Assembly (NCBI GenBank): GCA_049322215.1
Contig: JBMORU010000001.1
Location: 194,327 to 258,326, forward strand
Length of the DNA: 64,000 nucleotides
Source of the DNA: Patescibacteria group bacterium
GTDB taxonomy: Bacteria > Patescibacteriota > WWE3 > UBA101185 > UBA10185
Direction of reading: 5' to 3'
Position numbers and translations under genes: made by a program. The notes below the pieces were generated by a model. The model did not search any database. It was not told the origin of the DNA and saw only the letters and a list, made by a program, of their open reading frames with translations. Positions 1-64,000 of the stretch are shown one piece after another (within the stretch, counting starts at the first letter, position 1; each line of letters opens with the position of its first letter).

Positions 1-121
1 AGTTATAAGTTTTTTAAGTTTCTTTTCTTGAAGCTTTTGTTGCTGTTTAGGGGTTAGTTCTTTTTTTTGTTTTTTACTAGTTGCAGACTTTTCAGTTGTA
101 TTATTTTTTTTAGTTTTTGCC
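1..121 (-). CDS. N-terminal fragment of a gene running off the window (MAKTKKNNTTEKSATSKKQKKELTPKQQQKL...); possibly sigma-70 RpoD by dnaG-rpoD synteny
   Basis: ATG at 119-121 (minus) 22 nt downstream of dnaG stop; lysine-rich N-terminus; open frame continues to window edge. Product assignment is synteny-based only. Confidence 0.35.
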
Positions 122-143
122 ATAGTTAATATATTCTTTAAAA

Positions 144-1913
144 TTATACAAGTTTTTCGGAAAGTTCACTAAATTTTTTAGACAGTTCCATTAACAACAC
201 TTTATCATTTTCTAATTCTGCCTGTTTTATTTTCGAACTTATTTCCGTTAATTCTCTCTTAACAGTTTCTTTTTTTATACGATTAAATACTAAGTCTAAC
301 TCCCGTAGTAACAAAGTACTATTGTCATTTAATATACCCAAATCCCACATATACATATTAACGACAAGATCTTTTGTTTCGCTATCAAATTTGTTACTAA
401 AGGAATTAATATTGAAGGCTCTTTTTCTACCAAGTAAATAGTTTTTGAGATTTATAAAAATATTCTCCAGTATTGGATTAGTGAAGTCCTTCTGTCCAAG
501 CTTATACAATAGGGTTTGGGCACTGTCAAGAGGAGCTTTTAGTAACAAAGCTAACATATACTCCTGAGTAGATTTCTTTGACAACATATATTGTGATTTG
601 CCTAACTCCTTTTGCTTTTTAGATTTAATTTTAGACTCATCTATTTCTCCTTTTTTTATCATATTCCTAACAGTAGGCTCTGTTATATCTAACACTTCGG
701 ATAAATGTTTAACATAGTGATCAAAATCAACAGGACTGGAAATTTTAGAATATAAAGGAATAAGCTCTTCCATGATTTTCTTTTTACCTATAGAACTATG
801 CCTGTTATTTTTCTTTAACGTTGCATGTAAGAAAAAATCATACACAGGAACAGCGTCTTTAAAAATAGAAGATACTTTAGAACTATCGGCATGAACAAAC
901 TCATCTAAATCTTTGTATTCATCAGGAATTAAAGCTACTTTTACATTAAAACCTTCCTTTTCTGCCATAGGAACTGCCCTTATTATGGCCTCACGGCCGG
1001 CATTGTCGTTATCAAAGCATAAAGTTACATCTTTTGTGTACCTCGATAGCACTTTAAGCTGCCCTATAGTTAAAGAAGTACCTAAAGGCGCCACCACGTT
1101 TTTTACACCAATTTCGTATGCTGAAATAACATCTAAAGGCCCTTCTACTAAAATAGCGCCGTTTTTCTTTATTTCAATTTTTGCTTTATCTAGTCCAAAA
1201 AGTAGAGCACTTTTAATGAAAATGGGGGTTTCACTAGTATTAATATACTTTGGATCTTCGTTAAAAATGGTCCTTGCTGTGTAGCCAACTACTCTTCCTG
1301 AAGGATCACTAATAGGAAACATTACACGCCCTCTAAACTTATCTATAAAACCCTCGCCGGAGCGTTTTTTCATTACTAAACCTGCAGAAAGCATATCTTT
1401 TGCTGTAAATTTTTTTGAAGACAATGTTTTAAAAAGGCTATCCCAAGTTTTTGGGGCATACCCAATTTTAAATTCCTTTATTGTGACATCACTTAGCCCG
1501 CGTTCTTTTTTTACATATGTTAGAGCTTCTTTTCCCACCTTATGCTTAGTTAATAAATAGTAGTAAAAAGCTGTCGCTACATGATTAATTTCATAAAGTA
1601 TTTCTTTACTGTTTTTTTGCGGATCTATGTTTTTTTTATCTAACTTAACACCAGCTTTTTCGGCCAATAATTCTAATGCCTGACTAAATTCGACACCTTC
1701 AATTTTTTGAATAAAGTTGAAAATATCGCCTGCTTCATTACAACCAAAACACTTAAACATTTGTAGTTCGGGTGAAACCATGAAAGAAGGCGTATCTTCA
1801 GAATGAAACGGACAAACAGCTTTGTAGTTTCTACCTGCTTTTTTTAAAGAGATATATTCGGCAATAAGATCTTCAATATTTATTTTTTGTTTGATTTCGG
1901 CTATTGAATCCAT
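144..1913 (-). CDS. dnaG: DNA primase DnaG
   Basis: N-terminal CHC2 zinc finger (CPFHSEDTPSF...FKCFGC), central Toprim region (EGPLDVISAYEIG, DNDNAG), 589 aa. Confidence 0.9.
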   Translation of the reverse strand: MDSIAEIKQKINIEDLIAEYISLKKAGRNYKAVCPFHSEDTPSFMVSPELQMFKCFGCNEAGDIFNFIQKIEGVEFSQALELLAEKAGVKLDKKNIDPQKNSKEILYEINHVATAFYYYLLTKHKVGKEALTYVKKERGLSDVTIKEFKIGYAPKTWDSLFKTLSSKKFTAKDMLSAGLVMKKRSGEGFIDKFRGRVMFPISDPSGRVVGYTARTIFNEDPKYINTSETPIFIKSALLFGLDKAKIEIKKNGAILVEGPLDVISAYEIGVKNVVAPLGTSLTIGQLKVLSRYTKDVTLCFDNDNAGREAIIRAVPMAEKEGFNVKVALIPDEYKDLDEFVHADSSKVSSIFKDAVPVYDFFLHATLKKNNRHSSIGKKKIMEELIPLYSKISSPVDFDHYVKHLSEVLDITEPTVRNMIKKGEIDESKIKSKKQKELGKSQYMLSKKSTQEYMLALLLKAPLDSAQTLLYKLGQKDFTNPILENIFINLKNYLLGRKRAFNINSFSNKFDSETKDLVVNMYMWDLGILNDNSTLLLRELDLVFNRIKKETVKRELTEISSKIKQAELENDKVLLMELSKKFSELSEKLV

Positions 1914-1974
1914 AGACTTAGTTTATATTCTGTATAGCAAAAACAATCAGCTATAACAATTAAGTGAGTAAAAG

Positions 1975-2340
1975 TTATTTTTCAACAACACAGTCAGCAG
2001 GACAAGATTCAACTGTTTCGGCACAAGGACATCCTGTTCCCAAACAAACTATTTCTTGGCATGTATTGTCGCCACAAAGATTTTCACAAATGTCAGAGGG
2101 TATATCTGATATATCTGCGGGAGGTACTACTTTTGGAGCACTAAGATCAGTAAAAGTTCTACCATCTGGCGTAGTGCATATTGGAGGATATATTAACAAT
2201 GTTTCATAACCCGCTGAAATGCAGGATTCGTAACTGTTTACATTAGCTAGTTTTTTGTTTGTATATACATTGAAAGTTAAAAAAGACACACAAAAAAGTA
2301 AAATAGCGAAAGATAAAGAAAGAATAAGGAATTTAGACAT
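1975..2340 (-). CDS. hypothetical secreted cysteine-rich protein
   Basis: N-terminal signal peptide/TM (FLILSLSFAILLFCVSFL), 14 Cys in 121 aa; no recognisable family. Confidence 0.45.
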   Translation of the reverse strand: MSKFLILSLSFAILLFCVSFLTFNVYTNKKLANVNSYESCISAGYETLLIYPPICTTPDGRTFTDLSAPKVVPPADISDIPSDICENLCGDNTCQEIVCLGTGCPCAETVESCPADCVVEK

Positions 2341-2360
2341 TTGGTAAATAATAACATATG

Positions 2361-2450
2361 TGGCGGAGGGAGGGGGATTTGAACCCCCGTGCCGCTTGCG
2401 CAGCGCGTCGCTTTCCAGGCGAGCCGATTAGACCGCTCTCGCATCCCTCC
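2361..2450 (-). tRNA. tRNA-Ser (anticodon GGA), 90 nt, long variable arm
   Basis: Minus-strand read GGAGGGATGCGAGAGCGGTCTAATCGGCTCGCCTGGAAAGCGAC...GGGGGTTCAAATCCCCCTCCCTCCGCCA: 7-bp acceptor, D arm CGA/TCG, anticodon loop CUGGAAA, long extra arm, T arm GGGGG/CCCCC, encoded CCA. Confidence 0.8.
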
Positions 2451-2473
2451 ACAACGGGACTGAGTATACCAAA

Positions 2474-2869
2474 CTATATTTTGCAATTACACTCTTTATC
2501 TTTATTCAATAACACTGCAGCAGGTTTATAAAGCTTACTTCTGTTTTTGGCTACCCAAGTATAAACAGCTTCTGAAAAACGCGCAAAAGGCTTAACTTTT
2601 GTATACATCCAGGAAAATGGGTTGTAGGGATGATAAACAGAATACAAAGTATAAACAGCTTCTGCCCCTGAATAAACTTGTCCATCAACCCCTATTAATT
2701 TAACAGCATGTGCAAAATCTTCTTTACTAATATGTGGGTATAGGGCAGCCACTGCCTGATAAGGAGAAAAGGCTACTTTGTTATTACTATCTTTTTGCCA
2801 CTTTTCCACCCAAAGCTTGCAAAAAGCACATTCATCATCATAAATTAAGTGCGGTTTTTCAGTGTTCAT
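2474..2869 (-). CDS. DCC-family (DUF393) thiol-disulfide oxidoreductase-like protein
   Basis: N-terminal IYDDECAFC CxxC motif typical of DUF393/DCC; 131 aa. Confidence 0.55.
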   Translation of the reverse strand: MNTEKPHLIYDDECAFCKLWVEKWQKDSNNKVAFSPYQAVAALYPHISKEDFAHAVKLIGVDGQVYSGAEAVYTLYSVYHPYNPFSWMYTKVKPFARFSEAVYTWVAKNRSKLYKPAAVLLNKDKECNCKI

Positions 2870-2886
2870 ATAAATATATTACACCT

Positions 2887-2977
2887 TGGCGGAGGGAGGG
2901 GGATTCGAACCCCCGTGTCACTTGCGCAACGCTTGGTTTTCGAGACCAGCCCGTTATGACCACTTCGGTATCCCTCC
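2887..2977 (-). tRNA. tRNA-Ser (anticodon CGA), 91 nt, long variable arm
   Basis: Minus-strand read GGAGGGATACCGAAGTGGTCATAACGGGCTGGTCTCGAAAACCAAG...GGGGGTTCGAATCCCCCTCCCTCCGCCA; anticodon loop CUCGAAA; acceptor and T arm nearly identical to the Ser-GGA gene at 2361..2450. Confidence 0.8.
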
Positions 2978-3186
2978 GTATGGTTTTATACACTGCAACA
3001 TAAATTCTGCCATGAGTCTAGCTCGAAAGTAAAAAAAAACAAAGCGTATTTAAGCTACATAACATCTTAAAAAATAATAATAAATAGTTACTTGACTTCA
3101 AGAATGGCAATCCCGTAGCATATAAATACCAAATATATTTGGCAGGAATCACAAGAATGTTAAGGTTAGATAAACATCCTATAGGG

Positions 3187-3215
3187 TTGACACGCTGCAG
3201 CTAATAAGCTACAAT
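3187..3215 (+). promoter_or_regulatory. sigma-70-like promoter upstream of the 3251 gene
   Basis: TTGACA (3187-3192), 17-nt spacer, TACAAT (3210-3215), about 36 nt before the ATG. Confidence 0.45.
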
Positions 3216-3250
3216 GCTCATTAATATATTGCCTGCCAATATAAAAGCTT

Positions 3251-4273
3251 ATGAAAAAAAGCGAATTTTTAAACAAACCTGTAAAACATATTGATATTAA
3301 GAGTATAAACTCTACTGAAATCATCAACTCCATGGAACACATGGGCTTTACCTCCCGCGATTTAGCACGAGCCACTAAAATTTACTGCAAAATGCTAAGA
3401 GAAAAAGACTGCACCATAGCTCTTACGTTAGCCGGTAGTACTAGCGCAGCTGGTTGTATGGACATTTACACAGATTTAGTAAAAAACAACATGATAGATG
3501 TAATAGTTGCTACAGGAGCAAGCATAGTAGATATGGACTTTTTCGAAGCACTTGGTTTTAAACACTATCAAGGAACTCAAGATGCAGATGATGCTCAACT
3601 AAGAGATTTATATATTGACAGAATTTACGACACCTACATAAACGAAGAAGAACTACAAAAATGCGATGCCACTATAAAAGATATAGCAAACTCTTTAGAA
3701 CCAAGACCCTACTCTTCGAGAGAATTTATTAAAGAAATGGGTAAATGGTTAACGAAAAATGCAAAAAAGAAAAATTCTTTGGTAGAAACAGCTTATAAGC
3801 ACAATGTGCCAATATTTTGCCCTGCTTTTTCAGACAGTAGTGCCGGATTTGGATTAGTAGAACATCAGGTACAAAACCCTAATAACCATTTAACTATAGA
3901 TTCAGTAAAAGATTTTAGAGAACTTACAGAAATAAAAATGAATGCAAAAACCAGTGGAATGTTAATGATTGGTGGTGGTGTACCTAAAAACTTCTGGCAA
4001 GACACTGTAGTTTGCGCAGAAATCTTAGGAAAAGAAGTTCCTATGCATAAATATGCAATTCAAATAACCGTTGCCGACGTAAGAGATGGCGCATGCTCTA
4101 GTTCTACATTAAAAGAGGCTCAATCATGGGGTAAAGTTGATACTACTTATGAGCAAATGGTTTATGCTGAGGCAACATCGGTATTACCTTTGCTTGCAAG
4201 CTATGCTTACCACAATGTAGATCATGAAAACCGTAAAAAACACGAGTGGGCAAAGCTTTTTGATAAAAAATAG
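3251..4273 (+). CDS. deoxyhypusine synthase-like protein
   Basis: 340 aa; glycine-rich MLMIGGGVPKNF motif and overall layout resemble the deoxyhypusine synthase family; assignment by recall, not alignment. Confidence 0.5.
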   Translation: MKKSEFLNKPVKHIDIKSINSTEIINSMEHMGFTSRDLARATKIYCKMLREKDCTIALTLAGSTSAAGCMDIYTDLVKNNMIDVIVATGASIVDMDFFEALGFKHYQGTQDADDAQLRDLYIDRIYDTYINEEELQKCDATIKDIANSLEPRPYSSREFIKEMGKWLTKNAKKKNSLVETAYKHNVPIFCPAFSDSSAGFGLVEHQVQNPNNHLTIDSVKDFRELTEIKMNAKTSGMLMIGGGVPKNFWQDTVVCAEILGKEVPMHKYAIQITVADVRDGACSSSTLKEAQSWGKVDTTYEQMVYAEATSVLPLLASYAYHNVDHENRKKHEWAKLFDKK

Positions 4274-4282
4274 TGCCTATTA

Positions 4283-5989
4283 CTAGTGATCCGCCCAATG
4301 TGCTGGGTGATTATGTCCTAATTCTTTTCTTTCCTTCAAATATGCAACATGTTTATCTTTTTCTGCAGTAAAACGATCAATATTAAACCAATGCTCTGCT
4401 GCAAGCATAGCTGCAAAATGCCCTCCAATAAAATGAGGCAATATTACATAAGAGGCACCTTTTTCATAAAGCTTTAGCGCTTCATCAATATCGTGGCATA
4501 TTGAAATAATTATTACATCTTCATTCAAGGGCCGTATTTTTGAAATTAGATATTCATTCGTTTCATATTCAGGAATAGTAGATATAACCATTTTGGTTTT
4601 CTCTAAGTTTAAGGAATCTAAAAATTCTCCATCTTCAGCATCACCATAACGGGCATTTATTCCTGTTTTAGACATTTCCGCAACTAAGTCAGGATCAAAA
4701 TCAACAACTAAAAAGCTTTGTCCAAGCTTATTAAATAGTTTTACAAAATCGTATCCAACACGATGTGCTCCAAATAAAACTACTTCATAAGAAGAAAGTA
4801 TGTCAGATTCAGATATAATTTTTTTACGTTCAAAAATACCTAAATATGGAGCAAATAGTGGGTACAGTTTTTCAGAATACATTATTAAGTAGGTTGAAGC
4901 TGCAATTGTGATAATGGCGAGCAAAGTTATAAGAGACAGCACATCGTTATTTATATGACCAACTTCTTTTCCTAATAAAACCAAAATCAGGGAAAATTCA
5001 CTTACTTGCGCCATAGCTAACCCCGATTGAAAACTTGTTTTTCGGTTATAGCCTAAAGCACCCATTAAAGCAAAAATTATTACGGGTTCTACAATTAACA
5101 CAAACACAGATAATACTATAATTGGCCACAATAAGGTTGAAATGCTGTCAAAAGTTAAACTAGATCCTAAAAACACAAAAAACATTATTATGAAGAAATC
5201 ACGTAAAGGTTTAAGTTTAGAGCTGATTTCATGACTATAGGGAGAAACAGATAAAGCTACACCTGCGACTAATGCCCCAATTTCGACCGAGAAGCCGATA
5301 AAATTAAATAAAGAGGCTAATCCAAATCCCCAACCTATTGAAAACAAAAATAAAAATTCTTGAGATTTTGCAAAAAAAGTACTTAACTTTGGAAGAGCAT
5401 AAATACTAATTAAAATTAAAAACGCTCCAATTGCTATACCCTTTAATAACAACAAAAAAGCTAAGTAACCCGCATTTCCACTGGCAGAAGTTGCTGACAC
5501 AAAGATTAGGGCAAATGTAGCAACGATATCTTGCACCAAAAGTAAACCAACAGAAATTTTCCCATATAATTTGTCAATATCACGTTTGTCCGATAAAAAC
5601 TTTAAAACAATAATTGTACTACTAAAAGTTACCGCAGCGGCAATGTATAAAGCTTCCACAGTAGAATAGTTAAAGGCTTTGGCAGCTAAAAATCCCAAAA
5701 AGGATGTGACAAATATTTGCCCTACTCCTGCTATTAAAGCTACCCTACCTACTTCTCTGGCAACTTTAGGACTTAAATGTAAACCTACAATAAAAAGCAA
5801 AATAGAAACTCCGAATTCAGAAAAAACTTCTATAGTTTCTTGGGAGTGCACAAAACCAAAAAATAAAGGCCCTACTATTAAACCGGTTAATATGTAACCC
5901 ATTACAAGCGGTTGTTTAAATAACCGCATCCAAGCAGCTATAACAGTAGCAATAACAAGTAATAGGCTTATTTCTAAAAATATCGACAT
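4283..5989 (-). CDS. Kef-type monovalent cation:proton antiporter (CPA2) with C-terminal RCK/TrkA-N domain
   Basis: About 12 TM helices followed by a Rossmann-like VVLFGAHRVGYDFVKLFNKLGQSFLVVDFD segment. Confidence 0.8.
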   Translation of the reverse strand: MSIFLEISLLLVIATVIAAWMRLFKQPLVMGYILTGLIVGPLFFGFVHSQETIEVFSEFGVSILLFIVGLHLSPKVAREVGRVALIAGVGQIFVTSFLGFLAAKAFNYSTVEALYIAAAVTFSSTIIVLKFLSDKRDIDKLYGKISVGLLLVQDIVATFALIFVSATSASGNAGYLAFLLLLKGIAIGAFLILISIYALPKLSTFFAKSQEFLFLFSIGWGFGLASLFNFIGFSVEIGALVAGVALSVSPYSHEISSKLKPLRDFFIIMFFVFLGSSLTFDSISTLLWPIIVLSVFVLIVEPVIIFALMGALGYNRKTSFQSGLAMAQVSEFSLILVLLGKEVGHINNDVLSLITLLAIITIAASTYLIMYSEKLYPLFAPYLGIFERKKIISESDILSSYEVVLFGAHRVGYDFVKLFNKLGQSFLVVDFDPDLVAEMSKTGINARYGDAEDGEFLDSLNLEKTKMVISTIPEYETNEYLISKIRPLNEDVIIISICHDIDEALKLYEKGASYVILPHFIGGHFAAMLAAEHWFNIDRFTAEKDKHVAYLKERKELGHNHPAHWADH

Positions 5990-6088
5990 AGGCAGTTGTT
6001 ACTAATAATATCAAAAAAATGAGGCCTTTATTCATAATTGGTAAAATTACGAATAAGACCTCAAGTAAAATATAACCGTTAGCTTAAG

Positions 6089-7012
6089 TTAAACACGTTC
6101 TTTTGTATTTTGACTTGTCCCTCTACGCGCCTTAATGCGAAAATAAGCACGCATAAAGATAAACACTGCCGCTAACAAACCTAAACCCGACGCCCAAACA
6201 CTAAGTTTAAACGAAGTTTTTTGCGCCTCAGGAGCTAACAGGTATTGAACTTCGTAGATATCTGCCATGTCAGGGTCGCCCGCTTCGTTGTACACTAAAC
6301 CCTCTTGAGCAATAATGTTGTACTCTACTTGCGTCCAGGCAACATCAAAGGCCAAGTCGGTGGGAAGCTCTGCACTCAACTCGGCAACGATAGTGTTTTC
6401 ATCCCGTAAATTTGGAAAATCACGGTTGGTGTCGTAGCGAGTACCTGTTTTTGGATCTAAACCAAGTGCCTCTAACTCAGCAGCAAACTTTTCAGCGCCG
6501 CCGTGTCTCTTCAATAAACTCAACCAAAGTTCTTCATACTTTGAATTACGTAACATTGAAGTGAGATCAAGGCAATGGCGGGGCACCCATTTACGGTACT
6601 CCACTAAGTAACCTCTATCCCACACTGGTTGGCCGCTGTCATCCATATTTGGGGGAGCATCAATCATACGAGCTCTTTGACCATTAAGCGCTGCTGGCGG
6701 ATCATCGGTATCAGCTTGAATCAGCACGATGTTACCAACTGTGCGAGCAAACACCTTTGTTGGGCGCGCAAACGTACCGGGCCCCCACTGCTGGTATTCT
6801 TGTCTTCCGCATTTGGTACTTTCTTGCACCGAAATGTTTCCAGCCCGCGACAAAGCGTTGAAAAAATCATACGCCACGGGCATAATGCGTCGAACATCAA
6901 GGTAGTTTTGTGCCATTGCAGTTTTTCGTGTACCCTGAGTGTTTAAACCCAAAGTCAGTAGCATAAATGCTAAGACCAAGGCAAAAACCACTCGTGTTTT
7001 TTTAGAGAACAT
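6089..7012 (-). CDS. hypothetical secreted protein with C-terminal TM anchor; compositionally atypical (G+C-rich)
   Basis: Signal peptide MFSKKTRVVFALVLAFMLLTLG; C-terminal hydrophobic helix plus basic tail (GLGLLAAVFIFMRAYFRIKARR); DNA visibly more G+C-rich than neighbours. Confidence 0.5.
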   Translation of the reverse strand: MFSKKTRVVFALVLAFMLLTLGLNTQGTRKTAMAQNYLDVRRIMPVAYDFFNALSRAGNISVQESTKCGRQEYQQWGPGTFARPTKVFARTVGNIVLIQADTDDPPAALNGQRARMIDAPPNMDDSGQPVWDRGYLVEYRKWVPRHCLDLTSMLRNSKYEELWLSLLKRHGGAEKFAAELEALGLDPKTGTRYDTNRDFPNLRDENTIVAELSAELPTDLAFDVAWTQVEYNIIAQEGLVYNEAGDPDMADIYEVQYLLAPEAQKTSFKLSVWASGLGLLAAVFIFMRAYFRIKARRGTSQNTKERV

Positions 7013-7090
7013 AATCTACTCCTTGTTTTGTTGTATTTGTATGAATCTCTGGGTTTTAACCAGCATTAATTATACCATTACTATAGGACA

Positions 7091-8455
7091 TTATAAAGCT
7101 CTAAGTTCACCGGTTTTACCATTTAAAACAACATTGTCACCGCTAAAGTTTTGAATAGACTTGTCTAAAACAATGGCAGGAATACCCATTTCTCTAGCTA
7201 CTATAGACCCATGTGACAAAGGGGAACCTACCTTAAACACTAAACCTTTTGCCTTTTTAAATTGCTCAGTAAATGTAGGAGAGGCATTTGGAAAAACCAG
7301 AATATCACCTTTTACAGTATCTTTTACTGAGTTAACTACCTGCAAAGTACCTTTTACAAAACCAGGGGAACAAGGTATGCCAACAAAAGAAAATGGTTCA
7401 ACAGCCTGTAAACTTTGCTCAGGAATATCAGGTAGTTCAGTTAAAACTGTAGGTAAATTTAAATAAGGTCTATACTCTTTTTTACGAAAAACTGCTAAAT
7501 GGTTAGCAGAAGGCAATTTATTTAATTTACCTAATTCATCTAATGTTAAAAATCCAAAATATTTCACGTTGTTTTTATCTGCAAATTCTCTTAAAGAGTC
7601 GTTTAGTAATGACAACATTAAACCAGTTTTTAGTCTCATATTATTTTTGTAGCATTGAAACAAAACTTCAGCTTTAACAGTTTTTGCAATATTTAAAGTT
7701 AAGTCAGGTAACGTAGAAGGAATTAAATTTGCATTTAGCTGCTGACCTAAATATCTACGCTCCTCTCCTAAATAAAAGTCTGATGAAACCTCATGCTCTA
7801 AAAACCTAACTTTGTCATTTAGCAAATAATCATTAGTATTAACATACTCTTGAATTTCTGCATCTTTAGGTACTATTTTTTTATGATTGTTATATGAAAA
7901 AACCAGTTCGTACAAATACGAAACATAAACTACAGATTCGTATAAATCCAAAAAGTCATTAATTGATAACTCGCGTGATTTAAATTTAGATTCTACAGTA
8001 TCGGAAAAATCTTTGTATTGGCTTGATGCTTCTTCAATATATTCTTCAATGTTATTTAGAATTTTTACTTCTATAAATGTTTTATTCAAAAAACCTTTTA
8101 TAGATTTAATTAAATTGCCTTTCACATGAAACTTTAATACAGAATTATTATTAGAAACAACTAAACGATACCCTGAAGCTTCCCAAATTGCTTTATTTTC
8201 TAGTTCAATATCACTATAAACTTGGCCATATATGTTTTTTAAATAAGAAGGGTATTCTTTGGTGGTACCAAGACCAAAGTTTAGCAAAATATTATTGTAA
8301 GGACCGCCTGAATCAAAAATAAGTTTAAGTAAACTAAAAGTTAATGGATTCGCTACCGTGGCAAGTTCACCTACACGACCTGCTACGTAAACACTATTTA
8401 AATTTACAGGGGGTTCCATATCAATTATCATAATTATATGAACTTTAAAACACAA
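7091..8455 (-). CDS. PEP-utilising-enzyme mobile (phosphohistidine swivel) domain protein
   Basis: C-terminal GSPLSHGSIVAREMGIPAIV matches the phosphohistidine swivel motif of PEP synthase/pyruvate phosphate dikinase/rifampin phosphotransferase-like enzymes; N-terminal 350 aa not recognised. Confidence 0.55.
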   Translation of the reverse strand: MCFKVHIIMIIDMEPPVNLNSVYVAGRVGELATVANPLTFSLLKLIFDSGGPYNNILLNFGLGTTKEYPSYLKNIYGQVYSDIELENKAIWEASGYRLVVSNNNSVLKFHVKGNLIKSIKGFLNKTFIEVKILNNIEEYIEEASSQYKDFSDTVESKFKSRELSINDFLDLYESVVYVSYLYELVFSYNNHKKIVPKDAEIQEYVNTNDYLLNDKVRFLEHEVSSDFYLGEERRYLGQQLNANLIPSTLPDLTLNIAKTVKAEVLFQCYKNNMRLKTGLMLSLLNDSLREFADKNNVKYFGFLTLDELGKLNKLPSANHLAVFRKKEYRPYLNLPTVLTELPDIPEQSLQAVEPFSFVGIPCSPGFVKGTLQVVNSVKDTVKGDILVFPNASPTFTEQFKKAKGLVFKVGSPLSHGSIVAREMGIPAIVLDKSIQNFSGDNVVLNGKTGELRAL

Positions 8456-9061
8456 CTAACTGTCGTGATGAGCATACTAACAGGCTCTTTATTTATAGTA
8501 AAGCCCGTGCACGCATTAGTTGTAGGTCCAATATTTGCAATAGGCTTAGTTAAGTTTTGCTTATTTCTTGTTGGAACACTAGCTGCTCCAATAACTACAC
8601 TAATACTTTTCCTTAAAAAAGGGAGTTTTTTAAAAAAACTTTTAATAACACTAACCGTATTAGTAGCAATATTTAGTATTAGTTATTTTCTTTTTAAAAC
8701 CGTTTTTCCCGAACTAAACTTTATTACATACGAATTGGGTAACGTTGATATGATCGAAACGAATACACAGTTTAAAGCTAAACCTATGAACGGCGCAGCC
8801 CCTGCCGGACTAGTGTTAAAAAACTCGTTTACAAAGGTTGAGATAGCAAAAATGGGTATATTTATTGCATTAGTAACAACTCTATTAACAAGCCCCGTAG
8901 TTGGTGTTATGCAAATAATAATGTATTTGGTACAAAAAAAGCACTTGATACTAAAAAAAGTACTATTAACAAGTATTCTTGTAGGTTTAATTTTGGGTAT
9001 AGCAATTTCTTACTTTTTAATGGGAACCATATTACACACAGAAGGCCTACTAACAATTTAA
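8438..9061 (+). CDS. hypothetical polytopic membrane protein
   Basis: 207 aa, 5-6 predicted TM helices; no recognised motif. Confidence 0.4.
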   Translation: MNFKTQLTVVMSILTGSLFIVKPVHALVVGPIFAIGLVKFCLFLVGTLAAPITTLILFLKKGSFLKKLLITLTVLVAIFSISYFLFKTVFPELNFITYELGNVDMIETNTQFKAKPMNGAAPAGLVLKNSFTKVEIAKMGIFIALVTTLLTSPVVGVMQIIMYLVQKKHLILKKVLLTSILVGLILGIAISYFLMGTILHTEGLLTI

Positions 9062-9067
9062 AAATAA

Positions 9068-9949
9068 TTAATTACCTAAATGTAAGTAAACCCCAACTCC
9101 GCCCGTAGAATCAGTTACATAAGAGCTAAAACCATAGTTATGTGTGCTATAGCGGGACCCCAAATTTAATTCTAAAGCAGTTAAATCAGTTTTGACCAAA
9201 GCACTGTTACTGCTGCTGTGAGCAACCACATCAGGATGCAGAAAATAGGTAACATTTCCCACTTCAGTATCAAAAGACTGAACAGAAAAGAAATCGTGCG
9301 CAGTATAAATAGGGTGAGGCTTAGTCAAAGATGTTTTATCTAGATGATAAAAGTTTTTTGAAGAATCCCAAAACACTAACCAATCCGTTTGAACTCCATA
9401 TTCACTTAAATCTAAATCAAAAATTTGAGTATTATAACCTTTGAGCAAGACAGCACGAGAATTAATTAATTCACCATCGATACTAAAAAAAACATCACTT
9501 TTACTGGTACTTCCCCCAAACTTAACAAAGGGCTTTTCAGCTCTTATAACCATTGACGTATATATTTCGGGAATATTAATATCAAATTTAGTATCTTGAA
9601 TAAAAAAAGATCCTTTAACAGAACTCACATACTGATTTAAAGAATCGACATCAGATATAGCCATTGAATTAGGTTTTAAAACGGTAGATTCCCATACACC
9701 ATCATTGTAAAAATGTGCCCAACCAAAATGACGATTGTTTTCTATAAAGTAGTCTACAACTAATACTTTATAAGGTGTTTCTTCTGAAACTATTACAACA
9801 TCGTATTCCTCTCTAAAGTCGTTAGAATTTTTTGGTATAGGTGGAACTATTTTTATGCCCGAAAAATAAACCCAGGATGTAAAGACACCTAAAGTAAATA
9901 AGCTAACAAAAGATAATATTAATAATGGAATAAGGAGTTTCTTTTGCAT
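9068..9949 (-). CDS. hypothetical membrane-anchored protein
   Basis: N-terminal TM (LLIPLLILSFVSLFTLGVFTSWVYF) followed by a 260-aa extracytoplasmic domain. Confidence 0.45.
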   Translation of the reverse strand: MQKKLLIPLLILSFVSLFTLGVFTSWVYFSGIKIVPPIPKNSNDFREEYDVVIVSEETPYKVLVVDYFIENNRHFGWAHFYNDGVWESTVLKPNSMAISDVDSLNQYVSSVKGSFFIQDTKFDINIPEIYTSMVIRAEKPFVKFGGSTSKSDVFFSIDGELINSRAVLLKGYNTQIFDLDLSEYGVQTDWLVFWDSSKNFYHLDKTSLTKPHPIYTAHDFFSVQSFDTEVGNVTYFLHPDVVAHSSSNSALVKTDLTALELNLGSRYSTHNYGFSSYVTDSTGGVGVYLHLGN

Positions 9950-10030
9950 GAATAAATGTTAGCACGAAAAAAAAGGAGCAAAATAACGATGGTTTTATTT
10001 ATCGTTACAGTGCTCCAATAAGGAAGGCGG

Positions 10031-10402
10031 CTAGTCTTTGGTAGTCAACAAAAGTAAGGCTACCAATGACATTACAAAGGCCAGAACACTGCCCGAGATA
10101 GCGCCGAAAGCGTAGTTGAGGTCAATTATGGCGCGCATTATTTCGGGCGAGGGCATTTGGACTAACATTTCAAAGCCACCCCGAACAAGCCCCAAAACCG
10201 TTACCAAAGCTGCCAATGACACTATTTGGTTAAGAAAAGCAGGAAGCTCTGTTGCCAAAAGTTGATCTGCAGGCATACCCTGGGCATAGTTTAAGACTAC
10301 CTTGAAAGGTTCAAGGGCAGCAATAGAAAACCCAGCGATCAAGACCAGCAATATAACACCGATAACTAGCACCAAGCGGTTACGATTTGTGCGTGTGAAC
10401 AT
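10031..10402 (-). CDS. small hypothetical membrane protein (G+C-rich ORF)
   Basis: 123 aa, 3 TM helices; DNA markedly more G+C-rich than flanks. Confidence 0.4.
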   Translation of the reverse strand: MFTRTNRNRLVLVIGVILLVLIAGFSIAALEPFKVVLNYAQGMPADQLLATELPAFLNQIVSLAALVTVLGLVRGGFEMLVQMPSPEIMRAIIDLNYAFGAISGSVLAFVMSLVALLLLTTKD

Positions 10403-10514
10403 GACAATCTCCTTTTTTTTGTGACACTATGTATCTGATCAGATTTGTTTAATACATATATTATAATACAAAATCAATAAAATTACTATGGGGTATTAAC
10501 GTGCGTGGTTTGTA

Positions 10515-10590
10515 TGGTGCGCCCGGAGGGATTCGAACCCCCGACTTCAACTTCCGCAAAGTTGCGCTCTATCCCCTGAGCTACGGGCGC
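10515..10590 (-). tRNA. tRNA-Arg (anticodon GCG), 76 nt
   Basis: GCGCCCGTAGCTCAGGGGATAGAGCGCAACTTTGCGGAAGTTGAAGTCGGGGGTTCGAATCCCTCCGGGCGCACCA folds as a canonical cloverleaf: 7-bp acceptor, D stem GCTC/GAGC, anticodon stem CAACT/AGTTG, loop UUGCGGA, A20-equivalent present, encoded CCA. Confidence 0.7.
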
Positions 10591-10674
10591 AAAAAAAATT
10601 TCGCTAAAACAAACTTAAGCAAAAAGGTATAGCCTATTATACGACGAAAATGAAATTATTTAAGAGTAAATTAC

Positions 10675-11268
10675 TTAGTTAGAAGTATCGTCAAAGTTGA
10701 AACGTGCTGAAACAAAGTTGCGAGCGTCTGTAATAATGTCGCTTGGTTCTTCTTCTAGTTTAGGTAAATAAGTTCCAAAGTAACCATCTAGAGCTGTTTT
10801 ATCCTTATCATCGATTAAAAAGTATAAACGCCCTGGCAAAGAAGTAACCGTGTCGGCACATAAAACATTAAAAGCATCTTGTTTTTTAAAAAAGTAATAT
10901 TTTAATTCGTGCCAATAGTAAAATTCTCCGGCAAAAGAAACGCCATGAGTAGTAACAACGTGAGTAACTTCTTCTGAAGGAGTAGCTGATAAAACATAGT
11001 AAACAAATATTATGCTTGCTATTAGGCCAATTAGTAAAAATTCTTGCATGGCAATTAAAAGCAAAGCAACTACAACTAAAATTATTACTACATTTTTAGC
11101 AAGTTTAGTATTCATTTTTTTATTCTGTCGGGTAATAGCTTTCCAGGTATGTAAAACCTTTTTTTCTCCAGCTGTAGATAGGTCAAAAACCTTTCCTGAG
11201 GGAATCACAGGCTCGTTTCTTCTGTAATTAGTTATTCCTAAAAAGTTAGTAACGTCGTCTACTTGCAT
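10675..11268 (-). CDS. hypothetical membrane protein
   Basis: Listed ORF 10675..11340 overlaps the tRNA-Ser 3' end; start trimmed to internal Met (MQVDDVTNF...). Contains two TM helices. Confidence 0.45.
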   Translation of the reverse strand: MQVDDVTNFLGITNYRRNEPVIPSGKVFDLSTAGEKKVLHTWKAITRQNKKMNTKLAKNVVIILVVVALLLIAMQEFLLIGLIASIIFVYYVLSATPSEEVTHVVTTHGVSFAGEFYYWHELKYYFFKKQDAFNVLCADTVTSLPGRLYFLIDDKDKTALDGYFGTYLPKLEEEPSDIITDARNFVSARFNFDDTSN

Positions 11269-11284
11269 ATAATTAAAGCTTTCC

Positions 11285-11370
11285 TGGCGGAGGGTACAGG
11301 ATTCGAACCTGTGGACGAAAAAATCGTCACGGCTTAGCAAGCCGCTGCATTACCACTCTGCCAACCCTCC
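11285..11370 (-). tRNA. tRNA-Ser (anticodon GCU), 86 nt
   Basis: GGAGGGTTGGCAGAGTGGTAATGCAGCGGCTTGCTAAGCCGTGACGATTTTTTCGTCCACAGGTTCGAATCCTGTACCCTCCGCCA; anticodon loop UUGCUAA, extra-arm hairpin GACGA/TCGTC, encoded CCA. Confidence 0.8.
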
Positions 11371-11428
11371 AAAAACATTGGGCAGGGTTAATTAATTATA
11401 TATCGTTACTTGCAAAAAACACAAGAAA

Positions 11429-12133
11429 CTAGTGTTTAAATTTGAGTAAAGGCTTTTTTGCTAGAGTGAAGCAGCAAACACTAGAAGCCCCCGCATAAAA
11501 CAAAGCTTCAGTAGCACTTAATAAAGTAGCCCCAGAAGTACAAATATCGTCTACTAATAAAATTCTTTTTTGCTGAATATTTTTAAACGCTTTGAAACTT
11601 TTAGATAAATTAATTATGCGCTCTTTTTTTGATAACTTATGTTGAGGAATAGTATCGCTTGTGCGCACTAAACAATCACTGTAAACAAGATTGAGCTCTT
11701 TACATAAAACTTTGGCAATAAGCGATGCCTGGTTAAAACCACGAACTTTCTTTTTCTTTTTACTCAATGGAACGGCACAAACAAAGTCAAAAGAACTAGG
11801 CAGACCACACTTAGAAAAATACAAAGCTGCTTCTCTTGAAAGAATTTTTAAGGCAGCAAACTCATTAGCACCATACTTAGATTTTAAAATACACTTTCTG
11901 ACGCAATCCTTATAAATAAAGGCAGAAAAAACAAAACTTATACCACCATTATTTATGGTACGGTCTTTGCAAAGTAAGTGCGTTTCTCCATTTATTGAGG
12001 CTTTGTCGCATGTTAGGCAATACGCCTCATTTAAAGGGATTGCTTTATCTAAACATGCTCTACAAAAACTTGAAGAAAAGTTCCCACAAATGACACATGT
12101 GGGAGGAAAAATTGTATTAAATAGCTTTTCCAT
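11429..12133 (-). CDS. comFC: ComF-family protein (double zinc ribbon plus phosphoribosyltransferase domain)
   Basis: N-terminal CVICGN...CRAC...CLTC...C zinc ribbons and C-terminal PRTase signature ILLVDDICTSGATL. Confidence 0.7.
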   Translation of the reverse strand: MEKLFNTIFPPTCVICGNFSSSFCRACLDKAIPLNEAYCLTCDKASINGETHLLCKDRTINNGGISFVFSAFIYKDCVRKCILKSKYGANEFAALKILSREAALYFSKCGLPSSFDFVCAVPLSKKKKKVRGFNQASLIAKVLCKELNLVYSDCLVRTSDTIPQHKLSKKERIINLSKSFKAFKNIQQKRILLVDDICTSGATLLSATEALFYAGASSVCCFTLAKKPLLKFKH

Positions 12134-12285
12134 AAGTTATCCACATAAACACGAACGCTTTAAATACAACAAAATGTTCCTTACTACCCTGTAGTACGTT
12201 TGCTCTATTAGCCTATATAATTATGTGCGAAATACAATCACAGAAATTCTAGCAATACTAGGAATAGAGAGTTATCATCAAGCGT

Positions 12286-13536
12286 ATGGAAATTAATAGA
12301 TTTCAACTGAAAAATGGCCTTCAAATATTGCACTTACCCTACAAAGAAGTTGACTCAGTAACACTGAGCCTTAAAGGCTTTGCAGGAGCTGTATTTGAAA
12401 AGGAAAACGAAATCGGAGTGGCACATTTTCTTGAGCATTTAGTTTTTGATGGAACAGAAAAATACCAAACATCTAAAAAACTAGATGATGTACTAGATAA
12501 CGTAGGAGGTACCTCAAATGCAGGAACATCTAAAGAATATGTAGAATATTGGGCAAAAACACTTTCCCAACATAAAAAATTAAACTTTGACTACATTTCT
12601 CAAATAGTTCTACACCCACTATTAAGACAAAAAGGAATAGACAAAGAAAAAGGTGTTATAGAGCAAGAAATAAACAGATTTAAAGACTCTCCTGAAGCAC
12701 TTAGTCCAAGAATTGCATACAAAATTTTATTTCCAAATCAAAGACTGGGACATTTTATTTCAGGTGACATAGAAGACATTATGAAAATAGACAAAGAAAA
12801 TATAAATTCTTTTGTAAATAGAACTTACAATTCTAATAACTTTGTATTAGCAGTTTGTGGAAATATAGGTTTAGAAGAAACCCAAGATTTAGCTCAAAGC
12901 TTTTTTTCAAATTTTAAGGCAGGAAAAAAACAAACAGCAGAAACGCCAAAAAAAAGTCTTAAGCAAGAAAGCCAAACAATTAACAAAATAAGCTTAAATC
13001 AAGCTACTCTACAACTTGATTATTATGGGTATGACTACAATCAAAGCAAAAAGTACGCACTAGCAGTACTATCTAATATTATAGGTACTGGCTTTTCATC
13101 AAGACTTTTTCAACTAATACGTGAAAGAAACAGCTTGGTATACCACATTGGAAGTTATTTATCTGTTGGTACAAATTATGGTGTTTTTAGCATATTTGCA
13201 GGACTAGACGAACAAAATATTGATAAAACAATTGACCTAATTAACAAAGAATTTAAAAAAATTGTTAAAAATGGAATAACAGCAAAAGAATTACAGAAAG
13301 CTAAAAACACAGTAAAGGCAAGCTTTAGCTTTGGGTTTGAAAGCGCTTCAACAAGGGCATCATATTATTCCAACTTAGCTTTATTTCAACCCAATATAAA
13401 AAGTCATTTAGAAGAACTTGAAAGCTACGAAAAAGTAACGCTAGATGAAGTAAAAAGCGTAGCAAAAGAAATTTTAGAACAAATGCCTAAAATTACCGTA
13501 ATTGCCCCAAATTTTAAAAAAACAAATCAACGCTAG
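12286..13536 (+). CDS. M16-family zinc metallopeptidase (insulinase-like)
   Basis: Inverted zinc-binding motif HFLEHLVFDG (HxxEH) near the N-terminus; 416 aa. Confidence 0.8.
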   Translation: MEINRFQLKNGLQILHLPYKEVDSVTLSLKGFAGAVFEKENEIGVAHFLEHLVFDGTEKYQTSKKLDDVLDNVGGTSNAGTSKEYVEYWAKTLSQHKKLNFDYISQIVLHPLLRQKGIDKEKGVIEQEINRFKDSPEALSPRIAYKILFPNQRLGHFISGDIEDIMKIDKENINSFVNRTYNSNNFVLAVCGNIGLEETQDLAQSFFSNFKAGKKQTAETPKKSLKQESQTINKISLNQATLQLDYYGYDYNQSKKYALAVLSNIIGTGFSSRLFQLIRERNSLVYHIGSYLSVGTNYGVFSIFAGLDEQNIDKTIDLINKEFKKIVKNGITAKELQKAKNTVKASFSFGFESASTRASYYSNLALFQPNIKSHLEELESYEKVTLDEVKSVAKEILEQMPKITVIAPNFKKTNQR

Positions 13537-13539
13537 TGC

Positions 13540-15411
13540 TTGTTCTTCGGGTTATTTTTGGTAAAATCTGGAAATTCAATGAATATAAAAAAAGAAAGAA
13601 AAACCAAGCAGGAATATTTAGAAGACAATAAAAATATATTAATTGCGCTAAAACGCATGATTTCTTATACGTTTAAAATTGCTCCAATTTGGTCTGCGTT
13701 AGTTTTAATTTCAAGCATTGCAAGTGCAATACTGCCTTATTTAGCAACCTGGGTGAACAGCAAAATCATAGATGAACTAGTTACAATTGCCACCTCAGGA
13801 AACTCTGATACTGCTAAATTAATGTACTACGTCGGCGTAATTGTAGCTTATATGATATTTACTAGTTTACTAGGTAGAATAAAAACCTATGCCAGAGTAA
13901 ACATGTACTTTGCTGTATCTAGAGAATTTGGTCACATGGTTACTATAAAGCTCGCACATTTAGATACGGAGCACTATGAAAACCCTGATACTAATGACTT
14001 ACTACAAAAAGTAAGAGAAAACTATACCCACAGGCCACAAGAATTTGCATTTATTGCTTTTAACACAATAGAAATTATAACCTCTGTAATATCTGGAATG
14101 GTAATTATGATCAACTTTTCACCTATAATTGCTGTGATTTTGATACTTGCAACAATGCCTATATTAGTAAACGATATTGTTTACGGAAAAAGAAACTGGG
14201 GCATTTGGGGAGCAAAAGGCGATGTAAGAAGAGATTACCATAGCACTAGAAGTAGTTTAGTAAATGAAAACGAACTAAAAGAATTACGCGTATTTAAAAC
14301 AAGGCCATACTTTTTAAATAGAATATATAACCTTTACTATGACTTTCAAAAAGAAGAAATTAAGCTAGAAAAGGCTAGAACTGTAACTAGAATCGTTTTG
14401 GATTTGGTTAATGTTGCAGGCTTCACCTTTGTATTTTTAACAATTGTACGCAGAGTCATAGCAAAGACTATATCAATTGGTGACTTTAACTTTTATGTTA
14501 GTACCTCTAGAAGTTTAAGAAGCGCGCTTGGTGAATTTTTCGGAAGGCTATCGAGACTATATGAAAATGGTTTATATGTAGTAGACATTTTTAAAGTGTT
14601 AGATTTTGAAAATAAAATAGAGGAAGGTACACAAGAATTAGCCAATAAACAAACACCTCCCTTAATTGAGTTTAAAAACGTTTCTTTCACCTATCCTGGC
14701 ACAGAAAAAGCGATTTTAAAAAACTTCAGTTTAACTATAGAACCAGGAGAACATATTGCTATTGTAGGAGAAAACGGAGCAGGAAAAACTACTCTTATAA
14801 AATTATTAATGCGCTTTTACGATGTTACTGAAGGCGAAATATTACTTGATGGAATTAATATAAAAAATCTTAAATTAGATAATCTATACTCAAAAGTAGG
14901 TACTTTATTTCAAGACTTTAACACTTATCATTTTGACGCAAAGACTAACATTGGAATTGGAAATGTTGAAAATTTAAATAATATTGAAGGAGTAGTAAAC
15001 GCAGCCAAACAGTCAGGAGCACATTCGTTTATAAGTGATTACACAAATGGCTATGAGCAAATACTAAGCAAAGCATTTAAAGAAGGCATAACGCCTTCTA
15101 CAGGACAGTGGCAAAAAATTGCATTAGCGCGCGCCTTTTTCAAAGAAGCACCAATACTAGTTTTAGACGAACCCACCAGCGCAATTGATCCAAAGGCCGA
15201 ATATGAAATTTTTGAAAAATTGTTTGATTTTGCAAAAAATAAATCAGTAATAATAATATCTCATAGGTTTTCTACTGTTAGAAATGCAAACAGAATTCTT
15301 GTTATAAACGACGGAAATATTTTAGAACAAGGTACTCATGAAGAGTTAATGCAAATTGAAGATGGTAAGTACAAACATGCTTTCGAGTTGCAAAAGAAAG
15401 GTTATGAATGA
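13540..15411 (+). CDS. ABC transporter, fused permease/ATP-binding exporter (MsbA/ABCB-like)
   Basis: 6 N-terminal TM helices; Walker A GENGAGKTT, signature STGQWQKIALARA, Walker B ILVLDEPTSA. True start may be the downstream Met (MNIKKERK). Confidence 0.8.
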   Translation: MFFGLFLVKSGNSMNIKKERKTKQEYLEDNKNILIALKRMISYTFKIAPIWSALVLISSIASAILPYLATWVNSKIIDELVTIATSGNSDTAKLMYYVGVIVAYMIFTSLLGRIKTYARVNMYFAVSREFGHMVTIKLAHLDTEHYENPDTNDLLQKVRENYTHRPQEFAFIAFNTIEIITSVISGMVIMINFSPIIAVILILATMPILVNDIVYGKRNWGIWGAKGDVRRDYHSTRSSLVNENELKELRVFKTRPYFLNRIYNLYYDFQKEEIKLEKARTVTRIVLDLVNVAGFTFVFLTIVRRVIAKTISIGDFNFYVSTSRSLRSALGEFFGRLSRLYENGLYVVDIFKVLDFENKIEEGTQELANKQTPPLIEFKNVSFTYPGTEKAILKNFSLTIEPGEHIAIVGENGAGKTTLIKLLMRFYDVTEGEILLDGINIKNLKLDNLYSKVGTLFQDFNTYHFDAKTNIGIGNVENLNNIEGVVNAAKQSGAHSFISDYTNGYEQILSKAFKEGITPSTGQWQKIALARAFFKEAPILVLDEPTSAIDPKAEYEIFEKLFDFAKNKSVIIISHRFSTVRNANRILVINDGNILEQGTHEELMQIEDGKYKHAFELQKKGYE

Positions 15412-15914
15412 TAACAGGCACCTTAATATCTAGTGTGGTAGGCGCTCTACTTGGATTTTTTAGCTCATTAGCAATTTTTTACATACAAGAACGATGGAAA
15501 GATAATTATCAACAAAAGCAACTGCTTAATAACTTTAAGAGAGAATTAAGTTTTAACATAAGGTTTTTCAACCAATATAAAAAGGATTTACAAGATTTAC
15601 TAAACAAAATTGAGGCAGATGAAAAAATAAGTTTTTTCACTTTTAATCATCATAAAATTCAAAAAATATTTTTGTTAAAGGCGCTCAATTTGGGCATTTT
15701 GTACGACCCCTTAGAACCAAAGGACGTAGTTGAAATCGACTACATGCTCACTTTTTTTAGCCAGGCAAGTAATGAAATAGCCAAAACTACGTTAAATGCT
15801 TACACAAGAGGCAATATAGAAAAAGAAGAATTAGTAGAATTTTTAGAACAAGAAATAAATTTTTTGATTAAATATAAAAAACTGCTAAAACGTATATCAC
15901 TAAAATTGGCTTAA
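15408..15914 (+). CDS. hypothetical protein with N-terminal TM helix
   Basis: Start overlaps the ABC stop (ATGA); 168 aa; no recognised motif. Confidence 0.4.
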   Translation: MITGTLISSVVGALLGFFSSLAIFYIQERWKDNYQQKQLLNNFKRELSFNIRFFNQYKKDLQDLLNKIEADEKISFFTFNHHKIQKIFLLKALNLGILYDPLEPKDVVEIDYMLTFFSQASNEIAKTTLNAYTRGNIEKEELVEFLEQEINFLIKYKKLLKRISLKLA

Positions 15915-16004
15915 ATACAAGGGATACATTGCATTTTATAGGCTAAAATGATATATTTCTTTCCAAAGAGCCTTCTTTAAGAAGGCTTAGAATTTCTTGC
16001 AGCT

Positions 16005-16565
16005 ATGATATTATCGGACACAACTATAAAAAAATATATAGAAAGTGGCAAAATCGAAGTTAAACCGGACTTCGATTTTCAAGATATAAGCCCTGTTGGC
16101 ATAAGGGTGTATTTAGATAAAGAGATTTTAATACCAGAACCCAATCAATACGTTAACTTAAGACAACCAACAGAACTTAAATATAAAAGAATAGATATTC
16201 GTGAAAAAGGATACATATTGAAACCAGGCGAATTTGTTTTGGGAGCAACGTTTGAAAGAATACGTACCGCCAGAAATATATTAACTATGCTTGATGGAAG
16301 AAGTACAATTGCTCGTTTAGGTTTAACCACACATATTACAGCGGGAGTAATAGATGGAAAGTACGACACCCCTAAATCCATAGTGTTAGAAATAAAAAAC
16401 GTAGGTAACTTTAACTTTCATCTCAACTACAAAGACCCAATCGGAATGATATATTTTGTTAGATTAACAGAGCCCGTTGTACACCAAATAGAGGATAGAT
16501 ATAAAGCACAATCTAATGGTGGTGTAATGGCACCAAATTTATTTCACAAACCCCTAGGAAAATGA
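16005..16565 (+). CDS. dcd: dCTP deaminase
   Basis: LDGRSTIARLGLTTHITAGVIDGKY matches the Dcd/dUTPase-fold core (E. coli [25 protein letters not shown]); 186 aa. Confidence 0.8.
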   Translation: MILSDTTIKKYIESGKIEVKPDFDFQDISPVGIRVYLDKEILIPEPNQYVNLRQPTELKYKRIDIREKGYILKPGEFVLGATFERIRTARNILTMLDGRSTIARLGLTTHITAGVIDGKYDTPKSIVLEIKNVGNFNFHLNYKDPIGMIYFVRLTEPVVHQIEDRYKAQSNGGVMAPNLFHKPLGK

Positions 16566-16575
16566 GTAAAAGCAG

Positions 16576-16857
16576 TTATAAGCCTAGCCACTTAAAAGCA
16601 GGCGTCATTGCTGGAGTACAATAACCACTAATTAAATTGTTATCCGGATTTTCACTACAGTATGTGGATAAAGGGCATTGTTTAACACCTACAGTACCCC
16701 CACAAAATCCAACAGGAGACTTAGTGTATAAAGCATATTGAACAAAAACTAAAAGCACTAGTAAAAGCAACCCACATAAAAATAAAACTTTAACAATATG
16801 AATATACTCTTTAGGTTCATCTAACATATTAAAATAATACCACTTGATATTCACCAA
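16576..16857 (-). CDS. small hypothetical Cys-containing membrane/secreted protein
   Basis: 93 aa, one TM helix, 5 Cys in the C-terminal half. Confidence 0.35.
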   Translation of the reverse strand: MVNIKWYYFNMLDEPKEYIHIVKVLFLCGLLLLVLLVFVQYALYTKSPVGFCGGTVGVKQCPLSTYCSENPDNNLISGYCTPAMTPAFKWLGL

Positions 16858-16868
16858 ATACTATTAAA

Positions 16869-17504
16869 TTGTTGCTTGAGAAATGTTACACCACTATAAT
16901 AGTTAACAATATGAGGTTTTCAGCAAAATTTATAGAAATAATAAGCTGGTTTTTTGTAGCTCTTTTAGGATTACGCTTTGTGTTAAAACTTTTTGGAGCA
17001 AGCATAGTTGCCCCTTTTGTATTATGGCTATACACTATAACAGATAATTTAATGAAGCCGTTCGCAGGAATATTTCCTAGCCCAAGTTTAGGAGGCGCCT
17101 CAATAATTGATATACCAACAATAGTTGCTATAGTTGTTTACTTTGCAGCAGGATACTTTTTGTCTGTTTTAATAATATCGGCAGATAATAATTTGAAAAT
17201 TAAAGGGTTAAAGCCTCAGCCAAGTGACAAAAATAAATCCACAGAAACACCCTTCACACCAAATAACCCCGCCCCGCAACAACCACATCAGCAAAATTAT
17301 AGCCAACCTACTAATCAGCAACAGTATGTACCTCAGCCACAACCTCAACAATATATGCCCCCACAGCCACAAATTCCGCAACAACCCATGCCTCAACATA
17401 GTCCGCAAGCAATGCCACATCCCGATGATTTGTTACCAAAACCAAATCCAGAGCCCACTACAAATACTATAAATAATAATTACGATGATAACGAATTAAA
17501 TTAA
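16869..17504 (+). CDS. membrane protein (possibly YggT-family) with Pro/Gln-rich low-complexity tail
   Basis: Two hydrophobic segments, then PQQPHQQNYSQPTNQQQYVPQPQPQQYMPPQPQ repeat tail. Start could be the internal Met at 16911. Confidence 0.35.
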   Translation: MLLEKCYTTIIVNNMRFSAKFIEIISWFFVALLGLRFVLKLFGASIVAPFVLWLYTITDNLMKPFAGIFPSPSLGGASIIDIPTIVAIVVYFAAGYFLSVLIISADNNLKIKGLKPQPSDKNKSTETPFTPNNPAPQQPHQQNYSQPTNQQQYVPQPQPQQYMPPQPQIPQQPMPQHSPQAMPHPDDLLPKPNPEPTTNTINNNYDDNELN

Positions 17505-17507
17505 ACG

Positions 17508-17945
17508 TTAGTTACAAACAGAAGAGTTTAAAGCCATATTCGAACATTCCCTAACCTCTCCCCAATCCGAACAATACTTTAGACCTAATCCATTAAGGGG
17601 TTTTTCTAAAAATACACGAACACAGAAAGAATTTCCATCAGAAGAGTAATCGTAGGTTGTGCCGTCTGGAACCCCCGTAGGCCATGTTTGAATATAAGGG
17701 TCTAAACTTGCAGCACTAGTATTTAGCGGATAAGTACCTTCAACAGCTCTATGAGCTTCTAGACCTGAAATAGCCTTGTTTAAATTGGCAGTTCTAACTC
17801 CATCTTGTGCAACGTCTTGCTGCGCAGAGGGACTAATAATCGCAATTAAAATGCCACTTAAGACACCTATTAAAGCAATAACAAGTAAAAGTTCTATTAA
17901 AGTAAATCCAGTGGAACGTATTTTAGGCAGATTTAATACATACAT
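17508..17945 (-). CDS. type IV pilin-like protein (prepilin-type N-terminal cleavage/methylation domain)
   Basis: Leader MYVLNLPKIRSTG then FTLIELLLVIALIGVLSGILIA, the class III signal and hydrophobic helix. Confidence 0.8.
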   Translation of the reverse strand: MYVLNLPKIRSTGFTLIELLLVIALIGVLSGILIAIISPSAQQDVAQDGVRTANLNKAISGLEAHRAVEGTYPLNTSAASLDPYIQTWPTGVPDGTTYDYSSDGNSFCVRVFLEKPLNGLGLKYCSDWGEVRECSNMALNSSVCN

Positions 17946-17993
17946 AACAGTATATATACTGTATCTGTTTAAGGTGTGTTTTTCAATAAAAGC

Positions 17994-18578
17994 CTAGTAT
18001 CCTAAATATGCAAAAATCAAATAGGTTGTAATTATTCCGTTTAAAGCTCCCAAAGCAGCTTGAAGAAAAGTATGATACTTAAGTAGGATACGACAATAAA
18101 TCATTACTACTGTTAATAAAAGACCTAAAATTCCAATAGTAGGACTAAGTAATAAAAATGTTAAAGTAGCACCTGTGGCCAAACTTGCAGTGTGCAGGCT
18201 TATTTTAGTTAATTCGTTAACTAGAGCGTTAATAGCATTAACTCCAAAAACACTAAAAACACCAAGTAGTAGTTCGGTAGGCGCGTTAAATGCGTACATA
18301 ATAGAAGCGGTTATTAAAGTGACTATAAGGCCAAACACATAAAAGTTATCTCTATTTTCTCTTATAGAAATGTTTATATCGGTAATTTGTTTTGTGAATA
18401 TAAGGTACAAAAGAAAAGATGCCACAGGAATAAGTAAAAGAGCACCAAGTACAATAACCCAAAAATAAGCCTCATATATAGAATGAGTGTATTGCACAGC
18501 TATAACTAACAAAACAGCGGGGCACACAAACAAAGGGCCAAATATTGTAGATATAATTTTTGCTAAAGTTTTACTCAT
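17994..18578 (-). CDS. hypothetical polytopic membrane protein
   Basis: 194 aa, about 6 TM helices. Confidence 0.4.
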   Translation of the reverse strand: MSKTLAKIISTIFGPLFVCPAVLLVIAVQYTHSIYEAYFWVIVLGALLLIPVASFLLYLIFTKQITDINISIRENRDNFYVFGLIVTLITASIMYAFNAPTELLLGVFSVFGVNAINALVNELTKISLHTASLATGATLTFLLLSPTIGILGLLLTVVMIYCRILLKYHTFLQAALGALNGIITTYLIFAYLGY

Positions 18579-18922
18579 TATGCAGCTTTTATTATAAGGG
18601 GAATAAACCTTGATTCAAACCTTCAACAAAGTTAAAAGTTTAAGTCAAGGCTCATAAAGAAAATATAGTTGTTTATTTAAACTATACCTTCATAGAGCCC
18701 CAACTTGATTTTAAATTTAGAAATCAAGTTAATTAAAATGTGTGTGCTATCTCAGTTTTCGCCTTCCGATCGAACTAGACACACGCGTACACACCATATT
18801 GTGCACTGAGGCATCGGAATAGCGCCTTCTTTTACTTCCTTAAAACAGAAAGCTTACATTACCTTACGGTTTTGTGTGGGGCATCAGGATAATTCCCCTT
18901 AAAGTTGAAAATTTAAAATCTT

Positions 18923-19603
18923 TTAACGGAATCGTACCAAAAACCAATCGTCGCCTTTGTATTTTTTGGTGAGGTTGGTTTCGAATACTTGGTAACTCAT
19001 CTGTTTCAATGTGCGACTATGTAGCAAAAAAGCACCTTGTGGAACCTCTACATTAGGAGCACCTTCTGTAGAAATTGCACGGTAGCTTGAGGTACCAACG
19101 TTTGCAGTTTCCAACTTGTTATTTCGTACTCGGATTTTTTTATAATTTCCAAGTTGAAGCACGAGTTGGAGACCATAACCTTCTTTGACAGCAACCACGT
19201 GGGTACGACCGTAATGACGATCTTTACCTTCAGACAAAAGCGTATTCCATCCGTATTCTATTTCCACTACTGCGTACCCTTTGGGTAAATAGCGCAAAAA
19301 CAAACCTTCTTGGTCAGCTATTTGCCATCCGTGATGCACTTTGTACGTTCGGCTAACAAAATGTCTTTCCTTCAGTTTTCCGTCGTGGTAAAAAATGGCG
19401 TCTTTGTAAACCATTTTTTCCAAACCAAGAGATTCAAGAAAAGCATTTAACTCTTCGGCATAATCAAATTTCTTGCCCGCAACAGCCATAGCACGTTCAA
19501 TGGGCAGGTGTAAATACATGCTCCCATTAAACTTACTACCATAAGGCAAATGCCATTTACGGGGGTTAAAGCGAACATTAGAAACCAAAAGTTGTTGTGA
19601 CAT
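18923..19603 (-). CDS. hypothetical protein (moderately G+C-rich ORF)
   Basis: 226 aa, soluble, no recognised motif; composition richer in G+C than neighbours. Confidence 0.45.
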   Translation of the reverse strand: MSQQLLVSNVRFNPRKWHLPYGSKFNGSMYLHLPIERAMAVAGKKFDYAEELNAFLESLGLEKMVYKDAIFYHDGKLKERHFVSRTYKVHHGWQIADQEGLFLRYLPKGYAVVEIEYGWNTLLSEGKDRHYGRTHVVAVKEGYGLQLVLQLGNYKKIRVRNNKLETANVGTSSYRAISTEGAPNVEVPQGAFLLHSRTLKQMSYQVFETNLTKKYKGDDWFLVRFR

Positions 19604-19730
19604 GCTAAAATCTCCTTTTATATAAGCATGGTTAAATTTTCAAGTGCAGGTATTATAAAATATTAGTTAAACATAGTCAATGCTATAGGGTATGTAGATA
19701 ATAATACTTAAATAGTCTAAAATCAACATA

Positions 19731-20312
19731 ATGCCCAATAAAAAAGGTTTCACACTTATAGAACTTCTTATAGTAATTAGCCTTATTGCTATGCTTACAG
19801 GTATATTAATTCAAGTAATTGATGTTCAGCAGCTTATGAAAAGAGCAAAAGATGCAGTAGTAAAAGGCACAATTATAAAATTAGCGCTAGTAGTAGAGTC
19901 AAATGTGTCATCAACAGGGCATGTGCCTATTAATGAAGGCTGCAATTGCGATATACCAAATAGTTGCGAAATGATGACACTTTTAAATAATCAAGTAGTA
20001 AACTGCCATAAAACACAAATAACGCCTGATGGAACTAAACTTTGGATGGAAGTAAAAACACTTAAAATGGGCGAAACGCTACTGGGAGGTAATATAGATT
20101 TAGATGATTCCGACGCCATAAGGTATATGGACTTTAGAGATGGCTGCTTAGCGGCAGTTTCTGAGGAAACACCCCCTTGGGTTTATGTATGGTCTCGAAG
20201 TAGAGGTTTAATGTTTTGCCACCCAGGAACGGATGTTCACCCAGGGCTTGTTACCTGCAATAACATTTTGAATGATAGTTTTGTAGCACAACGTTGCGAG
20301 TCTATAGATTAA
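19731..20312 (+). CDS. type IV pilin-like protein
   Basis: MPNKKG/FTLIELLIVISLIAMLTGILI prepilin signal; Cys-rich C-terminal domain. Confidence 0.8.
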   Translation: MPNKKGFTLIELLIVISLIAMLTGILIQVIDVQQLMKRAKDAVVKGTIIKLALVVESNVSSTGHVPINEGCNCDIPNSCEMMTLLNNQVVNCHKTQITPDGTKLWMEVKTLKMGETLLGGNIDLDDSDAIRYMDFRDGCLAAVSEETPPWVYVWSRSRGLMFCHPGTDVHPGLVTCNNILNDSFVAQRCESID

Positions 20313-20380
20313 GAAACCTCTGAGAACGGTGAACTTAATTACGGCATAATACACTATTAACCCATAGTATTTACAGGGAG

Positions 20381-20800
20381 ATGATTCCTTGTTATAATCT
20401 GCACACAAACAAAATCTACCAAAATAAGGAGTTGACCATGGCTCAAAAATTATATGAACCAGATCGTGGGGGCATTAAAAAGTTCAGAATAAAAATTGTG
20501 TGCCCTCACTGTAGTGAAGAAACCGAAATGCCAATAAGTGATCTCACTACGGGTACTGTGATTTATGCGAAACTAACCAAAACGTGCAAATGTGGTAAAT
20601 ACCAGTTCCAGCTGCAGTATCTAAATACGGGTAATGTATTAGTAATGCATCGTACTCGAACGGCAAGATTTCTACAAAAGGACGAGTATGGCAAATGGCA
20701 TCATATGTTCCTGTCACAAGGTTACAGCCAACCATACAGTCCAGACCTGACAAAAACGTACCGATACAAATCAATCGAATACCAATACGTCAGAAAATAA
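20381..20800 (+). CDS. hypothetical zinc-ribbon protein
   Basis: CPHC...CKCGKY pattern; probable true start MAQKLYEP at about 20438. Confidence 0.4.
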   Translation: MIPCYNLHTNKIYQNKELTMAQKLYEPDRGGIKKFRIKIVCPHCSEETEMPISDLTTGTVIYAKLTKTCKCGKYQFQLQYLNTGNVLVMHRTRTARFLQKDEYGKWHHMFLSQGYSQPYSPDLTKTYRYKSIEYQYVRK

Positions 20801-20860
20801 CCTTTAAGGGTATTTACTTTTAGAACTCAACATTCTTCAAGTAAATGCCCTTTTTTTTCT

Positions 20861-23800
20861 TTAAAAGGAAACTTGCGTAACTTCAAGACCGTCTGCCCAT
20901 AAAGTACCAGACCCATTTAGGCTTAATGAAACCCTCATGTATGTGGCATCTGTTGGAGCTTTACCCTCTACCAATGCTTTTACCCATGGTTGTTTTAGCT
21001 GTGCTGAAGATACGGTTGTTTCAAATCTTCCTAAATATGTTGATCCTGATAAACCCCCGTAATAACTCATAGTTAGTACTGCACCATTTGTGATTTCTTG
21101 TCCTTTAAGCCACATTGATAGTGCATAAGTTTGATTTTGTTCTACGGGTATATATTTTCTTATGCTTGTCCAGCTTCCATAGTATCTGCTATCCGTAACG
21201 GTCGTTTTTAAAGAGTAATTGCCTGTATAAGATTGATCGTTTGCCCATGAAAATGTGGCACTTCTACCGCTTGTACTGAAATCTTTGGTTGGGTCTGTTT
21301 CAAAACTTGTGCCAAATACTATGCTTGTAGCTGTTGCAGTTGATGTATTTGTTGATGAAGCAGGCTGCGGCGTTTCTATGGGTTGTTCAGGAACTGTAGG
21401 ATTAGTCGTTACTGTATCTACGTTATCGGTATTTTGCGAAATGGGATCAAATACCGAGGGGGTGTCATTAGTATTAGTGGAAAAATCAACGCTGTTTGAA
21501 GAATTAGCGAATGCAGAATTAGTTACCTCTAAGTAATCCATATTAGGACCCCCAACACTATGTGTTGCAGACAATCTAACTGTGTTAAAACCATTATTTA
21601 AAGAAACCATGCGCTCAAGGGTTCCCCAGTCTTCCCAAGTAGAACCAGTACCAGTGAAGTTAATATTTTCTAAAATGACGCCATTTATAATCAAATCTAA
21701 AGGGCGTCCATTGTTTGGACCCATCCAGGAACTATCTGAATCAAGGGCATAGCCAAAACTTAGTAAGTAATCACCTGCTGTTGGTGCGGAAACCGTCCAT
21801 TCTACGTAACTTCCCTTTCCATCAGGATAATCGCTGTAATCAATAAAACCGTTACCACTGTACCCAGCTTGATTACTTGCCACATTAGTTGTACCTCCAC
21901 CGGCATTGTCTCCAAAAGCAGCTTCTTCTGCCTCATATTTATTACTTGTAGATGTTAAGGGGTTTAGAGTCAAATAGTCTACGTTAGGACCCCCAATTAA
22001 ATCAGTAGCTTCTACTCTTATTGTATTTAGTCCAGAAGTTAGCGATATTGATTTAGTTACTGTTCCCCAGGTTTCCCACGATCCTGTACTTGTGTAAGCT
22101 ACGTTTTCCACTACATTTCCATTTACTATTAAATCCATATTTCTACTATTACGAGATAAGGCATATATTACATCTACGCTATAAGTACCTGCTGTAGAAG
22201 AATTATAAGTCCACTCTACATATCCACCTTTTCCATTAGGACTGTTACTCATATCTACGAAACCGTCTCCGCTGTATCCAGCATGGTTAGTTGCGACTTT
22301 TGTAGTGCCTAAACCTATAGCATCTCCAAAGTTGGCGTTTTCGGCCTCAAGTTTGTTGCTACCACCTGAAGGCGGTGGAGGTGGGGGTGGTACAGGACAT
22401 GCCCCACAATCTGCTGAACAGGTAGAACAAGTTTCATTGCCATTACACTGGTTATCACCGCATGAAGGTGCCGGTGGATCCGGGGGCATAATAGAAACAG
22501 TAGTTACTTTTAAGTAATCTACATTGGGTCCCCCATAAGTGCCTGCAGCAACTAACCTAACGGTAACTTCGCCAGCTGGTAAGTCAACTTCAGCACCAAG
22601 TTCTTTCCAAGTTGTCCATGAACCAGTGCTTGTAAACGATATAGCACCAAGATTTTTTCCGTTCACAATTAAATCCATTGGTCTGTCACCAGATATACCG
22701 TTTGAAAGGGCATACCCAAAATCAAGTGCATATTTGCCTTCATCTATCACATTAAACTTCCACTCAATAAAACCATCGGCACCATTTGGAAAGTCACTTA
22801 AGTCAACAAAACCTGTGCCGCTATAACCAGAATGTACGGTATCTACCTGAGAAGTACCAAGCGAGGTGTCGCCAAATACAGCATCTTCAGCTTCAAGCAA
22901 CATAGTATCTCCGGAAGGTGGTGGTGGCGAAGGGCATTGTCCGCAATCTGCAGAACAAAGCGAGCATGATTCAGTGCTACTACACACCCCATCTCCACAG
23001 CTAGGTGCAGGATCAGGAGGAGGAGAGGTTGAATCTTCCATACAAAAAGAACATAAACTTGCAGGAGCAGTTACCAAAGCAGGGCCGCTCACAGTAAGAT
23101 TTTCTTCCTGAGAACCGTTACAAATAGCCACTGGACTTGAAGTAATAATGTCATCAATACTTACATTATCTTCATAAGAATTATTTAAAAGATAAACCTC
23201 AGTAGAGTTCTCGTCCACCCTAACTACGGGCTTAGCTGCGCTACCGACAGAATTAATAAATTTATTTTGACACCACGTAACATTTTTAGGTGAATGGTAT
23301 ATTCTATAAGTTCTAGTGGCATAGGTGCCAATATTGTCTTCTAGCTTATTGTGATGAACATAAACATTTGTTGCATCAGGAAACTTTGATCCATCAGTGC
23401 GATAAATATAGTTACCAGCAGTTTCTCCAACGTTAGCGTGCGAATCAACCCCTAAACCAGTTAAATCATGTAAGTCATTTGAATAAATAGAATAACTTTC
23501 TGTATATAGTTGCCCAGGAAGTAAATTGCCTGTATCTGAATTATTTAAGGCTTGGTTTAAACACCCATTGTTATCTGCACCATCAGTAATAGAACAATCT
23601 TTAGAACCTACTCCATGAGATGCATTATGCGCCTCATTGTATCGAACTGTTATGTTTTTAGCATATCTAAAGTGAATTGCAGAGTCTCCGTCAGAGTTTT
23701 TGGCTTCTACTCTCTCGACAAGGGCATTATCGGAATACCAAATATTTATAAGTAAGCCTTTTGTGCTAGAACCATCTACAGTTAAATCACGCAAAATTAG

Positions 23801-24442
23801 ATTTTTTTTGTGCTTAAAACGTACAACATCGTTTGTGTAGCCACTTCTTTTCAATATAGTTTTACCAACACCAGCGCCTTGTAAAATAATATTGTTTGGT
23901 AATTCAAGTTTGGCAGTGATAGTTATTGTACAGGCGGGCAAATTAACTGTACCGCCATCTGAACCCAAACTATCTAATAAACTCTGTAAAGCAGAATATG
24001 TACAAGTATCGAGGCTATACACTTTATTACCTACAGCTGCGTTAAACTGATCCCATTTAAAACCGCGTTCAGGAAACTTTAACTTGCGACAAACGTTTGG
24101 AGATGATGATAAGTCAAGATAACTACCTTCGGAGCATGGGTTACTACCCACACCCGATGACATAGATGCTAAAACAGAAGCGTTTTCAGAAGAATCACTT
24201 TCTTTTGTTTGTTTTAGTAAAGACGAAATTTTATAGGAGTAATCAGAAACAGTACCATTAAAATAATATAAAAACCCACCAACTACAGCTAAAACTACAA
24301 CAGCTAATAACACATGAGTAAAGCCTTGGTCTTTTTTATGATCACGTTGCTCAAATGTATTCACGTAAAAAGTGTAACAATCTTTACAATTTGGTGTCAA
24401 TGAATTACATAGATAGTTATCTATTAAACCTTTGGTGGACAT
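20861..24442 (-). CDS. large membrane-anchored surface protein: right-handed beta-helix (pectate-lyase-like) domain, three CBM6/CBM35-like repeats and a C-terminal CBM4_9-like domain, joined by Cys/Pro-rich linkers
   Basis: 1193 aa; N-terminal TM (VLLAVVVLAVVGGFLYY); NxxDGxxxxL-like beta-helix repeats; three about 130-aa repeats each ending GGPNVDYL; linkers PPDPAPSCGDGVCS...CSADCGQCPSPPPPS occur twice. Confidence 0.7.
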   Translation of the reverse strand: MSTKGLIDNYLCNSLTPNCKDCYTFYVNTFEQRDHKKDQGFTHVLLAVVVLAVVGGFLYYFNGTVSDYSYKISSLLKQTKESDSSENASVLASMSSGVGSNPCSEGSYLDLSSSPNVCRKLKFPERGFKWDQFNAAVGNKVYSLDTCTYSALQSLLDSLGSDGGTVNLPACTITITAKLELPNNIILQGAGVGKTILKRSGYTNDVVRFKHKKNLILRDLTVDGSSTKGLLINIWYSDNALVERVEAKNSDGDSAIHFRYAKNITVRYNEAHNASHGVGSKDCSITDGADNNGCLNQALNNSDTGNLLPGQLYTESYSIYSNDLHDLTGLGVDSHANVGETAGNYIYRTDGSKFPDATNVYVHHNKLEDNIGTYATRTYRIYHSPKNVTWCQNKFINSVGSAAKPVVRVDENSTEVYLLNNSYEDNVSIDDIITSSPVAICNGSQEENLTVSGPALVTAPASLCSFCMEDSTSPPPDPAPSCGDGVCSSTESCSLCSADCGQCPSPPPPSGDTMLLEAEDAVFGDTSLGTSQVDTVHSGYSGTGFVDLSDFPNGADGFIEWKFNVIDEGKYALDFGYALSNGISGDRPMDLIVNGKNLGAISFTSTGSWTTWKELGAEVDLPAGEVTVRLVAAGTYGGPNVDYLKVTTVSIMPPDPPAPSCGDNQCNGNETCSTCSADCGACPVPPPPPPPSGGSNKLEAENANFGDAIGLGTTKVATNHAGYSGDGFVDMSNSPNGKGGYVEWTYNSSTAGTYSVDVIYALSRNSRNMDLIVNGNVVENVAYTSTGSWETWGTVTKSISLTSGLNTIRVEATDLIGGPNVDYLTLNPLTSTSNKYEAEEAAFGDNAGGGTTNVASNQAGYSGNGFIDYSDYPDGKGSYVEWTVSAPTAGDYLLSFGYALDSDSSWMGPNNGRPLDLIINGVILENINFTGTGSTWEDWGTLERMVSLNNGFNTVRLSATHSVGGPNMDYLEVTNSAFANSSNSVDFSTNTNDTPSVFDPISQNTDNVDTVTTNPTVPEQPIETPQPASSTNTSTATATSIVFGTSFETDPTKDFSTSGRSATFSWANDQSYTGNYSLKTTVTDSRYYGSWTSIRKYIPVEQNQTYALSMWLKGQEITNGAVLTMSYYGGLSGSTYLGRFETTVSSAQLKQPWVKALVEGKAPTDATYMRVSLSLNGSGTLWADGLEVTQVSF
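21540..23060 (-). repeat. three tandem diverged about 400-450-nt intragenic repeats (CBM-like modules) separated by two near-duplicate Cys/Pro-rich linker segments
   Basis: Protein-level repeat ...AE.A.FGD..G.GTT.V.T..AGYSG.GF.D......G...EW......G.Y......YA...LVNG........TG.W.....GGPNVDYL three times; linker DNA around 22370-22490 and 22900-23060 is similar. Boundaries approximate. Confidence 0.5.
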
Positions 24443-24822
24443 AGACTTTAATACTTGGAACCGCTTTGTTGAATGGGTTTTTGAAGGGGGGCCACAAGTA
24501 CCTGCACTAGCAACGGCATGACAGCAACAATAAATGATAGCGATTAACTAGCACCAACGTGTAATAGAACCACAGGGGTTAAGCACACTGAAAGTTAAAT
24601 AAAAAAGATAAAAAAGGGGTATTTAGTAAAGGTTGTTTTTTTCGAATTTTGAAAAAAGTCACTTCGCAATATTTCAATAGACTACAAACTTGATAATGTA
24701 GGCATACTCAGCACCCATAGATATCAACTGATTATTGATATATAATCCATTACAAACACGGTTGGGTGTTTTATTTCCTATCAGAGTAGACAAATAGTTA
24801 GAAACAAGGAAGGTGAGACTCA

Positions 24823-24984
24823 ATGGATGAAAAAGGTTTTGTTGTACCAGCAGCAACGGCTTATCAAAATCTAGGCAACAGGAGAGTTTCGACAAACCGC
24901 AAAACTTGCAATAAGTGCCAAGGGCCATGTGCGTGTAATTGCAAACGTGCCCCAAACACCACCAACGCAACACTGGTTCGTTAA
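24823..24984 (+). CDS. unlisted 53-aa Cys-rich small ORF, candidate RiPP precursor (SCIFF/ranthipeptide-like): MDEKGFVVPAATAYQNLGNRRVSTNRKTCNKCQGPCACNCKRAPNTTNATLVR
   Basis: ATG 24823 preceded by GGAAGGTGAG (RBS-like); TAA at 24982; five Cys clustered C-x2-C-x3-C-x-C-x-C in the C-terminal third; lies 112 nt upstream of a radical SAM/SPASM gene on the same strand. Confidence 0.55.
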   Translation: MDEKGFVVPAATAYQNLGNRRVSTNRKTCNKCQGPCACNCKRAPNTTNATLVR

Positions 24985-25096
24985 CCCAACGTCGTTGTCC
25001 TTCAAGGGGTTACCTAAGATACTGCCAACCCAGTTTCTGAAAGTAATCCCTCTAGCACTTTTATGTTCAAATAGTATGTAACCCAGGAGAGTAGCA

Positions 25097-26395
25097 ATGA
25101 TAAAACTATCCAAATACACACATGTTATTCCTATTAATAGCGCTACCTTTGCACTTTGGAATAGCTTATGGCTTAGAGTCATTTTCGTTAACGAAAGTAC
25201 ACTCGAAGCAATTAGGACAGGAGACCCCCTAGGAATTCACCCTGCCCTATTACAGGCACTCAATGACAACAACTTCATCGCAGATGATGAAAGAGATCAA
25301 GCGAAGTTAATGGAAGTAAGAAGATCTCTGCCACATCAATCCATTGGACTGATGTATTTGATCGTCACAGAAGGGTGCAATTTTGGCTGCGGGTACTGCT
25401 TTCTAAAAGACATGGTATGTAACGACCACGCCATTGAATCAATGATGACCTTTGAAATTGCAAAGAAGGCAATTGATCTGTTCAAAAAAACAATAGAAGC
25501 ATCAGGAGCCATCGAAGAACCAATGATCATCTTTTACGGTGGTGAACCCTTGCTAAACTGGGAGGTTATTCACCAAGCACTGATATACGCCCGCGAGCAG
25601 ATTCCAAACATTTCATTCACGCTAAACACCAACGGGAGCCTGATAACACATGAAATTGCAATGGTGCTTAAAGAGATGCAGGTGGGAGTGGCACTTTCTA
25701 TCGATGGAAAAAACCACGATGTTTACAGAGTTAATCGAGGTGGAGAAGGAACTCTTGCCCAGGTACTTGCAGGACTCAAGATACTCCAAGAGCATGGATG
25801 TGCAGTTGGTATCTCTTGCACAGTGACCGACGCAAATCTTGAAACACTGGTTGATGATTTCCTATGGATGATCGATGATCTAGGTGCAGACTCAGTTGAC
25901 TTCAATGTACTACTCGGCAAGGAACCAGACGAGCATTACAAAGAAAGAGCTACTGCACAGATTTTGAAGTGTTATCAAATTGGATTAGAAAAGGGAGTGC
26001 CTGTAGAACGTGTAATGCGTACCATTGAACCGATTATAGAAGGTAGGCTTTGCCTAGCTGATTGCGGTGGTTGTGGACAGCAAATAGTATGTGCTCCAGA
26101 TGGTCAATTAGGTAGCTGCCATGCATTCTTAAACGACAGGTCTTTTTTCTTTCAATTTGAAGATGTTCCAAACCCAGATCAACATGAGCTTTGGTTGGAG
26201 TGGAAAACTAGATCGCCATTCAATATACCCGAATGCCTGGATTGCCCAGCATTAGGTGTTTGTGGAGGAGGATGTTTTTACAATTCATATCTCCGAGATG
26301 GAAGTGTGTGGACTGTAGACAAAGTGAACTGCACATTTGTAACAACTATCCTTCAAACAGCTTTAAAAGATATGTGGGAAAGCATGCAACCATAG
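25097..26395 (+). CDS. radical SAM/SPASM-domain peptide-modifying enzyme (SCIFF/ranthipeptide-maturase-like) with N-terminal RRE-like extension
   Basis: CNFGCGYC (Cx3Cx2C) radical SAM cluster; C-terminal CLADCGGCGQQIVCAPDGQLGSC and CLDCPALGVCGGGC (Cx2Cx5Cx3C) SPASM auxiliary-cluster motifs; about 85 aa precede the rSAM core. Confidence 0.85.
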   Translation: MIKLSKYTHVIPINSATFALWNSLWLRVIFVNESTLEAIRTGDPLGIHPALLQALNDNNFIADDERDQAKLMEVRRSLPHQSIGLMYLIVTEGCNFGCGYCFLKDMVCNDHAIESMMTFEIAKKAIDLFKKTIEASGAIEEPMIIFYGGEPLLNWEVIHQALIYAREQIPNISFTLNTNGSLITHEIAMVLKEMQVGVALSIDGKNHDVYRVNRGGEGTLAQVLAGLKILQEHGCAVGISCTVTDANLETLVDDFLWMIDDLGADSVDFNVLLGKEPDEHYKERATAQILKCYQIGLEKGVPVERVMRTIEPIIEGRLCLADCGGCGQQIVCAPDGQLGSCHAFLNDRSFFFQFEDVPNPDQHELWLEWKTRSPFNIPECLDCPALGVCGGGCFYNSYLRDGSVWTVDKVNCTFVTTILQTALKDMWESMQP

Positions 26396-26450
26396 AGTTC
26401 GGAGGGTTTTTGTTAAGCAAACGCTTGATAAAAACTCTCCCTTTTTTGTT

Positions 26451-27182
26451 TTAGGAGCGTACTTTTTCTAAAGTTAAAGAAACAAAATCTTTAATCCCTT
26501 TCGCATCAACATACTCAGATTTAATTGCCAATTTAACTTTCTCCAATTGAGGGTAGTTCTTTAGGTATTGGTCATAACCTTGAGTCTTTTTTGACCACAA
26601 GTCTTTAAAATCAGGATCTAAACCCAACACAGCATTGGTAACTAGCTCATTAAGAGCCCAATACTCAAATACTGGGTTTTCTTCAGAATCAGGAAATAAC
26701 TCCCAAATTACATGCCACATGTGATGCATTAGTAGTTCGTGAGCTGTAATGCGTAATTGATCCTTTGAATCTTCCAAAGCGGATCTAACTACGGTGTCTC
26801 CACACATATTGCTGACCCCTTTGTTTAAAGGACTGATAACCACCTTATATTCTTTGTGAGTCCATTTGTGGCTTGTTAACTCTGTAGTTTTTTCAAAAAA
26901 ATGGTCATTTATTTTGTCCCACTCTTGTTGGTAACCCTTTAAAGCACTAGATATTTGAGCGGAGTGTTTTGCATGCTGCTCTTCTAAAAAGTTAGTTGCC
27001 CATTCCTCAATTTCTTCAAATGCTTCCGCTTGAACAAATTTATCAGCATCCTTTTTTTGAATGCCCATAGAGTCAAGACGGCTTTCTAAACCTGCAGGAT
27101 CTTCCATGTTTAACATATTCCAGGTTGTCATAGCATCATAGTTTGTATCTACAATAAATTTTACTTTTGTCATTGCTAACAT
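26451..27182 (-). CDS. hypothetical protein (convergent with the rSAM gene)
   Basis: 243 aa, His-rich segment TAHELLMHHMWH, no canonical HExxH; function unknown. Confidence 0.45.
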   Translation of the reverse strand: MLAMTKVKFIVDTNYDAMTTWNMLNMEDPAGLESRLDSMGIQKKDADKFVQAEAFEEIEEWATNFLEEQHAKHSAQISSALKGYQQEWDKINDHFFEKTTELTSHKWTHKEYKVVISPLNKGVSNMCGDTVVRSALEDSKDQLRITAHELLMHHMWHVIWELFPDSEENPVFEYWALNELVTNAVLGLDPDFKDLWSKKTQGYDQYLKNYPQLEKVKLAIKSEYVDAKGIKDFVSLTLEKVRS

Positions 27183-27326
27183 TATAGCTTTCTATACACA
27201 AAAATGTATATTCTTCTGAAGTATCATGCTAACCATAACGGCTAACAAAAGCAGACAACCTATAAAAGAGTGACCTCGCGTCTTTCAGTAAACGTTTAAC
27301 TGAGTTTTAGTTGTTGTAACAACCCT

Positions 27327-27732
27327 TGGTGGAGATGAGGAGAATCGAACTCCTGTGTTGAAAGTAAAAACATTCAAGTGTACAAGCTTAGCTGGCCATT
27401 AAATTCAAAAAGACAGGTTGCCAACACACCCTAAACCTTTTCTAGACTTCAGCTAATAAAAGCCTTTACACTTTTTGCGTGTTTGGAGGTTAAGTCAGTC
27501 ACGCTTAACTACCGCATCCCGGTTAGTTTTGACCCAATAATCCATTCCGGGCAAAAGATTAAAGGATCTTCACCTTAAGTTAAAACTTAGGCAAATGCTC
27601 CAACCATTGCTGGTTGAGCTACTAGTACATCTTCGTCTGCACTTATTAACGGCTAGCATTTTTACGAACTTACTAGCAATTTCGGCTTGCTTGCAATGCT
27701 TTAACACTTACAGTCAAAGCCATTACATCCCC
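27327..27732 (-). ncRNA. ssrA: tmRNA (ssrA), about 406 nt
   Basis: 5' GGGGATGTAATGGCTTTGAC... and 3' ...CAGGAGTTCGATTCTCCTCATCTCCACCA form a tRNA-Ala-like acceptor with a G3-U70 wobble and encoded CCA; T-arm-like GGAGTTCGATTCTCC; sits 40 nt downstream of smpB; candidate tag ORF GCAGACGAAGATGTACTAGTAGCTCAACCAGCAATGGTTGGAGCATTTGCCTAA (ADEDVLVAQPAMVGAFA*). Confidence 0.8.
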
Positions 27733-27771
27733 ACATAAAACAATGGGAAGAGCTAAAAGCTCTTTTATGCA

Positions 27772-28233
27772 TTAGTAAACGTATTTACGCGAATCTTTTG
27801 CAGCTTTATCTAGCTCTTTTTTAACTTGACGTTCTTGTGCCACAATCTTTTTTTCGTGTTTTTTACGTCCTTTTACTATTGCGAATTCTAATTTTATCAG
27901 ATTATGTTTTAATAATAAAGCCAATGGAACCGCCGTTTTTCCTTTTTGACTCAACTCTCTTTGCAGTTTTTGTAATTCGTTTTTGGTTATTAAAATTTTT
28001 CTGCTTTTTCTAGAATCATTTTCATCGTAATTTTGACTTTGCTTTGAATACTTGCCAATATGCATATTCACCACATAGGGTTCGTTTTGTATTAAAGTTA
28101 TATAAGATCCGGTCATATTAACTTTACCTTCTTTAATAGCTTTAACCTCATAACCACGTAAAATAATCCCTGCCATAAATTTTTCAAGGATTTCGTGATT
28201 AAATGTAGCTTTTCTGTTTTTTGCTAATAACAT
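27772..28233 (-). CDS. smpB: SsrA-binding protein SmpB
   Basis: 153 aa; sequence (EILEKFMAGIILRGYEVKAIKEGKVNMTGSYI...KLEFAIVKGRKKHEKK) and C-terminal basic tail fit SmpB. Confidence 0.9.
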   Translation of the reverse strand: MLLAKNRKATFNHEILEKFMAGIILRGYEVKAIKEGKVNMTGSYITLIQNEPYVVNMHIGKYSKQSQNYDENDSRKSRKILITKNELQKLQRELSQKGKTAVPLALLLKHNLIKLEFAIVKGRKKHEKKIVAQERQVKKELDKAAKDSRKYVY

Positions 28234-28271
28234 AACGTTGAGAGTCTACAAAAAAGTAAGAATATAAGCAA

Positions 28272-30080
28272 TTATTCTGCTGTATTTTCTTCTTCTACCA
28301 AGGCAGTTTCGTATACTTTACTGCCACTTAATACATAAAGTTTAGTTTCATCTATAGAAACACCTATGCTTTTAATATCATTCCATAAAGGGGACTCTAA
28401 AACTCTTTCGGTAGCGCCATTTTTATTTAAAACAACAATACGATTATTGCCTTTATCTGCAATATACAAACTGTTTAAATCAACATTAGTAACAACTTGT
28501 ACAGGATTTGAAAAAGAAGTGTCTAAACCGGTTATTTCAAAAGTATCTTGAGCACCTTGTGTATAACTTAATAAAGAACCATCATTTTTTAAAACATAAA
28601 TGCTGCCGTCTATAGCCATTGACACAGCATTTTCTAAGTCACTGTCATTAGCCCATACTTCTGAGCTTAAGGTATCTGTTTCTTTTGTGTATTTTGTTAT
28701 TGTAGATCCCGAAATTCCATAAACAAATTCTAAATAAGTAGCAGCTAGTTCTAAGTTAGGTGCAGAGTAACTTTCGTTAACCGAATCAGCAGTTATGTCA
28801 TAAACTTTAAAACCTTCAGTATCTATTAAAGCTAAGTTTTCATCATAAAAACCTAACAAATTTATTCCTACAAAAGATGAATCGTTTTTAGCAAATTTAG
28901 GTGTTTCTAAAGCAGAAAAATATACTGCCCCCGTATTAGAATCAGCTACAACCACGTTATTTTCTAAAACAGCTATAGAAGTTGGCTCGGCAAAAGAGTC
29001 TGTAATTTTCACGTCGTAAAATAATTCGGTTATTTCATCAGAAACTAGCTGATCATCAACTGTGGTCTCCCCTGAGTTTTCAGCAGGGGCTAGACTAGCA
29101 GGATCTATAAAAGATGAGTTATTTGTAGCGTCATTTGATGCAGAATCATCGTTTAAAGACATGTAAGCCGAAACGCCTAACATTAAAGCTAGTACCGGAA
29201 TTAGCAAAATAAGCAAGTTTTTAAACTTGCGCGGTCTTTTAGATATAGGGGAATAATTAATGCCTCCAATTGGTGGAAAAGAAGATAAGTCGGCACTACT
29301 GGTATTTTGCTCTGGCAAAGGGTTTAACTCTTTTTTTGCAACTTTGCTTTTAAACCACTTTAACTTAGGCAGTTTAAACCTGGATTTTGAAGGTTTTACT
29401 ACCTCAGGATCAGCAGATGCACCAAAGTCTACCAATTCTTCATTAGAAAATTTAGTGTCAACAACAAATTTAAGTATTAAGGCTGCGGAATCTAAGGATA
29501 AATCTCCAGATAAAATTGGTTTATCTAAATTTAATAGCTTTTCAGGAGGATACTTAGTTACAAAAGCATTAGTTCCAATTACAGCTACATCATTGTCTTT
29601 TATTACACCCGAAGCTACAGAAAAATTACCCTCAGAGGCAACATTAATAGGCTTAATAGCACCATCTCTAACTAAAAAGCTACCACCATTACCATACTGA
29701 ACTAAGTATAAAACATTTCCCCAAAGTGCGGCTAACAAAATATTAAAGTTAAGGGGGATTTCTTGAGTTTTTGAAGATTCTCTTATTAAACGAGTTATAT
29801 TATCTCTTACAGCTACCGTGGCTTTTTCTAAAGACTGAATAGGTGAAATATTTTCGGAATGAAAATAGGTATCATGTAAAACATCATTAACCATTTTGGT
29901 AACCAACAGCGAATCTACCTCTAGTTCGCTACTAATATCAAACAGGGCATATAAAGTACCTTTTCTTTTAGCCAAAGTTGCATCGTCTGCTTCAATAACT
30001 AAAACATTAGAGGCAGTAGTTGTTTGAGGAGGCATTTTAGAAGTAAGTTTTTGTATTTTTGCTTTTAAACGCTTTTTCAT
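28272..30080 (-). CDS. hypothetical bitopic membrane protein: N-terminal cytoplasmic domain, one TM, C-terminal beta-propeller-like (NHL-type repeats) domain
   Basis: TM LLILLIPVLALMLGVSAYMSL at about aa 290; C-terminal repeats (LYIADKGNNRIVVLNKNG, IYVLKNDGSLLSY). Confidence 0.45.
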   Translation of the reverse strand: MKKRLKAKIQKLTSKMPPQTTTASNVLVIEADDATLAKRKGTLYALFDISSELEVDSLLVTKMVNDVLHDTYFHSENISPIQSLEKATVAVRDNITRLIRESSKTQEIPLNFNILLAALWGNVLYLVQYGNGGSFLVRDGAIKPINVASEGNFSVASGVIKDNDVAVIGTNAFVTKYPPEKLLNLDKPILSGDLSLDSAALILKFVVDTKFSNEELVDFGASADPEVVKPSKSRFKLPKLKWFKSKVAKKELNPLPEQNTSSADLSSFPPIGGINYSPISKRPRKFKNLLILLIPVLALMLGVSAYMSLNDDSASNDATNNSSFIDPASLAPAENSGETTVDDQLVSDEITELFYDVKITDSFAEPTSIAVLENNVVVADSNTGAVYFSALETPKFAKNDSSFVGINLLGFYDENLALIDTEGFKVYDITADSVNESYSAPNLELAATYLEFVYGISGSTITKYTKETDTLSSEVWANDSDLENAVSMAIDGSIYVLKNDGSLLSYTQGAQDTFEITGLDTSFSNPVQVVTNVDLNSLYIADKGNNRIVVLNKNGATERVLESPLWNDIKSIGVSIDETKLYVLSGSKVYETALVEEENTAE

Positions 30081-30310
30081 ATAAGTAACGTTAGGGCAAT
30101 AAGTAAAACAACGATAGCTCCAAGAAAATGTATATAAGCAGCTAATCTAAAAAAACCGCCGGCATTAGTTGTAAAGCTCTTTATCATGTTTGACACCTGA
30201 CGAGTCATTAAAAAAGCATAAAAAGCGTAAAAGGAACAAAGTATTATCATTAATACGCCAAATACTTTTGTTAACAATTCTCCCGTAACTAAAGTGGTTA
30301 AATCAATCAT
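30077..30310 (-). CDS. small hypothetical membrane protein
   Basis: 77 aa, two TM helices; overlaps neighbours by 4 and 8 nt, consistent with an operon. Confidence 0.3.
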   Translation of the reverse strand: MIDLTTLVTGELLTKVFGVLMIILCSFYAFYAFLMTRQVSNMIKSFTTNAGGFFRLAAYIHFLGAIVVLLIALTLLI

Positions 30311-30902
30311 TTTCTGGGCTAATTCGCAAATTTGATACTAGATCGGATATAACATCTTGTACACGTGAAGGGTCAGGCACTGCAATAAAATCAAACTCGC
30401 GGGTTTCACCCGCAGTTTGAATAATAACATCGCCATAGTGAAAAATTACTTGAGCTGCTCCACTAATTCTATTAGTTATGTCTTCAATATTCCTAATTGG
30501 TGCCTCAGATACGTTTCTATATAAAATTCCGTGGAAATCTACATCTATAATTTTTTTGTTGGTTACAATGTAAACGTTGTAGTACCAACCTAAAATATTT
30601 GTCAAAATAAAGCCAAAAGTAAACAAGTACCAAAAAGCTGTTATAGAAAAACCAACACGCGGAGAAATATAAACGTAAGGGTCTATTTTAGTCATTGCAA
30701 ATAAAACACTTAAAAGAACGGGAATTAGCAAAATAATGAATAATAAAAAAACCCAACCCAGGTTTGTAATTAAATGCTTTCTCAGAAGTAAAATAATCTG
30801 TTCGTCGGAGTCTTCACCATCAAAACAAATATTTGTAGGCTTTTCAATATATGAATACCCTTTCATGCCGATATTATAGCGAAATAGCGTGATTTTTTCC
30901 AC
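30303..30902 (-). CDS. membrane-flanked bacterial PH-domain (bPH_2/DUF304-like) protein
   Basis: Two TM helices (WVFLLFIILLIPVLLSVLFAM; FWYLFTFGFILTNILGWYY) followed by an about 90-aa soluble domain. Confidence 0.4.
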   Translation of the reverse strand: MEKITLFRYNIGMKGYSYIEKPTNICFDGEDSDEQIILLLRKHLITNLGWVFLLFIILLIPVLLSVLFAMTKIDPYVYISPRVGFSITAFWYLFTFGFILTNILGWYYNVYIVTNKKIIDVDFHGILYRNVSEAPIRNIEDITNRISGAAQVIFHYGDVIIQTAGETREFDFIAVPDPSRVQDVISDLVSNLRISPEND

Positions 30903-32118
30903 TTAATAATAAATAAGAAAAGAATATAGAAGTAAATAAAATTGAAAATGTTGGTAGCGCCATCCAAAACACTGCAAACATATAAATAAATAAAAACAGA
31001 AGCGTAGTTTTATTAAACTTTATGAGAGACGAAAAACTTGGTTTAGTGGAAGGCAAATAATTAAGTTTAAGCAGTAGTAAACTAGGAAACAACCATAACA
31101 TTAAGTCATAAGAATAAGCGTGTAGAGAAAGTAATAGTGTAAACACTGACGCAATCACAAATAATTCTTCTATATTTAGCTTTTTTCTACTAATCCAAAC
31201 CATTAAGTACACCAATAACACCAATACACTATTTAGAATAAATACATAATTTTTGTTGCCTAATAGTAAATTTAGAGAATGTTGCAATGTCACCAAAGAA
31301 GCAGGCTTACTATAGTAAATAATCTCTTCTGTTAAAAATATGTAATGCGGGTAATATAAAACAGCGTCTAGCCCAGACATGTATACACTTATCAAAAACA
31401 ATACAACACAGGACATAAAAAAACCAAAAGCAAAATGTAATTTCTTTGAAGTGTATAAAAAAATAAAAGGTACAAATATTACATATTGAGGTTTTATTAA
31501 AAGAAGTGCTGCGAAAGCACCACTCACTACTATATGATCCTTTTTTAAAAACAAATAAGTTAGAAATAGGCTAAAAACCATAAACATAGATACTTGCCCG
31601 CCAAACAACATTTGTGTAAACGGGATATACGAAAAACAAAGAAATAAAATAAAGAAAAAGTGATTTCCTTTAAAGAGAAAACTAGAAACCAAATAAGCAA
31701 AAATTATTAACAAGATTATGTTAAAAATTAAAAAAGCATAATAACTACTGTAGTAATTTGTTCCAATAAAGGGTATATAAATTAAACTTACAAAAGGAAG
31801 ACTTCTATAAGGCAAAACACCACTTCTTATTAAGGGAAAGGTAAGCTTATTTTGATAATTTAACTGAGTATTAAGATCATAAAGCAAACTGCCTTCTCCA
31901 GAGTTAATAATTTGTGCTCCTGATAAAAACTGGCCTAGGTCGGAAGCTTCGATAAAAAACGAGTGATGATAATAGCGATAAATTAACACTAAGGCAGACA
32001 ACAACGAAACAGAAATAATAAACAAAAAAATATAAGGAAAACGATTTTCAAGTTTTTTAAATGAAATTAAGTTGTTTACCATAAGTCTTTCCAAATATCT
32101 CATAAAAGAAGTCGACAT
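30874..32118 (-). CDS. polytopic membrane protein, possible GT-C-fold glycosyltransferase (DUF2029/GT87-like)
   Basis: 414 aa, at least 10 TM helices, Tyr/Phe-rich loops; family assignment tentative. Confidence 0.35.
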   Translation of the reverse strand: MSTSFMRYLERLMVNNLISFKKLENRFPYIFLFIISVSLLSALVLIYRYYHHSFFIEASDLGQFLSGAQIINSGEGSLLYDLNTQLNYQNKLTFPLIRSGVLPYRSLPFVSLIYIPFIGTNYYSSYYAFLIFNIILLIIFAYLVSSFLFKGNHFFFILFLCFSYIPFTQMLFGGQVSMFMVFSLFLTYLFLKKDHIVVSGAFAALLLIKPQYVIFVPFIFLYTSKKLHFAFGFFMSCVVLFLISVYMSGLDAVLYYPHYIFLTEEIIYYSKPASLVTLQHSLNLLLGNKNYVFILNSVLVLLVYLMVWISRKKLNIEELFVIASVFTLLLSLHAYSYDLMLWLFPSLLLLKLNYLPSTKPSFSSLIKFNKTTLLFLFIYMFAVFWMALPTFSILFTSIFFSYLLLSGKNHAISL

Positions 32119-32148
32119 GTAAAGAAAACAAGTATATATTTTGCTGTA

Positions 32149-33564
32149 ATGGTGGGAAATAAACTGAATGCATATATTAAAAATTATCTATATTTAGATT
32201 TGAGATCATTAGCCCTAGCACGCATAGGTATCGGGTTTATAATAATTTTTGACCTAGCAATAAGATATAGACAACTAGAGGATCACTATACAATAAACGG
32301 AGTAATGCCTAATTCAGTAAGACTAAAGGCATTAGCTAATCCATTATTTTCAATACATAATTTAAACGAGTCTGCTGCTTTTCAAACAATTCTTTTTATA
32401 GCAGCGGGTTTAGTAGCGTTTACTTTATTAGTAGGGTTTAAAACCAAAATTAGCACAATTGTATCTTGGCTACTTTTAGTGTCGCTGCAAAATAGAAATG
32501 AGCTAATTTTATTTGGTGGCGACATGCTTTTAGCAATGACCCTATTTTGGGGAATGTTTTTGCCCTGGGGAAAAAAGTTTTCTGTAGATGCTCTTAAAAA
32601 TAAAACTTCCGAAACAAAATATGTAGGAATTGCAGGCATCGGATTTATTCTGCAGGTGAGCTATTTATATATTTTATCTGCAATTTTTAAAACAAATGAA
32701 ATGTGGACTACCGAGGGAAGTGCTACCTACTACGCTTTAACCTCAAGAACGCCTCAAAAACCATGGGTAAATTTACTAATACCTCATGCGGATATTCTCC
32801 AAATAGCAACTTATTTAATATACGTTTTAGAACTAGTGGGGCCATTTTTTATATTTTTACCCATATTTAAAGATAAACTAAGATTTGCAGTAGTTAGTAG
32901 TTTAATTGCCCTACATGTTGGTTTAATATCATTCATGTTTTTATTATTCTTTCCTATTTTAAATATTACTGTGTTAATGGCATTGTTGCCTTCTATAGTT
33001 TGGAAACAAAAACCAGATACTAACAACTTTGTGCAAGACCAAAAATGGAAAAACATACTAGCATTTGCGTTTATAGCATTTTTTTATTATCTAAACTTAA
33101 ATTCGTTTAACAGTGCGTTAGCACCGAAACCACAAATAATAGCACAAGTAGAAAGAAACTTTAGACTAAGACAAAAATGGGTTATGTATGCAAGACCCCC
33201 ACATAGAAGCGAATGGGTTGTAGTTAAAGGTAAGACACAACAAGGCAATGATGTAGATTTAAAACAAGGTACTTTAGCAAATATTGACTACAGCAGACCA
33301 AAATATAGCTTTACACTTATACCTCAAAGAGGTTGGGTAAAATTTGAAGAAGTTTTAAAAAGAGACTTGTACCCCGGACAAATGGATTTATATACAAGAT
33401 TTTGGTGTGAGAAATGGAATAAAAACAATGAAGATAAAATTGAAACATTAGAGTTAATAAATGTTTATCAGGAATACGACGCCGCAACACAAAGTAATAG
33501 CGAAATAAAACAGGAGTTGCTAAAAACTACCGAGTGTAGTTTTAATACTTCTTTACAAGGATGA
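32149..33564 (+). CDS. HTTM-domain protein (vitamin K-dependent gamma-carboxylase-like fold)
   Basis: N-terminal LDLRSLALARIGIGFIIIFDLAIRY matches the signature opening of HTTM domains; about 8 TM helices then a soluble C-terminal domain. Confidence 0.6.
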   Translation: MVGNKLNAYIKNYLYLDLRSLALARIGIGFIIIFDLAIRYRQLEDHYTINGVMPNSVRLKALANPLFSIHNLNESAAFQTILFIAAGLVAFTLLVGFKTKISTIVSWLLLVSLQNRNELILFGGDMLLAMTLFWGMFLPWGKKFSVDALKNKTSETKYVGIAGIGFILQVSYLYILSAIFKTNEMWTTEGSATYYALTSRTPQKPWVNLLIPHADILQIATYLIYVLELVGPFFIFLPIFKDKLRFAVVSSLIALHVGLISFMFLLFFPILNITVLMALLPSIVWKQKPDTNNFVQDQKWKNILAFAFIAFFYYLNLNSFNSALAPKPQIIAQVERNFRLRQKWVMYARPPHRSEWVVVKGKTQQGNDVDLKQGTLANIDYSRPKYSFTLIPQRGWVKFEEVLKRDLYPGQMDLYTRFWCEKWNKNNEDKIETLELINVYQEYDAATQSNSEIKQELLKTTECSFNTSLQG

Positions 33565-34987
33565 TAGAAACATCGTCTAAATAAACGGTCTCCCAGTTTT
33601 TGCTAGTACGTAAGTAGGCAACAAGTGAAGAATTAGGTGTATGAATTATCCAATCAATGTTGTATTTCTCTAGTAAATCTAAATTATCTTTAGGAGATGT
33701 TTCTAAGTTTATATAATCTTCAAAAACCGACTCTCCGGTTTCGGTTCTCCACGAGGGCATGCGCCCATCAATAAATGTCTTGTGTGTTGGAAGTTGCCAA
33801 ATTAAAAAACCTCCCCACTGGTAATTGTTATACATATTTCCCGTTAGGGGAACTTCTTTCAAATAAGTGACAGCGTTATAAGGATAGTCTTTTTTTGCAG
33901 CCCAAACTCTTAGGTCTTTACTACCTGCCAAAACATCAGAATAGTTAAATATTCCATATAAAAACAAAAACCCAAAGAAAAACTTGATCACAAAAGATAG
34001 CTTTTTAGCAAAATACACACCTAACCTTCTAGCTAGCAAATTGTGCGCAAAGTAAAACATATCTAATAATGAAAAAACTGAAATAACCAAAAACAAACGA
34101 ATAAAGTATTGCGATCTAAGAGCTAACAAAGCGAAAAATACAGAAATAAGTAAATACCAGGTATTTTGTACACCTTTCTTTCTGTAAAAATTATAAAAAA
34201 CACATATTGAAATCATTAAATATAAAACAATTAAAACCAAATCCTTTGAAAAGCTTAAAGGGGTCCACTCACCAATATAAGTAAACTGAAAAGGATGTGT
34301 TTCTTTTAACAGGGTTAACCAAAGATTAATACCATAAGGATTTATAAAAGTAAGTAAAACGCCTAAGAATACAAAAAGCAAGTTAAAAACGTTTAATTTG
34401 CTAAAATTGCCTTTTTTCCAAAAAGCATAACTGTCAAATAAAACATAAGTTCCAAAAACAAATAGACCAAGTAAAAAATCGGCATGAACATTTGCCCAAA
34501 GCAAAAAAATCAATGGGGTTAAGAAAAAGTACTTTTGTTTGTAAAAAATTAAAAACATGATTAAAACCATTAACACTGTACTAAAACCCAACGGTCTTAC
34601 AGAAACATTAAATAAAGAAAGTAGCAAAAAATATAAAACGAGCACAAAAGATGAAATATACGTGGGATATGAACTCATAATATAAAAAATATAAGTAAAA
34701 GAGGCAGATATGATTAAACTAAAAACTAGGCTAATTAAAAAACTACCACCAAATGAAAAAAATAAGTGCATTAACACTTGTACCAACCAATAGGAATTTG
34801 CCCAATAATAATTTTGAAAAGTATAAGAAAATAAGTTATGTGACGGAACACTACCTGTTTCAGCTATTATTCTTCCAGATACTAAATGCCATCCAAAATC
34901 AGGGTCAAGAGGAAACTCAAGTAAAATAAATGTACCTAAAACAAATAATATGAAAAAGAATATCTTTTTATTCGCGTTTGAGTTCAT
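33542..34987 (-). CDS. polytopic membrane protein, possible GT-C-fold glycosyltransferase (GT39/ArnT-like)
   Basis: 481 aa, about 12 TM helices, early periplasmic loop DPDFGWHLVSGR; tentative. Confidence 0.35.
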   Translation of the reverse strand: MNSNANKKIFFFILFVLGTFILLEFPLDPDFGWHLVSGRIIAETGSVPSHNLFSYTFQNYYWANSYWLVQVLMHLFFSFGGSFLISLVFSLIISASFTYIFYIMSSYPTYISSFVLVLYFLLLSLFNVSVRPLGFSTVLMVLIMFLIFYKQKYFFLTPLIFLLWANVHADFLLGLFVFGTYVLFDSYAFWKKGNFSKLNVFNLLFVFLGVLLTFINPYGINLWLTLLKETHPFQFTYIGEWTPLSFSKDLVLIVLYLMISICVFYNFYRKKGVQNTWYLLISVFFALLALRSQYFIRLFLVISVFSLLDMFYFAHNLLARRLGVYFAKKLSFVIKFFFGFLFLYGIFNYSDVLAGSKDLRVWAAKKDYPYNAVTYLKEVPLTGNMYNNYQWGGFLIWQLPTHKTFIDGRMPSWRTETGESVFEDYINLETSPKDNLDLLEKYNIDWIIHTPNSSLVAYLRTSKNWETVYLDDVSIILVKKY

Positions 34988-36818
34988 ATAATCTGCTCTT
35001 TATAGCTATATAACCTGGGGCACGTAGATTAAACACTGTTTGAAATTCACTGCCATCTATGGAGACATCTCCTTTATCAGTTTTAAACGTTATTTTTGTA
35101 GTACGTCCGTTGTTGCCAATATCTACGTCGACATCACTAACTTTAGAATACTTGCCACCGTATTTATCAGCCTTTTCAGCCATTTCGTCCACAGAGTAAG
35201 GATCTCCTCCCCAGCAACTTGTTGTTACAGGGGTAATGTGTTTATCATCATCATTAGATCCTTTACGCCAAACTACCCAAGCATTTAAAATATCGGCCAT
35301 TTCTTTTTCATTTAGCCAAGGGGAAGATCTACCGCAGGAATCGCTATCGAACCTGGTTCCTTTTGTCCACCATGCCCAGTAAAACCACGGGGAACCTGCT
35401 TTTTTCTCGTACGCGTCTTTTGGCCAGCTACCACTTACATCCCAACCAACGCCATCATCTATATAGCCGCCTGTTGTAGAAGAATACATTGCGTGCGTAT
35501 CACCACCTATTATTTTTCCTTTAGTATCATCAACAGCTTTTTCCCATCGTTCTGGAGGATTATTAGCTTTACTCTTTAAAAACACCTGACAATTTTGGTT
35601 AGTACAAATAGATTTACCTGCTTTCACATAGCGATAAGCATATGTTCTTGCTGCAATAGCTTGTGCTTTTAGTGCATCTTCTGGCCAATCACTAGGCATT
35701 TCTGCAATTCCATATAAATAATACTGAAAGTCTAGTTCACCTTCACCATCAACTTTTACTTTACTTGGGAAATCGTCTGCTTTTTTAACATCATTTTTAT
35801 AATAAAACTTAATAATGTCTTCGTAGCTATCACCAGCTTCAGCACGACCTTTCGCGCCATACTGACTCATACCTCTATAGTGTGTATAAGCACCATAGCT
35901 AAAAGCTGCAAAGGCAGGGCTAAACGAAGGGCTAGGTACGCTCCAATCAGGAGATTCATAATCACCAACTGTTCCGTTTATATCTGCATTTTTTTGATTC
36001 AAAACCTCTTGCTGCTTGGCACTTAAACTTGCAATTTCTTCAGATAATGACTTTAACTCACCTTCATAGTCACCTTCTTTTTCTTCAATATTGCCCAACT
36101 CAGATTGAGCTAACACTTTTTCGCTGCTTAAGTTATCTCTAACTGCAAGTAAATTGGCCTGGGATTCTTCTAAATCTTGTTTTATTTCTTCGGCGGCTGC
36201 TTTATCTGTTTCAAAATTTGTAATTTCCGCATTTAAGATATCAATTAGCCTTAAAGCTTCCGAAGAAACCGCTTTATCAAACATGTAATTTACAGTGGCA
36301 TATTCAAAGCCATTTAAATTATTATTTTGCACATTTGCAGAAAGTATTATTTCTAAATCTGATAAAATTCCCTTTTGGTAATGAGACCTAATAACTTTAT
36401 TTCTTAATGCGGTTTTTTCTTCTAAGGATCCTCTTCTATCTGTCAAATTTTCCTCTATAACTGTTAATTCTTTAACTAAAGAATCTATACTTAGTTGGAG
36501 TGCATCGATTTCTGATTGTTTTATTGATAACTGGGAAGACAGAGTTGATATTTGCGAATTAACTGCATCTTTTTTATTTCTTAAATCGTTTAATTTAGAG
36601 CTTAATGATTGATATTCTTCTTCTTTTTCTTCCTTTTCTTCAGCATAACAAGCAGCTTTGTCGTCTAAATCACTAATGTTTTTACAAGGGTCTTCGGCAC
36701 TAACAGAAAAAGTAAACAAAACGAAAAATAGTGCTATGAAAACAATTAGGACTTGACTCTTAAAGGATGGGCACGGATAATTTTTACAAGACATACACTG
36801 GAAATTATAGCAAAACAA
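34968..36818 (-). CDS. SpoIID/LytB-domain protein with N-terminal signal/TM and long coiled-coil region
   Basis: C-terminal SpoIID-like motifs (GMSQYGAKGRAEAG, EALKAQAIAARTYAYRY); heptad-rich 60-300 region. Confidence 0.65.
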   Translation of the reverse strand: MFCYNFQCMSCKNYPCPSFKSQVLIVFIALFFVLFTFSVSAEDPCKNISDLDDKAACYAEEKEEKEEEYQSLSSKLNDLRNKKDAVNSQISTLSSQLSIKQSEIDALQLSIDSLVKELTVIEENLTDRRGSLEEKTALRNKVIRSHYQKGILSDLEIILSANVQNNNLNGFEYATVNYMFDKAVSSEALRLIDILNAEITNFETDKAAAEEIKQDLEESQANLLAVRDNLSSEKVLAQSELGNIEEKEGDYEGELKSLSEEIASLSAKQQEVLNQKNADINGTVGDYESPDWSVPSPSFSPAFAAFSYGAYTHYRGMSQYGAKGRAEAGDSYEDIIKFYYKNDVKKADDFPSKVKVDGEGELDFQYYLYGIAEMPSDWPEDALKAQAIAARTYAYRYVKAGKSICTNQNCQVFLKSKANNPPERWEKAVDDTKGKIIGGDTHAMYSSTTGGYIDDGVGWDVSGSWPKDAYEKKAGSPWFYWAWWTKGTRFDSDSCGRSSPWLNEKEMADILNAWVVWRKGSNDDDKHITPVTTSCWGGDPYSVDEMAEKADKYGGKYSKVSDVDVDIGNNGRTTKITFKTDKGDVSIDGSEFQTVFNLRAPGYIAIKSRLYELKRE

Positions 36819-37165
36819 TGCTTAAAACTATACGTAATAAAAAAACAATATTAGTTTCATTAGGTATTTACTATTTCAATACTCTATTACTTTTAATGCT
36901 TCCTCAACAAGCATATGCACAATGTACCGATCCTGATACATGCGATCTTGGCGATTTAATTAGATCGGTATATGATGTAGCACGCCCCCTAGCAATAATA
37001 TTTGGTTTTATAATGATATTGGTTGCGGGTTACAAAATAACTACAAGCCAAGGAGACCCTATGAAAGTAAAAGTAGCAAAAGAAGACATGTCTTCTGCTA
37101 TACTTGGTTTAATATTTGTGCTTATTGCTGTGGGATTTTTAAGAATGATACTAAATAATTTATAA
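36818..37165 (+). CDS. small secreted two-helix membrane protein, VirB2/TrbC-like pilin candidate (paralog 1 of 4)
   Basis: Signal peptide ending AYAQ; hydrophobic helix, conserved S/T-x-GDP-x-K-x-A core (SQGDPMKVKVA), second hydrophobic helix. ORF-track start 36767 trimmed to MLKTIRNKK. Confidence 0.45.
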   Translation: MLKTIRNKKTILVSLGIYYFNTLLLLMLPQQAYAQCTDPDTCDLGDLIRSVYDVARPLAIIFGFIMILVAGYKITTSQGDPMKVKVAKEDMSSAILGLIFVLIAVGFLRMILNNL

Positions 37166-37185
37166 AATAAAAGGAGGTGTAAAAA

Positions 37186-37518
37186 ATGATATTACAAGAT
37201 GTATATGCTCAAATACCAACCACGGTAGTACAACCTCAACCTTTAGGTGTTACTACTCTAGCTGATGCTTTTGGTATTGCGACCAACGTTATTTTAGGAG
37301 CAGGTGTAGCTTTAACAGTTATCTTCTTAATTTTAGGAGGTATAAAATACATGTCTGCTAAGGGAGATCAAAAGGCAGCTGTAGAAGCAAGAAGTGCTTT
37401 AACAAACGCAGTTATTGGATTTATCGTAGTTATTGGAGCTTTCACAATTAGAATTGTTGTAACTAGTGTTATCGGTGGTAATGAAAACGTTGCAATACAA
37501 GACGTTGTACCTAACTAA
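37186..37518 (+). CDS. VirB2/TrbC-like pilin candidate (paralog 2 of 4)
   Basis: AGGAGG RBS 9 nt upstream; same helix-KGDxKAA-helix architecture (MSAKGDQKAAVEA). Confidence 0.45.
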   Translation: MILQDVYAQIPTTVVQPQPLGVTTLADAFGIATNVILGAGVALTVIFLILGGIKYMSAKGDQKAAVEARSALTNAVIGFIVVIGAFTIRIVVTSVIGGNENVAIQDVVPN

Positions 37519-37591
37519 AGAAGACTTTTCGGGACCCTGGGAAACCAGGGTCTCATTCAACAGTTTTTAGTTTATTGAATTTAGGATTATC

Positions 37592-37909
37592 ATGGCAGTT
37601 TTTGCACAGTTTGATGAGCATTTGCCTTCGGGATGCGAAGGGTGTGATGCAATAGAAATAGGAGAAATATTAGCAGTAGGCGTAAACTTATTTATGGGTA
37701 TTGCTATTTCAATGTCAACCCTTGGAATGTTATATTCAGGGGTTAAATGGGTTATGTCAAAAGGAGACCCAAAAGCAGTTGCAAATGCCAGAACTTCTTT
37801 GGTTTATAGTATAATTGGTTTCATTTTAGGTATTGGAGCACTATCTTTGAAGGTAGTTGTATTCAACAATATTGGAGATCCAGGAATAGATGATGTACCA
37901 AACTTTTAA
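37592..37909 (+). CDS. VirB2/TrbC-like pilin candidate (paralog 3 of 4)
   Basis: Same architecture (MSKGDPKAVANA). Confidence 0.45.
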   Translation: MAVFAQFDEHLPSGCEGCDAIEIGEILAVGVNLFMGIAISMSTLGMLYSGVKWVMSKGDPKAVANARTSLVYSIIGFILGIGALSLKVVVFNNIGDPGIDDVPNF

Positions 37910-38333
37910 AAAAACTTTAATTACACTTGTTTTAACACTAACATTATTTGCAAATTTTAGTGGAGTTGCCTATGCACAAGATTGTGACATTGGTGATGAA
38001 CCTACCCCTGTACAAATTGTTTGCCCTTTGCAAAAAACTTTAGTAGTTATTTACTACAGCTCAGGAGCGTTTTTTTTAATAATGGTTTTTGTTACTTCTT
38101 ATAAATTCTCAACATCACAGGGTGATCCAAAGGCAATGCAGGCAGCAAAACAGTCTTTAACATATACAGTACTTGGATTTGTTTTAACTATAACTACTTT
38201 TGCAATAACGTTTTTTATAGGAAGACAATTTGACTCGCCTTCACTAGCCGATCCAAATAGTCCTTTTACAAGCTTAACTACAGGAATATGTAATATATTG
38301 CAGTTTGCTAATATAAGCGCTCCGGGCTGCTAA
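37890..38333 (+). CDS. VirB2/TrbC-like pilin candidate (paralog 4 of 4)
   Basis: Signal peptide ending AYAQ; STSQGDPKAMQAA core; C-terminal Cys-containing extension. Confidence 0.45.
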   Translation: MMYQTFKKTLITLVLTLTLFANFSGVAYAQDCDIGDEPTPVQIVCPLQKTLVVIYYSSGAFFLIMVFVTSYKFSTSQGDPKAMQAAKQSLTYTVLGFVLTITTFAITFFIGRQFDSPSLADPNSPFTSLTTGICNILQFANISAPGC

Positions 38334-38349
38334 ACTTCTCAAGTAATAA

Positions 38350-38883
38350 CTAATAGGCTTCTAAAAATTCTCCGGGAGCAGGAGGAGTTGATATCCATAC
38401 GTAACGCACAGGCTCAACAAGCTTTTCTCCATTTGCACCTGTTAGTTCAACAGTAATTACGTACCTGGTATTTGGTTCCCATGGTTTACGTGGAAAAACT
38501 CTAACCTTAGAAGGATCTTCCTCAACAAGTACTTGAGCACCTAATTGAATATCAGGAGTTACAAAAATTTTTACAGAATCTTCTTTCACTGGAGCTGAAA
38601 ATGTCATGTGAATTATTTGAAATTCGTTATAAAAGTATTTATCTAAGTCATTTGCAGGAGGATCTACTTCTAATAAAAAGATTTCACCAACTTCTCCTGG
38701 CTGGGGTTTATCATCAATACCGGGAATACCTCCTGGTGTATCAGGTACCACAACCGGGTTTTGAGGAGTACGTGGCGCTGACGTGGGACGCAGAAAATAA
38801 TAAAGTATTACAAAACCTATTATTAAAACAAGAATTACAACTGCAGCTTTGTACTTTTTTAAACGCTCAATAAAGTTTTTCAT
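38350..38883 (-). CDS. hypothetical membrane-anchored protein with Pro-rich stalk (T4SS-locus associated)
   Basis: N-terminal TM AAVVILVLIIGFVILYYF, Pro-rich linker, about 100-aa C-terminal domain. Confidence 0.4.
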   Translation of the reverse strand: MKNFIERLKKYKAAVVILVLIIGFVILYYFLRPTSAPRTPQNPVVVPDTPGGIPGIDDKPQPGEVGEIFLLEVDPPANDLDKYFYNEFQIIHMTFSAPVKEDSVKIFVTPDIQLGAQVLVEEDPSKVRVFPRKPWEPNTRYVITVELTGANGEKLVEPVRYVWISTPPAPGEFLEAY

Positions 38884-38907
38884 ATTTTAATTATACATAA
38901 ATTTAAA

Positions 38908-41900
38908 TTAATCTTCTGGCCACCAAGAAGGTGCTCCTGGAGGCGTACCAGAACATAATCCTGAAGTTTCAGGTCTTACGGTACTACCACCTGCATCTTG
39001 AGCTTCTATATGAACGTGAGTATTGTTACCCCAGTTAAAAGTAGAGGAAAATGCTTCGCCAGGTAAATAGTCACCACCTTGAGCATTACCTAAATGCTGA
39101 ATTTTAATGGTCAGCCTTGGAGTACCATCTTGTGCAAACCCTTGCGCAGTAACAGCTTGTCCCAATGACAAACTGTAAGGCTCAGATACTGTCCAATAAG
39201 AAACATCCCCTGCAGAGGGTAAACAAACAGTTGAATCCTCTTGATAATCAACAGGGAATACATCCCATGCAAAACCAAATTCATTGCCTTGAGGTACAGT
39301 GCCATTATTGTAACAATAGTTATCTTGTGGAAAAGTACCTCCTCCGGTATCAGCATTTAAATTTGGTGCTCTTAAAGCAACACCAAGCGAAGGAATATAA
39401 GAATTACACAAAGTAATTGGTACTGCATCCCAATAAGTATTTGATCCATGACCACCTCCTGGATGTACAGCAGTGTCATTTCCTCGGTAAGAACCCACTG
39501 TAAAACCGTCTACATCTTTAAAAAAACAAAAGTTTTCGCAATATAGTTCTCCATAATTAACATCCCCCACAGGACCCCCTTCAACTTCTACATCACAGCC
39601 ACCGCCACAACCACCCACTTTTCTTGTAGGATCTATAGGAGAAATAGTAGTGAACATACCCATAATCACTATTATGGTTACTGCCATAACACCGGCCAAG
39701 GGCAAAGTACCTAAAGCTACCCATTTCATAAGTTTAATAAACATTGCTTCGGCACCACTTACTAATGAAGAAAAGTCTAAGTGAATTATTGCTTTACCTA
39801 CGGCTTCTAGAGCGTCAAGTATTTTTATAATCAAATACTGAATGGCAAGCTTTAAAGGAGTAGCAATACCCTCGGAAGCTACTAAAATAGCGTCGGTTAT
39901 TAATTCTGCAAGTATTTTCTTTAAATATTGTATTGGGGCTACAACTGCAGCTAGTTTTGTAAATGCTGCAGATTGTAAAACGTTAAGAGCTGAAGTTAAC
40001 TTTTGTAATGCACCACCATATTCCTCTGTAATTTTTAGTAAATTAATTTTGGAATTTCGCAAACTCAACTTTTGAATCAATTCATATAAAGCTGATTCGC
40101 TTAGCTGAATACCTTGTTTATCTAAAAAGGCACGAAGTTTTTGTATTTTGTCATACAATTCTTCAACTTTAACAGGAACAACTAGCTTCATGTCTTTAAG
40201 CATTTCGGCTAATTCTTCTACACTTTTAGCACCAAAAAGGCGTTGTAGGTTTTCTATTCCACCTTTTTCTCCTAATTTCAAAACTTCGTTTAGTAAATCT
40301 ATATCTTCAAAGTGTTTTCCTCCCTGAAGGGTTAAAGTTGTAACAACACCGTTTATAGTTACATCAACTTTTAGCTTATTTGAAAAAACACCAAGCTTCA
40401 TTAACTGTTGGAACGGAGCATACGCTAAGTCTTTATAATCTGAGTCATAAACTAAGCCGAAGCCATGTGTTCTCTTTATTAAGTATTCTTCAATTAACTT
40501 AGCTGGAGTAATTGGAAAGCGAATTTTAACCTTCATCCAAACTAAGTTGTTAAGAAATATTCCACTGCTTAGTTGTGACGAAATATCGCGGGCGGTTTCT
40601 CTTAAACGCATTACTTGAGCAATATCCATCCATGATGCAATTTTTGCACCACCTTCAATACCAAAAGAATTCAATATTTCTATAACGTAAGGAGCATCAG
40701 GCATTTTACTGCCCTTTAATAAACGCTCTTCCATTAAATATTTCAAAAAGGTGCGCTCTACACCATCACCAAAAAGAGATCCTTTACCTACAACGTCTGC
40801 AACTAAAGACCCACCTGAAAATCTATCTTTAAATACTTCTATTCTCGTAGCTAAAGTACGCAATGCAGCACCATCCCCTGCCATAGCAGCTTCTACTAAA
40901 GGGGTAAACCCTGTGTCGGTACGTTCATCAAAAATTGCTTTTCTAAAGTCATCAACAAAGTTATGTAAAGGTTTGACTGAATTTTCAAAAACCTCAACCA
41001 TTTCAGTCATGCCGCTTATAGTATCTTGCGCATAAGCACCACTTAAAGACGTAGCAAGCCCTTGTGCACTGGTTAGTTGTTTATCTAAAAGCTTCAATGC
41101 TGAATCTAAAGACGCTTCATTACCTTCACGTAAGGCTTTAGACACAGCCTTGTTAGCATTATTTATAGTTTTTCCAATACCACCTAAAGTAGTTGCTAGC
41201 TCAAACTCATCAATTGCAGTATTAATTGTGGTAGATATTTGAGCTAAATCCTCAGCACTATTTAATAAAGGATTGCTACCTAATAATGAGTCAGATAATA
41301 CCTTAACTTTCTTTCCATCAATTGTTCTTTCTACAAAATGGGTATTTTTAATCTCTTCTAAATGAGCCTTGTATATGTCAGCACCTTTTTGTGCAACCCC
41401 TATATAACTGGAATCTCTTGCTGTAGGACTTCTTTTATCGTTAACGAATTTACCAAAAGCAGTAGTAAATTCTTCGTACATATTTATATTTTTATCTACT
41501 TCTGCTACCGAAGAAGCCTGACCTTTCACATACCCTGAATAATCATAAAGTTTTTCTACACGATTAACTGTTTCATCGGCTAAAGATAAATCTTTACCCA
41601 TACGTTGTTGTAACAAGTCTTTTGCAGTATCAAAGCCGAAACCAAGCTTACCTTTACCATTCATCATGGCAACAAACATGTCTCTTTCAGCACGCAAATC
41701 CATGTCGGAATAACTGAAAAACTCAGTGCCCATACTTTTAACAAAGCTAGAAACACCTTTTTGAGGTTGAGTTACCATTTTATGTAAATCAACCTTTAAC
41801 GAAGTTACACCGGCAAGTTCTTCTTCATCTCCCGAAGCTTGAACATCGACCATGTCAAATTTTCTTGGGGCTCCGGTTACACGCAAAGATCTTTTAGCAT

Positions 41901-42111
41901 CGGCAACCATGTTGTTATATACAAATGTAATTGGAGTAGCAGGTAACTTATAAGCTTCTGAAATTTTATCAAAGGCTGCATCAATATCAGCATCTAAATC
42001 TTCGTAGATGCTGAAGTCACTTTCATAAGGTCTTGAATAGAATCTACCTTGTGCAGGTATCTTTCTATCGCCCGGATAGTATCCGATATTAAACGGGTTA
42101 CCACTTGCCAT
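38908..42111 (-). CDS. large (1067 aa) membrane protein with C-terminal extracytoplasmic M23-like peptidase domain (putative T4SS-associated cell-wall hydrolase)
   Basis: About 800-aa cytoplasmic helical region, TM block at about aa 790-830, then Cys/Gly-rich domain with AVHPGGGHGS and THVHIEAQDAGG, resembling the M23/LytM H-x(n)-D and HxH zinc motifs. Confidence 0.45.
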   Translation of the reverse strand: MASGNPFNIGYYPGDRKIPAQGRFYSRPYESDFSIYEDLDADIDAAFDKISEAYKLPATPITFVYNNMVADAKRSLRVTGAPRKFDMVDVQASGDEEELAGVTSLKVDLHKMVTQPQKGVSSFVKSMGTEFFSYSDMDLRAERDMFVAMMNGKGKLGFGFDTAKDLLQQRMGKDLSLADETVNRVEKLYDYSGYVKGQASSVAEVDKNINMYEEFTTAFGKFVNDKRSPTARDSSYIGVAQKGADIYKAHLEEIKNTHFVERTIDGKKVKVLSDSLLGSNPLLNSAEDLAQISTTINTAIDEFELATTLGGIGKTINNANKAVSKALREGNEASLDSALKLLDKQLTSAQGLATSLSGAYAQDTISGMTEMVEVFENSVKPLHNFVDDFRKAIFDERTDTGFTPLVEAAMAGDGAALRTLATRIEVFKDRFSGGSLVADVVGKGSLFGDGVERTFLKYLMEERLLKGSKMPDAPYVIEILNSFGIEGGAKIASWMDIAQVMRLRETARDISSQLSSGIFLNNLVWMKVKIRFPITPAKLIEEYLIKRTHGFGLVYDSDYKDLAYAPFQQLMKLGVFSNKLKVDVTINGVVTTLTLQGGKHFEDIDLLNEVLKLGEKGGIENLQRLFGAKSVEELAEMLKDMKLVVPVKVEELYDKIQKLRAFLDKQGIQLSESALYELIQKLSLRNSKINLLKITEEYGGALQKLTSALNVLQSAAFTKLAAVVAPIQYLKKILAELITDAILVASEGIATPLKLAIQYLIIKILDALEAVGKAIIHLDFSSLVSGAEAMFIKLMKWVALGTLPLAGVMAVTIIVIMGMFTTISPIDPTRKVGGCGGGCDVEVEGGPVGDVNYGELYCENFCFFKDVDGFTVGSYRGNDTAVHPGGGHGSNTYWDAVPITLCNSYIPSLGVALRAPNLNADTGGGTFPQDNYCYNNGTVPQGNEFGFAWDVFPVDYQEDSTVCLPSAGDVSYWTVSEPYSLSLGQAVTAQGFAQDGTPRLTIKIQHLGNAQGGDYLPGEAFSSTFNWGNNTHVHIEAQDAGGSTVRPETSGLCSGTPPGAPSWWPED

Positions 42112-42227
42112 ACATAATATTCTATATATAAAAAAGAAGATTTCAAAGACATGAAAAATTCAAAGTAATAATTTCAATTTTGCAAAGGTGTTGAATTTGA
42201 TAAAAATTTGTGAAAAAATTGCTGTAG

Positions 42228-43610
42228 ATGACAAAGAGACTCTTAACCACAACATTTATAACATTACTAATAACAGGTGTTTTCGTTCTTGTGCCTAGAA
42301 ATGTTTTTGCGCAAGATTCTTGTAATATTGGAGAGGTTAATGGATGTACATTTACACCCGCTCCAGATGGAAATGCAGAAAAATGTTTATTCGAAGGTGA
42401 AAGAGCAAACCATCCCCTTTTAGACATTAGAAGAACAATGAAAAATTCTATAGTTTCTTTACTTGTAGACACTGGTACAAGTGTTGCAACAGGTAGAAGT
42501 TTAAATCAAATCATTGATTGTATTGGACAGGAATATGCAAACATTTGTAATGCAGGTTCTGATCAAGATTATTGGAATGCCGTTGGTGAACAATGTGGTT
42601 TTTCAGTCATCCCTGGTTCTAATGCTGCAGCCAGAGCACGCGGTAGTTTGGCAGGTATTACTTACACAGTAGGTAGTGCTATGAGTGCAGATCATCCTAT
42701 TCCCACAAACTTAGCTCATTATTTTAGATATCAAGTAAGAAACGTACCTGTATTGGGCGATAGAGTTTACGCTCAAGTAGATTACAATATTTTAGGAGCA
42801 GACTTTATACTACAGTTATGGCAAGTGTTTAGAAACGTCGCTTACGGAATATTAGCAATAGTAATGATAGTAATAGGTGTAATGATTATGGTACGCAAAA
42901 AAATCAGCCCTCAGGTAATTGTAACCGTACAAAACGCCTTACCAAGAGTAGTGCTAGGTGTATTGCTTATTACATTTAGTTACCCAATAGGTGCTACAGG
43001 AGCTGCTTTAATTTGGCCATTAAGAACCGTAGTAGACGGGATAATGAATGATCTTGGAGCAGGCTTTGCAGTTTCCGAAGCAGGATTTGGTGCAATTGTA
43101 ATGTTAATAATCACAGCTGTAATAGCAGGTATGTTTTTTGGAGGCCCTATAGGAGTAATGGCAATTGGGCTATCTGCTGTATCTTTGACAATAATGGTAA
43201 TGTTAATATGGATAATAATTCTATTAATTGCCTTAATGAAAACAATAACCGTGTACGTAAGAATATTAATGATGATAGTGTTTGCTCCCGTTCAATTTGC
43301 AATAGGTACTGTGCCGGGCAATGAGAAAATGATTAAGGATTGGTTTAAGTTATTAGCTGCAAGAATAGTAGCCATACCCGCAATGTATTTTATGATTTCA
43401 TTAGCAGGATTCATAATTAATCAATCACTAAACGCAGGTTTTGATCCAGCAGCATCTCCAGCAGGAAGTGAGTTACTAGCTTGGTTAGAAGCATCAGGAC
43501 AAACAGCAGTTATAATGTTATTCGTTCCATTCTTGTCCATTTACTTACTAATAACAGCCGTAGGTATGCCTAAGAAAATAGAAAAGTTATTCATGGGCAT
43601 CAAGAGATAA
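42228..43610 (+). CDS. VirB6/TrbL-like polytopic membrane protein
   Basis: Signal peptide, about 180-aa extracytoplasmic N-domain, then 5-6 TM helices rich in Gly/Ile/Met; position in locus consistent with VirB6. Confidence 0.4.
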   Translation: MTKRLLTTTFITLLITGVFVLVPRNVFAQDSCNIGEVNGCTFTPAPDGNAEKCLFEGERANHPLLDIRRTMKNSIVSLLVDTGTSVATGRSLNQIIDCIGQEYANICNAGSDQDYWNAVGEQCGFSVIPGSNAAARARGSLAGITYTVGSAMSADHPIPTNLAHYFRYQVRNVPVLGDRVYAQVDYNILGADFILQLWQVFRNVAYGILAIVMIVIGVMIMVRKKISPQVIVTVQNALPRVVLGVLLITFSYPIGATGAALIWPLRTVVDGIMNDLGAGFAVSEAGFGAIVMLIITAVIAGMFFGGPIGVMAIGLSAVSLTIMVMLIWIIILLIALMKTITVYVRILMMIVFAPVQFAIGTVPGNEKMIKDWFKLLAARIVAIPAMYFMISLAGFIINQSLNAGFDPAASPAGSELLAWLEASGQTAVIMLFVPFLSIYLLITAVGMPKKIEKLFMGIKR

Positions 43611-43679
43611 ACTCAAGGCAAAACCCCTTTAATTGGAAATCTCAATAAGTATAATGTATAGTAGCTAGTTATTTGATCT

Positions 43680-45776
43680 ATGGCTTTAAAAGACACACAA
43701 AAAGTAAATAAACAGCACGCAGTACCACAAAATATAATGGATGTGGAATTTAAAATAATTGGTGAATTAACTATGCGCCAATTTTTTTACCTTCTTATTT
43801 TTGGGGGAATTGGATATGGAGCATTTACACTTATCAGTAATTCTTTAATTAAATGGCCAATAATTTTGGCTTCAGCAGCATGTGGTTTACTGTTAGCATT
43901 TGTACCAGTGCAAGAACGAAGCATAGACGAATGGGTGGTTAACTTCTTAAGGGCTATATACAGAACCAATCAAATGATTTGGCGAAAAGATCCTACAATT
44001 CCAACCGCCTTCCTATACCAAAGTCTGGATGTAGTAAGACAGGAATTAATTACATTAGCACCTACTTCTAGTAGAAGAAAATTAGAAGAGTATCTGCAAT
44101 TTAAAGATGAACCCAAAGTTAGTGACGATCTTGATATTCCAGAAATTGATTTTATACAAAAAGTACATCAGGCATTTGCATACGATGCTAAACAAACAAA
44201 GAAAGCACAAAGTAGCATTAAAACAACACAATTTAACACACAAGTCACACAGCAAGTACAGGCACCGCCTCAGATAACTACTACGACACAACAACCAATA
44301 GCTATGCCAAAGCAACAAGTGACACCACCTGCCGAAATACCTAATCAATCAGCACCAAAAATTAACCCACATCCTACAATTGTACAGGAGTCTCCTGTAA
44401 CACCATCTAAAAAAGAAACTATATCTCCTATAGAAGTACAACCTGACACTTCATCTAAAAATGACACCGAAAATAAGCAAAATACTAGAGATATGCTTAA
44501 TAAGACCGAGCAACAACCACAAGCACGTACTGTAATCAAGCCTCCAGAATTGCCAAAAAGAGAGACGAAAAATCAAGAACTAAGTAAACCAACTCCTCCG
44601 CAGTTTAATATAGCCAAAAAGCCAGAACCAGAATTACAGCAACAACCTCAATTTAAGCCAGAGCTACCAAAATTTGAAGTATCAAAAGAAACAAATGAGC
44701 CTTCAACACCAAAGGTAGCTACAGAAAAGGAGGAAACACAAGACACTATTAACAGAGTCACACCAGCACCAGCACCAGCACCAGCACCAGCACCAGCACC
44801 AGCACGGCAAGAGGCACCTCCCCAACCTCCAGAGCTAGAGTTGCCAGACATTGAAACGGGACAGGATTTAACACTTGTGCCTATTACTCCCAACAGGCAT
44901 ACTGGAAGAAGATTCACTAGCTTATTACCAACTCAAGGTGAGATATTATTACCCATACGCGGAGAAAGAGTTTTAAAAACCACAGAAGAAGCTAATATAG
45001 AAAATGAAATAGCTGAAAAAGCTAAGCAACTAAGACTAATGATTGAACAAATAAAACAAGACGAAAAATTCAGATCTACTATAACTAAATTTCAAACTGC
45101 TAAGCCTTTGCAGGAAGATGGTTATAAACTACCAAAGATAGAAACAGCAGAACACGAAGCACAGCTAAATAAAGAAGCAAAAGAAGTTATAGAAACAGTA
45201 GAAGAAGAAAATACAAGATTAACAAAAGAAATAGAACAATTAAAAACAGATTTGGAAACCACAAATAAACCACAAGAAGCGCAAGAAAAGAAAGAAGAAT
45301 TAACCAAGTTAGAACAAGAAAAAGCCGAGGTATTAAAAAACTACGAAGCATTAAAGCAAAAAGTACAAGAACTAGAAGAAAAACTAGAAAAAAAACAAGG
45401 CGAACTGCCTAAAATAATAGTTCAAAAAGTTTACGATAACGGAGGCACCGACACACAACCAACAACTAACCCTACAATAGCTCAAATACAACCACTAACA
45501 AATGCGCCTAACATTATATCTGGCGTAGTAAAAAGCACCAATGGTGAAACATTAAGTGGAGTTGTAGTAATAATAAAAAACCAAAAAAATGAACCAGCAA
45601 GGGCGCTAAAAACAAATGCATTAGGACAATTTTCGATAACTACACCTTTATCTAATGGTACCTATATTATTGAAGTAGACAAGTTTAATAAAACTAATTT
45701 AAGCTTTGATATAATAAGCATTGAAGCTAAAGGAGAGGTTCTTCCACCTTTGGAATTTGTAGGAAAACCAGTTTAG
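43680..45776 (+). CDS. VirB3-like membrane module fused to a long Pro/Gln/Glu-rich linker, coiled coil and C-terminal CarboxypepD_reg-like beta-sandwich domain
   Basis: N-terminal about 100 aa with two TM helices (FFYLLIFGGIGYGAFTLI; WPIILASAACGLLLAFV), like VirB3/PrgI; (PA)8 repeat; EQLKTDLE... coiled coil; C-terminal ISGVVKSTNGETLSGVVVIIKN. Confidence 0.4.
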   Translation: MALKDTQKVNKQHAVPQNIMDVEFKIIGELTMRQFFYLLIFGGIGYGAFTLISNSLIKWPIILASAACGLLLAFVPVQERSIDEWVVNFLRAIYRTNQMIWRKDPTIPTAFLYQSLDVVRQELITLAPTSSRRKLEEYLQFKDEPKVSDDLDIPEIDFIQKVHQAFAYDAKQTKKAQSSIKTTQFNTQVTQQVQAPPQITTTTQQPIAMPKQQVTPPAEIPNQSAPKINPHPTIVQESPVTPSKKETISPIEVQPDTSSKNDTENKQNTRDMLNKTEQQPQARTVIKPPELPKRETKNQELSKPTPPQFNIAKKPEPELQQQPQFKPELPKFEVSKETNEPSTPKVATEKEETQDTINRVTPAPAPAPAPAPAPARQEAPPQPPELELPDIETGQDLTLVPITPNRHTGRRFTSLLPTQGEILLPIRGERVLKTTEEANIENEIAEKAKQLRLMIEQIKQDEKFRSTITKFQTAKPLQEDGYKLPKIETAEHEAQLNKEAKEVIETVEEENTRLTKEIEQLKTDLETTNKPQEAQEKKEELTKLEQEKAEVLKNYEALKQKVQELEEKLEKKQGELPKIIVQKVYDNGGTDTQPTTNPTIAQIQPLTNAPNIISGVVKSTNGETLSGVVVIIKNQKNEPARALKTNALGQFSITTPLSNGTYIIEVDKFNKTNLSFDIISIEAKGEVLPPLEFVGKPV
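44759..44806 (+). repeat. hexanucleotide microsatellite (CACCAG/CCAGCA) x about 7.5 encoding (Pro-Ala)8
   Basis: caccagcaccagcaccagcaccagcaccagcaccagcaccag read directly in the sequence. Confidence 0.85.
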
Positions 45777-45777
45777 T

Positions 45778-46482
45778 ATGGCAGCACAAAGTGTAAAAGC
45801 AACAACTCAAGATCATTTAGACATAGAAGATATTAAAGATAACTTCGTTGTGTTGAAAAATGGAACAGTATGTTCTGTATTGCAAACTACAGCAGTAAAT
45901 TTTGATCTTCTATCTGAAATCGAGCAAGATGCTATTATTGCAGCATTTTCTATGTTATTAAACTCAATAACATTTCCTGTTCAGGTTGTTATTAGATCAA
46001 AAAAACTGGATATAACAAAATATATAGAAAAAGTCATAAAGGTAGAAAATAAACTTACAGATCCGCTAATTAAAAGACAGGCAGAATCTTACAGAAAATT
46101 TGTACAAGAAATTATTCAAAAAAATGAGGTTTTAGATAAACAATTTTATGTTGCAGTACCCGCAGGTGACAACATGATTACAGAAGTAGGATCTAATCCG
46201 TTCGACTTTTTAACCAAGTTGTTTGGAGCTCAATCAAAAAGAGTCAATGTTAATGTAGATGCAGCAATAAGTGGCGCACAGGCAAAATTAATGCCAAAAG
46301 TAGATCACATAGTTAATGAGTTTAATAGAATTGGAGTAAAAACTAGGCAATTAACTACACACGAACTGGTAGAATTATATTTCGATATATATAATCCAGC
46401 ATCTGTGCACGGGCAGAAAATAAGAACAGATATAGAAGATTATAAAACAGCTATAGTAGAACCAGCTATATTTGCAGAATAA
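45778..46482 (+). CDS. hypothetical protein resembling a VirB4 N-terminal domain
   Basis: DHLDIEDIKDNFVVLKNGTVCSVLQTTAVNFDLLSEIEQDAIIAAFSMLLNSITFPVQVVI follows the layout that opens VirB4/TraE N-domains; starts 1 nt after the upstream stop. Confidence 0.4.
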   Translation: MAAQSVKATTQDHLDIEDIKDNFVVLKNGTVCSVLQTTAVNFDLLSEIEQDAIIAAFSMLLNSITFPVQVVIRSKKLDITKYIEKVIKVENKLTDPLIKRQAESYRKFVQEIIQKNEVLDKQFYVAVPAGDNMITEVGSNPFDFLTKLFGAQSKRVNVNVDAAISGAQAKLMPKVDHIVNEFNRIGVKTRQLTTHELVELYFDIYNPASVHGQKIRTDIEDYKTAIVEPAIFAE

Positions 46483-48706
46483 AAATACTATGAAATTGTT
46501 TGGCAAGAAAAAACAACAAAATGCGAATACTGAAAATCAAACCCTAGCGCAAAATCAAGCAGGGGCTCAAAAAGTAAATGCAGCACCTCCAATAACAACA
46601 CCAGAAACAAGAGCAAAGAAAAACAAAAATAAAAACGAAGAAAAACCTGCCGAAATGTTGGCTAGAGGAATGGTTAATATCAAAGATATAGTAGCACCAC
46701 CTGCTATCGAGGTGGATTTTAACCATATAAAAATTGGGAATAACTTTTACAGAACATTATTTATTTCAGGATACCCTAGATTTGTAGGCGCAAACTGGTT
46801 ATCTCCAATAATTAATTTTGAACATACTTTAGACATTTCATTTTTTTACTATCCTGTGAAATCAAAAGGTGTTTTAGATGACTTAAGAAGAAAAATAACG
46901 GAAATGGAAGCTACAATGCATTCTGATGAAGATAGAGGTAAAATAGCCGACCCTGGTGTAAAAATAGCATTAGACGATGCAAAAACTTTACAGGAACAAC
47001 TAGTAAAAGGTGTTGAAAAATTTTTCCAGTTTTCCTTTTATATAACTATTAGAGCAAATTCCATGGAAGAATTGGAAAATGCTGCCAGTAAATTAGAATC
47101 AACATTGGGATCACTATTATTAATATCAAAATCAGCAACTTTACAAATGGAGGAAGCTTTTCAATCTACAGTACCTGTAGCCCTAGATAAACTATTAATA
47201 ACTAGAAACATGGATACAACTAGTTTAGCCACTACATTTCCTTTTACATCGTCAGATTTAACATCTGACGATGGAATAATGTACGGACTTAACAAGCACA
47301 ACGGTTCTTTAATTATTTTTGACAGATTCTCTCTTGAAAATGCAAATACAGTAGTATTTGCTAAATCCGGTTCAGGTAAATCGTATTTTGTGAAATTAGA
47401 AGCACTTCGTTTAATAGCATTTGGTGCAGAAATTATTATTATTGACCCCGAAGCAGAATATAAACCAATCGCTGAGGTTATTGGTGGAGATTTTATAAGT
47501 TTTTCTTCTACTTCACCGGATAGAATAAATCCATTTGACCTTTCAGGTATTGCTACAGAAGGGGAAAATGAATTAGGTCAAAAGATTTTATCTTTACACA
47601 CGCTATTTAAACTTGTACTAGGAGATTTAACACCCATTGAAGAAGCTATATTAGACAGAGCACTAATTGAAACATACAGAATAAAAGGAATTACAACAGA
47701 TCCAGATACACAAAGAACAAAAGAACCTCCTGTAATGGAAGATTTATACAAGGTACTTTTAGGTGCAGAAGAACCAGAAGCAAGAAGCATGTCAGAAAGG
47801 TTAGAAAAATATATTAGAGGCTCTCTAGCAGGAATTTTTGACCAACAATCTACATTAAGAATAGACAATAGAATGACTGTATTTTCTACACAAAATTTAG
47901 AAGATGCTTTAAGACCAATTGCTTTTTACATTATTTTAGACTTCGTTTGGACGAAAGTTAAAAAAAGCTTAAAGAAAAGAATTTTAATAGTAGAAGAGGC
48001 TTGGTACTTGTTACAAAACGAAGACAGCGCACGCTTTATTTATGGTATAGCAAAAAGAGCCAGAAAATATTACTTAGGTTTAACAACGATTACTCAAGAC
48101 GTAGATGACTTTTTAGCCTCAGATTATGGAAAAGTCATTGTTACAAATTCATCTATCCAAGTGCTTTTAAAACAGCACCCTGCAGGAATTGATAGACTAG
48201 CTGATACATTTTACCTATCTGAGGGAGAAAAGCGTTTACTGCTCGCTGCAGAACGCGGAGAAGGACTATTTTTCGCTGGAGCTAATCACGTAGCCATTAA
48301 AATCATGGCTTCCGAAGAGGAACACAACTTAATTACTACAAACCCTGAAGAAATTTTAAGAATGAAGGAACAACGAGAACAAGCTCAATTACAAGCGGCA
48401 CAACCACAACCAGGAAGTACAGATAAAAAGTATGAAAGATTTGAAAGATTAGACCCAAATAGATACACTACAAACCCAAATGATTCAACACGTCCTGCAC
48501 AAGCACCAAATCCTATGAGCAGCCCTATGCAACCTGGGCCTTTGCCAAATCAAAACCCAATAGTACAACCAACAATGCCTATGCAATCACCGCAACCCAC
48601 ACAAACTCCAACACCGCCACAAAACAACGCTGAAACAGTAAGTTTAAATACTGAAGACCCACAGGATAATACAGGAACAATTTCGCTTTCAAATAATCAA
48701 GTTTAA
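46472..48706 (+). CDS. VirB4/TraE-family type IV secretion ATPase with Gln/Pro-rich C-terminal tail
   Basis: Walker A VVFAKSGSGKS, IIIDPEAEYKP and Walker B-like RILIVEEAWYL segments typical of VirB4; N-domain YRTLFISGYPRFV; last about 110 aa low complexity (QAQLQAAQPQPGS...PQPTQTPTPP). Confidence 0.75.
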   Translation: MQNKNTMKLFGKKKQQNANTENQTLAQNQAGAQKVNAAPPITTPETRAKKNKNKNEEKPAEMLARGMVNIKDIVAPPAIEVDFNHIKIGNNFYRTLFISGYPRFVGANWLSPIINFEHTLDISFFYYPVKSKGVLDDLRRKITEMEATMHSDEDRGKIADPGVKIALDDAKTLQEQLVKGVEKFFQFSFYITIRANSMEELENAASKLESTLGSLLLISKSATLQMEEAFQSTVPVALDKLLITRNMDTTSLATTFPFTSSDLTSDDGIMYGLNKHNGSLIIFDRFSLENANTVVFAKSGSGKSYFVKLEALRLIAFGAEIIIIDPEAEYKPIAEVIGGDFISFSSTSPDRINPFDLSGIATEGENELGQKILSLHTLFKLVLGDLTPIEEAILDRALIETYRIKGITTDPDTQRTKEPPVMEDLYKVLLGAEEPEARSMSERLEKYIRGSLAGIFDQQSTLRIDNRMTVFSTQNLEDALRPIAFYIILDFVWTKVKKSLKKRILIVEEAWYLLQNEDSARFIYGIAKRARKYYLGLTTITQDVDDFLASDYGKVIVTNSSIQVLLKQHPAGIDRLADTFYLSEGEKRLLLAAERGEGLFFAGANHVAIKIMASEEEHNLITTNPEEILRMKEQREQAQLQAAQPQPGSTDKKYERFERLDPNRYTTNPNDSTRPAQAPNPMSSPMQPGPLPNQNPIVQPTMPMQSPQPTQTPTPPQNNAETVSLNTEDPQDNTGTISLSNNQV

Positions 48707-49812
48707 TCTTGAATTCTCATTGGCATAATAATATGTAAGTAATCATTTTCACTAGGCGAGGTTAAAACACCAGGGGCTAAGTTTCCATTTGATTTAAAAA
48801 TAATTTCAGTTACCTTTAAACTATTTAACAACTCTAATAAGTATTTGGCACTAAAAGCAGACTCTACGCGATCACCTTCAACTTTAGCTTCAAGTGAACT
48901 AACATTTTCACCGGATTCTTTTGAAACTGAACTTACTGTAATTGTTCCAGAAGGATCAAAAGCACAACGAATAACATTATCATCTTCTTTTGCAAAAATA
49001 TGTGCCAACTTAACTGCTTCAAGTAAAGCTGTAGAATCAAAAGAAGCTGTTAAAACACTTGAACTTGGAATAATTTTTTTATATTCAGGAAAATCACCAT
49101 CTAGTATTCTAGTAGCTAATAGAATATCTCCAGACTCGAAAAGAGCTAAATTATCATCGTTATTAATTATTAATTTCACAGGTTCTGTGGAAGAAGCAAA
49201 TATGCGAGATACTTCCAAAATTGTCTTTGCAGGTATTACAACAGAAAAGCTTACAGTATCGGATTTTAGAGGAATTGATTTTTCAGACAATCTAAAACCA
49301 TCTGTAGATGCAAAAGTTAATGTATCACCATCGTAAGATAGTAAAACTCCTGATAGTACGGGACGGGTGTCATCTATAGCAGATGAAAATACTACTTTCG
49401 ATACAGCAGATGAGAATAATGATGGTTCTAAGTCTAAAGTTTTATCACCATTTATAGTTGGTAAAGGCGGAAACTCTGTTGCAGATACACCATTAAACTT
49501 AGAAGAATTCTTACCTGCTTTAACATGTAACACGTCTTTTTTTAGTTCAATCTCTACTGTATCTGCAGATAAATTAGATATGAATTCTGAAAACATTTTC
49601 GCAGGAACAGTTATTGAACCTTCTGCTTCTATTGAAGCACCTACATATGTTGTAATAGCAGTTTCAAGATTATTAGTAGATAATTTTAAACGTCCATCCT
49701 CAGTAGTTAACAAAACATTAGAAAGTATAGGCAATGATGCTTTAGTAGGAACGCCTTTAGAAACAATAGCTAAACCACTGGCTAACTTTTCCCTTAAGCA
49801 GGTAAATTTCAT
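48703..49812 (-). CDS. dnaN: DNA polymerase III beta sliding clamp
   Basis: 369 aa; MKFTCLREKLASGLAIVSKGVPTKASLPILSNVLL opening and three-domain length typical of DnaN. Confidence 0.9.
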   Translation of the reverse strand: MKFTCLREKLASGLAIVSKGVPTKASLPILSNVLLTTEDGRLKLSTNNLETAITTYVGASIEAEGSITVPAKMFSEFISNLSADTVEIELKKDVLHVKAGKNSSKFNGVSATEFPPLPTINGDKTLDLEPSLFSSAVSKVVFSSAIDDTRPVLSGVLLSYDGDTLTFASTDGFRLSEKSIPLKSDTVSFSVVIPAKTILEVSRIFASSTEPVKLIINNDDNLALFESGDILLATRILDGDFPEYKKIIPSSSVLTASFDSTALLEAVKLAHIFAKEDDNVIRCAFDPSGTITVSSVSKESGENVSSLEAKVEGDRVESAFSAKYLLELLNSLKVTEIIFKSNGNLAPGVLTSPSENDYLHIIMPMRIQD

Positions 49813-49838
49813 AAGTTTGTAAATTCCAAATAAATAAT

Positions 49839-50333
49839 TTAGTTATCCTCTTCTTCTATTTGTTCTACAAAAGAGGCAGTTGGTCTTAAAATCACGCGTC
49901 TATTCAAACCTTCGCCACGGCTTTCAGATTCAATATCATCGTATTCGCTTACAAACATGTGTACTAAACGGCGTTCGAAAGCAGGCATTGTAGGTAAATG
50001 AACTTCATCACCAGAAAAGCGTGTGCGATCAATATAGTTTTTCACCATCTCTTGCAGCTTTTCTTCACGTAAACTTCTATAACCATTTATATCTACAGTT
50101 ATAGGATACCATTCTTCAAACTCATTGTTTAAAATTAAACCCAATAATGTTTGTAACGCATTTAAAGAATTACCATGATACCCGATTAAAAAGTTTAAAT
50201 CCTTACCCTCAATCAAAACAGAATAGTTAAATTCATCATCAAGTTGCTCTTCAGTAACAGTTATGTCTGGAGAAATGCCCATTAAATTTAATAACTCTTG
50301 TACTTTATTTTTTATTAATTCTGGTCTATCCAT
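49839..50333 (-). CDS. jag: Jag/KhpB RNA-binding protein (KH plus R3H)
   Basis: KH-like GKDLNFLIGYHGNSLNALQ and R3H-like RRLVHMFVSEYDD...GEGLNRRVIL; located after yidC as in the canonical cluster. Confidence 0.8.
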   Translation of the reverse strand: MDRPELIKNKVQELLNLMGISPDITVTEEQLDDEFNYSVLIEGKDLNFLIGYHGNSLNALQTLLGLILNNEFEEWYPITVDINGYRSLREEKLQEMVKNYIDRTRFSGDEVHLPTMPAFERRLVHMFVSEYDDIESESRGEGLNRRVILRPTASFVEQIEEEDN

Positions 50334-50377
50334 AATTTCCTAAAAATTTCTTAAAAACTAACTAAATTACACAAATC

Positions 50378-51196
50378 TTATTTTTTCTTTTTTGCAGGTT
50401 TTGATACCTTAACAGGGGCAGATTTAACACCAATTTTTTCTAACCATGGAGTTAAACCACCAAATCCAGATACATAGTACTGCTGAAACACTGAGAAAAT
50501 GGTAGTTGTCAAAATATAAAGAGTAACTCCTGCAGGCAATCTAACACCAATTAACACAGTCATCAAGGGCATTAAATACAACATTTGACTTTGCATATTG
50601 TAAGCAAAGTCATCAGCTTTACCGGGAGTACGCTCTGCTGCTTTTTGTCCTACTTCGGTATATGGTTGCGTCATTTTAGATACTATTAGCTGAAAAAGAC
50701 CCGCAAGTATAGCTAAAACAAATAAAGGGTCAGGTTCCCCCAATTTTAACCAAAGAAAATTGCTGTGTATGTTTTCTAATGCAGTAAATTTTAGAGATTC
50801 AAAATATATTAAGCTATTTATTTCAGACAAAGAGGTAGCCCTTGTAAGCGTATTTATAACGTTAAATAAAGCAAATAATACTATAAGTATGGGAATTTGA
50901 GTTACACACCCTGATGCAGGATTTATACCATGTTCTTTAAATAATTCCATTTGCATTTCAGCTTGCTTTTTCTTATCGTGACGAAACTTCTTTTTAATTT
51001 TTTCTAATTCTGGTTGAAGATCACGCTGTTTTTTTGCACTTTTTAAACTATTTAACATTAGTGGCAATAGCGCAGATCTGATTGTAAGGGTCAATAAAAT
51101 AATAGCTAAACCTAAACTTCCTGCAAGGCTATCAAAAAATACTAAAACATTAAACAGGGGATTCACTAACAATGTATTCCAAATTGTACTTAACAT
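50378..51196 (-). CDS. yidC: membrane protein insertase YidC (short Gram-positive/Oxa1 type)
   Basis: 272 aa, 5 TM; conserved TIRSALLPLMLNSLKSAKKQRDLQPELEKIKKKF segment; C-terminal KKKK tail. Confidence 0.85.
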   Translation of the reverse strand: MLSTIWNTLLVNPLFNVLVFFDSLAGSLGLAIILLTLTIRSALLPLMLNSLKSAKKQRDLQPELEKIKKKFRHDKKKQAEMQMELFKEHGINPASGCVTQIPILIVLFALFNVINTLTRATSLSEINSLIYFESLKFTALENIHSNFLWLKLGEPDPLFVLAILAGLFQLIVSKMTQPYTEVGQKAAERTPGKADDFAYNMQSQMLYLMPLMTVLIGVRLPAGVTLYILTTTIFSVFQQYYVSGFGGLTPWLEKIGVKSAPVKVSKPAKKKK

Positions 51197-51197
51197 A

Positions 51198-51428
51198 TTA
51201 TTTTTGATCAGCTAAAGGCACTGGATCATAACCTCCTTTACCAAACGGGTTGCATCGCAAAACACGATAAATTCCCAATAAACTACCTTTTAATACACCA
51301 TGAATGCTTATAGCCTCGTATGCATATTTGGAACAACTAGGTTCAAAACGGCATACTTTTAACCCATACCTACCAGGAGAAAGGTACGTTTTGTAAAGCC
51401 TTAACATACTCAGAAGAAATTTCTTCAT
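51198..51428 (-). CDS. yidD: membrane protein insertion efficiency factor YidD
   Basis: YKTYLSPGRYGLKVCRFEPSCSKYAYEAI matches the YidD/haemolytic-domain signature; overlaps rnpA 3' end. Confidence 0.8.
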   Translation of the reverse strand: MKKFLLSMLRLYKTYLSPGRYGLKVCRFEPSCSKYAYEAISIHGVLKGSLLGIYRVLRCNPFGKGGYDPVPLADQK

Positions 51429-51735
51429 AGCCTTTTTCTATAGATTCCTTCCTTGGGTATATAACCACCCAATAGCCACTTTTTATTCTATCAAAATTAT
51501 TTCTAATTGCTTCTCTAAAAAGTCTTTTTACTCTATTTCTTGTAGGAGCTACTTTGCTAAATTTGTTTGATACTACAATGCCAAAACGAGTTGCGTTGTC
51601 TTCTTCAAGCAAACGTAAATAATACATATCAAAAAGTGGGTTAGAAAATTTCACACCCTTTCTGCGCGTTTTATTGAATTCGTAATTAGTGAGAAGACGA
51701 TGTGGCTTTTCTAGCATTATAAAAATTGTACACAA
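51370..51735 (-). CDS. rnpA: ribonuclease P protein component
   Basis: 121 aa basic protein with RNR-like motif (APTRNRVKRLFREAIR) directly downstream of rpmH. Confidence 0.8.
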   Translation of the reverse strand: MCTIFIMLEKPHRLLTNYEFNKTRRKGVKFSNPLFDMYYLRLLEEDNATRFGIVVSNKFSKVAPTRNRVKRLFREAIRNNFDRIKSGYWVVIYPRKESIEKGYEEISSEYVKALQNVPFSW

Positions 51736-51769
51736 AAGAGACTAAAAGCATTTCTCAATGATTTTAGTT

Positions 51770-51921
51770 TCATTTAGTTTTTTTAAGGCGAGCTAACACT
51801 TTACGACCTTTACTCATTCTTCTTTTAAGCACACGTCTACCAGCTTTTGTAGACATTCTCTTCATAAACCCGTGCTTCCTCACTCTTTTTCTTTTTTTAG
51901 GTTGGTATGTTCTTTTTGGCA
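51770..51921 (-). CDS. rpmH: 50S ribosomal protein L34
   Basis: [50 protein letters not shown]; listed ORF trimmed to this Met. Confidence 0.85.
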
Positions 51922-52076
51922 TAACACTGGGAATTTTAGAGGAAAAGGCTGATATAGTCAAATAAACACGTAACAAATGAAACAACAAGCAACATTGCTT
52001 AATTATTGTGGATAACTTAGGTAAAGTTATACACAATATTACCCACTGTCCAATAAAGTAATTACTTTTAAAAACC
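51922..52076. promoter_or_regulatory. rpmH-dnaA intergenic region with DnaA boxes (oriC-associated / dnaA promoter region)
   Basis: Perfect TGTGGATAA at 52007-52015; TTATACACA (1 mismatch) at 52027-52035. Confidence 0.5.
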
Positions 52077-53459
52077 ATGCCTAATACATTAAATGAAAAA
52101 AAATTATGGGATGCAGTACTAGCAGAGTTGCAATTGACTCTGTCTGAACTAAACTACCAAACCTGGGTAGCTAACACCAAAGCAAGAAATTTAACTAACT
52201 CATCTGTAGAAGTTATTTGTCCATCACCTTTTGTTAAAGACAGATTACAAAAAAGTTTATTTTCCTTAATACAAAACAGCGTAAATAAAATAGGAAAAGG
52301 TGAATACGAAATATTTTTTAAAGTTGGAGATACACAGGATAAAAAAGAAACTAGCTTAAATATAGGTCCGCTTTTTGAAACCAGTGCTACTAACGACACA
52401 AATGCAAAATCTGCAGGATTATCTCCAAAATTCACATTTGATAACTACGTAATGGGCTCTAACAATAGACTTGCCTTTGCCATAGCCACAGCTGTGGCCG
52501 AAAACCCCGGAAAAGCATACAATCCTTTTTTCATATATTCTGGAGTTGGTTTAGGAAAAACACACTTAATGCAGGCAATTGGTAATAAAATTTTGCAAGA
52601 TAATCCAAAATCTAAAGTTATTTACGCAACAGGAGAAGCTTTTATGAATGAAATGATAGAGGCAATTCAAAGTGGCAGAGGTAAAGGTAGATACAACACA
52701 AACCAATTTAGAAACAAGTATAGAAATGCCGATGTATTGCTAATTGATGATGTTCAATTTATTGCAGGAAAAGAAACCACACAAGAAGAATTCTTCCACA
52801 CATTTAATACTTTATATTTAGCTCAAAAGCAAATAGTCTTAACGTCTGATAGACCTCCAAAAGACTTCACAGATTTAGAAGACAGAATTACTTCAAGATT
52901 TAGTAGCGGAATAATTGCAGATATTCAAACTCCCGACATAGATACTAGAATCGCAATTCTCAGAAAAAAACGCACAGACACACATGACAGCATTAATGAT
53001 GACACAATAAACTTTATTGCAGAAAAAATAAATACAAATATAAGGGAGCTTGAAGGTGCTTACCTACAAGTATTAACTTATGCAAAAGCTATTGGAGAAA
53101 GCCCCGAAATACAAATTGCAGCAGAGGCTTTAGGACAATCTATTAAGGAAGAAAAAAGAAAACCAATTAATATTAACCAAATAATTAAAACAGTATGCAA
53201 CTATTATTCTATTAGGCTTACAGACATTAAAGGTAAAAGACGAACAAAAAATATAGTACTTCCTAGACAAGTAGCTATGTACTTAATACATAACATGACC
53301 GAAACTCCATATATGAGTATTGGAGAAATTTTAGGAGGAAGAGACCATACAACAATTATGCATGGAGTTAGAAAGGTAGAAGAAGAAGTTGAGTTTGAAG
53401 GTAAACTAAAACAAGATATAAACAATATTAAACATGCATTGTTGATAGCAGACAAATAA
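52077..53459 (+). CDS. dnaA: chromosomal replication initiator DnaA
   Basis: Walker [16 protein letters not shown], Walker [26 protein letters not shown]-terminal DNA-binding domain ([13 protein letters not shown]). Confidence 0.9.
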
Positions 53460-53773
53460 TGTGGATACAAATATGTTTTCTATAGGGTCTGTGGAAAAAT
53501 AGCTATATTTATACACATGCTTTTGCACAAATGCCAGATAATTATCAACAATGAAATTTGTTATCACAAAAAGGTTTTTGCATAAGCAAACTTTCAAATA
53601 AGGTGCAGGTAAGAGCAAATCGAATTATAAACAAAAGCGACACTAGTAAAAAATGTTAATGACAAGTAATTATTAAGTAATACACATATCAACAATTACT
53701 ACTATTAACTATTAATTTGAAAATAACTTAAAATATTAATTGAACTAGTATGTGGATAACAAAATCATAAATT
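53460..53773. promoter_or_regulatory. AT-rich dnaA-downstream intergenic region with DnaA boxes (candidate oriC with unwinding element)
   Basis: TGTGGATAC 53460-53468; TTATCAACA 53542-53550; TTATCACAA 53561-53569; perfect TGTGGATAA 53751-53759; extended A+T tract 53640-53750. Confidence 0.5.
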
Positions 53774-54925
53774 ATGAGATTTTATATTGCATTATATGCA
53801 GCAAAAATAACAAACTTTTGTATAAATTTTTTCAATCTTGGTGCTGGGTATACTTGGCCAGGTCATGTAGCTTTAAAAATTTATCCAAAAATATTGCAAA
53901 ATCCAAGAATTCAATTTTCTAATGGAATAGTTTTAGTTACTGGTACCAATGGAAAAACTACTACATCAAAATTAATTAGAAGTATTTTAGCAAGAGCTAA
54001 AGTAACCTTTACTCATAATCTGACTGGCGCTAATTTACTTAATGGTATTGTTTCTGCAACTTTGTTGAATATGAGTTTAACAGGAAAACAACAAGCTAAA
54101 TTAGGTTTGTTTGAAGTTGATGAATTTACGCTTCCTGTTGTTTTAAATCAATTACATCCCTCTATTTTAGTACTATTAAACTTATCTAGAGATCAGTTAG
54201 ATAGATATGGCGAGGTTGATATTATTATTCAGCGTTGGGAAAAGGCCTTACAGAAATTAAATTCTACTACTCAAGTTGTATATGATGAGAATCAACCTCA
54301 TATAGAAACTCTTGTAAAGGTTTCAAACCTAAATGCGCACAGTTTTAATTCGAATGAAACTAATTTAAGCTATACTCATCTTTATGGTTCTTTTAATGCA
54401 AGAAACGCAAACGCTGCGTTTATAGCCGCTTCTCTTTTAAAAATAAATGAACAAGATATTATTGATGGCTTAAAATCCTTTAGGCCTGCCTATGGTAGGG
54501 GTGAAGTTTTAAGTAAAAATCATACAGATTTTCAAATATTTTTGGCAAAAAACCCTGCAAGCTTTAATAGTAATTTAGATATGCTTTTACAAGGTAAACT
54601 GGCTTTTGATTCTATTTTATATGTTTTAAATGATGAAGTTCGTGACGGACGTGATGTTTCCTGGATATATGATATAAATCCAAACAAATTAAAAAAATGT
54701 TCTGCTGACGTTAGTGTTTTTGTTGCAGGTACCCGTGCGTTAGATATGGCGGTTCGCTTAAAGTATGCAGGGGTGAATGTTCCTTCATCAAATATTTTTG
54801 ATAGTTTAACTAATGCTGTGTCTTTGCTTTCTTCTAACGAAGCGTTAAGTAAAATAATTTGTTTTCCAAATTATTCAGCTATGTTGTCTTTACGTAAAGA
54901 ATTAAAAGGGCGCGAAATATTATGA
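53774..54925 (+). CDS. murT: lipid II isoglutamine synthetase subunit MurT (Mur-ligase-domain protein)
   Basis: ALKIYPKIL...VLVTGTNGKTTTSKLI (Mur-ligase P-loop); followed with 4-nt overlap by a GatD-like gene. Confidence 0.75.
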   Translation: MRFYIALYAAKITNFCINFFNLGAGYTWPGHVALKIYPKILQNPRIQFSNGIVLVTGTNGKTTTSKLIRSILARAKVTFTHNLTGANLLNGIVSATLLNMSLTGKQQAKLGLFEVDEFTLPVVLNQLHPSILVLLNLSRDQLDRYGEVDIIIQRWEKALQKLNSTTQVVYDENQPHIETLVKVSNLNAHSFNSNETNLSYTHLYGSFNARNANAAFIAASLLKINEQDIIDGLKSFRPAYGRGEVLSKNHTDFQIFLAKNPASFNSNLDMLLQGKLAFDSILYVLNDEVRDGRDVSWIYDINPNKLKKCSADVSVFVAGTRALDMAVRLKYAGVNVPSSNIFDSLTNAVSLLSSNEALSKIICFPNYSAMLSLRKELKGREIL

Positions 54926-55689
54926 ATTTAAAAATAGGTTATTTTTATCCTGACTTACTGAATTTATACGGTGACAACGGGAATGTTGAAATTTTGGCTT
55001 TTAGAGCAAATGCTCGAAATATTAATGTTTCTATAGAACATATAACTTTAAACACTACACTTACATTAAATACTATGCAGTCACTAGACCTTATTTTTAT
55101 GGGAGGTGGCCCTGATGCTAAGCAAAAAGCTTTATTTGAAGATTTACTAAAAATAAAAGGCTCTTACTTGCTAGATTACTTAAACAATGGAGGTGTAGGC
55201 TTGTTTATATGTGGATCTTATCAGTTATTGGGTCATTATTATAAAACTGCCCTGGGAGAAGAGCTCCCTGGTCTTGGTTATTTTGACTTGTATACGCAGC
55301 ATTTTGGAAATGACAAGCCTCGTTGCATAGGTAATGTGATTTGCGAATTAAATGAAGCTTTAGTCGATGATACGTATTTTAATAAATCATCCTCTTTTGG
55401 AGACACGTTAGTTGGCTTTGAAAATCATGGGGGACGTACTTACTTGGGGATTGCAGAAAAACCTTTGGCGACAATAAAAATTGGGCATGGAAACAATGCT
55501 GAGGATTTTACCGAAGGTGCTTATAGAAAAAATGCTTTTGGTACCTATTTACATGGCCCTGTACTATCAAAAAATCCCCAGTTTGCAGATTACCTAATTG
55601 CTAAAAGCCTAAAGATTGCTAATCTTAGTTCACTTAATGATGTTTTAATAGCTAAAGCACATACTGCCTCAAAGAAACTAAATCAATGA
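54922..55689 (+). CDS. gatD: lipid II isoglutamine synthetase glutaminase subunit GatD (CobB/CobQ-like)
   Basis: IFMGGGPD and LFICGSYQLLGHYY (nucleophile Cys) and later H; 255 aa; paired with murT. Confidence 0.75.
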   Translation: MNLKIGYFYPDLLNLYGDNGNVEILAFRANARNINVSIEHITLNTTLTLNTMQSLDLIFMGGGPDAKQKALFEDLLKIKGSYLLDYLNNGGVGLFICGSYQLLGHYYKTALGEELPGLGYFDLYTQHFGNDKPRCIGNVICELNEALVDDTYFNKSSSFGDTLVGFENHGGRTYLGIAEKPLATIKIGHGNNAEDFTEGAYRKNAFGTYLHGPVLSKNPQFADYLIAKSLKIANLSSLNDVLIAKAHTASKKLNQ

Positions 55690-56954
55690 CGTTTGAAAAA
55701 CTGCATAAGAAAATATTTTATCTAATAATTTTGTTTCTTCCTGTAAACATGGGCTATCACTTTAGTTCTATAAATTCATATGTAGAAGGTTACTTGGTTG
55801 ATTACTTAATTCCCACCCTATTTTTACTTGATTTATTAATTTTACTTTTAATCTTCACTTGGATGTTATCTATAAGATTTAAAGTAAAAAGCTTAGGGAA
55901 CATTTTTTTAGTTAAAGAACCCCTTATTTATTTTTTTGTTGCTGCCCTTTTGTCGACCTTACTTTCGATACGTTTTTCGGTTTCATATCATTACTTTTTG
56001 CGTTTGTGTTTATACCTCTTATTTTTTGTTTATACACAATTTAACTTTAATCAAAAAAAAGATTTTCCAGTGCTTATGCGCATTTTAAGCTTGAGCCTAA
56101 TGCTTTTAACTTTTTTGGGGTTTTTGCAGTGGGTTAATCAATCTTCATTATTTAACAATTATTTGTTTTTTGGTGAGCAGCCCTACAATGCCAATACTAA
56201 AGGCGTCGTTACCGACAATATTTTTGGTCGTGTAAAAATTCCCCCATATGGGTTATTTAGGCATCCAAATGTATTTGGCGGCTTTTTATCTGTAATAATA
56301 GTGTGGCTTATTTACTATTGGTATAAAGTACCTAAATTAATGTTTTTATTTATAGCTAGTATTTTTGTATTAGTTTTAACCTTAAGTCAAATGGCTTGGA
56401 TATCCTTTATTGTAGGCTTGTTGCTTTTAATATTATTCACAACACGTTTCAAATATATGAATAGCTTTTATAAAATACTTGTCTTTTTAATTTTAGTAGC
56501 AGGTTTGTTAGTACCGTTAGTTTCTCAAAATAAACTAGTTTCTAGTTATTCCTCTTTATATAGACGAGTTGATTTAGCAAGAGGGAGTTTAGAAATAGTT
56601 AAGCAATACCCTTTGTTTGGAAGTGGTCTAAACACTAATACCACTTTAATTGAAAAATATATTTATAAAGTTGAATCTGTAAGGTTCCCTCAACCTGTGC
56701 ACAATGTTTTTCTATTATTAATCTCTGAGGCAGGTGTTATTGCTTTAGTGAGTTTTTTATTTATGTTTGTAAGAACGTTACACCACTTGCTTAATAGAAA
56801 AGATAATTTTGCTAAATTAATGTTGGTTTCTCTTGCCCAATTCATTATTCTTGGAAGTTTTGATCATTATATTTTCACAATTTTACAAACCCAGGTTTTA
56901 TTTTGGTTGACGCTGGGAATGAGCCTAGCATATAATGACGTAGATGAGACATAG
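55686..56954 (+). CDS. O-antigen ligase/Wzy_C-like polytopic membrane protein
   Basis: About 11 TM; VHNVFLLLISEAGVIALVSFLFMF resembles the Wzy_C H-N...E-G motif. Confidence 0.5.
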   Translation: MTFEKLHKKIFYLIILFLPVNMGYHFSSINSYVEGYLVDYLIPTLFLLDLLILLLIFTWMLSIRFKVKSLGNIFLVKEPLIYFFVAALLSTLLSIRFSVSYHYFLRLCLYLLFFVYTQFNFNQKKDFPVLMRILSLSLMLLTFLGFLQWVNQSSLFNNYLFFGEQPYNANTKGVVTDNIFGRVKIPPYGLFRHPNVFGGFLSVIIVWLIYYWYKVPKLMFLFIASIFVLVLTLSQMAWISFIVGLLLLILFTTRFKYMNSFYKILVFLILVAGLLVPLVSQNKLVSSYSSLYRRVDLARGSLEIVKQYPLFGSGLNTNTTLIEKYIYKVESVRFPQPVHNVFLLLISEAGVIALVSFLFMFVRTLHHLLNRKDNFAKLMLVSLAQFIILGSFDHYIFTILQTQVLFWLTLGMSLAYNDVDET

Positions 56955-58239
56955 GATAAAAACACTTGCCCTTTTGATAGTGCTACCTTTTGTTATAACT
57001 GCCTGTACTGTGCAGGATATTCCCGTTATTGGCGGTTTAATTGGTGGGGGTGGCGGCACTAGCGATGATCCCGTAACGCTTACTTGGTGGGGACTTTGGG
57101 AAAGCCAGGAAGTTATAGATCAACTAGTGGCTGCATATCAAACGGCTAATCCTAATGTTACTATTGCTTATGAGGACAGATCTGTTTTAGATGTATTAAG
57201 CTACAAAGACAGAGTTTATACACGTGCTGTAGAACCTGATAGCCCAGATATTATGCGAGTTCATAATACTTGGGTAAAGCGTATGCATGCCAATGGTTTT
57301 CTTTCCGCTATGCCTTCAAATTTAATGGATACTTCTACTTATAATAGTACTTTTTATCCTGTTGCTTCTGAAAGTGCTGTTATAAATAACCAAATTTATG
57401 GAATACCTTTATTTTACGATGGGTTAGTTCTTGTTTATAATAAATCTCACTTTAACGAAATAGGTCAGGTAGAACCTCCCTCTGCTTGGGAAGAATTTAG
57501 ACGCTTAGCTTTAGAATTAACGATTAGGGGTGGTAATAGAGGTAACGAAGTAATACGTGCAGGCGCCGCCGTGGGTTCTGCTGATAATGTTGATCATTTC
57601 CCTGATATTTTAGGATTAATGTGGGCACAGGCAGGTGTTTCTGTTCCCGAAGATTTGAGTAGTAAATCTGCTCAAGATGCTTTAACTTTTTACACAAACT
57701 TTTTGACCGAAGATAAAGTATGGCGTGCTGATTTTCCTGAATCTGTAGACGCTTTTGTAGAAGGGCGTGTATCTATGGTTTTTGTTCCTACATGGAGAAT
57801 TTTAGACATATTAAAAGTTATGGATGATGCCACTATTGTAGGTGTGGCTCCTGTTCCGCAGGCACTTGCCGATAATCCTGCAAACTGGGGTACTTTTTGG
57901 ATGGAAGTTGTTCCTGTTGGAAGTCAAAATCAGCCTGAAGCATGGAAGTTTTTGAAATTTTTAACTGAACAAGAGCAACAGCTATTAATGTTTAGTGAAA
58001 ACTCTAAAGCAAGATTTTTTGGATCTCCTTACAGTAGAGCCGATTTAGGTAATGAGTTATCTACAAATCCATTTTTAGCTCCTGCTGTTGAAACAGCTCC
58101 AACAGCTAAGGGTGTTGCAGAAATTGCAGGACGTGCCGGTAATAATAGGCAAAACACCGCCTTAGGTGATGCTATAAGCAGTGTAATTTCTGGAACTAGT
58201 GCCAAAGAAGCTTTAGAGCAATTCAAAACTGAGTTTTAA
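56944..58239 (+). CDS. ABC-transporter solute-binding lipoprotein (family 1, sugar-type)
   Basis: Lipobox LPFVITAC; 431 aa; Trp-rich binding-protein-like sequence. Confidence 0.6.
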   Translation: MRHRIKTLALLIVLPFVITACTVQDIPVIGGLIGGGGGTSDDPVTLTWWGLWESQEVIDQLVAAYQTANPNVTIAYEDRSVLDVLSYKDRVYTRAVEPDSPDIMRVHNTWVKRMHANGFLSAMPSNLMDTSTYNSTFYPVASESAVINNQIYGIPLFYDGLVLVYNKSHFNEIGQVEPPSAWEEFRRLALELTIRGGNRGNEVIRAGAAVGSADNVDHFPDILGLMWAQAGVSVPEDLSSKSAQDALTFYTNFLTEDKVWRADFPESVDAFVEGRVSMVFVPTWRILDILKVMDDATIVGVAPVPQALADNPANWGTFWMEVVPVGSQNQPEAWKFLKFLTEQEQQLLMFSENSKARFFGSPYSRADLGNELSTNPFLAPAVETAPTAKGVAEIAGRAGNNRQNTALGDAISSVISGTSAKEALEQFKTEF

Positions 58240-58343
58240 GAAAAATATAGAGGAATAAGAACAGCGTTACATTTTTGATAATAGCTACCTACTTTTCACA
58301 CACACAATTATAGGTCTATAAATATGTTGTTAATATCGTTATA

Positions 58344-59381
58344 ATGCGGTTTGTAATGATTATATTTGCATTAGAAACATCTTGCGATGAAACAGCTGCT
58401 GCAATTGTAGAGGATGGTACTCGTGAAATAAGTAGTGTTCTTGCTACTTCTGAAGCGTTTCATCAAAAAACTGGAGGTATAGTTCCTGAGGTAGCTGCTC
58501 GCAAGCAGGTAGAAACTGTTATACCCGTTATAGAAGAAACGTTAACCAAGGCAGTTGATGTATTAGGTGTTTCTTCAACAAATGACGTAATTAATAAAAT
58601 AGATGCTGTTGCAGCTACAGTTGGTCCAGGTTTAATAGGATCTTTAATTGTAGGTGTGGAAGCAGCTAAAGCTTTAGCTCTTGCCTGGAATAAGCCCTTA
58701 GTTCCTGTAAATCATTTGGTAGGGCATATTTATGGAAATTTTGTAGGTTCTCAAAAAGAAATTATATTTCCTGCAATTGCTTTAATAGTTAGCGGTGGGC
58801 ACACAGACTTAGTATTAATGAGAGGTCATAATGATTTAACTTATTTAGGTGGTACTTTAGATGATGCTGCCGGGGAAGCTTTTGATAAAACAGCTCGCTT
58901 ATTGGGTATTAAAGGCTATTATGGTGGTAAAGCTTTATCTGATTTAGCTGCAACTTGTAAAGAAAATACGATTTTAGGTAAGTTGCCTCGTCCAATGCTT
59001 GATAAGGATGGTTTTGATTTTTCTTTTTCGGGTTTAAAAACTGCAGTACGTAATTTAGTGGAAAAATCAAATGTTCCTGTTGAAGTAATTTCGAAAGAGT
59101 TTGAAGATGCTGTGGTAGATGTTTTAGTTGCAAAAACGCTAAATGCTGCTCATAAATACAACGTGAGTTCAATATTACTAGCGGGTGGCGTATCGGCAAA
59201 CTCTCAATTAAGAACTAGAATGGAACTTGAATCAGGTCATTTTAATTTACATGTTCCCCCAATTCACTTGTGTACAGATAATGCTATTTATATAGCGTCT
59301 GCAGCTTTTTTTAATTTTAACCCTAAGCCATTTGCTTCTGTTAAAGCCGACCCTTCTTTATCTGTAATGGACAAAGCGTAG
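58344..59381 (+). CDS. tsaD: tRNA N6-adenosine threonylcarbamoyltransferase TsaD (Kae1/Gcp)
   Basis: IIFALETSCDETAAAIVEDG opening, GVEAAKALALAW, HxxGH-type metal motif region (VNHLVGHIYG); probable start Met at 58356. Confidence 0.85.
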   Translation: MRFVMIIFALETSCDETAAAIVEDGTREISSVLATSEAFHQKTGGIVPEVAARKQVETVIPVIEETLTKAVDVLGVSSTNDVINKIDAVAATVGPGLIGSLIVGVEAAKALALAWNKPLVPVNHLVGHIYGNFVGSQKEIIFPAIALIVSGGHTDLVLMRGHNDLTYLGGTLDDAAGEAFDKTARLLGIKGYYGGKALSDLAATCKENTILGKLPRPMLDKDGFDFSFSGLKTAVRNLVEKSNVPVEVISKEFEDAVVDVLVAKTLNAAHKYNVSSILLAGGVSANSQLRTRMELESGHFNLHVPPIHLCTDNAIYIASAAFFNFNPKPFASVKADPSLSVMDKA

Positions 59382-59491
59382 TGTTTTACACAAGTTTTCC
59401 ACAGTAGTGTCAGTGTCAAGAATGCTGATATTGTGTTAAAAATGTGTTAGTGTTTGACAAGTAATCCACAGGTGTGGAAAACTATATTTAA

Positions 59492-60070
59492 ATGGCAAAA
59501 GATTATCCAATAATGCTAACTGAAGATAAAATACCCGCTATGCTGGATAAAATTTCTAAAGCAAGCACGCCAAAAAAATTCACTTATAGATTTTTAGCCA
59601 GTTTAGGTTTTGCCAGTTCTAATGATCGTGCTTTTGTAAATTTGCTTAAAGAGTTAGGTTTTATAGATGCGTCAGGAGTTCCTACAGGTTACTATGACGA
59701 GTTGCGTAATGTAATTTCTGCTAAAAATGTGTTAGCGCAACGTGTCAAAAGCTTATATGATGCACTTTTCTTAATTGATTCTGCCATTTATGACGCTCCT
59801 TCAGATTTCATAAAAAATGCAATTAGTAATGTGACCGGAATGAATGAAGAAAATTCATTGCAAGCTACGCGTACCTTTCTACGTTTATGTTCCCTATCTA
59901 ACTTTGATTATTTGCCACACGTTAGCGAGTCTAACAGCAATTCCACAATAAAAGCCTCTAAACTTGATAGTGTTACATATAATATAAACATAAATTTACC
60001 TGAAACCACTAATCCGCAAGTTTACGAAACAATACTTCGCATTTTAAGTGAATTTAAGAATTTGCCTTAA
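59492..60070 (+). CDS. hypothetical protein
   Basis: 192 aa, soluble; no recognised motif. Confidence 0.4.
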   Translation: MAKDYPIMLTEDKIPAMLDKISKASTPKKFTYRFLASLGFASSNDRAFVNLLKELGFIDASGVPTGYYDELRNVISAKNVLAQRVKSLYDALFLIDSAIYDAPSDFIKNAISNVTGMNEENSLQATRTFLRLCSLSNFDYLPHVSESNSNSTIKASKLDSVTYNININLPETTNPQVYETILRILSEFKNLP

Positions 60071-60087
60071 TAATCTATAATTACTAC

Positions 60088-60534
60088 ATGCTGGATTTAA
60101 TAGAAAACTATAAACAAGCTCGCATGGACTTTTTGGTGCTAGTACAAAGGTTTCCAAAAGACCAACGCAATGCTTCTTTAATGGGAGGAATGTCGCTTAA
60201 AGACTTGCTGGTGCATTTAGCGTCATGGGATTTGTTATATGCTGATCATTTGGAAGAATTTAGCCAAGGTATCAATCCAACAATAATAGAAGACAAAGAT
60301 ACATTAAATGCTAAATTTCTCGAAGAAGGTAAAGATCAAGATTGGGAAGAATCATATGAAAATCTTTTAGAAAGTGGTGCCGTATTTATTGAAACTCTTA
60401 AGGAATTTCCCACAGAATTAGAAACTAAATTTATTTACGAAGGTTATAACATAACTCCAAAAGATTTGGTTATAGAAAATATAAACCACTATTCAAAAGA
60501 ACATTTAGCTCTTGTGGAGAGTATTTCTATCTAA
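60088..60534 (+). CDS. hypothetical four-helix-bundle-like protein (possibly ClbS/DfsB or DinB-like)
   Basis: 148 aa; DLLVHLASWDLLYADHLEEF resembles DUF1706/ClbS-type helices; weak. Confidence 0.3.
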   Translation: MLDLIENYKQARMDFLVLVQRFPKDQRNASLMGGMSLKDLLVHLASWDLLYADHLEEFSQGINPTIIEDKDTLNAKFLEEGKDQDWEESYENLLESGAVFIETLKEFPTELETKFIYEGYNITPKDLVIENINHYSKEHLALVESISI

Positions 60535-62254
60535 AAAGATTGGCTGCTTTGGTAACAAATTCTTCTAGGTTAACTAATTCGCTGGCATTTTCTGTACGTT
60601 TTTTTATTTCTATCATTCCTTCAGGTGTTTTTTTAGATACAACTATTCTGTAAGGGCACCCTATTAAATCAGCGTCTGCAAACTTTTCACCTGCAGAAAC
60701 ATCTACCCTATCATCAAATAAAACATCTAGCCCTGCTGAGTGCATTAGTGTATATACTCCTTTTACTTTGTGTCTTGTTTCTTTATCTTCCATGCCCAAC
60801 CCAACCACATGGTACTTAAAAGGTGCAATATTTTCTGGCCATATAATACCTTTTTCATCATTATGCATTTCTACTACAGCTGCCATTGTTCTGCCTATTC
60901 CTATGCCGTAACATCCCATATAGTACTTTTCATCTTTACCCGTTTCGCTAGTAAAAGTAGCGTTATTCATTTTTTGTGAGTAGTGATACCCTAACTGAAA
61001 AATATTTCCTACTTCTATTCCTCGTTTACTTATTAATTTTTGTGAACCCTCCTCTGTTAAATAACCATTTTTTGCTAGTGCAATATCTGCAAGTGTCTCG
61101 CACTCAAAATCTTTTCCATAGTTAACATTTATAGAATCAGTTTTTTCTTCTTTTTGACCCCCAATAAAGTTTTTTACTGTAGTTAAAGACAAATCACCTA
61201 TGTATGTTATTTTAGTGCCTTCAGTATGCTTATGTCCCCATGAGTGTACATAACCTGGTTTGGTATTCATTTTTGCTAAATCTTCTTCTGTAGCATCTTC
61301 TAGTTGCCCTACAGCGTTTAAAACGTGCTCAAGTTTGGTTTTGTTTACTTCTAAATCACCTCTTATCACAGCTATCACTATGTCACCTTTAGTTCTATGC
61401 TTATATACAACGTTTTTTAAAAATCTTGCAGGTGGTAATTTATAATGCTTTTCATTATCTTCCATTGTTTTTACCCACTCAGGTTGTTCTATTATTTTCA
61501 TTTGTTTTACTTCTTCGTTTGGATTTATATCTTCTCTTTTGAACTTTGCTACATCTTCATGTGCTATGTAACTGTTATCTTCACTTACAAAATAATCACT
61601 TTCGCCAACTTCAGTATCAGTTACAAATTCATGACAAAAGTCACCCCCAATGTAGCCGTTGTCTGCCAGTACTTTATTTGTGGTTAAACCCAGTTTATTA
61701 AATATACGCTCGTAAGTTTTTGCCATATTTTCGTATTCTTCTAAAAAGTCTTCTTCGCTTGAATGAAACGAGTAAGCGTCCTTCATGGTAAATTCTCTAA
61801 CTCTTAATAATCCACCTCTTGCGCGTAATTCGTCTCTAAATTTTGTAGAAAATTGATATATGTTTATTGGCAAATCTTTATATGAAAGTTGAAATTGCCG
61901 AACTAAAGCAACCATCATTTCTTCGGCCGTACCTCCTAATGCAAATTTTGCACCTCGTCGGTCTTCAACTGTTGTTAGTTCAAATCCGGCTTCGTTGGTT
62001 CTGTTTGTTTCTTCCCAAAGCTCTAAAGGATGTAGCACCGGAGTTAATAGTTCTTGGGCACCTGTCCTGTTCATTTCAGTCCTTATTAGCTCAATTATCT
62101 TGTGACGCACGCGCATTCCTAAAGGCAAAAAGTAGTATCTTCCTGCTGTACTTTCTCTTATAAAACCTCCCTGATATAACAACTTATGTGAAGTTGCACT
62201 CATATCTTTTTTAGGTTCTTTTACTGTTTTTCCAAATAGTTTTGTATAAAGCAT
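60527..62254 (-). CDS. proS: prolyl-tRNA synthetase
   Basis: 575 aa; N-terminal SHKLLYQGGFIRESTAGRYYFLPLGMRVRHKIIELIR, class II motifs, C-terminal anticodon-binding region; bacterial-type length with insertion domain. Confidence 0.85.
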   Translation of the reverse strand: MLYTKLFGKTVKEPKKDMSATSHKLLYQGGFIRESTAGRYYFLPLGMRVRHKIIELIRTEMNRTGAQELLTPVLHPLELWEETNRTNEAGFELTTVEDRRGAKFALGGTAEEMMVALVRQFQLSYKDLPINIYQFSTKFRDELRARGGLLRVREFTMKDAYSFHSSEEDFLEEYENMAKTYERIFNKLGLTTNKVLADNGYIGGDFCHEFVTDTEVGESDYFVSEDNSYIAHEDVAKFKREDINPNEEVKQMKIIEQPEWVKTMEDNEKHYKLPPARFLKNVVYKHRTKGDIVIAVIRGDLEVNKTKLEHVLNAVGQLEDATEEDLAKMNTKPGYVHSWGHKHTEGTKITYIGDLSLTTVKNFIGGQKEEKTDSINVNYGKDFECETLADIALAKNGYLTEEGSQKLISKRGIEVGNIFQLGYHYSQKMNNATFTSETGKDEKYYMGCYGIGIGRTMAAVVEMHNDEKGIIWPENIAPFKYHVVGLGMEDKETRHKVKGVYTLMHSAGLDVLFDDRVDVSAGEKFADADLIGCPYRIVVSKKTPEGMIEIKKRTENASELVNLEEFVTKAANLFR

Positions 62255-62515
62255 AGATTTCTTTTTAATTATATATTAAAAAAGCCCCATCATTGCCAAA
62301 CCATCTCATGCTCTGCATGGTCAGATTTGGCAAGGACGAGGCTCTTTAAGCAGTGCCACGTGGTACCACCTTGCTTTGCATTCATCTTTCAATAAATGTC
62401 TTACCAACTAGTTTTAGTTGCTCTCATTTTGTTTTTGGCTTTAGTTGAGTATCTAAAAAAAGTTACCTTGTTTATAACAAGTTTCCTCCATCGCTCCAGA
62501 CTAGGAATCCTTCAT
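62255..62515 (-). promoter_or_regulatory. T-box riboswitch-like leader of proS with intrinsic terminator
   Basis: Minus-strand RNA contains AGCAAGGUGGUACCACGUGG (T-box consensus AGGGUGGNACCGCG; forward 62345-62364), then an about 18-bp hairpin AGCCUCGUCCUUGCCAAA...UUUGGCAAUGAUGGGGCU followed by UUUUUU (forward about 62277-62345). Minus-strand promoter TTGACA/TATAGAAT at forward 62521-62548. CCU triplets present in the 5' stem region. Confidence 0.55.
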
Positions 62516-62555
62516 CGCGAGCCTATGAGTATTCTATACCTGAATGATTTGATGT

Positions 62556-62584
62556 CAACTCAGTTTTGACGTATGTGTTTATTT
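62556..62584 (+). promoter_or_regulatory. sigma-70-like promoter for the DUF1232-valS transcript
   Basis: TTGACG (62556-62561), 17-nt spacer, TATAAT (62579-62584); back-to-back with the proS promoter. Confidence 0.5.
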
Positions 62585-62589
62585 TTACT

Positions 62590-62783
62590 ATAATTTCACT
62601 TAGTTAAAAGCGTTTAAGTAGAGAAGTAATGTCCCTCTACAAGCTGCGGAAAGAAAAGTTAGTCACTTAGTAGAATCTGCCGGATGAGTCCGTAAAAGCT
62701 AAAAATTAAGTATAGAGAAGGTTGGTACCTTCTGTTTGCCAAGTAAGGCAAGTAGAACCTCTCGCATTTGCGGGAGTTTTTTT
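62590..62783 (+). promoter_or_regulatory. structured leader ending in an intrinsic terminator immediately before the start codon (possible second T-box/attenuator)
   Basis: AGAGA motif (GUAGAGAAG), T-box-like GAAGGUUGGUACCUUC at 62717-62732, hairpin UUGCCAAGUAAGGCAA, then terminator CCUCUCGCA-UU-UGCGGGAG plus U7 at 62759-62783 abutting ATG 62784. Confidence 0.35.
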
Positions 62784-63005
62784 ATGTCTAACAAAACTAA
62801 AAAATTTTTAAGAAAAAACTGGACTTTAGTATTAGCTATAGTTTATTTACTAAGTCCTATAGATTTTATACCAGACGTATTACCTGTCTTTGGGTTTTCT
62901 GATGATATATTACTTTTGATTGCAACATTAATTTACAGATATATAAAGTTTAGAGATGCCAAAAATGATGAAGTTATTGAAGGAGAAATTGTAAATGATG
63001 AATGA
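62784..63005 (+). CDS. DUF1232/YkvA-family small membrane protein
   Basis: MSNKTKKFLRKNWTLVLAIVYLLSPIDFIPDVLPVFGFSDDILLL matches the DUF1232 core; listed ORF start 62736 (TTG) overlaps the terminator, so trimmed to ATG 62784. Confidence 0.55.
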   Translation: MSNKTKKFLRKNWTLVLAIVYLLSPIDFIPDVLPVFGFSDDILLLIATLIYRYIKFRDAKNDEVIEGEIVNDE

Positions 63006-64000
63006 AATGGAAAAAAAATATAATCATAAAGAAGTAGAACCCCGCATTTATGAAATGTGGGAAAAAGGTGATTTTTTTAAAGCAAAAAGAGATCCTGACA
63101 AAAAACCATATACCATAGTGCTACCTCCTCCGAATGCTAGTGGCAAAATGCACACAGGAAATGTGTTAATGATAGCTATAGAAGATTTATTAATTAGGTG
63201 GAAGCGCATGCAGGGTTATTCTGCACTGTGGATTCCAGGTACCGATCATGCTGGTTTCGAAACTCAAATCACCTTTGAGCGAAAGTTAAAAAAAGAAGGA
63301 AAATCCCGTTTTGATTTTGACCGTGAATCTTTATACAAAGAAATATGGAATTTTGTACAAGAAAATAAGAGCCTTATTGAACAGCAAATTAAGCAAATGG
63401 GGGCAAGTGTAGATTGGTCTAGATACAAGTTTACTTTGGATGAAGATGTTGTAAACACAGTAATGGGTACTTTTGAAAAAATGTACCAAGAAGGCTTAGT
63501 TTATAGAGACAATTACATGGTTAACTACTGTCCTAAATGCGGCACTACCTTTGCCGATTTAGAAGTTAAACATGAAGAAAGAAAAGACCCTTTGTATTAC
63601 ATGAAGTATGGTCCTTTTGTTCTTGCTACTGTTCGCCCTGAAACCAAATTTGGTGATACTGCTGTGGCTGTAAACCCTGACGATGATCGTTACAAAGAAT
63701 GGATAGGTAAAGAAATTGAAGTAGAAGGTTTAAACGGTAAGTTTAAGTTAAAAGTTATTGCAGATGCTTACGTTGACCTTGAGTTTGGCACAGGTGTTGT
63801 TAAAATGACTCCTGCTCACGATAAAAATGACTATGAAGTAGCAAAAAGGCACAATTTAGAAATTAAATCAGTAATAAACTTAGATGGTCGTTTAAACGAA
63901 TTAGCTGGTTCTTACGCGGGTATGAAAGTTATGGAAGCACGAAAAAAGGTTGTAGAAGATTTAGAAGCCAAAGGTTTATTAGAGCATGTAGATGAAAATT
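62995..64000 (+). CDS. valS: valyl-tRNA synthetase (N-terminal about 335 aa; continues beyond window)
   Basis: MMNEMEKKYNHKEVEPRIYEMWEKGDFF...TIVLPPPNASGKMHTGN (class I HIGH-region) ... CPKCGTTFADLEV ... MTPAHDKNDYEVAKRH typical of ValRS; start overlaps the DUF1232 stop. Confidence 0.8.
   Translation, partial: MMNEMEKKYNHKEVEPRIYEMWEKGDFFKAKRDPDKKPYTIVLPPPNASGKMHTGNVLMIAIEDLLIRWKRMQGYSALWIPGTDHAGFETQITFERKLKKEGKSRFDFDRESLYKEIWNFVQENKSLIEQQIKQMGASVDWSRYKFTLDEDVVNTVMGTFEKMYQEGLVYRDNYMVNYCPKCGTTFADLEVKHEERKDPLYYMKYGPFVLATVRPETKFGDTAVAVNPDDDRYKEWIGKEIEVEGLNGKFKLKVIADAYVDLEFGTGVVKMTPAHDKNDYEVAKRHNLEIKSVINLDGRLNELAGSYAGMKVMEARKKVVEDLEAKGLLEHVDEN

Follow-up and report, generated by a model that had tools for sequence, protein, structure and literature searches.

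The ORF at 6089..7012 on the minus strand was most probably captured horizontally, and recently, from a phage-like gene pool by a lineage of Patescibacteria (CPR) as a single-gene insertion, which would have occurred between a gene for a PEP-utiliser-like protein and a gene for a Kef-type antiporter in the 64-kb stretch of DNA analysed here (hereafter, the window). Its NCBI entry is a hypothetical protein (ACOZAO_01075 / MFZ5424370.1). An earlier note on this DNA had proposed that the ORF was acquired horizontally, and its composition, its codon usage, its absence from the nearest syntenic relative and from about 58 Kef-anchored loci, and the phage-like surroundings of its relatives all uphold this proposal. 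Horizontal transfer, genomic islands, and prophages are already documented in Patescibacteria, where transferred genes, islands, and prophages occupy up to 13% of the genome length (PMC12455944). Therefore, the event would be of a known kind, while the protein family involved is new. The ORF, its flanks, and the parts of its product are located as follows.

6089..7012, minus strand: G+C-rich ORF of 307 codons including the stop, with the ATG at 7012 and the stop ending at 6089
7013..7097, minus strand: AT-rich upstream spacer (31% G+C)
7097..7069, minus strand: promoter-like TTTATA-17-TATAAT with an extended -10 TG, identical to the consensus at 10 of 12 positions (a consensus match only)
About 7 nt ahead of the ATG of the ORF, minus strand: Shine-Dalgarno AAGGAG (a consensus match only)
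6911..7012, minus strand: predicted Sec-type signal peptide (codons 1-34), recognized by rule and inspection
6428..6910, minus strand: conserved alpha/beta ectodomain (codons 35-195; 48.4% G+C)
6227..6427, minus strand: acidic stalk or linker (codons 196-262), little conserved, with pLDDT below 50
6092..6226, minus strand: C-terminal transmembrane (TM) helix and basic tail (codons 263-307), with the helix at about residues 266-290
5990..6088, minus strand: AT-rich spacer separating the ORF from the Kef gene downstream of it (28% G+C)

The length of 307 codons given previously for this ORF was confirmed, as was its contrast in composition with both neighbours. Its G+C content is 46.0%, compared with 33.5% for the Kef-type gene, assigned by Pfam to the Na+/H+-exchanger/TrkA-N antiporters, 30.4% for the PEP-utiliser-like gene, whose product contains a PEP-utiliser mobile domain, and 34.7% for the window as a whole. 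Among all 924-nt windows of the 64 kb (mean 34.8%, sd 3.3), the ORF has the highest G+C content. Rather than falling within the distribution of the 56 window ORFs with 100 aa or more, it is an outlier for both G+C content (z = 3.4) and GC3 (0.419 versus a mean of 0.249; z = 3.0). In bins of 100 nt, the G+C content ranges from 41 to 53% within the ORF and drops to 28% and 31% in the flanking spacers, so that the rise in G+C starts and stops with the ORF. The value in the high 40s estimated by eye in the earlier note holds for sub-windows of 400 nt (45.5-48.2%) but overstates the 46% of the complete ORF.

The codon usage of the ORF is also different, as had been claimed. Its synonymous usage has a leave-one-out log-likelihood z of -2.7, the third lowest of the 56 ORFs, and when the same protein was re-encoded with the codon preferences of the window, it reached 39.7% G+C and a GC3 of 0.259, leaving the observed GC3 (0.420) about 7 sd above the expectation from 2000 simulations under host codon usage. 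Therefore, over half of the G+C excess is due to synonymous, foreign codon choice. The particular codons first singled out (GCC, CGC, and GGC) account for this only in part: CGC is clearly more frequent (26% versus 11% in the window) and GGC slightly so (21% versus 15%), but GCC is not enriched, representing 12% of the Ala codons of the ORF versus 15% in the window. The largest shifts concern GCG (25% versus 7%), TCG (31% versus 5%), and GTG (50% versus 13%), together with CCC (36% versus 14%) and the replacement of AGA by CGN. Atypical G+C content and atypical codon usage, the signature expected of a horizontally transferred gene, are thus both limited to this gene.

A second G+C-rich membrane ORF lies nearby (10031..10402). 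A close relative retains it, and native syntenic genes lie between the two ORFs; for these reasons, we rejected the idea that it formed part of the same acquisition and treated it separately.

The compositional data also bear on a different reading, in which the ORF encodes a native, fast-evolving surface protein of the CPR whose G+C content results from its amino acids or from local selection, the phages having captured the family from CPR-like hosts. Indeed, amino-acid composition accounts for about 5 points of the 11-point G+C excess (Ala and Arg are more frequent than the window average, and Ile, Lys, and Ser less so), the surroundings of the ORF encode lineage-specific hypothetical membrane proteins, and the persistence of 10031..10402 in a close relative indicates that small G+C-rich membrane genes can be kept in this lineage. 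Nevertheless, the departure of GC3 from the value expected for the very same protein argues against a native gene, as do the lack of homologues at comparable loci and the contexts of the relatives, both presented below, and we consider this reading improbable.

As the genome is metagenome-assembled and an aberrant G+C content is a well-known mark of chimeras, the ORF might also be an artefact, i.e., the product of a chimeric assembly, a binning contaminant, or a spurious ORF within a non-coding G+C-rich insert. However, the gene order of the 1,112,869-bp contig at NCBI was found again when SRR32167788 was assembled independently in Logan (L001), and the junction between the ORF and the Kef gene recurs in a different sample. 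There, a contig of 2355 nt (L071, from ERR15087771) differs from the window at a single position (99.96% identity) and extends over the final 87 codons of the ORF, the intervening spacer (5990..6088, 100% identical), the Kef gene, and the end of a deoxyhypusine-synthase-like gene. A chimeric assembly was rejected on these grounds, and the existence of 19 homologues with conserved motifs, together with a confident model of the domain, also speaks against an artefact. We therefore give an artefact hardly any credence: the ORF is a real and intact gene. In the same second sample, another contig (L042, carrying h123, h293, and h207), corresponding to a region 2 kb further along, is 90.7% identical to the window. 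These mixed identities in ERR15087771 reflect either two coexisting strains or a recent recombination of the ORF block between lineages.

The nearest syntenic relative of the locus is found in a contig labelled as Saccharibacteria (L013), whose Kef protein is 60% identical to that of the window. The order of its genes (h293, h207, PEP-utiliser-like, Kef) is that of the window, with the last two genes only 31 nt apart and the ORF missing. This relative is distant and its PEP-utiliser-like gene is shortened, matching residues 7-284 of the window protein and lacking the C-terminal 170 residues; thus, a deletion in L013, instead of an insertion in our lineage, may explain the gap. More broadly, no orthologue of the ORF was found in about 58 Kef-anchored loci of Patescibacteria and archaea, which, like its absence from L013, tells against a native gene. 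Among the loci anchored on Kef in the genomes of GTDB and the metagenomes of JGI, Kef identity to the window was at most 63%; the JGI scan with Kef gave nothing above 59%, and scanning the JGI metagenomes with the PEP-utiliser-like protein retrieved no relatives. The ORF is thus missing at the syntenic site, as judged by a distant relative, and patchy in its distribution, as expected for a horizontally acquired gene.

We found no integrase near the ORF, no flanking direct repeats beyond short ones at chance level, and no adjoining tRNA, the nearest one in each direction being about 3 kb distant. The neighbouring genes are syntenic and native in composition. Moreover, the other ORFs of the phage-like loci described below have no specific match in the window, where the only matches were a sliding-clamp/dnaN pair at 27% identity and a translated tRNA; a single gene is therefore shared between these loci and the window. 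With one foreign gene and neither integrase, repeats, nor a tRNA at the junctions, a prophage or a genomic island was rejected. The ORF resembles the cases reported for Patescibacteria in being foreign DNA within a streamlined CPR genome, but it differs from those islands and prophages in consisting of one gene of about 0.9 kb, free of integrase and repeats, and in belonging to an unannotated family (PMC12455944).

This family was recovered by a full HMMER scan of 1.84 billion protein representatives, which yielded 19 relatives (E-values from 1.5e-22 to 2e-6), all unannotated and none of them named. They are 30-37% identical to the target protein, which is roughly equidistant to all members. 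The members are 260-345 aa long and share the same architecture: a signal peptide, a conserved domain of about 150 residues, a variable acidic stalk, a C-terminal helix, and a basic tail. A signal-like start is present in all relatives, and a hydrophobic helix followed by a net-positive end in all 18 full-length ones, the C-terminal features being lacking only in two truncated sequences. The target is full length and retains every conserved position of the family. A word-indexed search, covering 5.8 billion protein clusters, retrieved only the protein itself when given the single sequence, a further point against a native gene, and only the target and P0019 when given the family profile. Likewise, the target matched no family in Pfam-A, NCBIfam (E up to 1), PHROGs v4, or PADLOC, and all 20 family members, scanned against the same libraries, gave no consistent match, only scattered, single-member ones at chance level. 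The family is therefore new, unannotated, and mostly phage-borne, with about 20 representatives among 1.84 billion proteins.

The assignment to phages derives from the genomic contexts of the relatives. Ten distinct contexts were examined, including the target window, and eight of these are phage-like (contigs L002, L003, L004, L006-8, L009, L010, L043, and L072), with small ORFs of the same orientation following each other closely, most of them lacking any Pfam match, on contigs of up to 115 kb. The homologue contigs of 94-115 kb are JGI 3300056624 Ga0558117_00820, JGI 3300055001 Ga0556162_0000621, and Logan SRR12022141_4658. The neighbours identified with Pfam include DHFR, a ribosomal L12-like gene, and a radical SAM gene together with GTP cyclohydrolase I. 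Using PHROGs, we found a full-length T4-type polynucleotide kinase (E = 5e-84), a tRNA nucleotidyltransferase (3e-55), a phage DNA polymerase (2e-60), a GTP cyclohydrolase (7e-56), HNH endonucleases, a Mom-like protein, and DUF932/phrog_1221, to which L072 adds a clamp loader, a 5'-3' exonuclease, and a sliding clamp. The homologues also match these contigs in composition, their G+C contents in comparison to that of the contig being 41/39, 41/40, 43/40, 45/38, 55/52, and 58/56%, and 40/44% in L003, where the gene is 3.5 points lower. Thus, the genes are within 1-7 points of their phage-like contigs, in contrast to the excess of 11 points in the target window. This predominance of phage-like contexts with matching G+C content is again at odds with a native CPR gene from which the phage copies would derive.

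No capsid or terminase genes were found within the readable 10-kb flanks of the homologues, scans of IMG/VR with the target, P0014, and P0008 gave no matches, and tblastn against GenBank phages gave none either. Consequently, the label "phage" is to be understood as resting on gene content and organisation. Pfam revealed no endolysin or holin beside any copy in the eight phage-like contexts.

The remaining context, in a 9-kb contig of GCA_964495005.1 (L005), bears on whether the donor was a cell. It contains a truncated copy of 172 aa, located at the end of the contig and adjoining cellular genes, which could be taken to indicate that the ORF came from a non-phage cellular organism of about 45-50% G+C and that the phage copies represent parallel captures; transfer between cells is indeed common in Patescibacteria (PMC12455944). 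However, the G+C content rises abruptly at this copy, going from 35-48% to about 60%, and being truncated and at the contig end, the copy has the appearance of an element junction or chimera instead of a resident gene. Apart from the target, no intact cellular copy was found among the 1.84 billion representatives. We thus regard a cellular donor as unlikely, to much the same degree as a native gene. The homology search for a donor lineage, suggested by the earlier note, identified no cellular lineage, but the relatives it retrieved point to the phage-like pool. We infer that the transfer proceeded from this pool to the CPR. No closely related donor was found, and the target forms a long branch roughly equidistant from the other members (29-36% identity).

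Regarding the protein itself, the proposed signal peptide, C-terminal TM segment, and basic tail are borne out by the sequence features, by the helices of the AlphaFold model, and by all 18 full-length relatives. The N-terminus presents a basic n-region (MFSKKTR) followed by a hydrophobic core of 16 residues, VVFALVLAFMLLTLGL, with a mean Kyte-Doolittle hydropathy of 2.77. The SPase I site is predicted at A32-M-A34|Q35, aligning with the A-x-A|Q sites of the family, and by rule and inspection, the protein combines the basic n-region, h-region, and small residues at -3 and -1 of a Sec/SPase I substrate. At the other end, the hydrophobic segment at about residues 266-290 (hydropathy 2.11) is followed by the Arg/Lys-rich tail RIKARRGTSQNTKERV, containing seven basic residues and one acidic residue (+7/-1); in both the sequence and the model, a single C-terminal TM helix thus precedes a net-positive tail, as in type I membrane proteins. 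These features suggest that the protein would be exported, cleaved by SPase I after AMA34, and anchored in type I orientation with its basic tail in the cytoplasm.

The protein had been described as surface-displayed. An exported and C-terminally anchored topology agrees with this description, but the anchor appears to be a simple type I one, as neither LPXTG nor PEP-CTERM sorting motifs were detected. With sortase and exosortase signals, the protein shares a hydrophobic helix near its C-terminus and an Arg/Lys-rich tail behind it. Nevertheless, a sortase substrate was rejected because LPXT[GAS], LAXTG, and NPXTG are absent from the last 80 residues of the target and its relatives, and a PEP-CTERM/exosortase substrate because none of them has [VI]PEP, the target having APEA about 9 residues ahead of the helix. 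In addition, the NCBIfam sorting-signal models did not match the target at E up to 1.

Between these two ends, the ectodomain contains W76, P106, and Y139, invariant in the family alignment, and the motifs DPPxxLxGxR, GYxxxYxxWxxRxCxDL, and LEAxGLxPxTG. A pair of cysteines (Cys68/Cys147) is found in about 11 of the 20 members, including the target; its presence in about half of the family fits an extracytoplasmic domain. AlphaFold2, run with the alignment of 20 sequences, gave a pLDDT above 90 for 153 residues, covering most of the ectodomain. The model displays an N-terminal helix (4-25), an alpha/beta domain at about 40-190, with helices at 44-56, 134-145, 157-169, and 173-182 and a beta-sheet whose strands fall within 59-102, a segment modelled with low confidence (199-262), and an extended helix at the C-terminus (262-304). 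Searching PDB and BFVD with this model using Foldseek retrieved nothing below E = 0.6, and a sequence-profile search of PDB gave no matches. In comparison with PDB and BFVD, the predicted fold of the ectodomain is therefore provisionally new.

From the predicted topology, the protein would be exported by the Sec pathway, cleaved after AMA34, and tethered by its single C-terminal helix to the outer face of the cytoplasmic membrane, with the basic tail inside. The compact alpha/beta domain of about 150 residues would then be held off the membrane by an acidic stalk of about 70 residues, and in the Patescibacterium, its place would be the wall zone, external to the cytoplasmic membrane.

An N-terminal signal combined with a C-terminal TM domain recalls the topology of unimolecular spanins (u-spanins) of the T1 gp11 type, in which none of 58 proteins have periplasmic cysteines (PMC6139136). 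Like them, the family is phage-borne, yet the resemblance does not extend further. Its signal is of the SPase I type (A-x-A|Q) and not a lipobox: the target has neither a lipobox nor any Cys before residue 68, and a possible lipobox was seen in only two of the 20 members, P0003 (LLSC) and P0013 (LTSC). Periplasmic cysteines are conserved in about half of the family, and its members, at 260-345 aa, are two to three times longer than u-spanins and carry a folded, globular alpha/beta domain. The genes are also located outside lysis cassettes: the homologues adjoin replication, nucleotide, and RNA-repair genes, with no endolysin or holin, and no other phage genes are present in the window. Patescibacteria are not known to have an outer membrane, and a spanin would then have nothing to disrupt in them. 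Taken together, a u-spanin is a very unlikely identity for this protein.

Because the phage copies are found among genes for replication, nucleotide metabolism, and RNA repair, and not in lysis or structural modules, the most plausible role is that of an envelope accessory protein. Tentatively, the family could thus comprise phage accessory proteins acting on the envelope in superinfection exclusion, receptor masking, or envelope remodelling. Phages are known to encode such envelope "morons" and superinfection-exclusion factors, e.g., Imm and Sp of T4, SieA of P22, and Sim of P1. In general, such factors are phage-borne outside the structural and lysis modules, exported or membrane-anchored, sporadic in distribution, and fast-diverging, and a copy can become a single gene in the host chromosome; in all of this, our family resembles them. 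In contrast, it has no sequence or structural similarity to Imm, Sp, SieA, or Sim, and it differs from them by its cleaved signal, its C-terminal anchor, and its domain of about 150 residues on a stalk. The defence models of PADLOC did not match the target.

In the CPR host, the captured copy might now be expressed from its host-like signals or be heading to decay. It is possible that the ORF is a remnant without a current function, although the reading frame and the conserved residues are nevertheless intact. A fuller and still more speculative scenario combines these elements: a phage envelope-protein family not described before, with a new fold, would have been captured intact by the CPR and would be expressed there from its own signals, possibly as a domesticated factor of phage exclusion or surface interaction.

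Single-gene captures from phages are a known route by which streamlined genomes gain envelope functions, and the phenomenon is in this sense ordinary. What is new here is the protein, with no annotation in any library, about 20 representatives, and a confident domain without a detected structural relative, belonging to a family whose genes lie in little-understood parts of large uncultured phages, those devoted to replication, nucleotide metabolism, and RNA repair. Should the donor phages have Patescibacteria as hosts, the ORF would connect these large phages with the CPR at the sequence level, a kind of link that is rare. The lifestyle of Patescibacteria hinges on the cell surface and their phages are barely known; therefore, an exported protein of a phage family in one of their genomes offers a small but concrete lead, bearing on both the linkage of phages to hosts and defence at the level of the envelope.

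Two levels of identity separate the surroundings of the target, the G+C-rich 307-codon ORF, from their counterparts in sample ERR15087771: positions 3999..6353 of the window are 99.96% identical to one contig of this sample (L071), whereas positions 8424..10544 are 90.7% identical to another (L042). Only about 2 kb lie between these two regions, both matched in the same foreign sample, in which only one version of each gene was seen. This contrast suggests either a recent recombination block containing the target, the Kef antiporter gene and the deoxyhypusine-synthase-like gene, or the co-existence of two strains. Features in this part of the window are the following.

3251..4273 (+), deoxyhypusine-synthase-family gene (Pfam DS, E 3e-100)
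7091..8455 (-), 'PEP-utilising' neighbour of the target
10031..10402 (-), 123-aa membrane ORF, the second compositional outlier
10515..10590, tRNA-Arg, 113 nt from the membrane ORF

The first of these, named 1,9-bis(guanidino)-5-aza-nonane synthase by NCBI, encodes a polyamine-type enzyme, unusual in a reduced CPR genome. The 'PEP-utilising' neighbour owes its name to a mobile domain of only ~70 residues (residues 382-449), its N-terminal part being unannotated; this domain is wholly absent from the homologue (8956..9969) in the distant syntenic relative L013. The 5' end of the gene overlaps a divergent 207-aa membrane ORF (8438..9061).

The second outlier has a G+C of 46.2% and a GC3 of 0.49, against 36.7% and 0.24 expected with host codon usage, and no family match was found for it. 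Its counterpart in the close relative L042 (G+C 44%) shows only 74% amino acid identity, against 93-94% for the flanking genes in the same contig. This comparison indicates that the ORF is older than the acquisition of the target, and fast-evolving.

Other features are located further along the window.

18923..19603 and 20381..20800, two hypothetical ORFs, mildly G+C-rich, near the next two features
19731..20312, type IV pilin-like ORF carrying a methylation motif at its N terminus
20861..24442, 1193-aa protein with CBM6/CBM35 carbohydrate-binding modules (G+C 39%, GC2 0.47), adjoining the pilin-like ORF
25097..26395 (+), radical SAM protein, elevated in G+C (42.3%, GC3 0.37)

The codon usage of the radical SAM gene is atypical (fourth lowest of the 56 window ORFs), and the tmRNA gene (27327..27732) is about 1 kb away; on composition, it is possibly another foreign gene.

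Among the relatives of the target, a 172-aa truncated copy, overlapping a BTAD-domain gene at the latter's 3' end, is present at a contig end (L005 1..1000; GCA_964495005.1, CAZBUE010000099.1), on a sharp G+C step from 35-48% to about 60%. The site is either a mobile element/chromosome junction or a co-assembly chimera. A short [KR]-[VE]-[YMV]-A motif, in the forms ...RVYA, ...KVYA, ...RVMA, ...KEYA and ...REVA, directly follows the membrane helix as the C terminus of 7 of the 18 full-length members (P0002, P0004, P0010, P0015, P0017, P0019 and P0020), unlike the ...KERV of the target.

In the phage-like contig L006 (JGI 3300056624, 115.5 kb), a tandem duplication of ~9.66 kb (positions 339..5090 and 10001..14752) yields two family genes, each with phosphatase, kinase and PNKP genes downstream; the gene is single-copy in the sibling contigs L007 and L008. 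In three otherwise unlike phage contexts, the family gene is followed, 0.07-3.6 kb downstream, by a DUF932/phrog_1221 gene.

L002 14459..15568, DUF932/phrog_1221 gene
L004 7445..8563, DUF932/phrog_1221 gene
L072 1010..2104, DUF932/phrog_1221 gene

The family gene and the DUF932/phrog_1221 gene may form a linked module.

Follow-up and report, generated by a model that had tools for sequence, protein, structure and literature searches.

In SCIFF and ranthipeptide systems, represented by CteB/thermocellin and PapB/freyrasin, the gene for a Cys-rich precursor peptide is located directly upstream of a gene for a radical SAM (rSAM)/SPASM maturase of about 430-450 aa. Maturases of the FibroRumin family (TIGR04136) also target a Cys-rich RiPP (TIGR04135); "FibroRumin" as a name was not found in the literature searched. 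HExxH proteins encoded in RiPP clusters include leader metallopeptidases as well as the alpha-ketoglutarate-dependent hydroxylases ChlH, PflC, and BpmH (PMC12636437). With respect to genomic location, tyrosine-integrase islands usually target tRNA and tmRNA genes (PMC4383910).

The locus analyzed here combines a RiPP-like cassette with the 3' flank of the tmRNA gene (ssrA) in a genome of Patescibacteria. The whole analyzed stretch of 64,000 nucleotides is herein referred to as the window, and its relevant features are listed in Table 1. On balance, we favor the reading that the cassette is a horizontally acquired RiPP module, lying within an integrase-free composite accessory block at a tmRNA-flank hotspot.

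Table 1. Features of the RiPP module and of the adjoining ssrA region (positions in the window)
Feature	Position	Strand	Details
yggT, conserved, far side of the block	16869..17504	+	Pfam YGGT; 58% identical to yggT of L070
Window-specific block, 9.8 kb	17505..27326		From ssrA 3' end to yggT stop codon
Secreted/surface-type protein, 1193 aa	20861..24442	-	Three CBM6/CBM35 modules; Pfam CBM_6 8.4e-22, CBM_35
Intergenic region upstream of precursor gene	24443..24822	+	380 nt
Promoter-like site TAGATA-17-TATAAT	24718-24746	+	Promoter scan, consensus match only
RBS GGAAGGTGA	24808-24816	+	Strong; 6 nt before ATG
RiPP precursor, 53 aa, MDEKGFVVPAATAYQNLGNRRVSTNRKTCNKCQGPCACNCKRAPNTTNATLVR	24823..24984	+	Homologous small ORFs beside rSAM homologues
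Radical SAM/SPASM peptide maturase, 432 aa	25097..26395	+	Pfam Radical_SAM (PF04055) 3.8e-20
Hairpin, 18-bp stem and T-run	26401..26440		Terminator scan, pattern match
Zincin-fold protein, 243 aa	26451..27182	-	Start probably M4 at 27173; convergent to rSAM gene
tmRNA (ssrA), intact, tag ADEDVLVAQPAMVGAFA, encoded CCA end	27327..27732	-	ARAGORN; Rfam RF00023
smpB	27772..28233	-	Pfam SmpB 2.3e-40; NCBIfam equivalogs above cutoff

Components of the RiPP Module

A preliminary description of this DNA had reported a small Cys-rich ORF followed by a radical SAM/SPASM gene, and both were found. The ORF encodes a peptide with a Val-Pro motif in the leader, a core containing five Cys residues (CxxCxGPCACNC), and a C-terminal LVR. 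Each of the rSAM homologues examined is directly preceded by a homologous small ORF, and 11 distinct precursor sequences were obtained in this way. In the alignment of these sequences, P9, C29, C32, C36, and C38 are conserved at a level of at least 90%, and C40 is invariant. The precursor has no match in NCBIfam or Pfam, the NCBIfam precursor models included. No Cys-rich or otherwise convincing ORF was found in the intergenic region upstream of it.

The maturase was identified by Pfam, NCBIfam, and structure alignment. Its radical SAM motif CX3CX2C, formed by C94, C98, and C101 (CNFGCGYC), was aligned with the corresponding residues of 8vpo and CteB (5wgg, E 2.7e-26), which are the closest solved structures. 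The SPASM cysteines C380-x2-C383-x5-C389-x3-C393 and C412 align with those of CteB; for the Pfam SPASM model (PF13186), the protein falls short of the E threshold of 0.01. The best NCBIfam family is the FibroRumin maturase TIGR04136. The alignment extends from one end to the other (residues 5-426 of the protein against positions 2-453 of the 458 in the profile), with a score of 212.1 bits, under the cutoff of 400. The next models are those for PapB (NF047865, 139.6 bits at 1e-40, cutoff 340) and SCIFF (TIGR03974, 126.5 bits at 1e-36, cutoff 425). Among the matches listed (25 of 75), no NCBIfam cutoff is reached by the maturase.

Thus, the gene order and the cysteine pattern of the maturase are those of SCIFF and ranthipeptide systems, whereas the maturase lies far under their equivalog cutoffs. 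The precursor differs from theirs as well, having the Val-Pro leader, the CxxCxGPCACNC core, and a C-terminal (Q/L)VR, with no precursor model assigned, and the partner of the maturase is a zincin-fold protein without family assignment. The comparison with FibroRumin is similar: the maturase belongs nearest to this family, but the precursor has no TIGR04135 match, and the best score among its relatives is 8.7 bits (E = 1.7) against a cutoff of 45.

The third gene is convergent to the maturase gene. The hairpin between the two genes, as judged from its sequence pattern, is likely their shared terminator. The encoded 243-aa protein has the fold of a zincin catalytic domain; it has no Pfam or NCBIfam match at E <= 0.01, and a PDB sequence search with its profile returned noise only. 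Two motifs are invariant in its family, H148-E149-x4-H154 and N178-E179. Position 152, the slot of the second His of HExxH, is occupied by an invariant Met, and the family therefore does not carry a HExxH motif. N178-E179 could provide a third metal ligand, and the protein is a candidate for leader removal or for tailoring of the peptide. Unlike the HExxH enzymes described in RiPP clusters, it has the motif H-E-x4-H, is covered by no Pfam or NCBIfam model, and belongs to a family that also occurs without an rSAM neighbor. The members found without rSAM include its closest homologue, in locus L023; thus, the gene may be resident and not belong to a mobile unit.

Distribution of the Module

Homologues of the precursor, rSAM, and 243-aa genes were found together in other, metagenomic genomes. 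They are convergent, as in the window, in loci L002, L003, and L028, and co-directional in L038-42, L048, L050, and L062. The closest rSAM homologue is that of L002 (60% identity, with 55% for the 243-aa protein), followed by that of L003 (53%, with 43% for the 243-aa protein) and by proteins with 48%, 44% (a Chloroflexi MAG), and 36% (WWE3) identity. The rSAM family is rare, and its distribution is patchy. Module homologues are also located on other CPR-like low-G+C contigs.

The context of the module differs in every other locus, with no shared synteny. None of the genes flanking it in L002 matches the window; since the flanks of L002 and L023 are unlike the window, no empty site can be defined from them. 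No cassette locus elsewhere adjoins a tmRNA gene, and no relatives of the rSAM or 243-aa genes were found in IMG/VR viral contigs.

The ssrA Flank and Its Relatives

The 3' end of ssrA had been placed at 27327, immediately beside the cassette. This position was confirmed by both ARAGORN and Rfam, and the cassette does lie on the 3' side. The gene itself is full length (RF00023, 110.8 bits, model positions 1-374) and not truncated. The spacer between its 3' end and the first block gene (27182 or 27173) is 144-153 nt.

A comparison of the smpB-ssrA region with that of five nearest relatives was made, and the cassette downstream of ssrA was absent in 5/5. The best collinear relative, L070, matches the window on both sides (7.5-32.8 kb), but its ssrA and yggT are separated by 89 bp versus 9.8 kb in the window. 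The cassette is thus only the ssrA-proximal third of a larger window-specific block, and none of the block genes has a homologue in the loci of the relatives. From the yggT side, the block contains genes for a pilin-like protein of 145 aa (-), proteins of 194 aa (-) and 226 aa (-), a pilin-like protein of 193 aa (+), a 139-aa protein (+), the 1193-aa CBM6/35 protein (-), and the three-gene RiPP module. No exporter or immunity gene was found in the block. At its 17.5-kb junction, the stop codons of convergent genes are 3 nt apart.

Directly 3' of ssrA, four different gene contents were found among the five relatives: besides the short gap of L070, these are a 311-aa gene with an ABC transporter in L072, a GT87 gene in L071 and L009, and small ORFs with tRNAs in L005. 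Beyond the CCA end of ssrA, the loci are no longer similar to each other. All these relatives are distant, with SmpB proteins 63-66% identical to that of the window, and heavily rearranged. In an SmpB scan of the genome contigs, only one true relative (L009) was found, and the lineage of the window has no close representative there. Because of this distance, the direction of the indel, a probable gain here rather than loss elsewhere, rests on parsimony across five genomes.

The G+C-rich stretch could also have been mis-joined from another organism, since the window belongs to a MAG, and a contig from a second sample (ERR15087771) with an identical smpB (L074) ends just past smpB, inside ssrA. 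Such an assembly chimera is highly improbable: an independent Logan assembly (L001) agrees letter for letter with 21.3 kb of the window, every junction included, the genes are located on a 1.11-Mb contig at NCBI, and host-like genes (GC3 z about 0) both flank and separate the GC3-rich ones.

Nucleotide Composition

The window has a mean G+C content of 34.7% (SD 3.3% across 1-kb windows). The stretch of the precursor and rSAM genes (24823-26395) has 42.8%, and the interval 24443-27326 as a whole has 39.7%. A G+C content in the mid-40s, as initially estimated by eye for this islet, holds for the 162-nt precursor gene (45.7%) but not for the rest. The flanks were likewise estimated at roughly 30-33%, which does not agree with the values for the adjoining CBM gene (39.4%, with peaks of 43-47%) and the pilin-like genes (37.5-37.9%); only the smpB side has 30-34%. 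The 1-kb intervals over the rSAM gene have 42.3%, or about +2.3 SD. The islet is not unique in this respect: the intervals 6001-7000 (44.5%) and 22001-23000 (43.4%) are higher.

Against the genes of the window (mean GC3 0.252, SD 0.061), GC3 is 0.377 for the precursor gene and 0.373 for the rSAM gene (G+C 42.3%), each about +2 SD. The 243-aa gene adjoining ssrA has a G+C content of 36.2% and a GC3 at +1.1 SD. ORFs 6089-7012 and 10031-10402 have GC3 values above those of the cassette genes. Along the block, the GC3 z-scores are -0.3, -0.6, +1.8, +0.5, +2.5, 0.0, +2.1, +2.0, and +1.1, so the block is a compositional mosaic with host-like genes interspersed. The G+C-normalized tetranucleotide usage does not single out the cassette, which deviates by only about -2 SD; this value is equalled or surpassed elsewhere in the window, with a larger deviation in the ABC-transporter region at 13.5-16.5 kb. 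Overall, the composition of the cassette gives a modest signal (+2 SD), which other genes of the window share.

Across hosts, GC3 of the rSAM gene tracks that of the host weakly (slope 0.25), being above the host value in low-G+C hosts and below it in the Chloroflexi host. A constraint intrinsic to the gene could account for this regression to about 0.4.

These data bear on the possibility of a native, vertically inherited cassette, with its G+C content set by amino-acid composition or codon selection, its adjacency to ssrA coincidental, and the region lost in the relatives. The CBM gene provides an example of purely compositional high G+C, with GC2 of 0.474 (+2.5 SD) and GC3 of 0.254 (0.0 SD). 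The near host-like 243-aa gene, the module homologues on CPR-like low-G+C contigs, and the distance and rearrangement of the relatives also agree with native origin. We nevertheless consider it unlikely. The excess in the precursor and rSAM genes is found at synonymous third positions (+2.0 and +2.1 SD), and therefore amino-acid composition does not explain it. Moreover, cassette GC3 is below host GC3 in the one Chloroflexi host, no synteny is shared with any other locus, and the cassette is missing at this site from all five relatives.

Search for Island Hallmarks

No integrase, recombinase, or transposase Pfam match was found within about 10 kb on either side, in agreement with the initial impression that no integrase or att repeat is visible. 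An integrase gene would not fit into the intergenic gaps, which measure 380 and 144 nt. Copies of the ssrA 3' end were searched for in the whole window by blastn-short, exact k-mers, and Smith-Waterman tiles, and none above chance was found. Exact matches do not exceed 11 nt (E about 1). For the last 50 nt of ssrA, the highest score of a direct match is 23, and the inverted-orientation control reaches up to 24. A search for a degenerate copy of the ssrA 3' end at 24.4-24.7 kb had been suggested; the scores of the tiles at 24.3-24.9 kb, as well as of those at 17.1-18.0 kb, equal the mean of the window. One att candidate, 20047-20065 versus 27359-27377 (16/19), was rejected: it falls within a pilin-like ORF, does not include the 3' terminus, and is no better than the control. 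No terminal repeats of the 9.8-kb block were found.

In 7/41 loci, the distance between the 243-aa family gene and a t(m)RNA gene was no more than 300 bp, with 6/7 of these on the 3' side; for other ORFs, the count was 20/261 (p = 0.055). An association of the family with the 3' ends of t(m)RNA genes is thereby suggested but not established.

A classical tmRNA-targeting island would have been inserted site-specifically at the ssrA 3' end and would have since lost its integrase and distal att site. Several properties of the locus are those of islands under the Islander definition (PMC4383910): accessory DNA starts right 3' of an intact ssrA, about 150 nt from its end, at a usual tyrosine-integrase target; the block is absent from the same site in relatives, including the collinear L070; and some of its genes are compositionally atypical and GC3-rich. 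The t(m)RNA proximity of the 243-aa family points in the same direction. However, such an island is quite improbable here. The tyrosine integrase and the displaced ssrA fragment of the definition are both missing, with no match to the ssrA 3' end at either candidate boundary, the block is mosaic, the other cassette loci are not beside tmRNA genes, no relatives were found on viral contigs, and the t(m)RNA association reaches p = 0.055 only. Thus, of the proposed island at the tmRNA gene, the acquired look and the absence from relatives were retained, while integrase, ssrA copy, and terminal repeats were not found. The proposed boundaries, 24443-27326, do not hold, as the window-specific DNA extends to 17505, and its mosaic composition argues against one decayed island. 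This composition and the variable content of the flank among relatives are better matched by a recombination hotspot than by a single integrative element.

Proposed Origin and Function

Most likely, a Patescibacteria lineage acquired the three-gene RiPP module (precursor, maturase, and convergent zincin-fold protein) horizontally. In favor of acquisition are the atypical GC3 and its weak dependence on the host, the patchiness of the rSAM family, and flanks that differ in each locus. The interval 3' of ssrA is a hotspot of gene-content turnover in these genomes, and the block was therefore probably assembled by several insertion or replacement events, not by a single site-specific integration.

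In the mechanism proposed here, the maturase may bind the conserved precursor leader through its Val-Pro motif, and the SAM cluster together with two SPASM auxiliary clusters may cross-link the five conserved core cysteines. Thioethers, known from SCIFF peptides and ranthipeptides, would be the most likely cross-links. The leader would then be cut off, or the peptide tailored, by the zincin-fold protein.

A broader proposal, which we regard as doubtful, is that the precursor (Val-Pro leader, CxCxC core), the sub-threshold maturase, and the H-E-x4-H protein represent an uncharacterised RiPP class that has its own pattern of cross-links and, as partner, an atypical metalloenzyme. Such a class would circulate among Patescibacteria, Chloroflexi, and other uncultured lineages, with the zincin-fold gene, whether accompanied by the RiPP genes or not, tending to land 3' of t(m)RNA genes without an integrase. 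If true, integrase-free landing near tDNAs would be an integrase-independent route for accessory genes in reduced CPR genomes.

Implications

Nothing found here overturns current understanding. The locus calls for caution in island calling from tDNA adjacency and G+C content alone: in this lineage, the comparison with relatives shows a turnover of genes at the ssrA 3' flank that leaves neither an integrase nor att sites as its customary signature. The precursor family provides a compact three-gene RiPP target, with five conserved Cys residues and a GPCACNC core in its closest members.

The genomes of Patescibacteria are tiny and contain few biosynthetic clusters, and these bacteria live as episymbionts dependent on cell-cell interactions. 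The presence of a likely acquired peptide-modification module in a variable region with many genes for surface and pilin-like proteins points to a role in such interactions.

Organization of the ssrA 3' Flank

The tmRNA gene was located by both ARAGORN and Rfam, and its adjacency to the cassette, reported in the preliminary description, is real. The features of this region, together with others in the window discussed below, are listed in the table.

Features of the ssrA 3' flank and other discussed loci, in window coordinates
Feature	Position	Strand	G+C (%)	GC3	Remarks
ORF, 307 aa	6089-7012	-	46.0	0.42 (+2.8 SD)	No Pfam family
ORFan, 123 aa	10031-10402	-	46	0.488 (+3.9 SD)
tRNA-Arg(gcg)	10515-10590	-
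ORF, longest-ORF call	10675-11340	-			Overlaps tRNA-Ser(gct)
tRNA-Ser(gct)	11285-11370
ABC transporter	13540-15411
dCTP-deaminase-like gene	16005-16565
Accessory block	17505-27326
ORF	18923-19603			+1.8 SD
ORF	20381-20800			+2.5 SD
CBM6/CBM35 protein, 1193 aa	20861-24442	-	39.4	0.254 (0.0 SD)	G+C peaks 43-47%; GC2 +2.5 SD
Intergenic region, 380 nt					Between CBM6/CBM35 gene and 53-aa ORF
Cys-rich ORF (precursor), 53 aa	24823-24984	+	45.7	0.377	RBS GGAAGGTGA, 6 nt before ATG
Radical SAM (rSAM) gene, 432 aa	25097-26395	+	42.3	0.373	Convergent with 243-aa ORF
18-bp hairpin and T-run	26401-26440				Between rSAM gene and 243-aa ORF
243-aa ORF	26451-27182	-	36.2	+1.1 SD	Nearest feature outward from ssrA 3' end
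tmRNA (ssrA)	27327-27732	-			Rfam 110.8 bits; intact, full model, CCA encoded
smpB	27772-28233				Just upstream of ssrA
T4SS-pilin/SpoIID cluster	34968-43610

Base Composition

The window has a G+C content of 34.7%, with an SD of 3.3% among 1-kb windows. The region earlier described as a G+C-rich islet (24443-27326) has 39.7%, its precursor and rSAM stretch 42.8%, and the rSAM 1-kb windows 42.3%, or about +2.3 SD. Flanks of 30-33% had been proposed; this holds for the smpB side (30-34%) but not for the left neighbor, the CBM gene, or for the pilin-like genes (37.5-37.9%). The CBM gene is G+C-rich at second codon positions only, which reflects amino-acid composition. At synonymous third positions, the precursor and rSAM genes deviate by about +2 SD from the window value (0.252 ± 0.061), and four other ORFs (6089-7012, 10031-10402, 18923-19603, and 20381-20800) are comparable or stronger outliers. 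The G+C-normalized tetranucleotide usage of the cassette reaches only about -2 SD and does not single it out, the ABC-transporter region being more deviant. The islet is genuine but modest, its G+C excess having been overstated, and it is not the sole such region of the window. G+C peaks at the 307-aa ORF, with 44.5% in the 1-kb stretch 6001-7000.

Comparison with Related Genomes

The best collinear relative, L070 (13.8 kb), matches the window at 7.5-32.8 kb. Its gene order is 191 aa, DUF5657, 591 aa, smpB, ssrA, yggT, 73 aa, 169 aa, M16 peptidase, phosphoribosyltransferase, tRNA-Ser(gct), 193 aa, tRNA-Arg(gcg), and onward. The distance from the ssrA 3' end to the yggT stop codon is 89 bp in L070 vs. 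9.8 kb in the window (27327 vs. 17504). Besides the RiPP module, the intervening block encodes the CBM protein, two pilin-like proteins, and three ORFans. Other relatives carry different genes after ssrA: a 311-aa gene and an ABC transporter in L072, a GT87 glycosyltransferase followed by the phosphoribosyltransferase in L071 and L009, and small ORFs with tRNAs in L005. Since this content differs and similarity among the six aligned ssrA loci ends at the CCA, the ssrA 3' flank is a hotspot of gene-content change. The site of the cassette does vary among relatives, but the variable unit is larger than first proposed and composite.

Most parsimoniously, the block would be a gain in the lineage of the window, judged against relatives whose SmpB proteins, the nearest available, are only 63-66% identical. 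Vertical inheritance with loss in the relatives is an unlikely alternative. That the block is an assembly artefact is extremely improbable: an independent assembly matches all junctions exactly, which argues against a chimera. A second sequencing run (Logan ERR15087771, a 2856-bp contig) contains an identical smpB and stops 56 nt past it, at the ssrA start; low coverage, or variation between strains downstream of ssrA, could account for this.

Several further differences were found. The ABC transporter, which has a 53% identical counterpart in L072, and the dCTP-deaminase-like gene are absent from L070, being inserted between otherwise collinear genes. The 123-aa ORFan, the strongest compositional outlier of the window, follows the 3' end of tRNA-Arg(gcg) at a distance of 113 nt, and an unrelated 189-aa gene fills its slot in L070. 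Here, then, is another and cleaner example of a gene of foreign appearance flanking the 3' end of a tDNA. For ORF 10675-11340, protein homology with L070 and L009 starts at 11268, so this is probably the true start. In four relatives (L005, L006, L071, and L009), a 445-477-aa gene and a T4SS-pilin/SpoIID cluster immediately precede smpB; in the window, that cluster is 7-15 kb away and in inverted order (region compared, 27772-43610). Upstream of smpB, DUF5657 and an NHL-repeat protein of 560-600 aa are found instead in the window, L070, and L072. A large inversion, one breakpoint of which lay just upstream of smpB, would fit these differences.

Tests for Site-Specific Integration

The absence of an integrase and of att repeats, already apparent by eye, was borne out. 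No integrase, recombinase, or transposase domains were found in the genes within about 10 kb to either side. Outside ssrA, no copy of its last 50-94 nt rises above chance level: exact matches extend to 11 nt at most, and the best alignment scores 23 vs. 24 in an inverted control. A search for a degenerate copy near 24.4-24.7 kb had been suggested; the 24.3-24.9 kb tile there scores at the window mean. No tmRNA was found beside the cassette at loci elsewhere, and the viral contigs searched contain no relative of the rSAM or the 243-aa protein. The block has no terminal repeats, and only 3 nt separate the yggT stop codon from that of a pilin-like gene at the distal end, too few to accommodate an att remnant. 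Its GC3 z-scores form a mosaic (-0.3, -0.6, +1.8, +0.5, +2.5, 0.0, +2.1, +2.0, +1.1), and this, together with the lack of terminal repeats, fits stepwise accretion over one decayed integrative island. An ssrA-integrated island of the classical kind, now decayed, is doubtful and fails two of the defining features (PMC4383910). From the island proposal, it stands that accessory, probably foreign DNA occupies the ssrA 3' flank; the hallmarks of site-specific integration do not.

Probable Horizontal Origin of the Module

Members of the rSAM family are sparse and patchily distributed, and the neighbors of the module are different at every locus; the flanks of L002, the homologous locus with the closest rSAM, showed no match to the window. 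No tmRNA was found beside the cassette at loci elsewhere, and the viral contigs searched contain no relative of the rSAM or the 243-aa protein. Across 12 loci, rSAM GC3 depends weakly on host GC3 (slope 0.25), being above the host in low-G+C genomes (+2.1 SD in the window, +2.2 in L003, +2.0 in L039, and +1.4 in L050) and below it in a Chloroflexi host (-1.6). In this small sample, the pattern is as would be expected for exchange between compositionally different hosts, with intrinsic constraint as an alternative. On balance, we slightly favor horizontal acquisition of this three-gene RiPP module, sited in a composite accessory block that lacks an integrase and occupies a hotspot flanking the tmRNA gene.

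The Precursor, the Maturase, and the Zincin-Fold Protein

The RiPP-like cassette is genuine, with a small Cys-rich ORF directly upstream of the rSAM homologue at every homologous locus examined. The core GPCACNC was found at L002, L003, L008, and L028 (rSAM identity 60, 53, 48, and 39%, respectively), SVCICKAC at L004 from Chloroflexi (44%), a Cys-rich core at L007 from WWE3 (36%), and CxCxC at L039, L048, L050, and L062 (29-31%). An alignment of 11 precursors shows C40, the fifth cysteine of the window peptide, to be invariant; the other four cysteines and the Pro of the leader reach at least 90% conservation. In the maturase, both the CX3CX2C motif (C94/C98/C101) and the SPASM cysteines (C380/C383/C389/C393/C412) align with their counterparts in CteB, the SCIFF maturase, and 8vpo. 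Among NCBIfam models, the maturase scores highest against TIGR04136 (FibroRumin maturase; 212 bits vs. a cutoff of 400) and next against those for PapB and SCIFF, in each case below the cutoff. A second radical SAM gene was found in L008 (1667-2701), overlapping the end of the first maturase gene, and in L007 (12221-13291), a hint that the peptide family includes more extensively modified versions.

The 243-aa zincin-fold protein matches no Pfam or NCBIfam family, and its own family is very rare (seven clusters among 5.8 billion proteins). In place of HExxH, this family has H-E-x4-H (RITAHELLMxH). Its invariants, in window protein numbering, are H148-E149-x4-H154 and N178-E179; the latter pair, about 24 residues past H-E-x4-H, is similar to LNEG, the third-ligand motif of M1 peptidases. 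Together, these residues are a candidate metal site. A metagenome scan found relatives at 47 loci. In about half of those with enough flank, they adjoin an rSAM homologue and a CxCxC precursor, in convergent or co-directional arrangement; the others, including the closest homologue, L023 (68%), are solitary. The zincin-fold protein is thus a recurrent but facultative partner. Homologues lie at most 300 bp from a tRNA or tmRNA at 7 of 41 non-redundant loci (L023, L027, L029, L030, L064, L067, and the window) vs. 20 of 261 other ORFs there (Fisher p = 0.055), and on the 3' side of the RNA gene in six of the seven. In L067, the last 21 nt of tRNA-Gly (5016-5090) are repeated exactly at 5265-5285, 175 nt downstream and just before the 243-aa-family gene, as an att-like duplication or scar.

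If it acts like CteB and PapB, the maturase, guided by the leader, would cross-link the five core cysteines by radical chemistry, most likely as thioethers. The zincin-fold protein may then remove the leader or tailor the product; alternatively, its role may be oxidative, of the α-ketoglutarate/HExxH type (reviewed in PMC12636437). The cassette adds to the known rSAM/SPASM systems for Cys-rich RiPPs, with a zincin-fold partner that is unassigned to a family.

Follow-up and report, generated by a model that had tools for sequence, protein, structure and literature searches.

Peptides cross-linked through cysteine thioethers are classed by the carbon that accepts the sulfur. Ranthipeptides are the chemical class in which cysteine is joined to non-alpha carbons, and in sactipeptides the thioether is formed at the alpha carbon. 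TigE, a further radical SAM/SPASM enzyme, is a cyclopropyl synthase, and its reaction is the formation of cyclopropane. FibroRumin systems are recognised by curated models for the precursor (TIGR04135, at least 45 bits) and for the maturase (TIGR04136, at least 400 bits); to our knowledge, their product is chemically uncharacterised. We found no description of FibroRumin-type systems, or of the CPR/DPANN clade to which the locus studied here belongs, in the searchable literature. SCIFF precursors (TIGR03973) have six Cys in approximately 45 residues and are served by ScfB-type maturases (TIGR03974). In freyrasin the motif C-x3-D is repeated. Its maturase PapB joins Cys by thioether to non-alpha carbons (PMC9413430). 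The ranthipeptide rule of antiSMASH is keyed to TIGR03973 (PMC13289728).

The cassette described here lies in a window of 64,000 nucleotides (the whole stretch of DNA that was analysed; G+C 34.7%) from a Patescibacteria group bacterium. Its features and neighbours are collected in Table 1. The product of the small ORF is a peptide of 53 aa, MDEKGFVVPAATAYQNLGNRRVSTNRKTCNKCQGPCACNCKRAPNTTNATLVR, with Cys at positions 29, 32, 36, 38 and 40, which gives the spacing C-x2-C-x3-C-x-C-x-C. The initial annotation had placed a 53-codon ORF with this sequence and five-Cys spacing on the forward strand, and our reading agrees with it in each of these points. It had also pointed to an SD-like GGAAGG and to a distance of 112 nt upstream of a radical SAM/SPASM gene, and both were verified in the sequence: GGAAGG occupies 24808..24813 within AAGGAAGGTGA, with 9 nt from its end to the peptide ATG, and the gap from the peptide gene to the next gene (ATG 25097) is 112 nt. 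Three antisense ORFs overlap the peptide gene (24674..24973, 24864..24965 and 24871..25182).

Table 1. Features of the cassette, neighbouring genes of the window, and upstream small ORFs of the closest relatives (L numbers denote relative loci)
Feature	Position	Strand	Remarks
Probable precursor-peptide gene, 53 codons	24823..24984	+	ATG 24823, stop end 24984; unannotated
Putative peptide leader	~aa 1-27	+	V8-P9-x4-Y14 motif
Peptide Cys-rich core	aa 28-42	+	TCNKCQGPCACNCKR
Peptide C-terminal tail	end of 53-aa peptide	+	terminates L-V-R
Core Cys block C29-x2-C32-x3-C36-x-C38-x-C40	24907..24942	+	
Shine-Dalgarno-like site	24806..24816	+	AAGGAAGGTGA; 5' of peptide ATG
Promoter-like TAGATA-17 nt-TATAAT	24718..24746	+	10/12 consensus matches
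Radical SAM/SPASM peptide maturase, 432 aa	25097..26395	+	NCBI MFZ5424389.1
Intrinsic-terminator-like hairpin	26401..26450	+	18 bp stem, then T-run; 6 nt past rSAM stop
Accessory gene, 243 aa	26451..27182	-	NCBI MFZ5424390.1, 240 aa call, 'hypothetical'
M16 family metallopeptidase	12286..13536	+	
ABC exporter, 623 aa	13540..15411	+	ABC_membrane + ABC_tran
Type IV pilin-like protein	19731..20312	+	prepilin N-terminal methylation motif
1193-aa protein	20861..24442	-	divergent, upstream of peptide gene
tmRNA gene	27327..27732	-	Rfam 110.8 bits
smpB	27772..28233	-	NCBI SsrA-binding protein
(CW)n ORF	44703..44825	-	antisense in 698-aa gene 43680..45776 (+)
Small ORF of L001			upstream, same strand; rSAM 60% identical to window's; MNKQGFFVPSETAYQ...CTQCSGPCACNCQKRNPVSATSLQVRA
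Small ORF of L002			upstream, same strand; rSAM 53% identical to window's; ...CTACSGPCACNCHHEPEFAPAAQVR
Small ORF of L163			upstream, same strand; rSAM 48% identical to window's; ...CNQCRGPCACNCVKVRNPCNVVVVRK
Small ORF of L164			upstream, same strand; rSAM 42% identical to window's; ...CMCQCPCNCNRTSNKSPATKVR

How close is this cassette to the described systems? Among the NCBIfam models, the best match of the enzyme was the FibroRumin maturase TIGR04136 (212.1 bits against a cut-off of 400, aligned over residues 5-426), followed by PapB (NF047865; 140 bits, cut-off 340), the SCIFF maturase (126.5 bits, cut-off 425) and QhpD (123 bits, cut-off 453). The TIGR04136 scores in the clade of the window are 212 bits for the window itself and 221-266 bits for its closest relatives, two other Patescibacteria enzymes barely pass the cut-off (L031 with 403 bits, L035 with 407 bits), and the Firmicutes relatives reach 767-802 bits, with peptides at 64-70 bits to TIGR04135. 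The peptides of the window and of L001 had no match to TIGR04135, and the L002 peptide scored 8.7 bits. Because peptide and enzyme both stay below every curated cut-off, the cassette is no member of any curated equivalog.

Profiles point to a relation to FibroRumin. In an hhalign comparison the clade of V-R-tail peptides that includes the window matched the FibroRumin peptides with a probability of 91% (E=1e-6) over 34 columns, in the leader only, and an HMM of the same clade also recovers FibroRumin-type peptides at E values of 1e-5 to 1e-2. In both systems one or more Cys-rich peptides are encoded directly upstream of the enzyme on the same strand. On inspection, the FibroRumin type 1 core Q-C-T-G-C-M-C-N-C-R resembles K-C-Q-G-P-C-A-C-N-C-K of the window, and the pattern common to both is C-x-G-(P)-C-x-C-N-C-[RK]. 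There are also differences. The FibroRumin tail is acidic (D/E-x-[DE]-W-E), whereas that of the window is hydrophobic-V-R; FibroRumin loci have two to five tandem precursor genes, whereas the window has a single one; and the window cassette has in addition a zincin-like accessory gene. Judged by its sequences, the cassette is best placed as a divergent sister of the FibroRumin system, in a broad lineage outside the FibroRumin and SCIFF families. PapB supplies the second-best enzyme model, but the window core is without the C-x3-D motif of freyrasin and contains zero Asp/Glu.

The initial annotation had called the downstream gene a radical SAM/SPASM peptide maturase, and four lines of evidence bear this out: the CxxxCxxC motif, the SPASM Cys set, the NCBIfam maturase alignments and the fold. 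In 31 homologues the radical SAM motif (C94-x3-C98-x2-C101) does not vary, and Pfam recognises PF04055 (Radical_SAM, 73 bits) together with Fer4_12. Seven other Cys are invariant as well (C323, C341, C380, C383, C389, C393 and C412), and C326 is conserved in at least 90% of the sequences. The series C326...G336-x4-C341, C380-x2-C383-x5-C389-x3-C393 and C412 fits the SPASM pattern C-x9-15-G-x4-C ... C-x2-C-x5-C-x3-C ... C. The Pfam SPASM model PF13186 had no match in the enzyme at E<=1, so the SPASM assignment rests on this Cys motif, the full-length NCBIfam alignments and the fold. In the AlphaFold2 model (pLDDT 92.5) the N-terminus forms strands 8-12, 17-22 and 27-32 and helices 33-41, 49-57 and 64-80, all with pLDDT >85, and this predicted beta3-alpha3 domain has the topology of a RiPP recognition element (RRE). 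Full-length Foldseek matches were TigE (8VPO, TM 0.78) and the SCIFF maturase CteB (5WGG, TM 0.74), then ChlB and anSME. TigE is thus the nearest solved structure by fold and also by sequence (E=4e-28), yet it is only ~20% identical to the window enzyme and its substrate is not Cys-rich. Since this closest solved structure is not a thioether synthase, the fold does not fix the chemistry.

Is the small ORF a gene? Searches with the single peptide gave little. Its exact sequence was absent from the protein collection searched by exact look-up, a word-index single-sequence search returned zero candidates, phmmer against 1.8 billion representatives returned one spurious 423-aa match (E=6e-4) and nothing real, and no family was found in Pfam, NCBIfam or PHROGs. 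The density of cysteines is weakly indicative of a real gene when taken by itself: of the 387 ORFs that six-frame translation of the window yields at a length of 30 aa or more, 3 have at least five Cys in 13 residues, against ~0.3 in shuffled windows, and the remaining two such ORFs are antisense inside long genes. What places the ORF above chance is, instead, its conservation in relatives, seen in position, in synonymous variation and in a leave-one-out HMM.

We obtained relatives by locating homologues of the downstream enzyme and fetching their contigs. The closer ones came from exact-protein contig look-ups, while a metagenome scan with generic rSAM patterns gave mostly remote relatives among the matches listed. 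Small ORFs homologous to that of the window stand upstream of the four closest enzymes (Table 1). The four closest peptides have in common [ST]-C-x2-C-x-G-P-C-A-C-N-C. The stretch G34-P-C-A-C-N-C40 is invariant in the window, L001, L002 and L163, and third bases differ synonymously in six of its seven codons. An invariant GPCACNC over synonymous codon changes is the signature of purifying selection on the peptide reading frame. SD-like sites precede all five ORFs and are of the GGAG type, 4-7 nt before the ATG, in the four relatives. The peptide alignment consists of an [VI]-P-x4-[YF] leader, a Cys-rich core and a C-terminal hydrophobic-V-R tail, which is found in all relatives with an enzyme at least 38% identical. 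The core of the window is shorter than that of its relatives, with five Cys against eight or nine in L001, L002 and L163. An HMM built from 16 relatives, with the window sequence excluded, recovered the window ORF as the sole match in the window (E=2.3e-5, calculated for the pooled 12,947 six-frame ORFs of the window and all fetched loci).

Linkage was counted in 112 usable loci. A sense, Cys-dense small ORF lay at most 600 nt upstream of the enzyme in 10 of 10 loci with enzyme identity of at least 38%; the corresponding figures were 13/23 at 33-38% identity, 44/57 at 30-33% and 12/22 at 20-30%. Control regions of the same size gave 8/89, and the antisense strand gave 9/112. In a Saccharibacteria locus (L016, 1870..2064) and a Parvarchaeota locus (L013, 4220..4423) the order is reversed, with the Cys-rich peptide gene after that of the enzyme, which accounts for some of the loci where an upstream ORF is missing. 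Two outcomes had been named beforehand as speaking against a precursor, namely that the small ORF is not conserved in homologous loci or that rSAM homologues lack a Cys-rich neighbour; all 10 close loci keep the ORF. The candidate Cys-rich precursor of the initial annotation has therefore proved, by homologous small ORFs, synonymous changes and the leave-one-out HMM, to be a genuine conserved ORF, and ORF 24823..24984 is a genuine conserved gene linked to the enzyme.

It is instructive to trace the hosts and layouts of these relatives. Among the best 80 most similar species-representative loci, 36 belong to Patescibacteria/CPR (Saccharibacteria, WWE3, Parcubacteria, Paceibacterota and Falkowbacteria) and 6 to DPANN archaea; this 42/80 is no frequency estimate, since the ranking, among the matches listed, favours relatives of a CPR query. 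Most of these loci carry a Cys-rich upstream peptide. The expectation that such a cassette would be unusual in a reduced low-G+C genome is contradicted by the same 42 loci.

The layout itself varies. Two tandem peptide genes are present in L004 (2448..2904), and in three gammaproteobacterial loci (L024, L033, L048) a single ORF contains two fused leader-core units. In Lachnospiraceae loci (L056, L070) the peptides number three to five in tandem, and their cores are of two types. One Saccharibacteria contig (CAYMZK010000002.1; L017 and L063) bears two enzyme copies ~5 kb apart in one genome. The enzyme also has a full-length relative, 33% identical, at 1288..2847 of a 35.9-kb contig classed as viral (L178, IMGVR_UViG_3300029580_000250), with the upstream peptide MFHPKQKDLIKLQGNLSDAILMAPKCQCTGNCKVTKDSQLSLKFRRA; it was the only close cassette in the scan of viral contigs.

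The promoter-like site of Table 1 stands ~77 nt upstream of the peptide start; it is a consensus match only, of a kind that is not above shuffled expectation in this region. The terminator-like hairpin is situated between the convergent enzyme and accessory genes. From the two sites together, the peptide and enzyme genes appear to form an operon of two genes. Structure in the 112-nt spacer between these genes is not significant (z = -1.17); the spacer therefore shows no sign of a terminator/antiterminator switch, and an attenuator or hairpin at this place was rejected on the same value. An Rfam search of the 380-nt region upstream found no family. Neither a transporter nor a canonical peptidase is encoded in the cassette. 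The M16 peptidase and the ABC exporter of the window were left out as processing and export partners, being 9 kb away with unrelated genes between.

The accessory gene converges on the enzyme gene. Searches of its product against Pfam, NCBIfam and PHROGs found no family, and a PDB profile search gave chance matches only. The protein has a zincin/gluzincin-like fold with a non-canonical motif, H148-E149-L-L-M-H-H154 ... W175-A-L-N-E179, in which W-x-L-N-E179 is invariant. The combination H-E ... W-x-L-N-E recalls the HExxH ... (W)LNEG of gluzincins such as thermolysin and the catalytic domain of M1 aminopeptidases. In the clade of the window, Met or Ile takes the place of the second His of HExxH, and the conserved residue is His154, whereas distant homologues have the canonical H-E-L-L-H. 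With this His replaced, metal binding and catalytic competence of the accessory protein are uncertain. Its homologues adjoin the enzyme in 13 loci, among them close relatives (L001, L002, L164/L165, L172), distant Patescibacteria and DPANN (L013, L066), and two further homologues (L170, L171) are not next to an rSAM gene. Every close relative with sequence on that side has the homologue except L163, where the place is taken by a second radical SAM gene (1667..2701, forward strand, 344 aa), which overlaps the maturase gene at the latter's end. The accessory protein is taken here as a candidate leader peptidase or tailoring enzyme of uncertain activity.

From these data the small ORF very probably encodes a genuine precursor (RiPP) of the adjacent radical SAM/SPASM maturase. 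We lean, with distinctly less assurance, to a chemistry that is specifically thioether, and by analogy with the characterised enzymes the most likely function is that of a leader-guided, radical SAM cross-linked (thioether-type) RiPP. We infer in this way the pairing of substrate and enzyme, the thioether chemistry, the acceptor residues, the removal of the leader and the biological role.

The proposed course of maturation follows what is known from the biochemistry of CteB, PapB, QhpD and AlbA (PMC10114670; PMC9413430), which is the source for the steps of RRE binding, SAM cleavage, hydrogen abstraction and thioether formation. The RRE-like N-terminal domain of the enzyme would bind the peptide leader through the conserved [VI]-P-x4-[YF]. 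The radical SAM cluster held by C94/C98/C101 would then cleave SAM to give the 5'-deoxyadenosyl radical, which would take a hydrogen from a core residue. A Cys thiolate could capture the resulting carbon radical with the assistance of the SPASM auxiliary Fe-S clusters and so form an intramolecular thioether. Up to one thioether per Cys, with a maximum of five, might be made in the core T-C-N-K-C-Q-G-P-C-A-C-N-C. The conserved non-Cys core residues [ST]28, G34, P35, A37 and N39 are candidates for acceptor or structural positions. Finally, the convergent zincin-like protein may cut off the leader.

The alternative that survives best accepts the ORF as a genuine precursor of the adjacent enzyme and supposes a modification other than a Cys thioether cross-link. 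C-C or C-O cross-links, cyclopropanation, Cys oxidation or decarboxylation, and an intracellular metal-binding or redox-cofactor-like peptide all belong here. This is possible, though we give it clearly less credence than the thioether. In its favour, the structure matched best is TigE (8VPO), with CteB, a thioether synthase, coming second; the cassette encodes no exporter; and rSAM/SPASM enzymes catalyse many diverse chemistries, by deciding rules that are unknown (PMC10114670). Against it speak the dense Cys array, since no other feature of the core is strongly conserved throughout the lineage, and the fact that the best-scoring characterised families after FibroRumin, namely PapB, ScfB and QhpD, are thioether formers. 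More speculative, and to be regarded as a tentative proposal, is that the cassette represents a horizontally mobile, Patescibacteria/DPANN-enriched branch of Cys-rich rSAM peptides (GPCACNC core, V-R tail, optional zincin-like partner) whose chemistry or role is unlike that of sacti- and ranthipeptides. Were this the case, the product might for example contain a new type of cross-link, be retained in the cell as a metal or redox peptide, or act as a factor of episymbiont-host interaction, and the zincin-like partner, with a non-canonical metal site, would be a new kind of enzyme for RiPP tailoring or leader removal.

Short Cys-rich peptides are able to bind metals unmodified. It could accordingly be supposed that the ORF is translated and is no RiPP precursor at all, serving either as an unmodified metal-binding mini-protein or, since it immediately precedes the enzyme gene in the same transcription unit, as a regulatory upstream ORF that ties expression of the rSAM gene to the supply of Cys or Cys-tRNA. 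We consider this improbable. The spacer without significant structure does not suit a regulatory upstream ORF, and the leader motif, G-P, A, N and the C-terminal V-R are conserved as amino acids. Profile-profile comparison makes the leader probably homologous to that of curated RiPP precursors, and many relatives have two to five tandem peptide genes, an arrangement usual for RiPP precursors but not for attenuators.

Returning to the ORF as a RiPP precursor, we must consider the family that had been proposed for it, that is, a SCIFF peptide (TIGR03973) with a ScfB-type maturase. There are several likenesses. The spacing C-x2-C-x3-C is like the start of a SCIFF core, and a SCIFF-like sequence, GGCGECQASCQSACKTSC, was found in L145. 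The enzyme belongs to one superfamily with ScfB/CteB, and SCIFF/thermocellin maturases share with it the rSAM/SPASM architecture with an N-terminal peptide-binding domain, as the full-length CteB match at TM 0.74 illustrates. A Cys-rich core and a minimal two-gene cassette without transporter are likewise common to both. The scores do not support the label. In the TIGR03973 search proposed earlier the 53-aa peptide had no match at E<=1, and the enzyme reached 126.5 bits to TIGR03974 against a cut-off of 425, in third place after FibroRumin (212) and PapB (140). Moreover, the peptide has five Cys in 53 residues and not six in ~45, its leader is different, its conserved V-R tail is absent from SCIFF, and the host range differs. 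SCIFF membership is thus highly improbable and is ruled out by the HMM scores. As for a chance open frame in an intergenic region, the ORF is short, its exact sequence and single-sequence searches came back empty, and its Cys density, taken by itself, is rarer by just ~3-fold than that of shuffled sequence, but position, strand and peptide motif are kept across relatives with enzymes no more than 42-60% identical, the invariant motif is encoded with synonymous substitutions, the leave-one-out HMM matches and the SD sites are conserved, so that this reading, the least probable of all, is effectively ruled out.

The precursor gene and its maturase are of a known kind, a Cys-rich radical SAM/SPASM RiPP; what is new is an uncharacterised branch with its own core motif, its own tail and an optional zincin-like partner. 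With the small ORF, a 1.1-Mb Patescibacteria genome gains a gene that its annotation lacked. Cassettes for Cys-rich radical SAM peptides, commonly seen as a feature of Clostridia, are, among the matches listed, frequent in CPR bacteria of ultra-small size and in DPANN archaea. Such cassettes escape the standard rules: as the antiSMASH rule is keyed to the SCIFF model, the window locus would not be flagged by it, and the curated HMM cut-offs also exclude the window cassette. If a peptide-modifying enzyme that is expensive in Fe-S clusters is kept where biosynthesis has mostly been shed, its product is probably needed by the organism, which makes the family a reasonable target for heterologous expression.

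Upstream of the peptide gene, and divergent from it, is the gene of the 1193-aa protein, in which a hydrophobic N-terminal segment is combined with three CBM6/CBM35 modules and Pro-rich linkers that contain Cys. This is probably a large glycan-binding protein, secreted or at the surface. Just past the accessory gene is the tmRNA gene, which smpB adjoins. The M16 family metallopeptidase gene is followed by that of the ABC exporter, and such a pair could process and export peptides. The type IV pilin-like protein is encoded between this pair and the 1193-aa protein. Farther along the window, the reverse strand within the gene of a 698-aa protein contains the (CW)n ORF, a short tandem dinucleotide-codon repeat.

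What the first reader, a model, noticed from the sequence alone, without database searches (positions are those of the whole stretch)
36818..48706. Minimal type IV secretion-like locus next to dnaN lacking coupling protein, relaxase and VirB11
The locus encodes four small VirB2/TrbC-like proteins, an anchored protein, a 1067-aa membrane protein ending in an M23-like hydrolase, a VirB6-like, a VirB3-like fusion, a VirB4-N-like protein and a VirB4 ATPase. No VirD4, relaxase, VirB11, oriT-like repeat or integrase was found anywhere in the 64 kb, so it does not look like a conjugative element. It may be a chromosomally fixed secretion or pilus apparatus, as proposed for episymbiotic reduced-genome bacteria. 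The composition appears native.
Basis: partly seen in the sequence, partly recalled or inferred. Interest (0 to 1): 0.75.

Follow-up and report, generated by a model that had tools for sequence, protein, structure and literature searches.

The report
Chromosomal Patescibacteria type IV secretion locus
This is the chromosomal, pilin-bearing, relaxase-less type IV secretion gene cluster that ultrasmall Patescibacteria (here a WWE3-type genome) carry next to their replication origin; the cluster is real, but this kind of system was already described in 2023 and 2025.

Summary
Window 36.8-48.7 kb encodes four tandem VirB2-like pilins, a membrane-anchored Ig-like protein, a 1067-aa bitopic protein, a 7-TM VirB6-like protein, a PrgI/VirB3 protein with a long tail, a TrsD (VirB4 N-domain-like) protein and a VirB4 ATPase. 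It abuts dnaN in the origin region.

I found no coupling protein, relaxase, VirB11, integrase or flanking repeat in the 64 kb, nor in about 8 kb beyond each end. GC content is native. The PrgI-TrsD-VirB4-dnaN order recurs in about 30 related WWE3 genomes, so this is not an ICE.

Two claims are only moderately supported:
- **VirB6-like:** supported by fold only (top PDB matches are R388 TrwI/VirB6).
- **M23-like:** weak. There is no Pfam hit, and the HxH motif and catalytic His are conserved but HxxxD is not.

The interpretation matches published work. Wang et al. 2023 found the system essential for epibiotic growth in a Saccharibacterium. Quinonero-Coronel et al. 2025 showed it is phylum-wide, derived from the monoderm MPF-FATA class, lacks a relaxase and lies near dnaA/dnaN. 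This locus is therefore a new member of a known kind.

One caveat: "lacks a coupling protein" is shown only for this neighbourhood. T4CP-like ATPases sit beside the same module in other Patescibacteria.

The parts
34968..36818 (-). 616-aa exported coiled-coil protein with a SpoIID (lytic transglycosylase-type) domain, divergent from the pilin array. It is a possible accessory cell-wall enzyme; membership in the system is inferred, not shown.
   Evidence: Pfam SpoIID E=1.1e-18. One N-terminal hydrophobic segment. The same adjacency to the pilin array occurs in L032 and L045.
36767..37165 (+). VirB2-like pilin 1. The real start is probably Met18 at 36818. It has a signal peptide ending AYA|Q.
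   Evidence: PF18895 E=2e-8, 34.6 bits against a 26.6 cutoff; TrbC PF04956 1.5e-4. Hydrophobic hairpin.
37186..37518 (+). VirB2-like pilin 2. It has a strong RBS and no classical signal peptide, and is the best-conserved pilin among relatives (56-59% identity).
   Evidence: PF18895 E=7.8e-8. RBS AAAGGAGGTG upstream. tblastn against L004, L032 and L042.
37531..37554 (+). GC-rich 10-bp hairpin just downstream of pilin 2. It may be an attenuator or mRNA stabiliser.
   Evidence: Centroid fold -20.7 kcal/mol, z=-3.2. A comparable hairpin occurs after the orthologue in L032 only.
37592..37909 (+). VirB2-like pilin 3
   Evidence: PF18895 E=1.4e-6, 28.7 bits.
37890..38333 (+). VirB2-like pilin 4, with a signal peptide ending AYA|Q.
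   Evidence: PF18895 E=1.2e-5, 25.7 bits, just under the cutoff. The four pilins are 22-36% identical to each other.
38350..38883 (-). 177-aa protein with an N-terminal TM anchor, a Pro-rich stalk and a Big_5-type Ig-like domain. It is not VirB8-like.
   Evidence: Big_5 E=2.2e-4. TM at residues 13-31. Orthologues in L004, L016, L032 and L042 share the FSxPVDxxSV...W..T.Y.IT pattern.
38908..42111 (-). 1067-aa bitopic protein (NCBI ACOZAO_01265). It has an N-terminal domain of about 790 aa, probably cytoplasmic, helical and coiled-coil, with a conserved MAxxNPxxxGYYPGDR start. One TM helix follows, then an extracytoplasmic Cys-containing C-terminal domain of about 220 aa that is distantly M23/LytM-like (encoded at 38911-39564).
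   Evidence: No Pfam hit. TM at about 798-816. Only 21 representative clusters were found among 1.84 billion proteins. Invariant H, D, H and HxHxE residues. All four PDB profile hits have the M23/LytM fold, best E=0.008. hhalign against LytM gave probability 60% over the C-terminal half only. The single-sequence AF2 model was unusable, pLDDT 34.
42228..43610 (+). 460-aa polytopic VirB6-like channel protein (ACOZAO_01270), with a signal peptide or first TM helix, a variable N-terminal domain and about 6 TM helices.
   Evidence: 7 hydrophobic segments. 39 homologues, all uncharacterised; those with a source name are from Patescibacteria lineages. AF2 with an MSA gave pLDDT 80-93 in the TM core. 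The top six Foldseek PDB hits are all TrwI/VirB6 of R388, best E=8e-3, probability 1.0, TM 0.51. There is no sequence-profile hit to Pfam or PDB.
43680..45776 (+). 698-aa PrgI/VirB3-like protein (2 TM helices, N-in/C-in by the positive-inside rule) fused to a long tail that is probably cytoplasmic. The tail holds a P/Q/K-rich low-complexity stretch, a conserved LPIRGE motif, a coiled coil and a C-terminal CarboxypepD_reg beta-sandwich.
   Evidence: PrgI E=8.6e-12; CarboxypepD_reg 33.2 bits against a 32.3 cutoff. The tail is conserved across WWE3 and is a separate ORF without TM helices in L033 and L035. PDB hits were only coiled-coil noise.
45778..46482 (+). 234-aa TrsD-like protein, equivalent to a separately encoded VirB4 N-terminal domain.
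   Evidence: NCBIfam VirB4_plasma positions 99-281 at E=3e-12; TrsD E=4e-10. 60-73% identical in WWE3 relatives. Orthologues carry Pfam TraC-like PF26593.
46472..48706 (+). 744-aa VirB4 ATPase with Walker A AKSGSGKS and Walker B LIVEEAW, plus low-complexity N- and C-terminal extensions.
   Evidence: NCBIfam CD1110 family E=1.3e-113, above the cutoff; VirB4_plasma positions 265-893. Pfam P-loop_TraG 1.2e-26. Motifs.
48703..49812 (-). dnaN (context, not part of the machine). It is followed by jag/khpB, yidC, yidD, rnpA and rpmH on the - strand, and by dnaA at 52077-53459 on the + strand.
   Evidence: Pfam. The cumulative GC-skew minimum lies at about 51-53 kb.

Best explanation
[quoted passage not shown] This clade derives from the monoderm MPF-FATA conjugation machinery.

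What is shown: the gene content, its homology assignments, its fixed position beside dnaN in the origin region, and the absence of mobility genes nearby.

What I infer about how it works:
- A VirB4 hexamer, whose N-domain is supplied separately by TrsD, docks on the membrane through PrgI/VirB3.
- Together with the polytopic VirB6-like protein it forms a cytoplasmic-membrane translocon.
- This translocon extracts the four sequence-divergent VirB2-like pilins from the membrane and polymerises them into a surface filament.
- The 1067-aa bitopic protein, with its external M23-like domain, and probably the neighbouring SpoIID-domain protein, open the peptidoglycan locally. The wall affected could be the cell's own or the host's.
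- The anchored Ig-like protein decorates or supports the extracellular part.

By analogy with Southlakia epibionticum, where the homologous cluster is essential for epibiotic growth although competence (comEC) is dispensable, the apparatus most likely works at the contact zone with a host bacterium. It would move macromolecules other than relaxase-piloted DNA, either exporting proteins or taking up host material. It is not a conjugation system.
For: - Component assignments.
- Split VirB4: TrsD maps to model positions 99-281 and VirB4 to 265-893 of the same NCBIfam model.
- Walker motifs are intact in 44 of 44 relatives.
- The best VirB4 model is a Firmicutes ICE family (CD1110), i.e. monoderm type.
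- All 43 related loci are Patescibacteria, mostly WWE3, at 58-78% VirB4 identity, and about 30 show the same PrgI-TrsD-VirB4-dnaN(-)-jag-yidC order.
- Full-locus synteny, including the SpoIID gene, the pilin array, the 190-aa and 1179-aa proteins and the VirB6-like gene, is seen in L045. It is also seen in L004, L016, L032 and L042.
- The VirB6-like gene, a pilin array and a protein of about 1150 aa co-occur in distant Patescibacteria as well.
- GC content is native.
- No relaxase, T4CP, integrase or VirB11 occurs in the window or about 8 kb beyond it. There are no att- or oriT-like repeats.
- Literature: the SEML1_0005-0019 cluster has the same parts list and is essential (PMC10633639 main text and supplementary tables). 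The phylum-wide survey reports MPF-FATA ancestry, TrsD, PrgI, VirB2 arrays, missing relaxases and dnaA/dnaN proximity (PMC12102498).
Against: - Function is entirely inferred. There are no expression, structural or genetic data for WWE3.
- No VirB8-like component was found. The 177-aa protein is Ig-like, not NTF2-like.
- VirB6 is supported only by a moderate fold match with TM 0.51.
- The M23-like domain lacks the canonical HxxxD zinc motif, having GxAxD instead, so catalytic activity is uncertain.
- A T4CP-like ATPase may exist elsewhere in the 1.11-Mb genome. It sits beside the same module in L047 and L049. DNA or coupled-substrate transfer therefore cannot be excluded from this window alone.
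Confidence: 0.85

Rival explanations
1. The locus is a decayed or cryptic integrative conjugative element (or an integrated plasmid) whose relaxase, coupling protein and integrase were lost or lie just outside the window.
For: VirB4, PrgI and TrsD are homologous to Gram-positive ICE and plasmid conjugation proteins. In one distant relative (L047) a tyrosine integrase and a T4CP-like gene lie within 8 kb of the pilin/VirB6 module.
Against: The same gene order next to dnaN occurs in about 30 WWE3 genomes at only 64-78% VirB4 identity, which indicates vertical inheritance. GC content is native. No integrase, relaxase, T4CP, tRNA target or flanking repeats are nearby. Both flanks are core housekeeping genes.
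Confidence: 0.03
2. The machine is an import device. It would be a ComB- or Ced-like T4SS that takes up DNA or other host-derived macromolecules as nutrients, rather than exporting substrates.
For: VirB4 also matches the archaeal DNA-import ATPases CedB (1.3e-12) and CedD. A relaxase and T4CP, which are needed for export of DNA, are missing locally. Uptake is proposed as a candidate role in PMC11665869. Patescibacteria cannot make nucleotides de novo (PMC10633639).
Against: The CedB and CedD hits are far below their cutoffs and reflect general VirB4 homology. No ComEC- or ComEA-like or CedA-like channel gene sits in the locus. Direction of transport cannot be read from sequence.
Confidence: 0.2
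3. The system is only a pilus or adhesion organelle. VirB4, VirB6 and PrgI serve solely to assemble a VirB2-type filament for attachment to host cells, and no substrate is translocated.
For: Four divergent pilin paralogues (22-36% identity) suggest surface variation or host-range adaptation, as discussed in PMC12102498. No coupling ATPase is nearby. An Ig-like anchored protein is present in the locus.
Against: These genomes already carry type IV pili for adhesion and motility. Prepilin-type genes are present in this window at 17508-17945 and 19731-20312. The large conserved cytoplasmic domains (about 790 aa of the 1067-aa protein and about 600 aa of the PrgI tail) are hard to explain by pilus assembly alone.
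Confidence: 0.15

Closest known systems
T4SS of Candidatus Southlakia epibionticum ML1 (SEML1_0005-0019; Wang et al. 2023, PMC10633639)
   Same: It is chromosomal and lies a few genes from dnaA/dnaN. It has an array of PF18895 pilins divergent from the core, a PrgI -> TrsD-like -> VirB4 order, a VirB6-like polytopic protein, uncharacterised proteins of about 1000-1100 aa, an exported Ig-like (PEGA) protein and cell-wall hydrolases in the cluster. It has no relaxase or recognisable coupling protein in the cluster.
   Different: - Class: Saccharimonadia rather than WWE3.
- Pilins: six rather than four.
- VirB6-like protein: 1088 aa ('extended') rather than 460 aa.
- PrgI: 300 aa rather than 698 aa.
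- Hydrolase: a lysozyme/glucosaminidase protein rather than an M23-like domain plus a SpoIID neighbour.
- An NTF2 (VirB8-like) protein is present there but was not found here.
- Essentiality is demonstrated only there.
Patescibacteria VirB4 clade / MPF-FATA-derived T4SS (Quinonero-Coronel et al. 2025, PMC12102498)
   Same: VirB4 with adjacent TrsD, PrgI-type VirB3, VirB6 and VirB2 arrays of 2-11 genes at about 25% identity. There is no relaxase, the T4CP is rarely near virB4, and dnaA, dnaN, rnpA and rpmH lie nearby.
   Different: The main text does not name WWE3 or describe its locus. It also does not describe the PrgI fusion to a coiled-coil/CarboxypepD_reg tail, the family of about 1100-aa proteins with an M23-like end, or the SpoIID neighbour.
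Gram-positive conjugative T4SSs of the MPF-FATA class (pGO1 TrsC/D/E, pCF10 PrgH/I/J/K, CTn2 CD1110)
   Same: VirB4 best matches the CD1110 family, TrsD matches pGO1 TrsD, and PrgI matches pCF10 PrgI. The architecture is monoderm, without VirB7, VirB9, VirB10 or VirB11. The system is associated with a peptidoglycan hydrolase. From my own knowledge, pCF10 PrgK carries LytM, SLT and CHAP domains.
   Different: Those systems are on mobile elements with a relaxase, T4CP (PcfC, TrsK) and oriT. They use surface adhesins instead of VirB2 pilins and have recognisable VirB8-like proteins.
R388 TrwI / VirB6 (PDB 7o3v, 8rtd, 8rt9)
   Same: These are the best structural matches of the 460-aa protein's helical membrane core.
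   Different: Identity is only 12-15% and TM 0.3-0.5, with no sequence-profile match. R388 is a diderm MPF-T system, in which VirB6 sits under a VirB5 stalk. No VirB5 is identifiable here.

Membership tests
Patescibacteria-clade T4SS (MPF-FATA-derived) | VirB4 ATPase with intact nucleotide-binding motifs | tested here: met
   NCBIfam CD1110 family scored 380.8 bits against a 325 cutoff. Walker A is AKSGSGKS and Walker B is LIVEEAW; the E-for-D change is shared by 41 of 44 relatives.
Patescibacteria-clade T4SS (MPF-FATA-derived) | VirB4 belongs to the monophyletic Patescibacteria clade nested in MPF-FATA | tested here: inconclusive
   The best profile is a monoderm ICE family, and all 43 relatives at 58-78% identity are Patescibacteria. 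No phylogeny with reference MPF classes was built.
Patescibacteria-clade T4SS (MPF-FATA-derived) | TrsD-like gene adjacent to virB4 | tested here: met
   The 234-aa ORF overlaps the virB4 start by 11 nt. TrsD E=4e-10; VirB4 model positions 99-281.
Patescibacteria-clade T4SS (MPF-FATA-derived) | VirB3 homologue of the PrgI type | tested here: met
   PF12666 scored 45.9 bits against a cutoff of 27.
Patescibacteria-clade T4SS (MPF-FATA-derived) | VirB6-like polytopic membrane protein | tested here: met
   Met by fold only. The six best Foldseek PDB hits are TrwI/VirB6, best E=8e-3, probability 1.0, TM 0.51. Pfam and PDB sequence profiles are negative.
Patescibacteria-clade T4SS (MPF-FATA-derived) | Array of divergent VirB2-like pilins near virB4 | tested here: met
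   Four tandem PF18895 proteins at 22-36% pairwise identity.
Patescibacteria-clade T4SS (MPF-FATA-derived) | No relaxase, and T4CP not adjacent | tested here: met
   Pfam scans of every non-nested ORF of at least 100 aa, tblastn with two Patescibacteria T4CP-like proteins, and about 8 kb beyond each window end. The rest of the 1.11-Mb genome could not be examined.
Patescibacteria-clade T4SS (MPF-FATA-derived) | Chromosomal location near dnaA/dnaN | tested here: met
   virB4 overlaps the dnaN stop by 4 nt (convergent), and dnaA is 3.4 kb away.
Patescibacteria-clade T4SS (MPF-FATA-derived) | Required for host-associated (epibiotic) growth | not testable with these tools
   Shown only for S. epibionticum by Tn-seq (PMC10633639).
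Conjugative element (ICE or plasmid) | Relaxase plus coupling protein plus oriT | tested here: not met
   None in the window or the adjacent 8 kb.
Conjugative element (ICE or plasmid) | Integrase, att repeats, atypical composition and patchy distribution | tested here: not met
   No integrase (Pfam scans). Only chance-level repeats. GC 0.32-0.38 matches the surroundings. Synteny is conserved across WWE3.
Peptidase M23 (LytM domain), for the C-terminus of the 1067-aa protein | Match to the family profile PF01551 | tested here: not met
   No Pfam hit at E<0.1 for the window protein, nor at E<0.01 for three related large proteins.
Peptidase M23 (LytM domain), for the C-terminus of the 1067-aa protein | HxxxD zinc-binding motif | tested here: not met
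   The equivalent invariant motif is G-x-A-x-D. An invariant His lies about 60 residues upstream in GHGSNxYW.
Peptidase M23 (LytM domain), for the C-terminus of the 1067-aa protein | Catalytic His and HxH motif in the conserved C-terminal beta-strands | tested here: met
   Invariant H157, H183 and H185 (HVHIE). These align to PHLHFE and HVHFQ of M23 structures and LytM. The matches are weak: E=0.008 and hhalign probability 60%.

The most novel reading that the evidence does not exclude
The WWE3 version may be a genuinely T4CP-independent translocon. In this reading, two large lineage-specific cytoplasmic modules take over substrate recruitment: the roughly 600-aa coiled-coil/beta-sandwich tail fused to PrgI, and the roughly 790-aa N-domain of the 1067-aa protein with its conserved MAxxNPxxxGYYPGDR start. 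The external atypical M23-like domain (GxAxD plus a remote His) would cut the host's wall, not the cell's own, to open a feeding junction.
Probability: 0.1. Interest if true: 0.7.

Novelty: new member of a known kind. Interest (0 to 1): 0.3.

Why it matters
The Patescibacteria T4SS is one of the few candidate machines for how these ultrasmall, biosynthetically poor bacteria exploit their hosts. Its substrate and direction of transport are still unknown (PMC11665869).

This locus adds a clean WWE3-class example from a 1.11-Mb contig. It also points to a few class-specific parts that could guide experiments:
- a PrgI fused to a conserved tail;
- a narrow family of proteins of about 1100 aa ending in an atypical M23-like domain;
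- a conserved SpoIID-domain neighbour.

It does not change the current picture of these systems.

Tried and rejected
- **Homologue search for the 1067-aa protein.** The search for homologous proteins with the protein alone and with a 5-sequence alignment returned only the query itself, so no MSA was available for structure prediction.
- **Structure of the M23-like domain.** The single-sequence AF2 model had pLDDT 34, and I did not use it for fold search.
- **afdb50 fold library.** It was unavailable.
- **PDB profile searches.** For the N-terminal 790 aa of the 1067-aa family and for the PrgI tail they gave only coiled-coil noise. For the VirB6-like family they gave nothing. A Pfam scan of all 33 VirB6-like homologues also gave nothing relevant.
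- **177-aa protein as a VirB8 analogue.** Rejected, because its conserved pattern is a Big_5 Ig-like domain.
- **ICE hypothesis.** Rejected on synteny, composition, repeats and gene content.
- **Promoter and terminator scan.** It was no better than shuffled sequence.
- **Hairpin after pilin 2.** It is conserved in only one of four relatives checked, so I make no claim about regulation.

Full report
**Observation.**
- four small + strand ORFs: 36767-37165, 37186-37518, 37592-37909 and 37890-38333;
- two - strand ORFs: 38350-38883 (177 aa) and 38908-42111 (1067 aa);
- a + strand run: 42228-43610 (460 aa), 43680-45776 (698 aa), 45778-46482 (234 aa) and 46472-48706 (744 aa).

The run ends 4 nt inside the convergent dnaN (48703-49812).

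Pfam and NCBIfam support most of the assignments:
- All four small proteins match T4SS_pilin PF18895. Three are above the gathering score and the fourth is 0.9 bits below it.
- The 698-aa protein starts with a PrgI (VirB3-like) domain (E=8.6e-12) and ends in a CarboxypepD_reg beta-sandwich.
- The 234-aa protein matches TrsD and positions 99-281 of a VirB4 model.
- The 744-aa protein is a VirB4 of the CD1110 family (E=1.3e-113, above the curated cutoff). It covers positions 265-893 of that same VirB4 model.

TrsD plus VirB4 therefore behave as a split VirB4. Walker A is intact. Walker B reads EEAW, a substitution shared by 41 of 44 relatives.

**The less certain components.**
*The 460-aa protein.* It has seven hydrophobic segments but no Pfam or PDB sequence-profile match, even for its 33 aligned homologues. 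An AlphaFold2 model built with that alignment is confident in the membrane core, with pLDDT 80-93. Its six best PDB matches are all TrwI/VirB6 chains of the R388 T4SS, the best at E=8e-3, probability 1.0 and TM 0.51. 'VirB6-like' is thus supported by fold and context only.

*The 1067-aa protein.* It has no Pfam hit. It has one TM helix near residue 800 and a Cys-containing C-terminal domain of about 220 aa. An exhaustive phmmer search with that domain found only 21 representative clusters in 1.84 billion proteins, nearly all at the C-termini of 1000-1450-aa proteins. Their alignment has invariant H39, D101, H157, H183, H185 and E187.

A profile of it hits only four PDB sequences at E<10, and all four have the M23/LytM fold: 9gy1 at E=0.008, then 8s3m, SpoIIQ 3uz0 and 2gu1. 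All align the 'H ... G..G ... HxHxE' half. The canonical HxxxD motif is replaced by GxAxD.

So 'M23-like' is plausible but atypical, and family membership is not established. A single-sequence structure model was useless, with pLDDT 34.

*The 177-aa protein.* It is a TM-anchored Big_5-type Ig-like protein, not a VirB8 analogue.

**Not a mobile element.**
I Pfam-scanned every ORF of at least 100 aa that is not nested in a longer ORF. The neighbours are housekeeping genes:
- dnaG, deoxyhypusine synthase, a Na/H exchanger, an ABC transporter, dcd, smpB with tmRNA, GT87 and a SpoIID-domain protein;
- dnaN, jag, yidC, rnpA and dnaA;
- MurT/GatD, Wzy_C, tsaD, proS and an aaRS at the window end.

No T4CP, relaxase, VirB11 or integrase was seen. 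Thirteen of the scanned ORFs had no significant hit.

Direct and inverted repeats around the locus are at chance level. GC content of 0.32-0.38 matches the window. The cumulative GC-skew minimum at about 51-53 kb fits an origin beside dnaA. About 8 kb beyond each end of the window is also housekeeping: rpoD, PGI and ROK on one side, a class I aaRS on the other.

**Relatives.**
The 1067-aa and 460-aa proteins are NCBI entries ACOZAO_01265 and ACOZAO_01270 of a 'Patescibacteria group bacterium' MAG, on a 1,112,869-bp contig.

VirB4 relatives in one-genome-per-species GTDB contigs are all Patescibacteria. Most are labelled candidate division WWE3, at 58-78% identity. In about 30 of the 43 loci the order PrgI-fusion, TrsD, VirB4, dnaN(-), jag(-), yidC(-) is the same.

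The whole locus recurs in L004, L016, L032 and L042. L045 additionally shows the SpoIID gene on the far side of the pilin array. In a second WWE3 arrangement (L006, L008, L018, L043) the gene upstream of the PrgI fusion is an unrelated epimerase-fusion protein. The pilin/VirB6/large-protein module is therefore not always adjacent.

In more distant Patescibacteria (L047-L049) the VirB6-like gene again sits with pilin arrays and, in L048 and L049, with a convergent protein of about 1150 aa. In L047 and L049 a 731-778-aa ATPase lies 6-8 kb away. It matches TrwB_AAD_bind and TraG-D_C above the Pfam cutoffs, which makes it T4CP-like. No homologue of it occurs in the window or in any WWE3 locus fetched.

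**Comparison with what is known.**
Wang et al. 2023 (PMC10633639) described an 'apparent T4SS' (SEML1_0006-0019) a few genes from the start of the Southlakia epibionticum chromosome. It comprises six PF18895 pilins, a VirB6-like protein, a PrgI protein, a hypothetical protein upstream of a TraC/VirB4 ATPase, proteins of about 1000-1100 aa and a lysozyme. Just outside the range they quote, SEML1_0005 encodes an exported Ig-like protein. No recognisable coupling or relaxase proteins are present, and nearly all of these genes are essential in co-culture.

Quinonero-Coronel et al. 2025 (PMC12102498) surveyed 3,035 Patescibacteria genomes and found the following:
- VirB4 is present in 2,417 of them and forms a monophyletic clade nested in MPF-FATA.
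- TrsD, PrgI-type VirB3, VirB6 and VirB2 arrays (2-11 genes, about 25% identity) lie near virB4.
- Relaxases are nearly absent.
- T4CP homologues are common but rarely near virB4.
- dnaA, dnaN, rnpA and rpmH are enriched in the neighbourhood.

A 2025 review calls these systems 'the most exciting newcomers' of the superfamily and notes that their role is unknown (PMC12857230; PMC11665869). The present locus fits this description point by point. WWE3 is not named in the main text of the 2025 survey.

**Mechanism (inferred).**
- VirB4, with TrsD as its detached N-domain, is anchored by PrgI. Together with the VirB6-like protein it forms a monoderm-type membrane translocon.
- The translocon polymerises VirB2-like pilins. 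Pilin 2 is a candidate major subunit, because it has a strong RBS, is the most conserved paralogue, and is followed by a stable hairpin. This assignment is speculative.
- The external M23-like domain and the SpoIID-domain neighbour would remodel peptidoglycan.
- By the positive-inside rule, the PrgI tail and the first 790 aa or so of the 1067-aa protein are probably cytoplasmic. They are conserved, and they may scaffold the machine or recruit substrates.
- Because a relaxase is absent, and comEC is dispensable while the T4SS is essential in the one tested relative, the likeliest role is contact-dependent exchange with a host bacterium (protein export or uptake) rather than conjugation.

**Verdict.**
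The system type is already published, so this is a new member (WWE3) of a known kind, and the interest score is low to moderate at 0.3. The phrase 'lacking a coupling protein' should be read as 'none within about 80 kb around the locus'.

Noticed in passing
window 34968-36818 (-): A 616-aa exported protein with a long coiled coil and a SpoIID domain is transcribed divergently from the pilin array. The same adjacency occurs in L032 and L045. It may be the lytic-transglycosylase partner of the T4SS.
   Followed up: partly
window 37531-37554 (+): A stable 10-bp GC hairpin (z=-3.2) lies directly after pilin 2. A similar hairpin with a U-tract follows the orthologue in L032, but not in L004, L016 or L042.
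   Followed up: partly
window 46472-48706 and L001-L043: The VirB4 Walker B motif is EEAW instead of the usual DEAW in 41 of 44 WWE3-type sequences. Three more distant relatives (L033 and L036 shown; the third is probably L035) keep DEAW.
   Followed up: partly
window 38908-42111 (-), N-terminus: The 1067-aa family shares a strikingly conserved extreme N-terminus, MAxxNPxxxGYYPGDR, of unknown meaning. The 790-aa N-domain matches nothing but coiled coils.
   Followed up: partly
L049 16244-18439 (-); L047 701-3037 (+): T4CP-like ATPases (DUF87, TrwB_AAD_bind and TraG-D_C above Pfam cutoffs) lie 6-8 kb from the VirB6-like/pilin module in other Patescibacteria. In L047 a tyrosine integrase is next to it. 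No homologue occurs in the window or in the WWE3 loci.
   Followed up: partly
L033 7588-9198; L035 2751-4286: In Woykebacteria-like relatives the coiled-coil/CarboxypepD_reg 'tail' is a separate ORF without TM helices. The WWE3 698-aa protein is therefore a fusion of PrgI with another conserved T4SS-associated protein.
   Followed up: partly
window 48703-53459: The origin region has an unusual layout. dnaN lies on the - strand downstream of rpmH-rnpA-yidD-yidC-jag, and dnaA is divergent on the + strand. The cumulative GC-skew minimum is at about 51-53 kb. The T4SS core genes would be transcribed head-on to replication.
   Followed up: no
window 17508-17945 (-), 19731-20312 (+): Two proteins carry the prepilin N-terminal methylation motif (type IV pilus or T2SS-type pilins). 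They are separate from the T4SS pilins.
   Followed up: no
window 27327-28233 (-): A tmRNA gene (tag ADEDVLVAQPAMVGAFA) lies next to smpB.
   Followed up: no
window 3251-4273 (+); 20861-24442 (-); 53774-55689 (+): A deoxyhypusine synthase homologue (E=3e-100), a 1193-aa protein with CBM6/CBM35 carbohydrate-binding modules, and a MurT/GatD pair (lipid II amidation, typical of Gram-positive-type walls).
   Followed up: no
L044 1653-2350: A HEPN/nucleotidyltransferase toxin-antitoxin-like pair is inserted between the VirB6-like gene and the PrgI region in one relative.
   Followed up: no
L002-L042 record titles: Many ENA 'uncultured Candidatus Saccharibacteria' bins carry VirB4 and synteny of the WWE3 type. 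Their taxonomic labels are probably generic or wrong.
   Followed up: no
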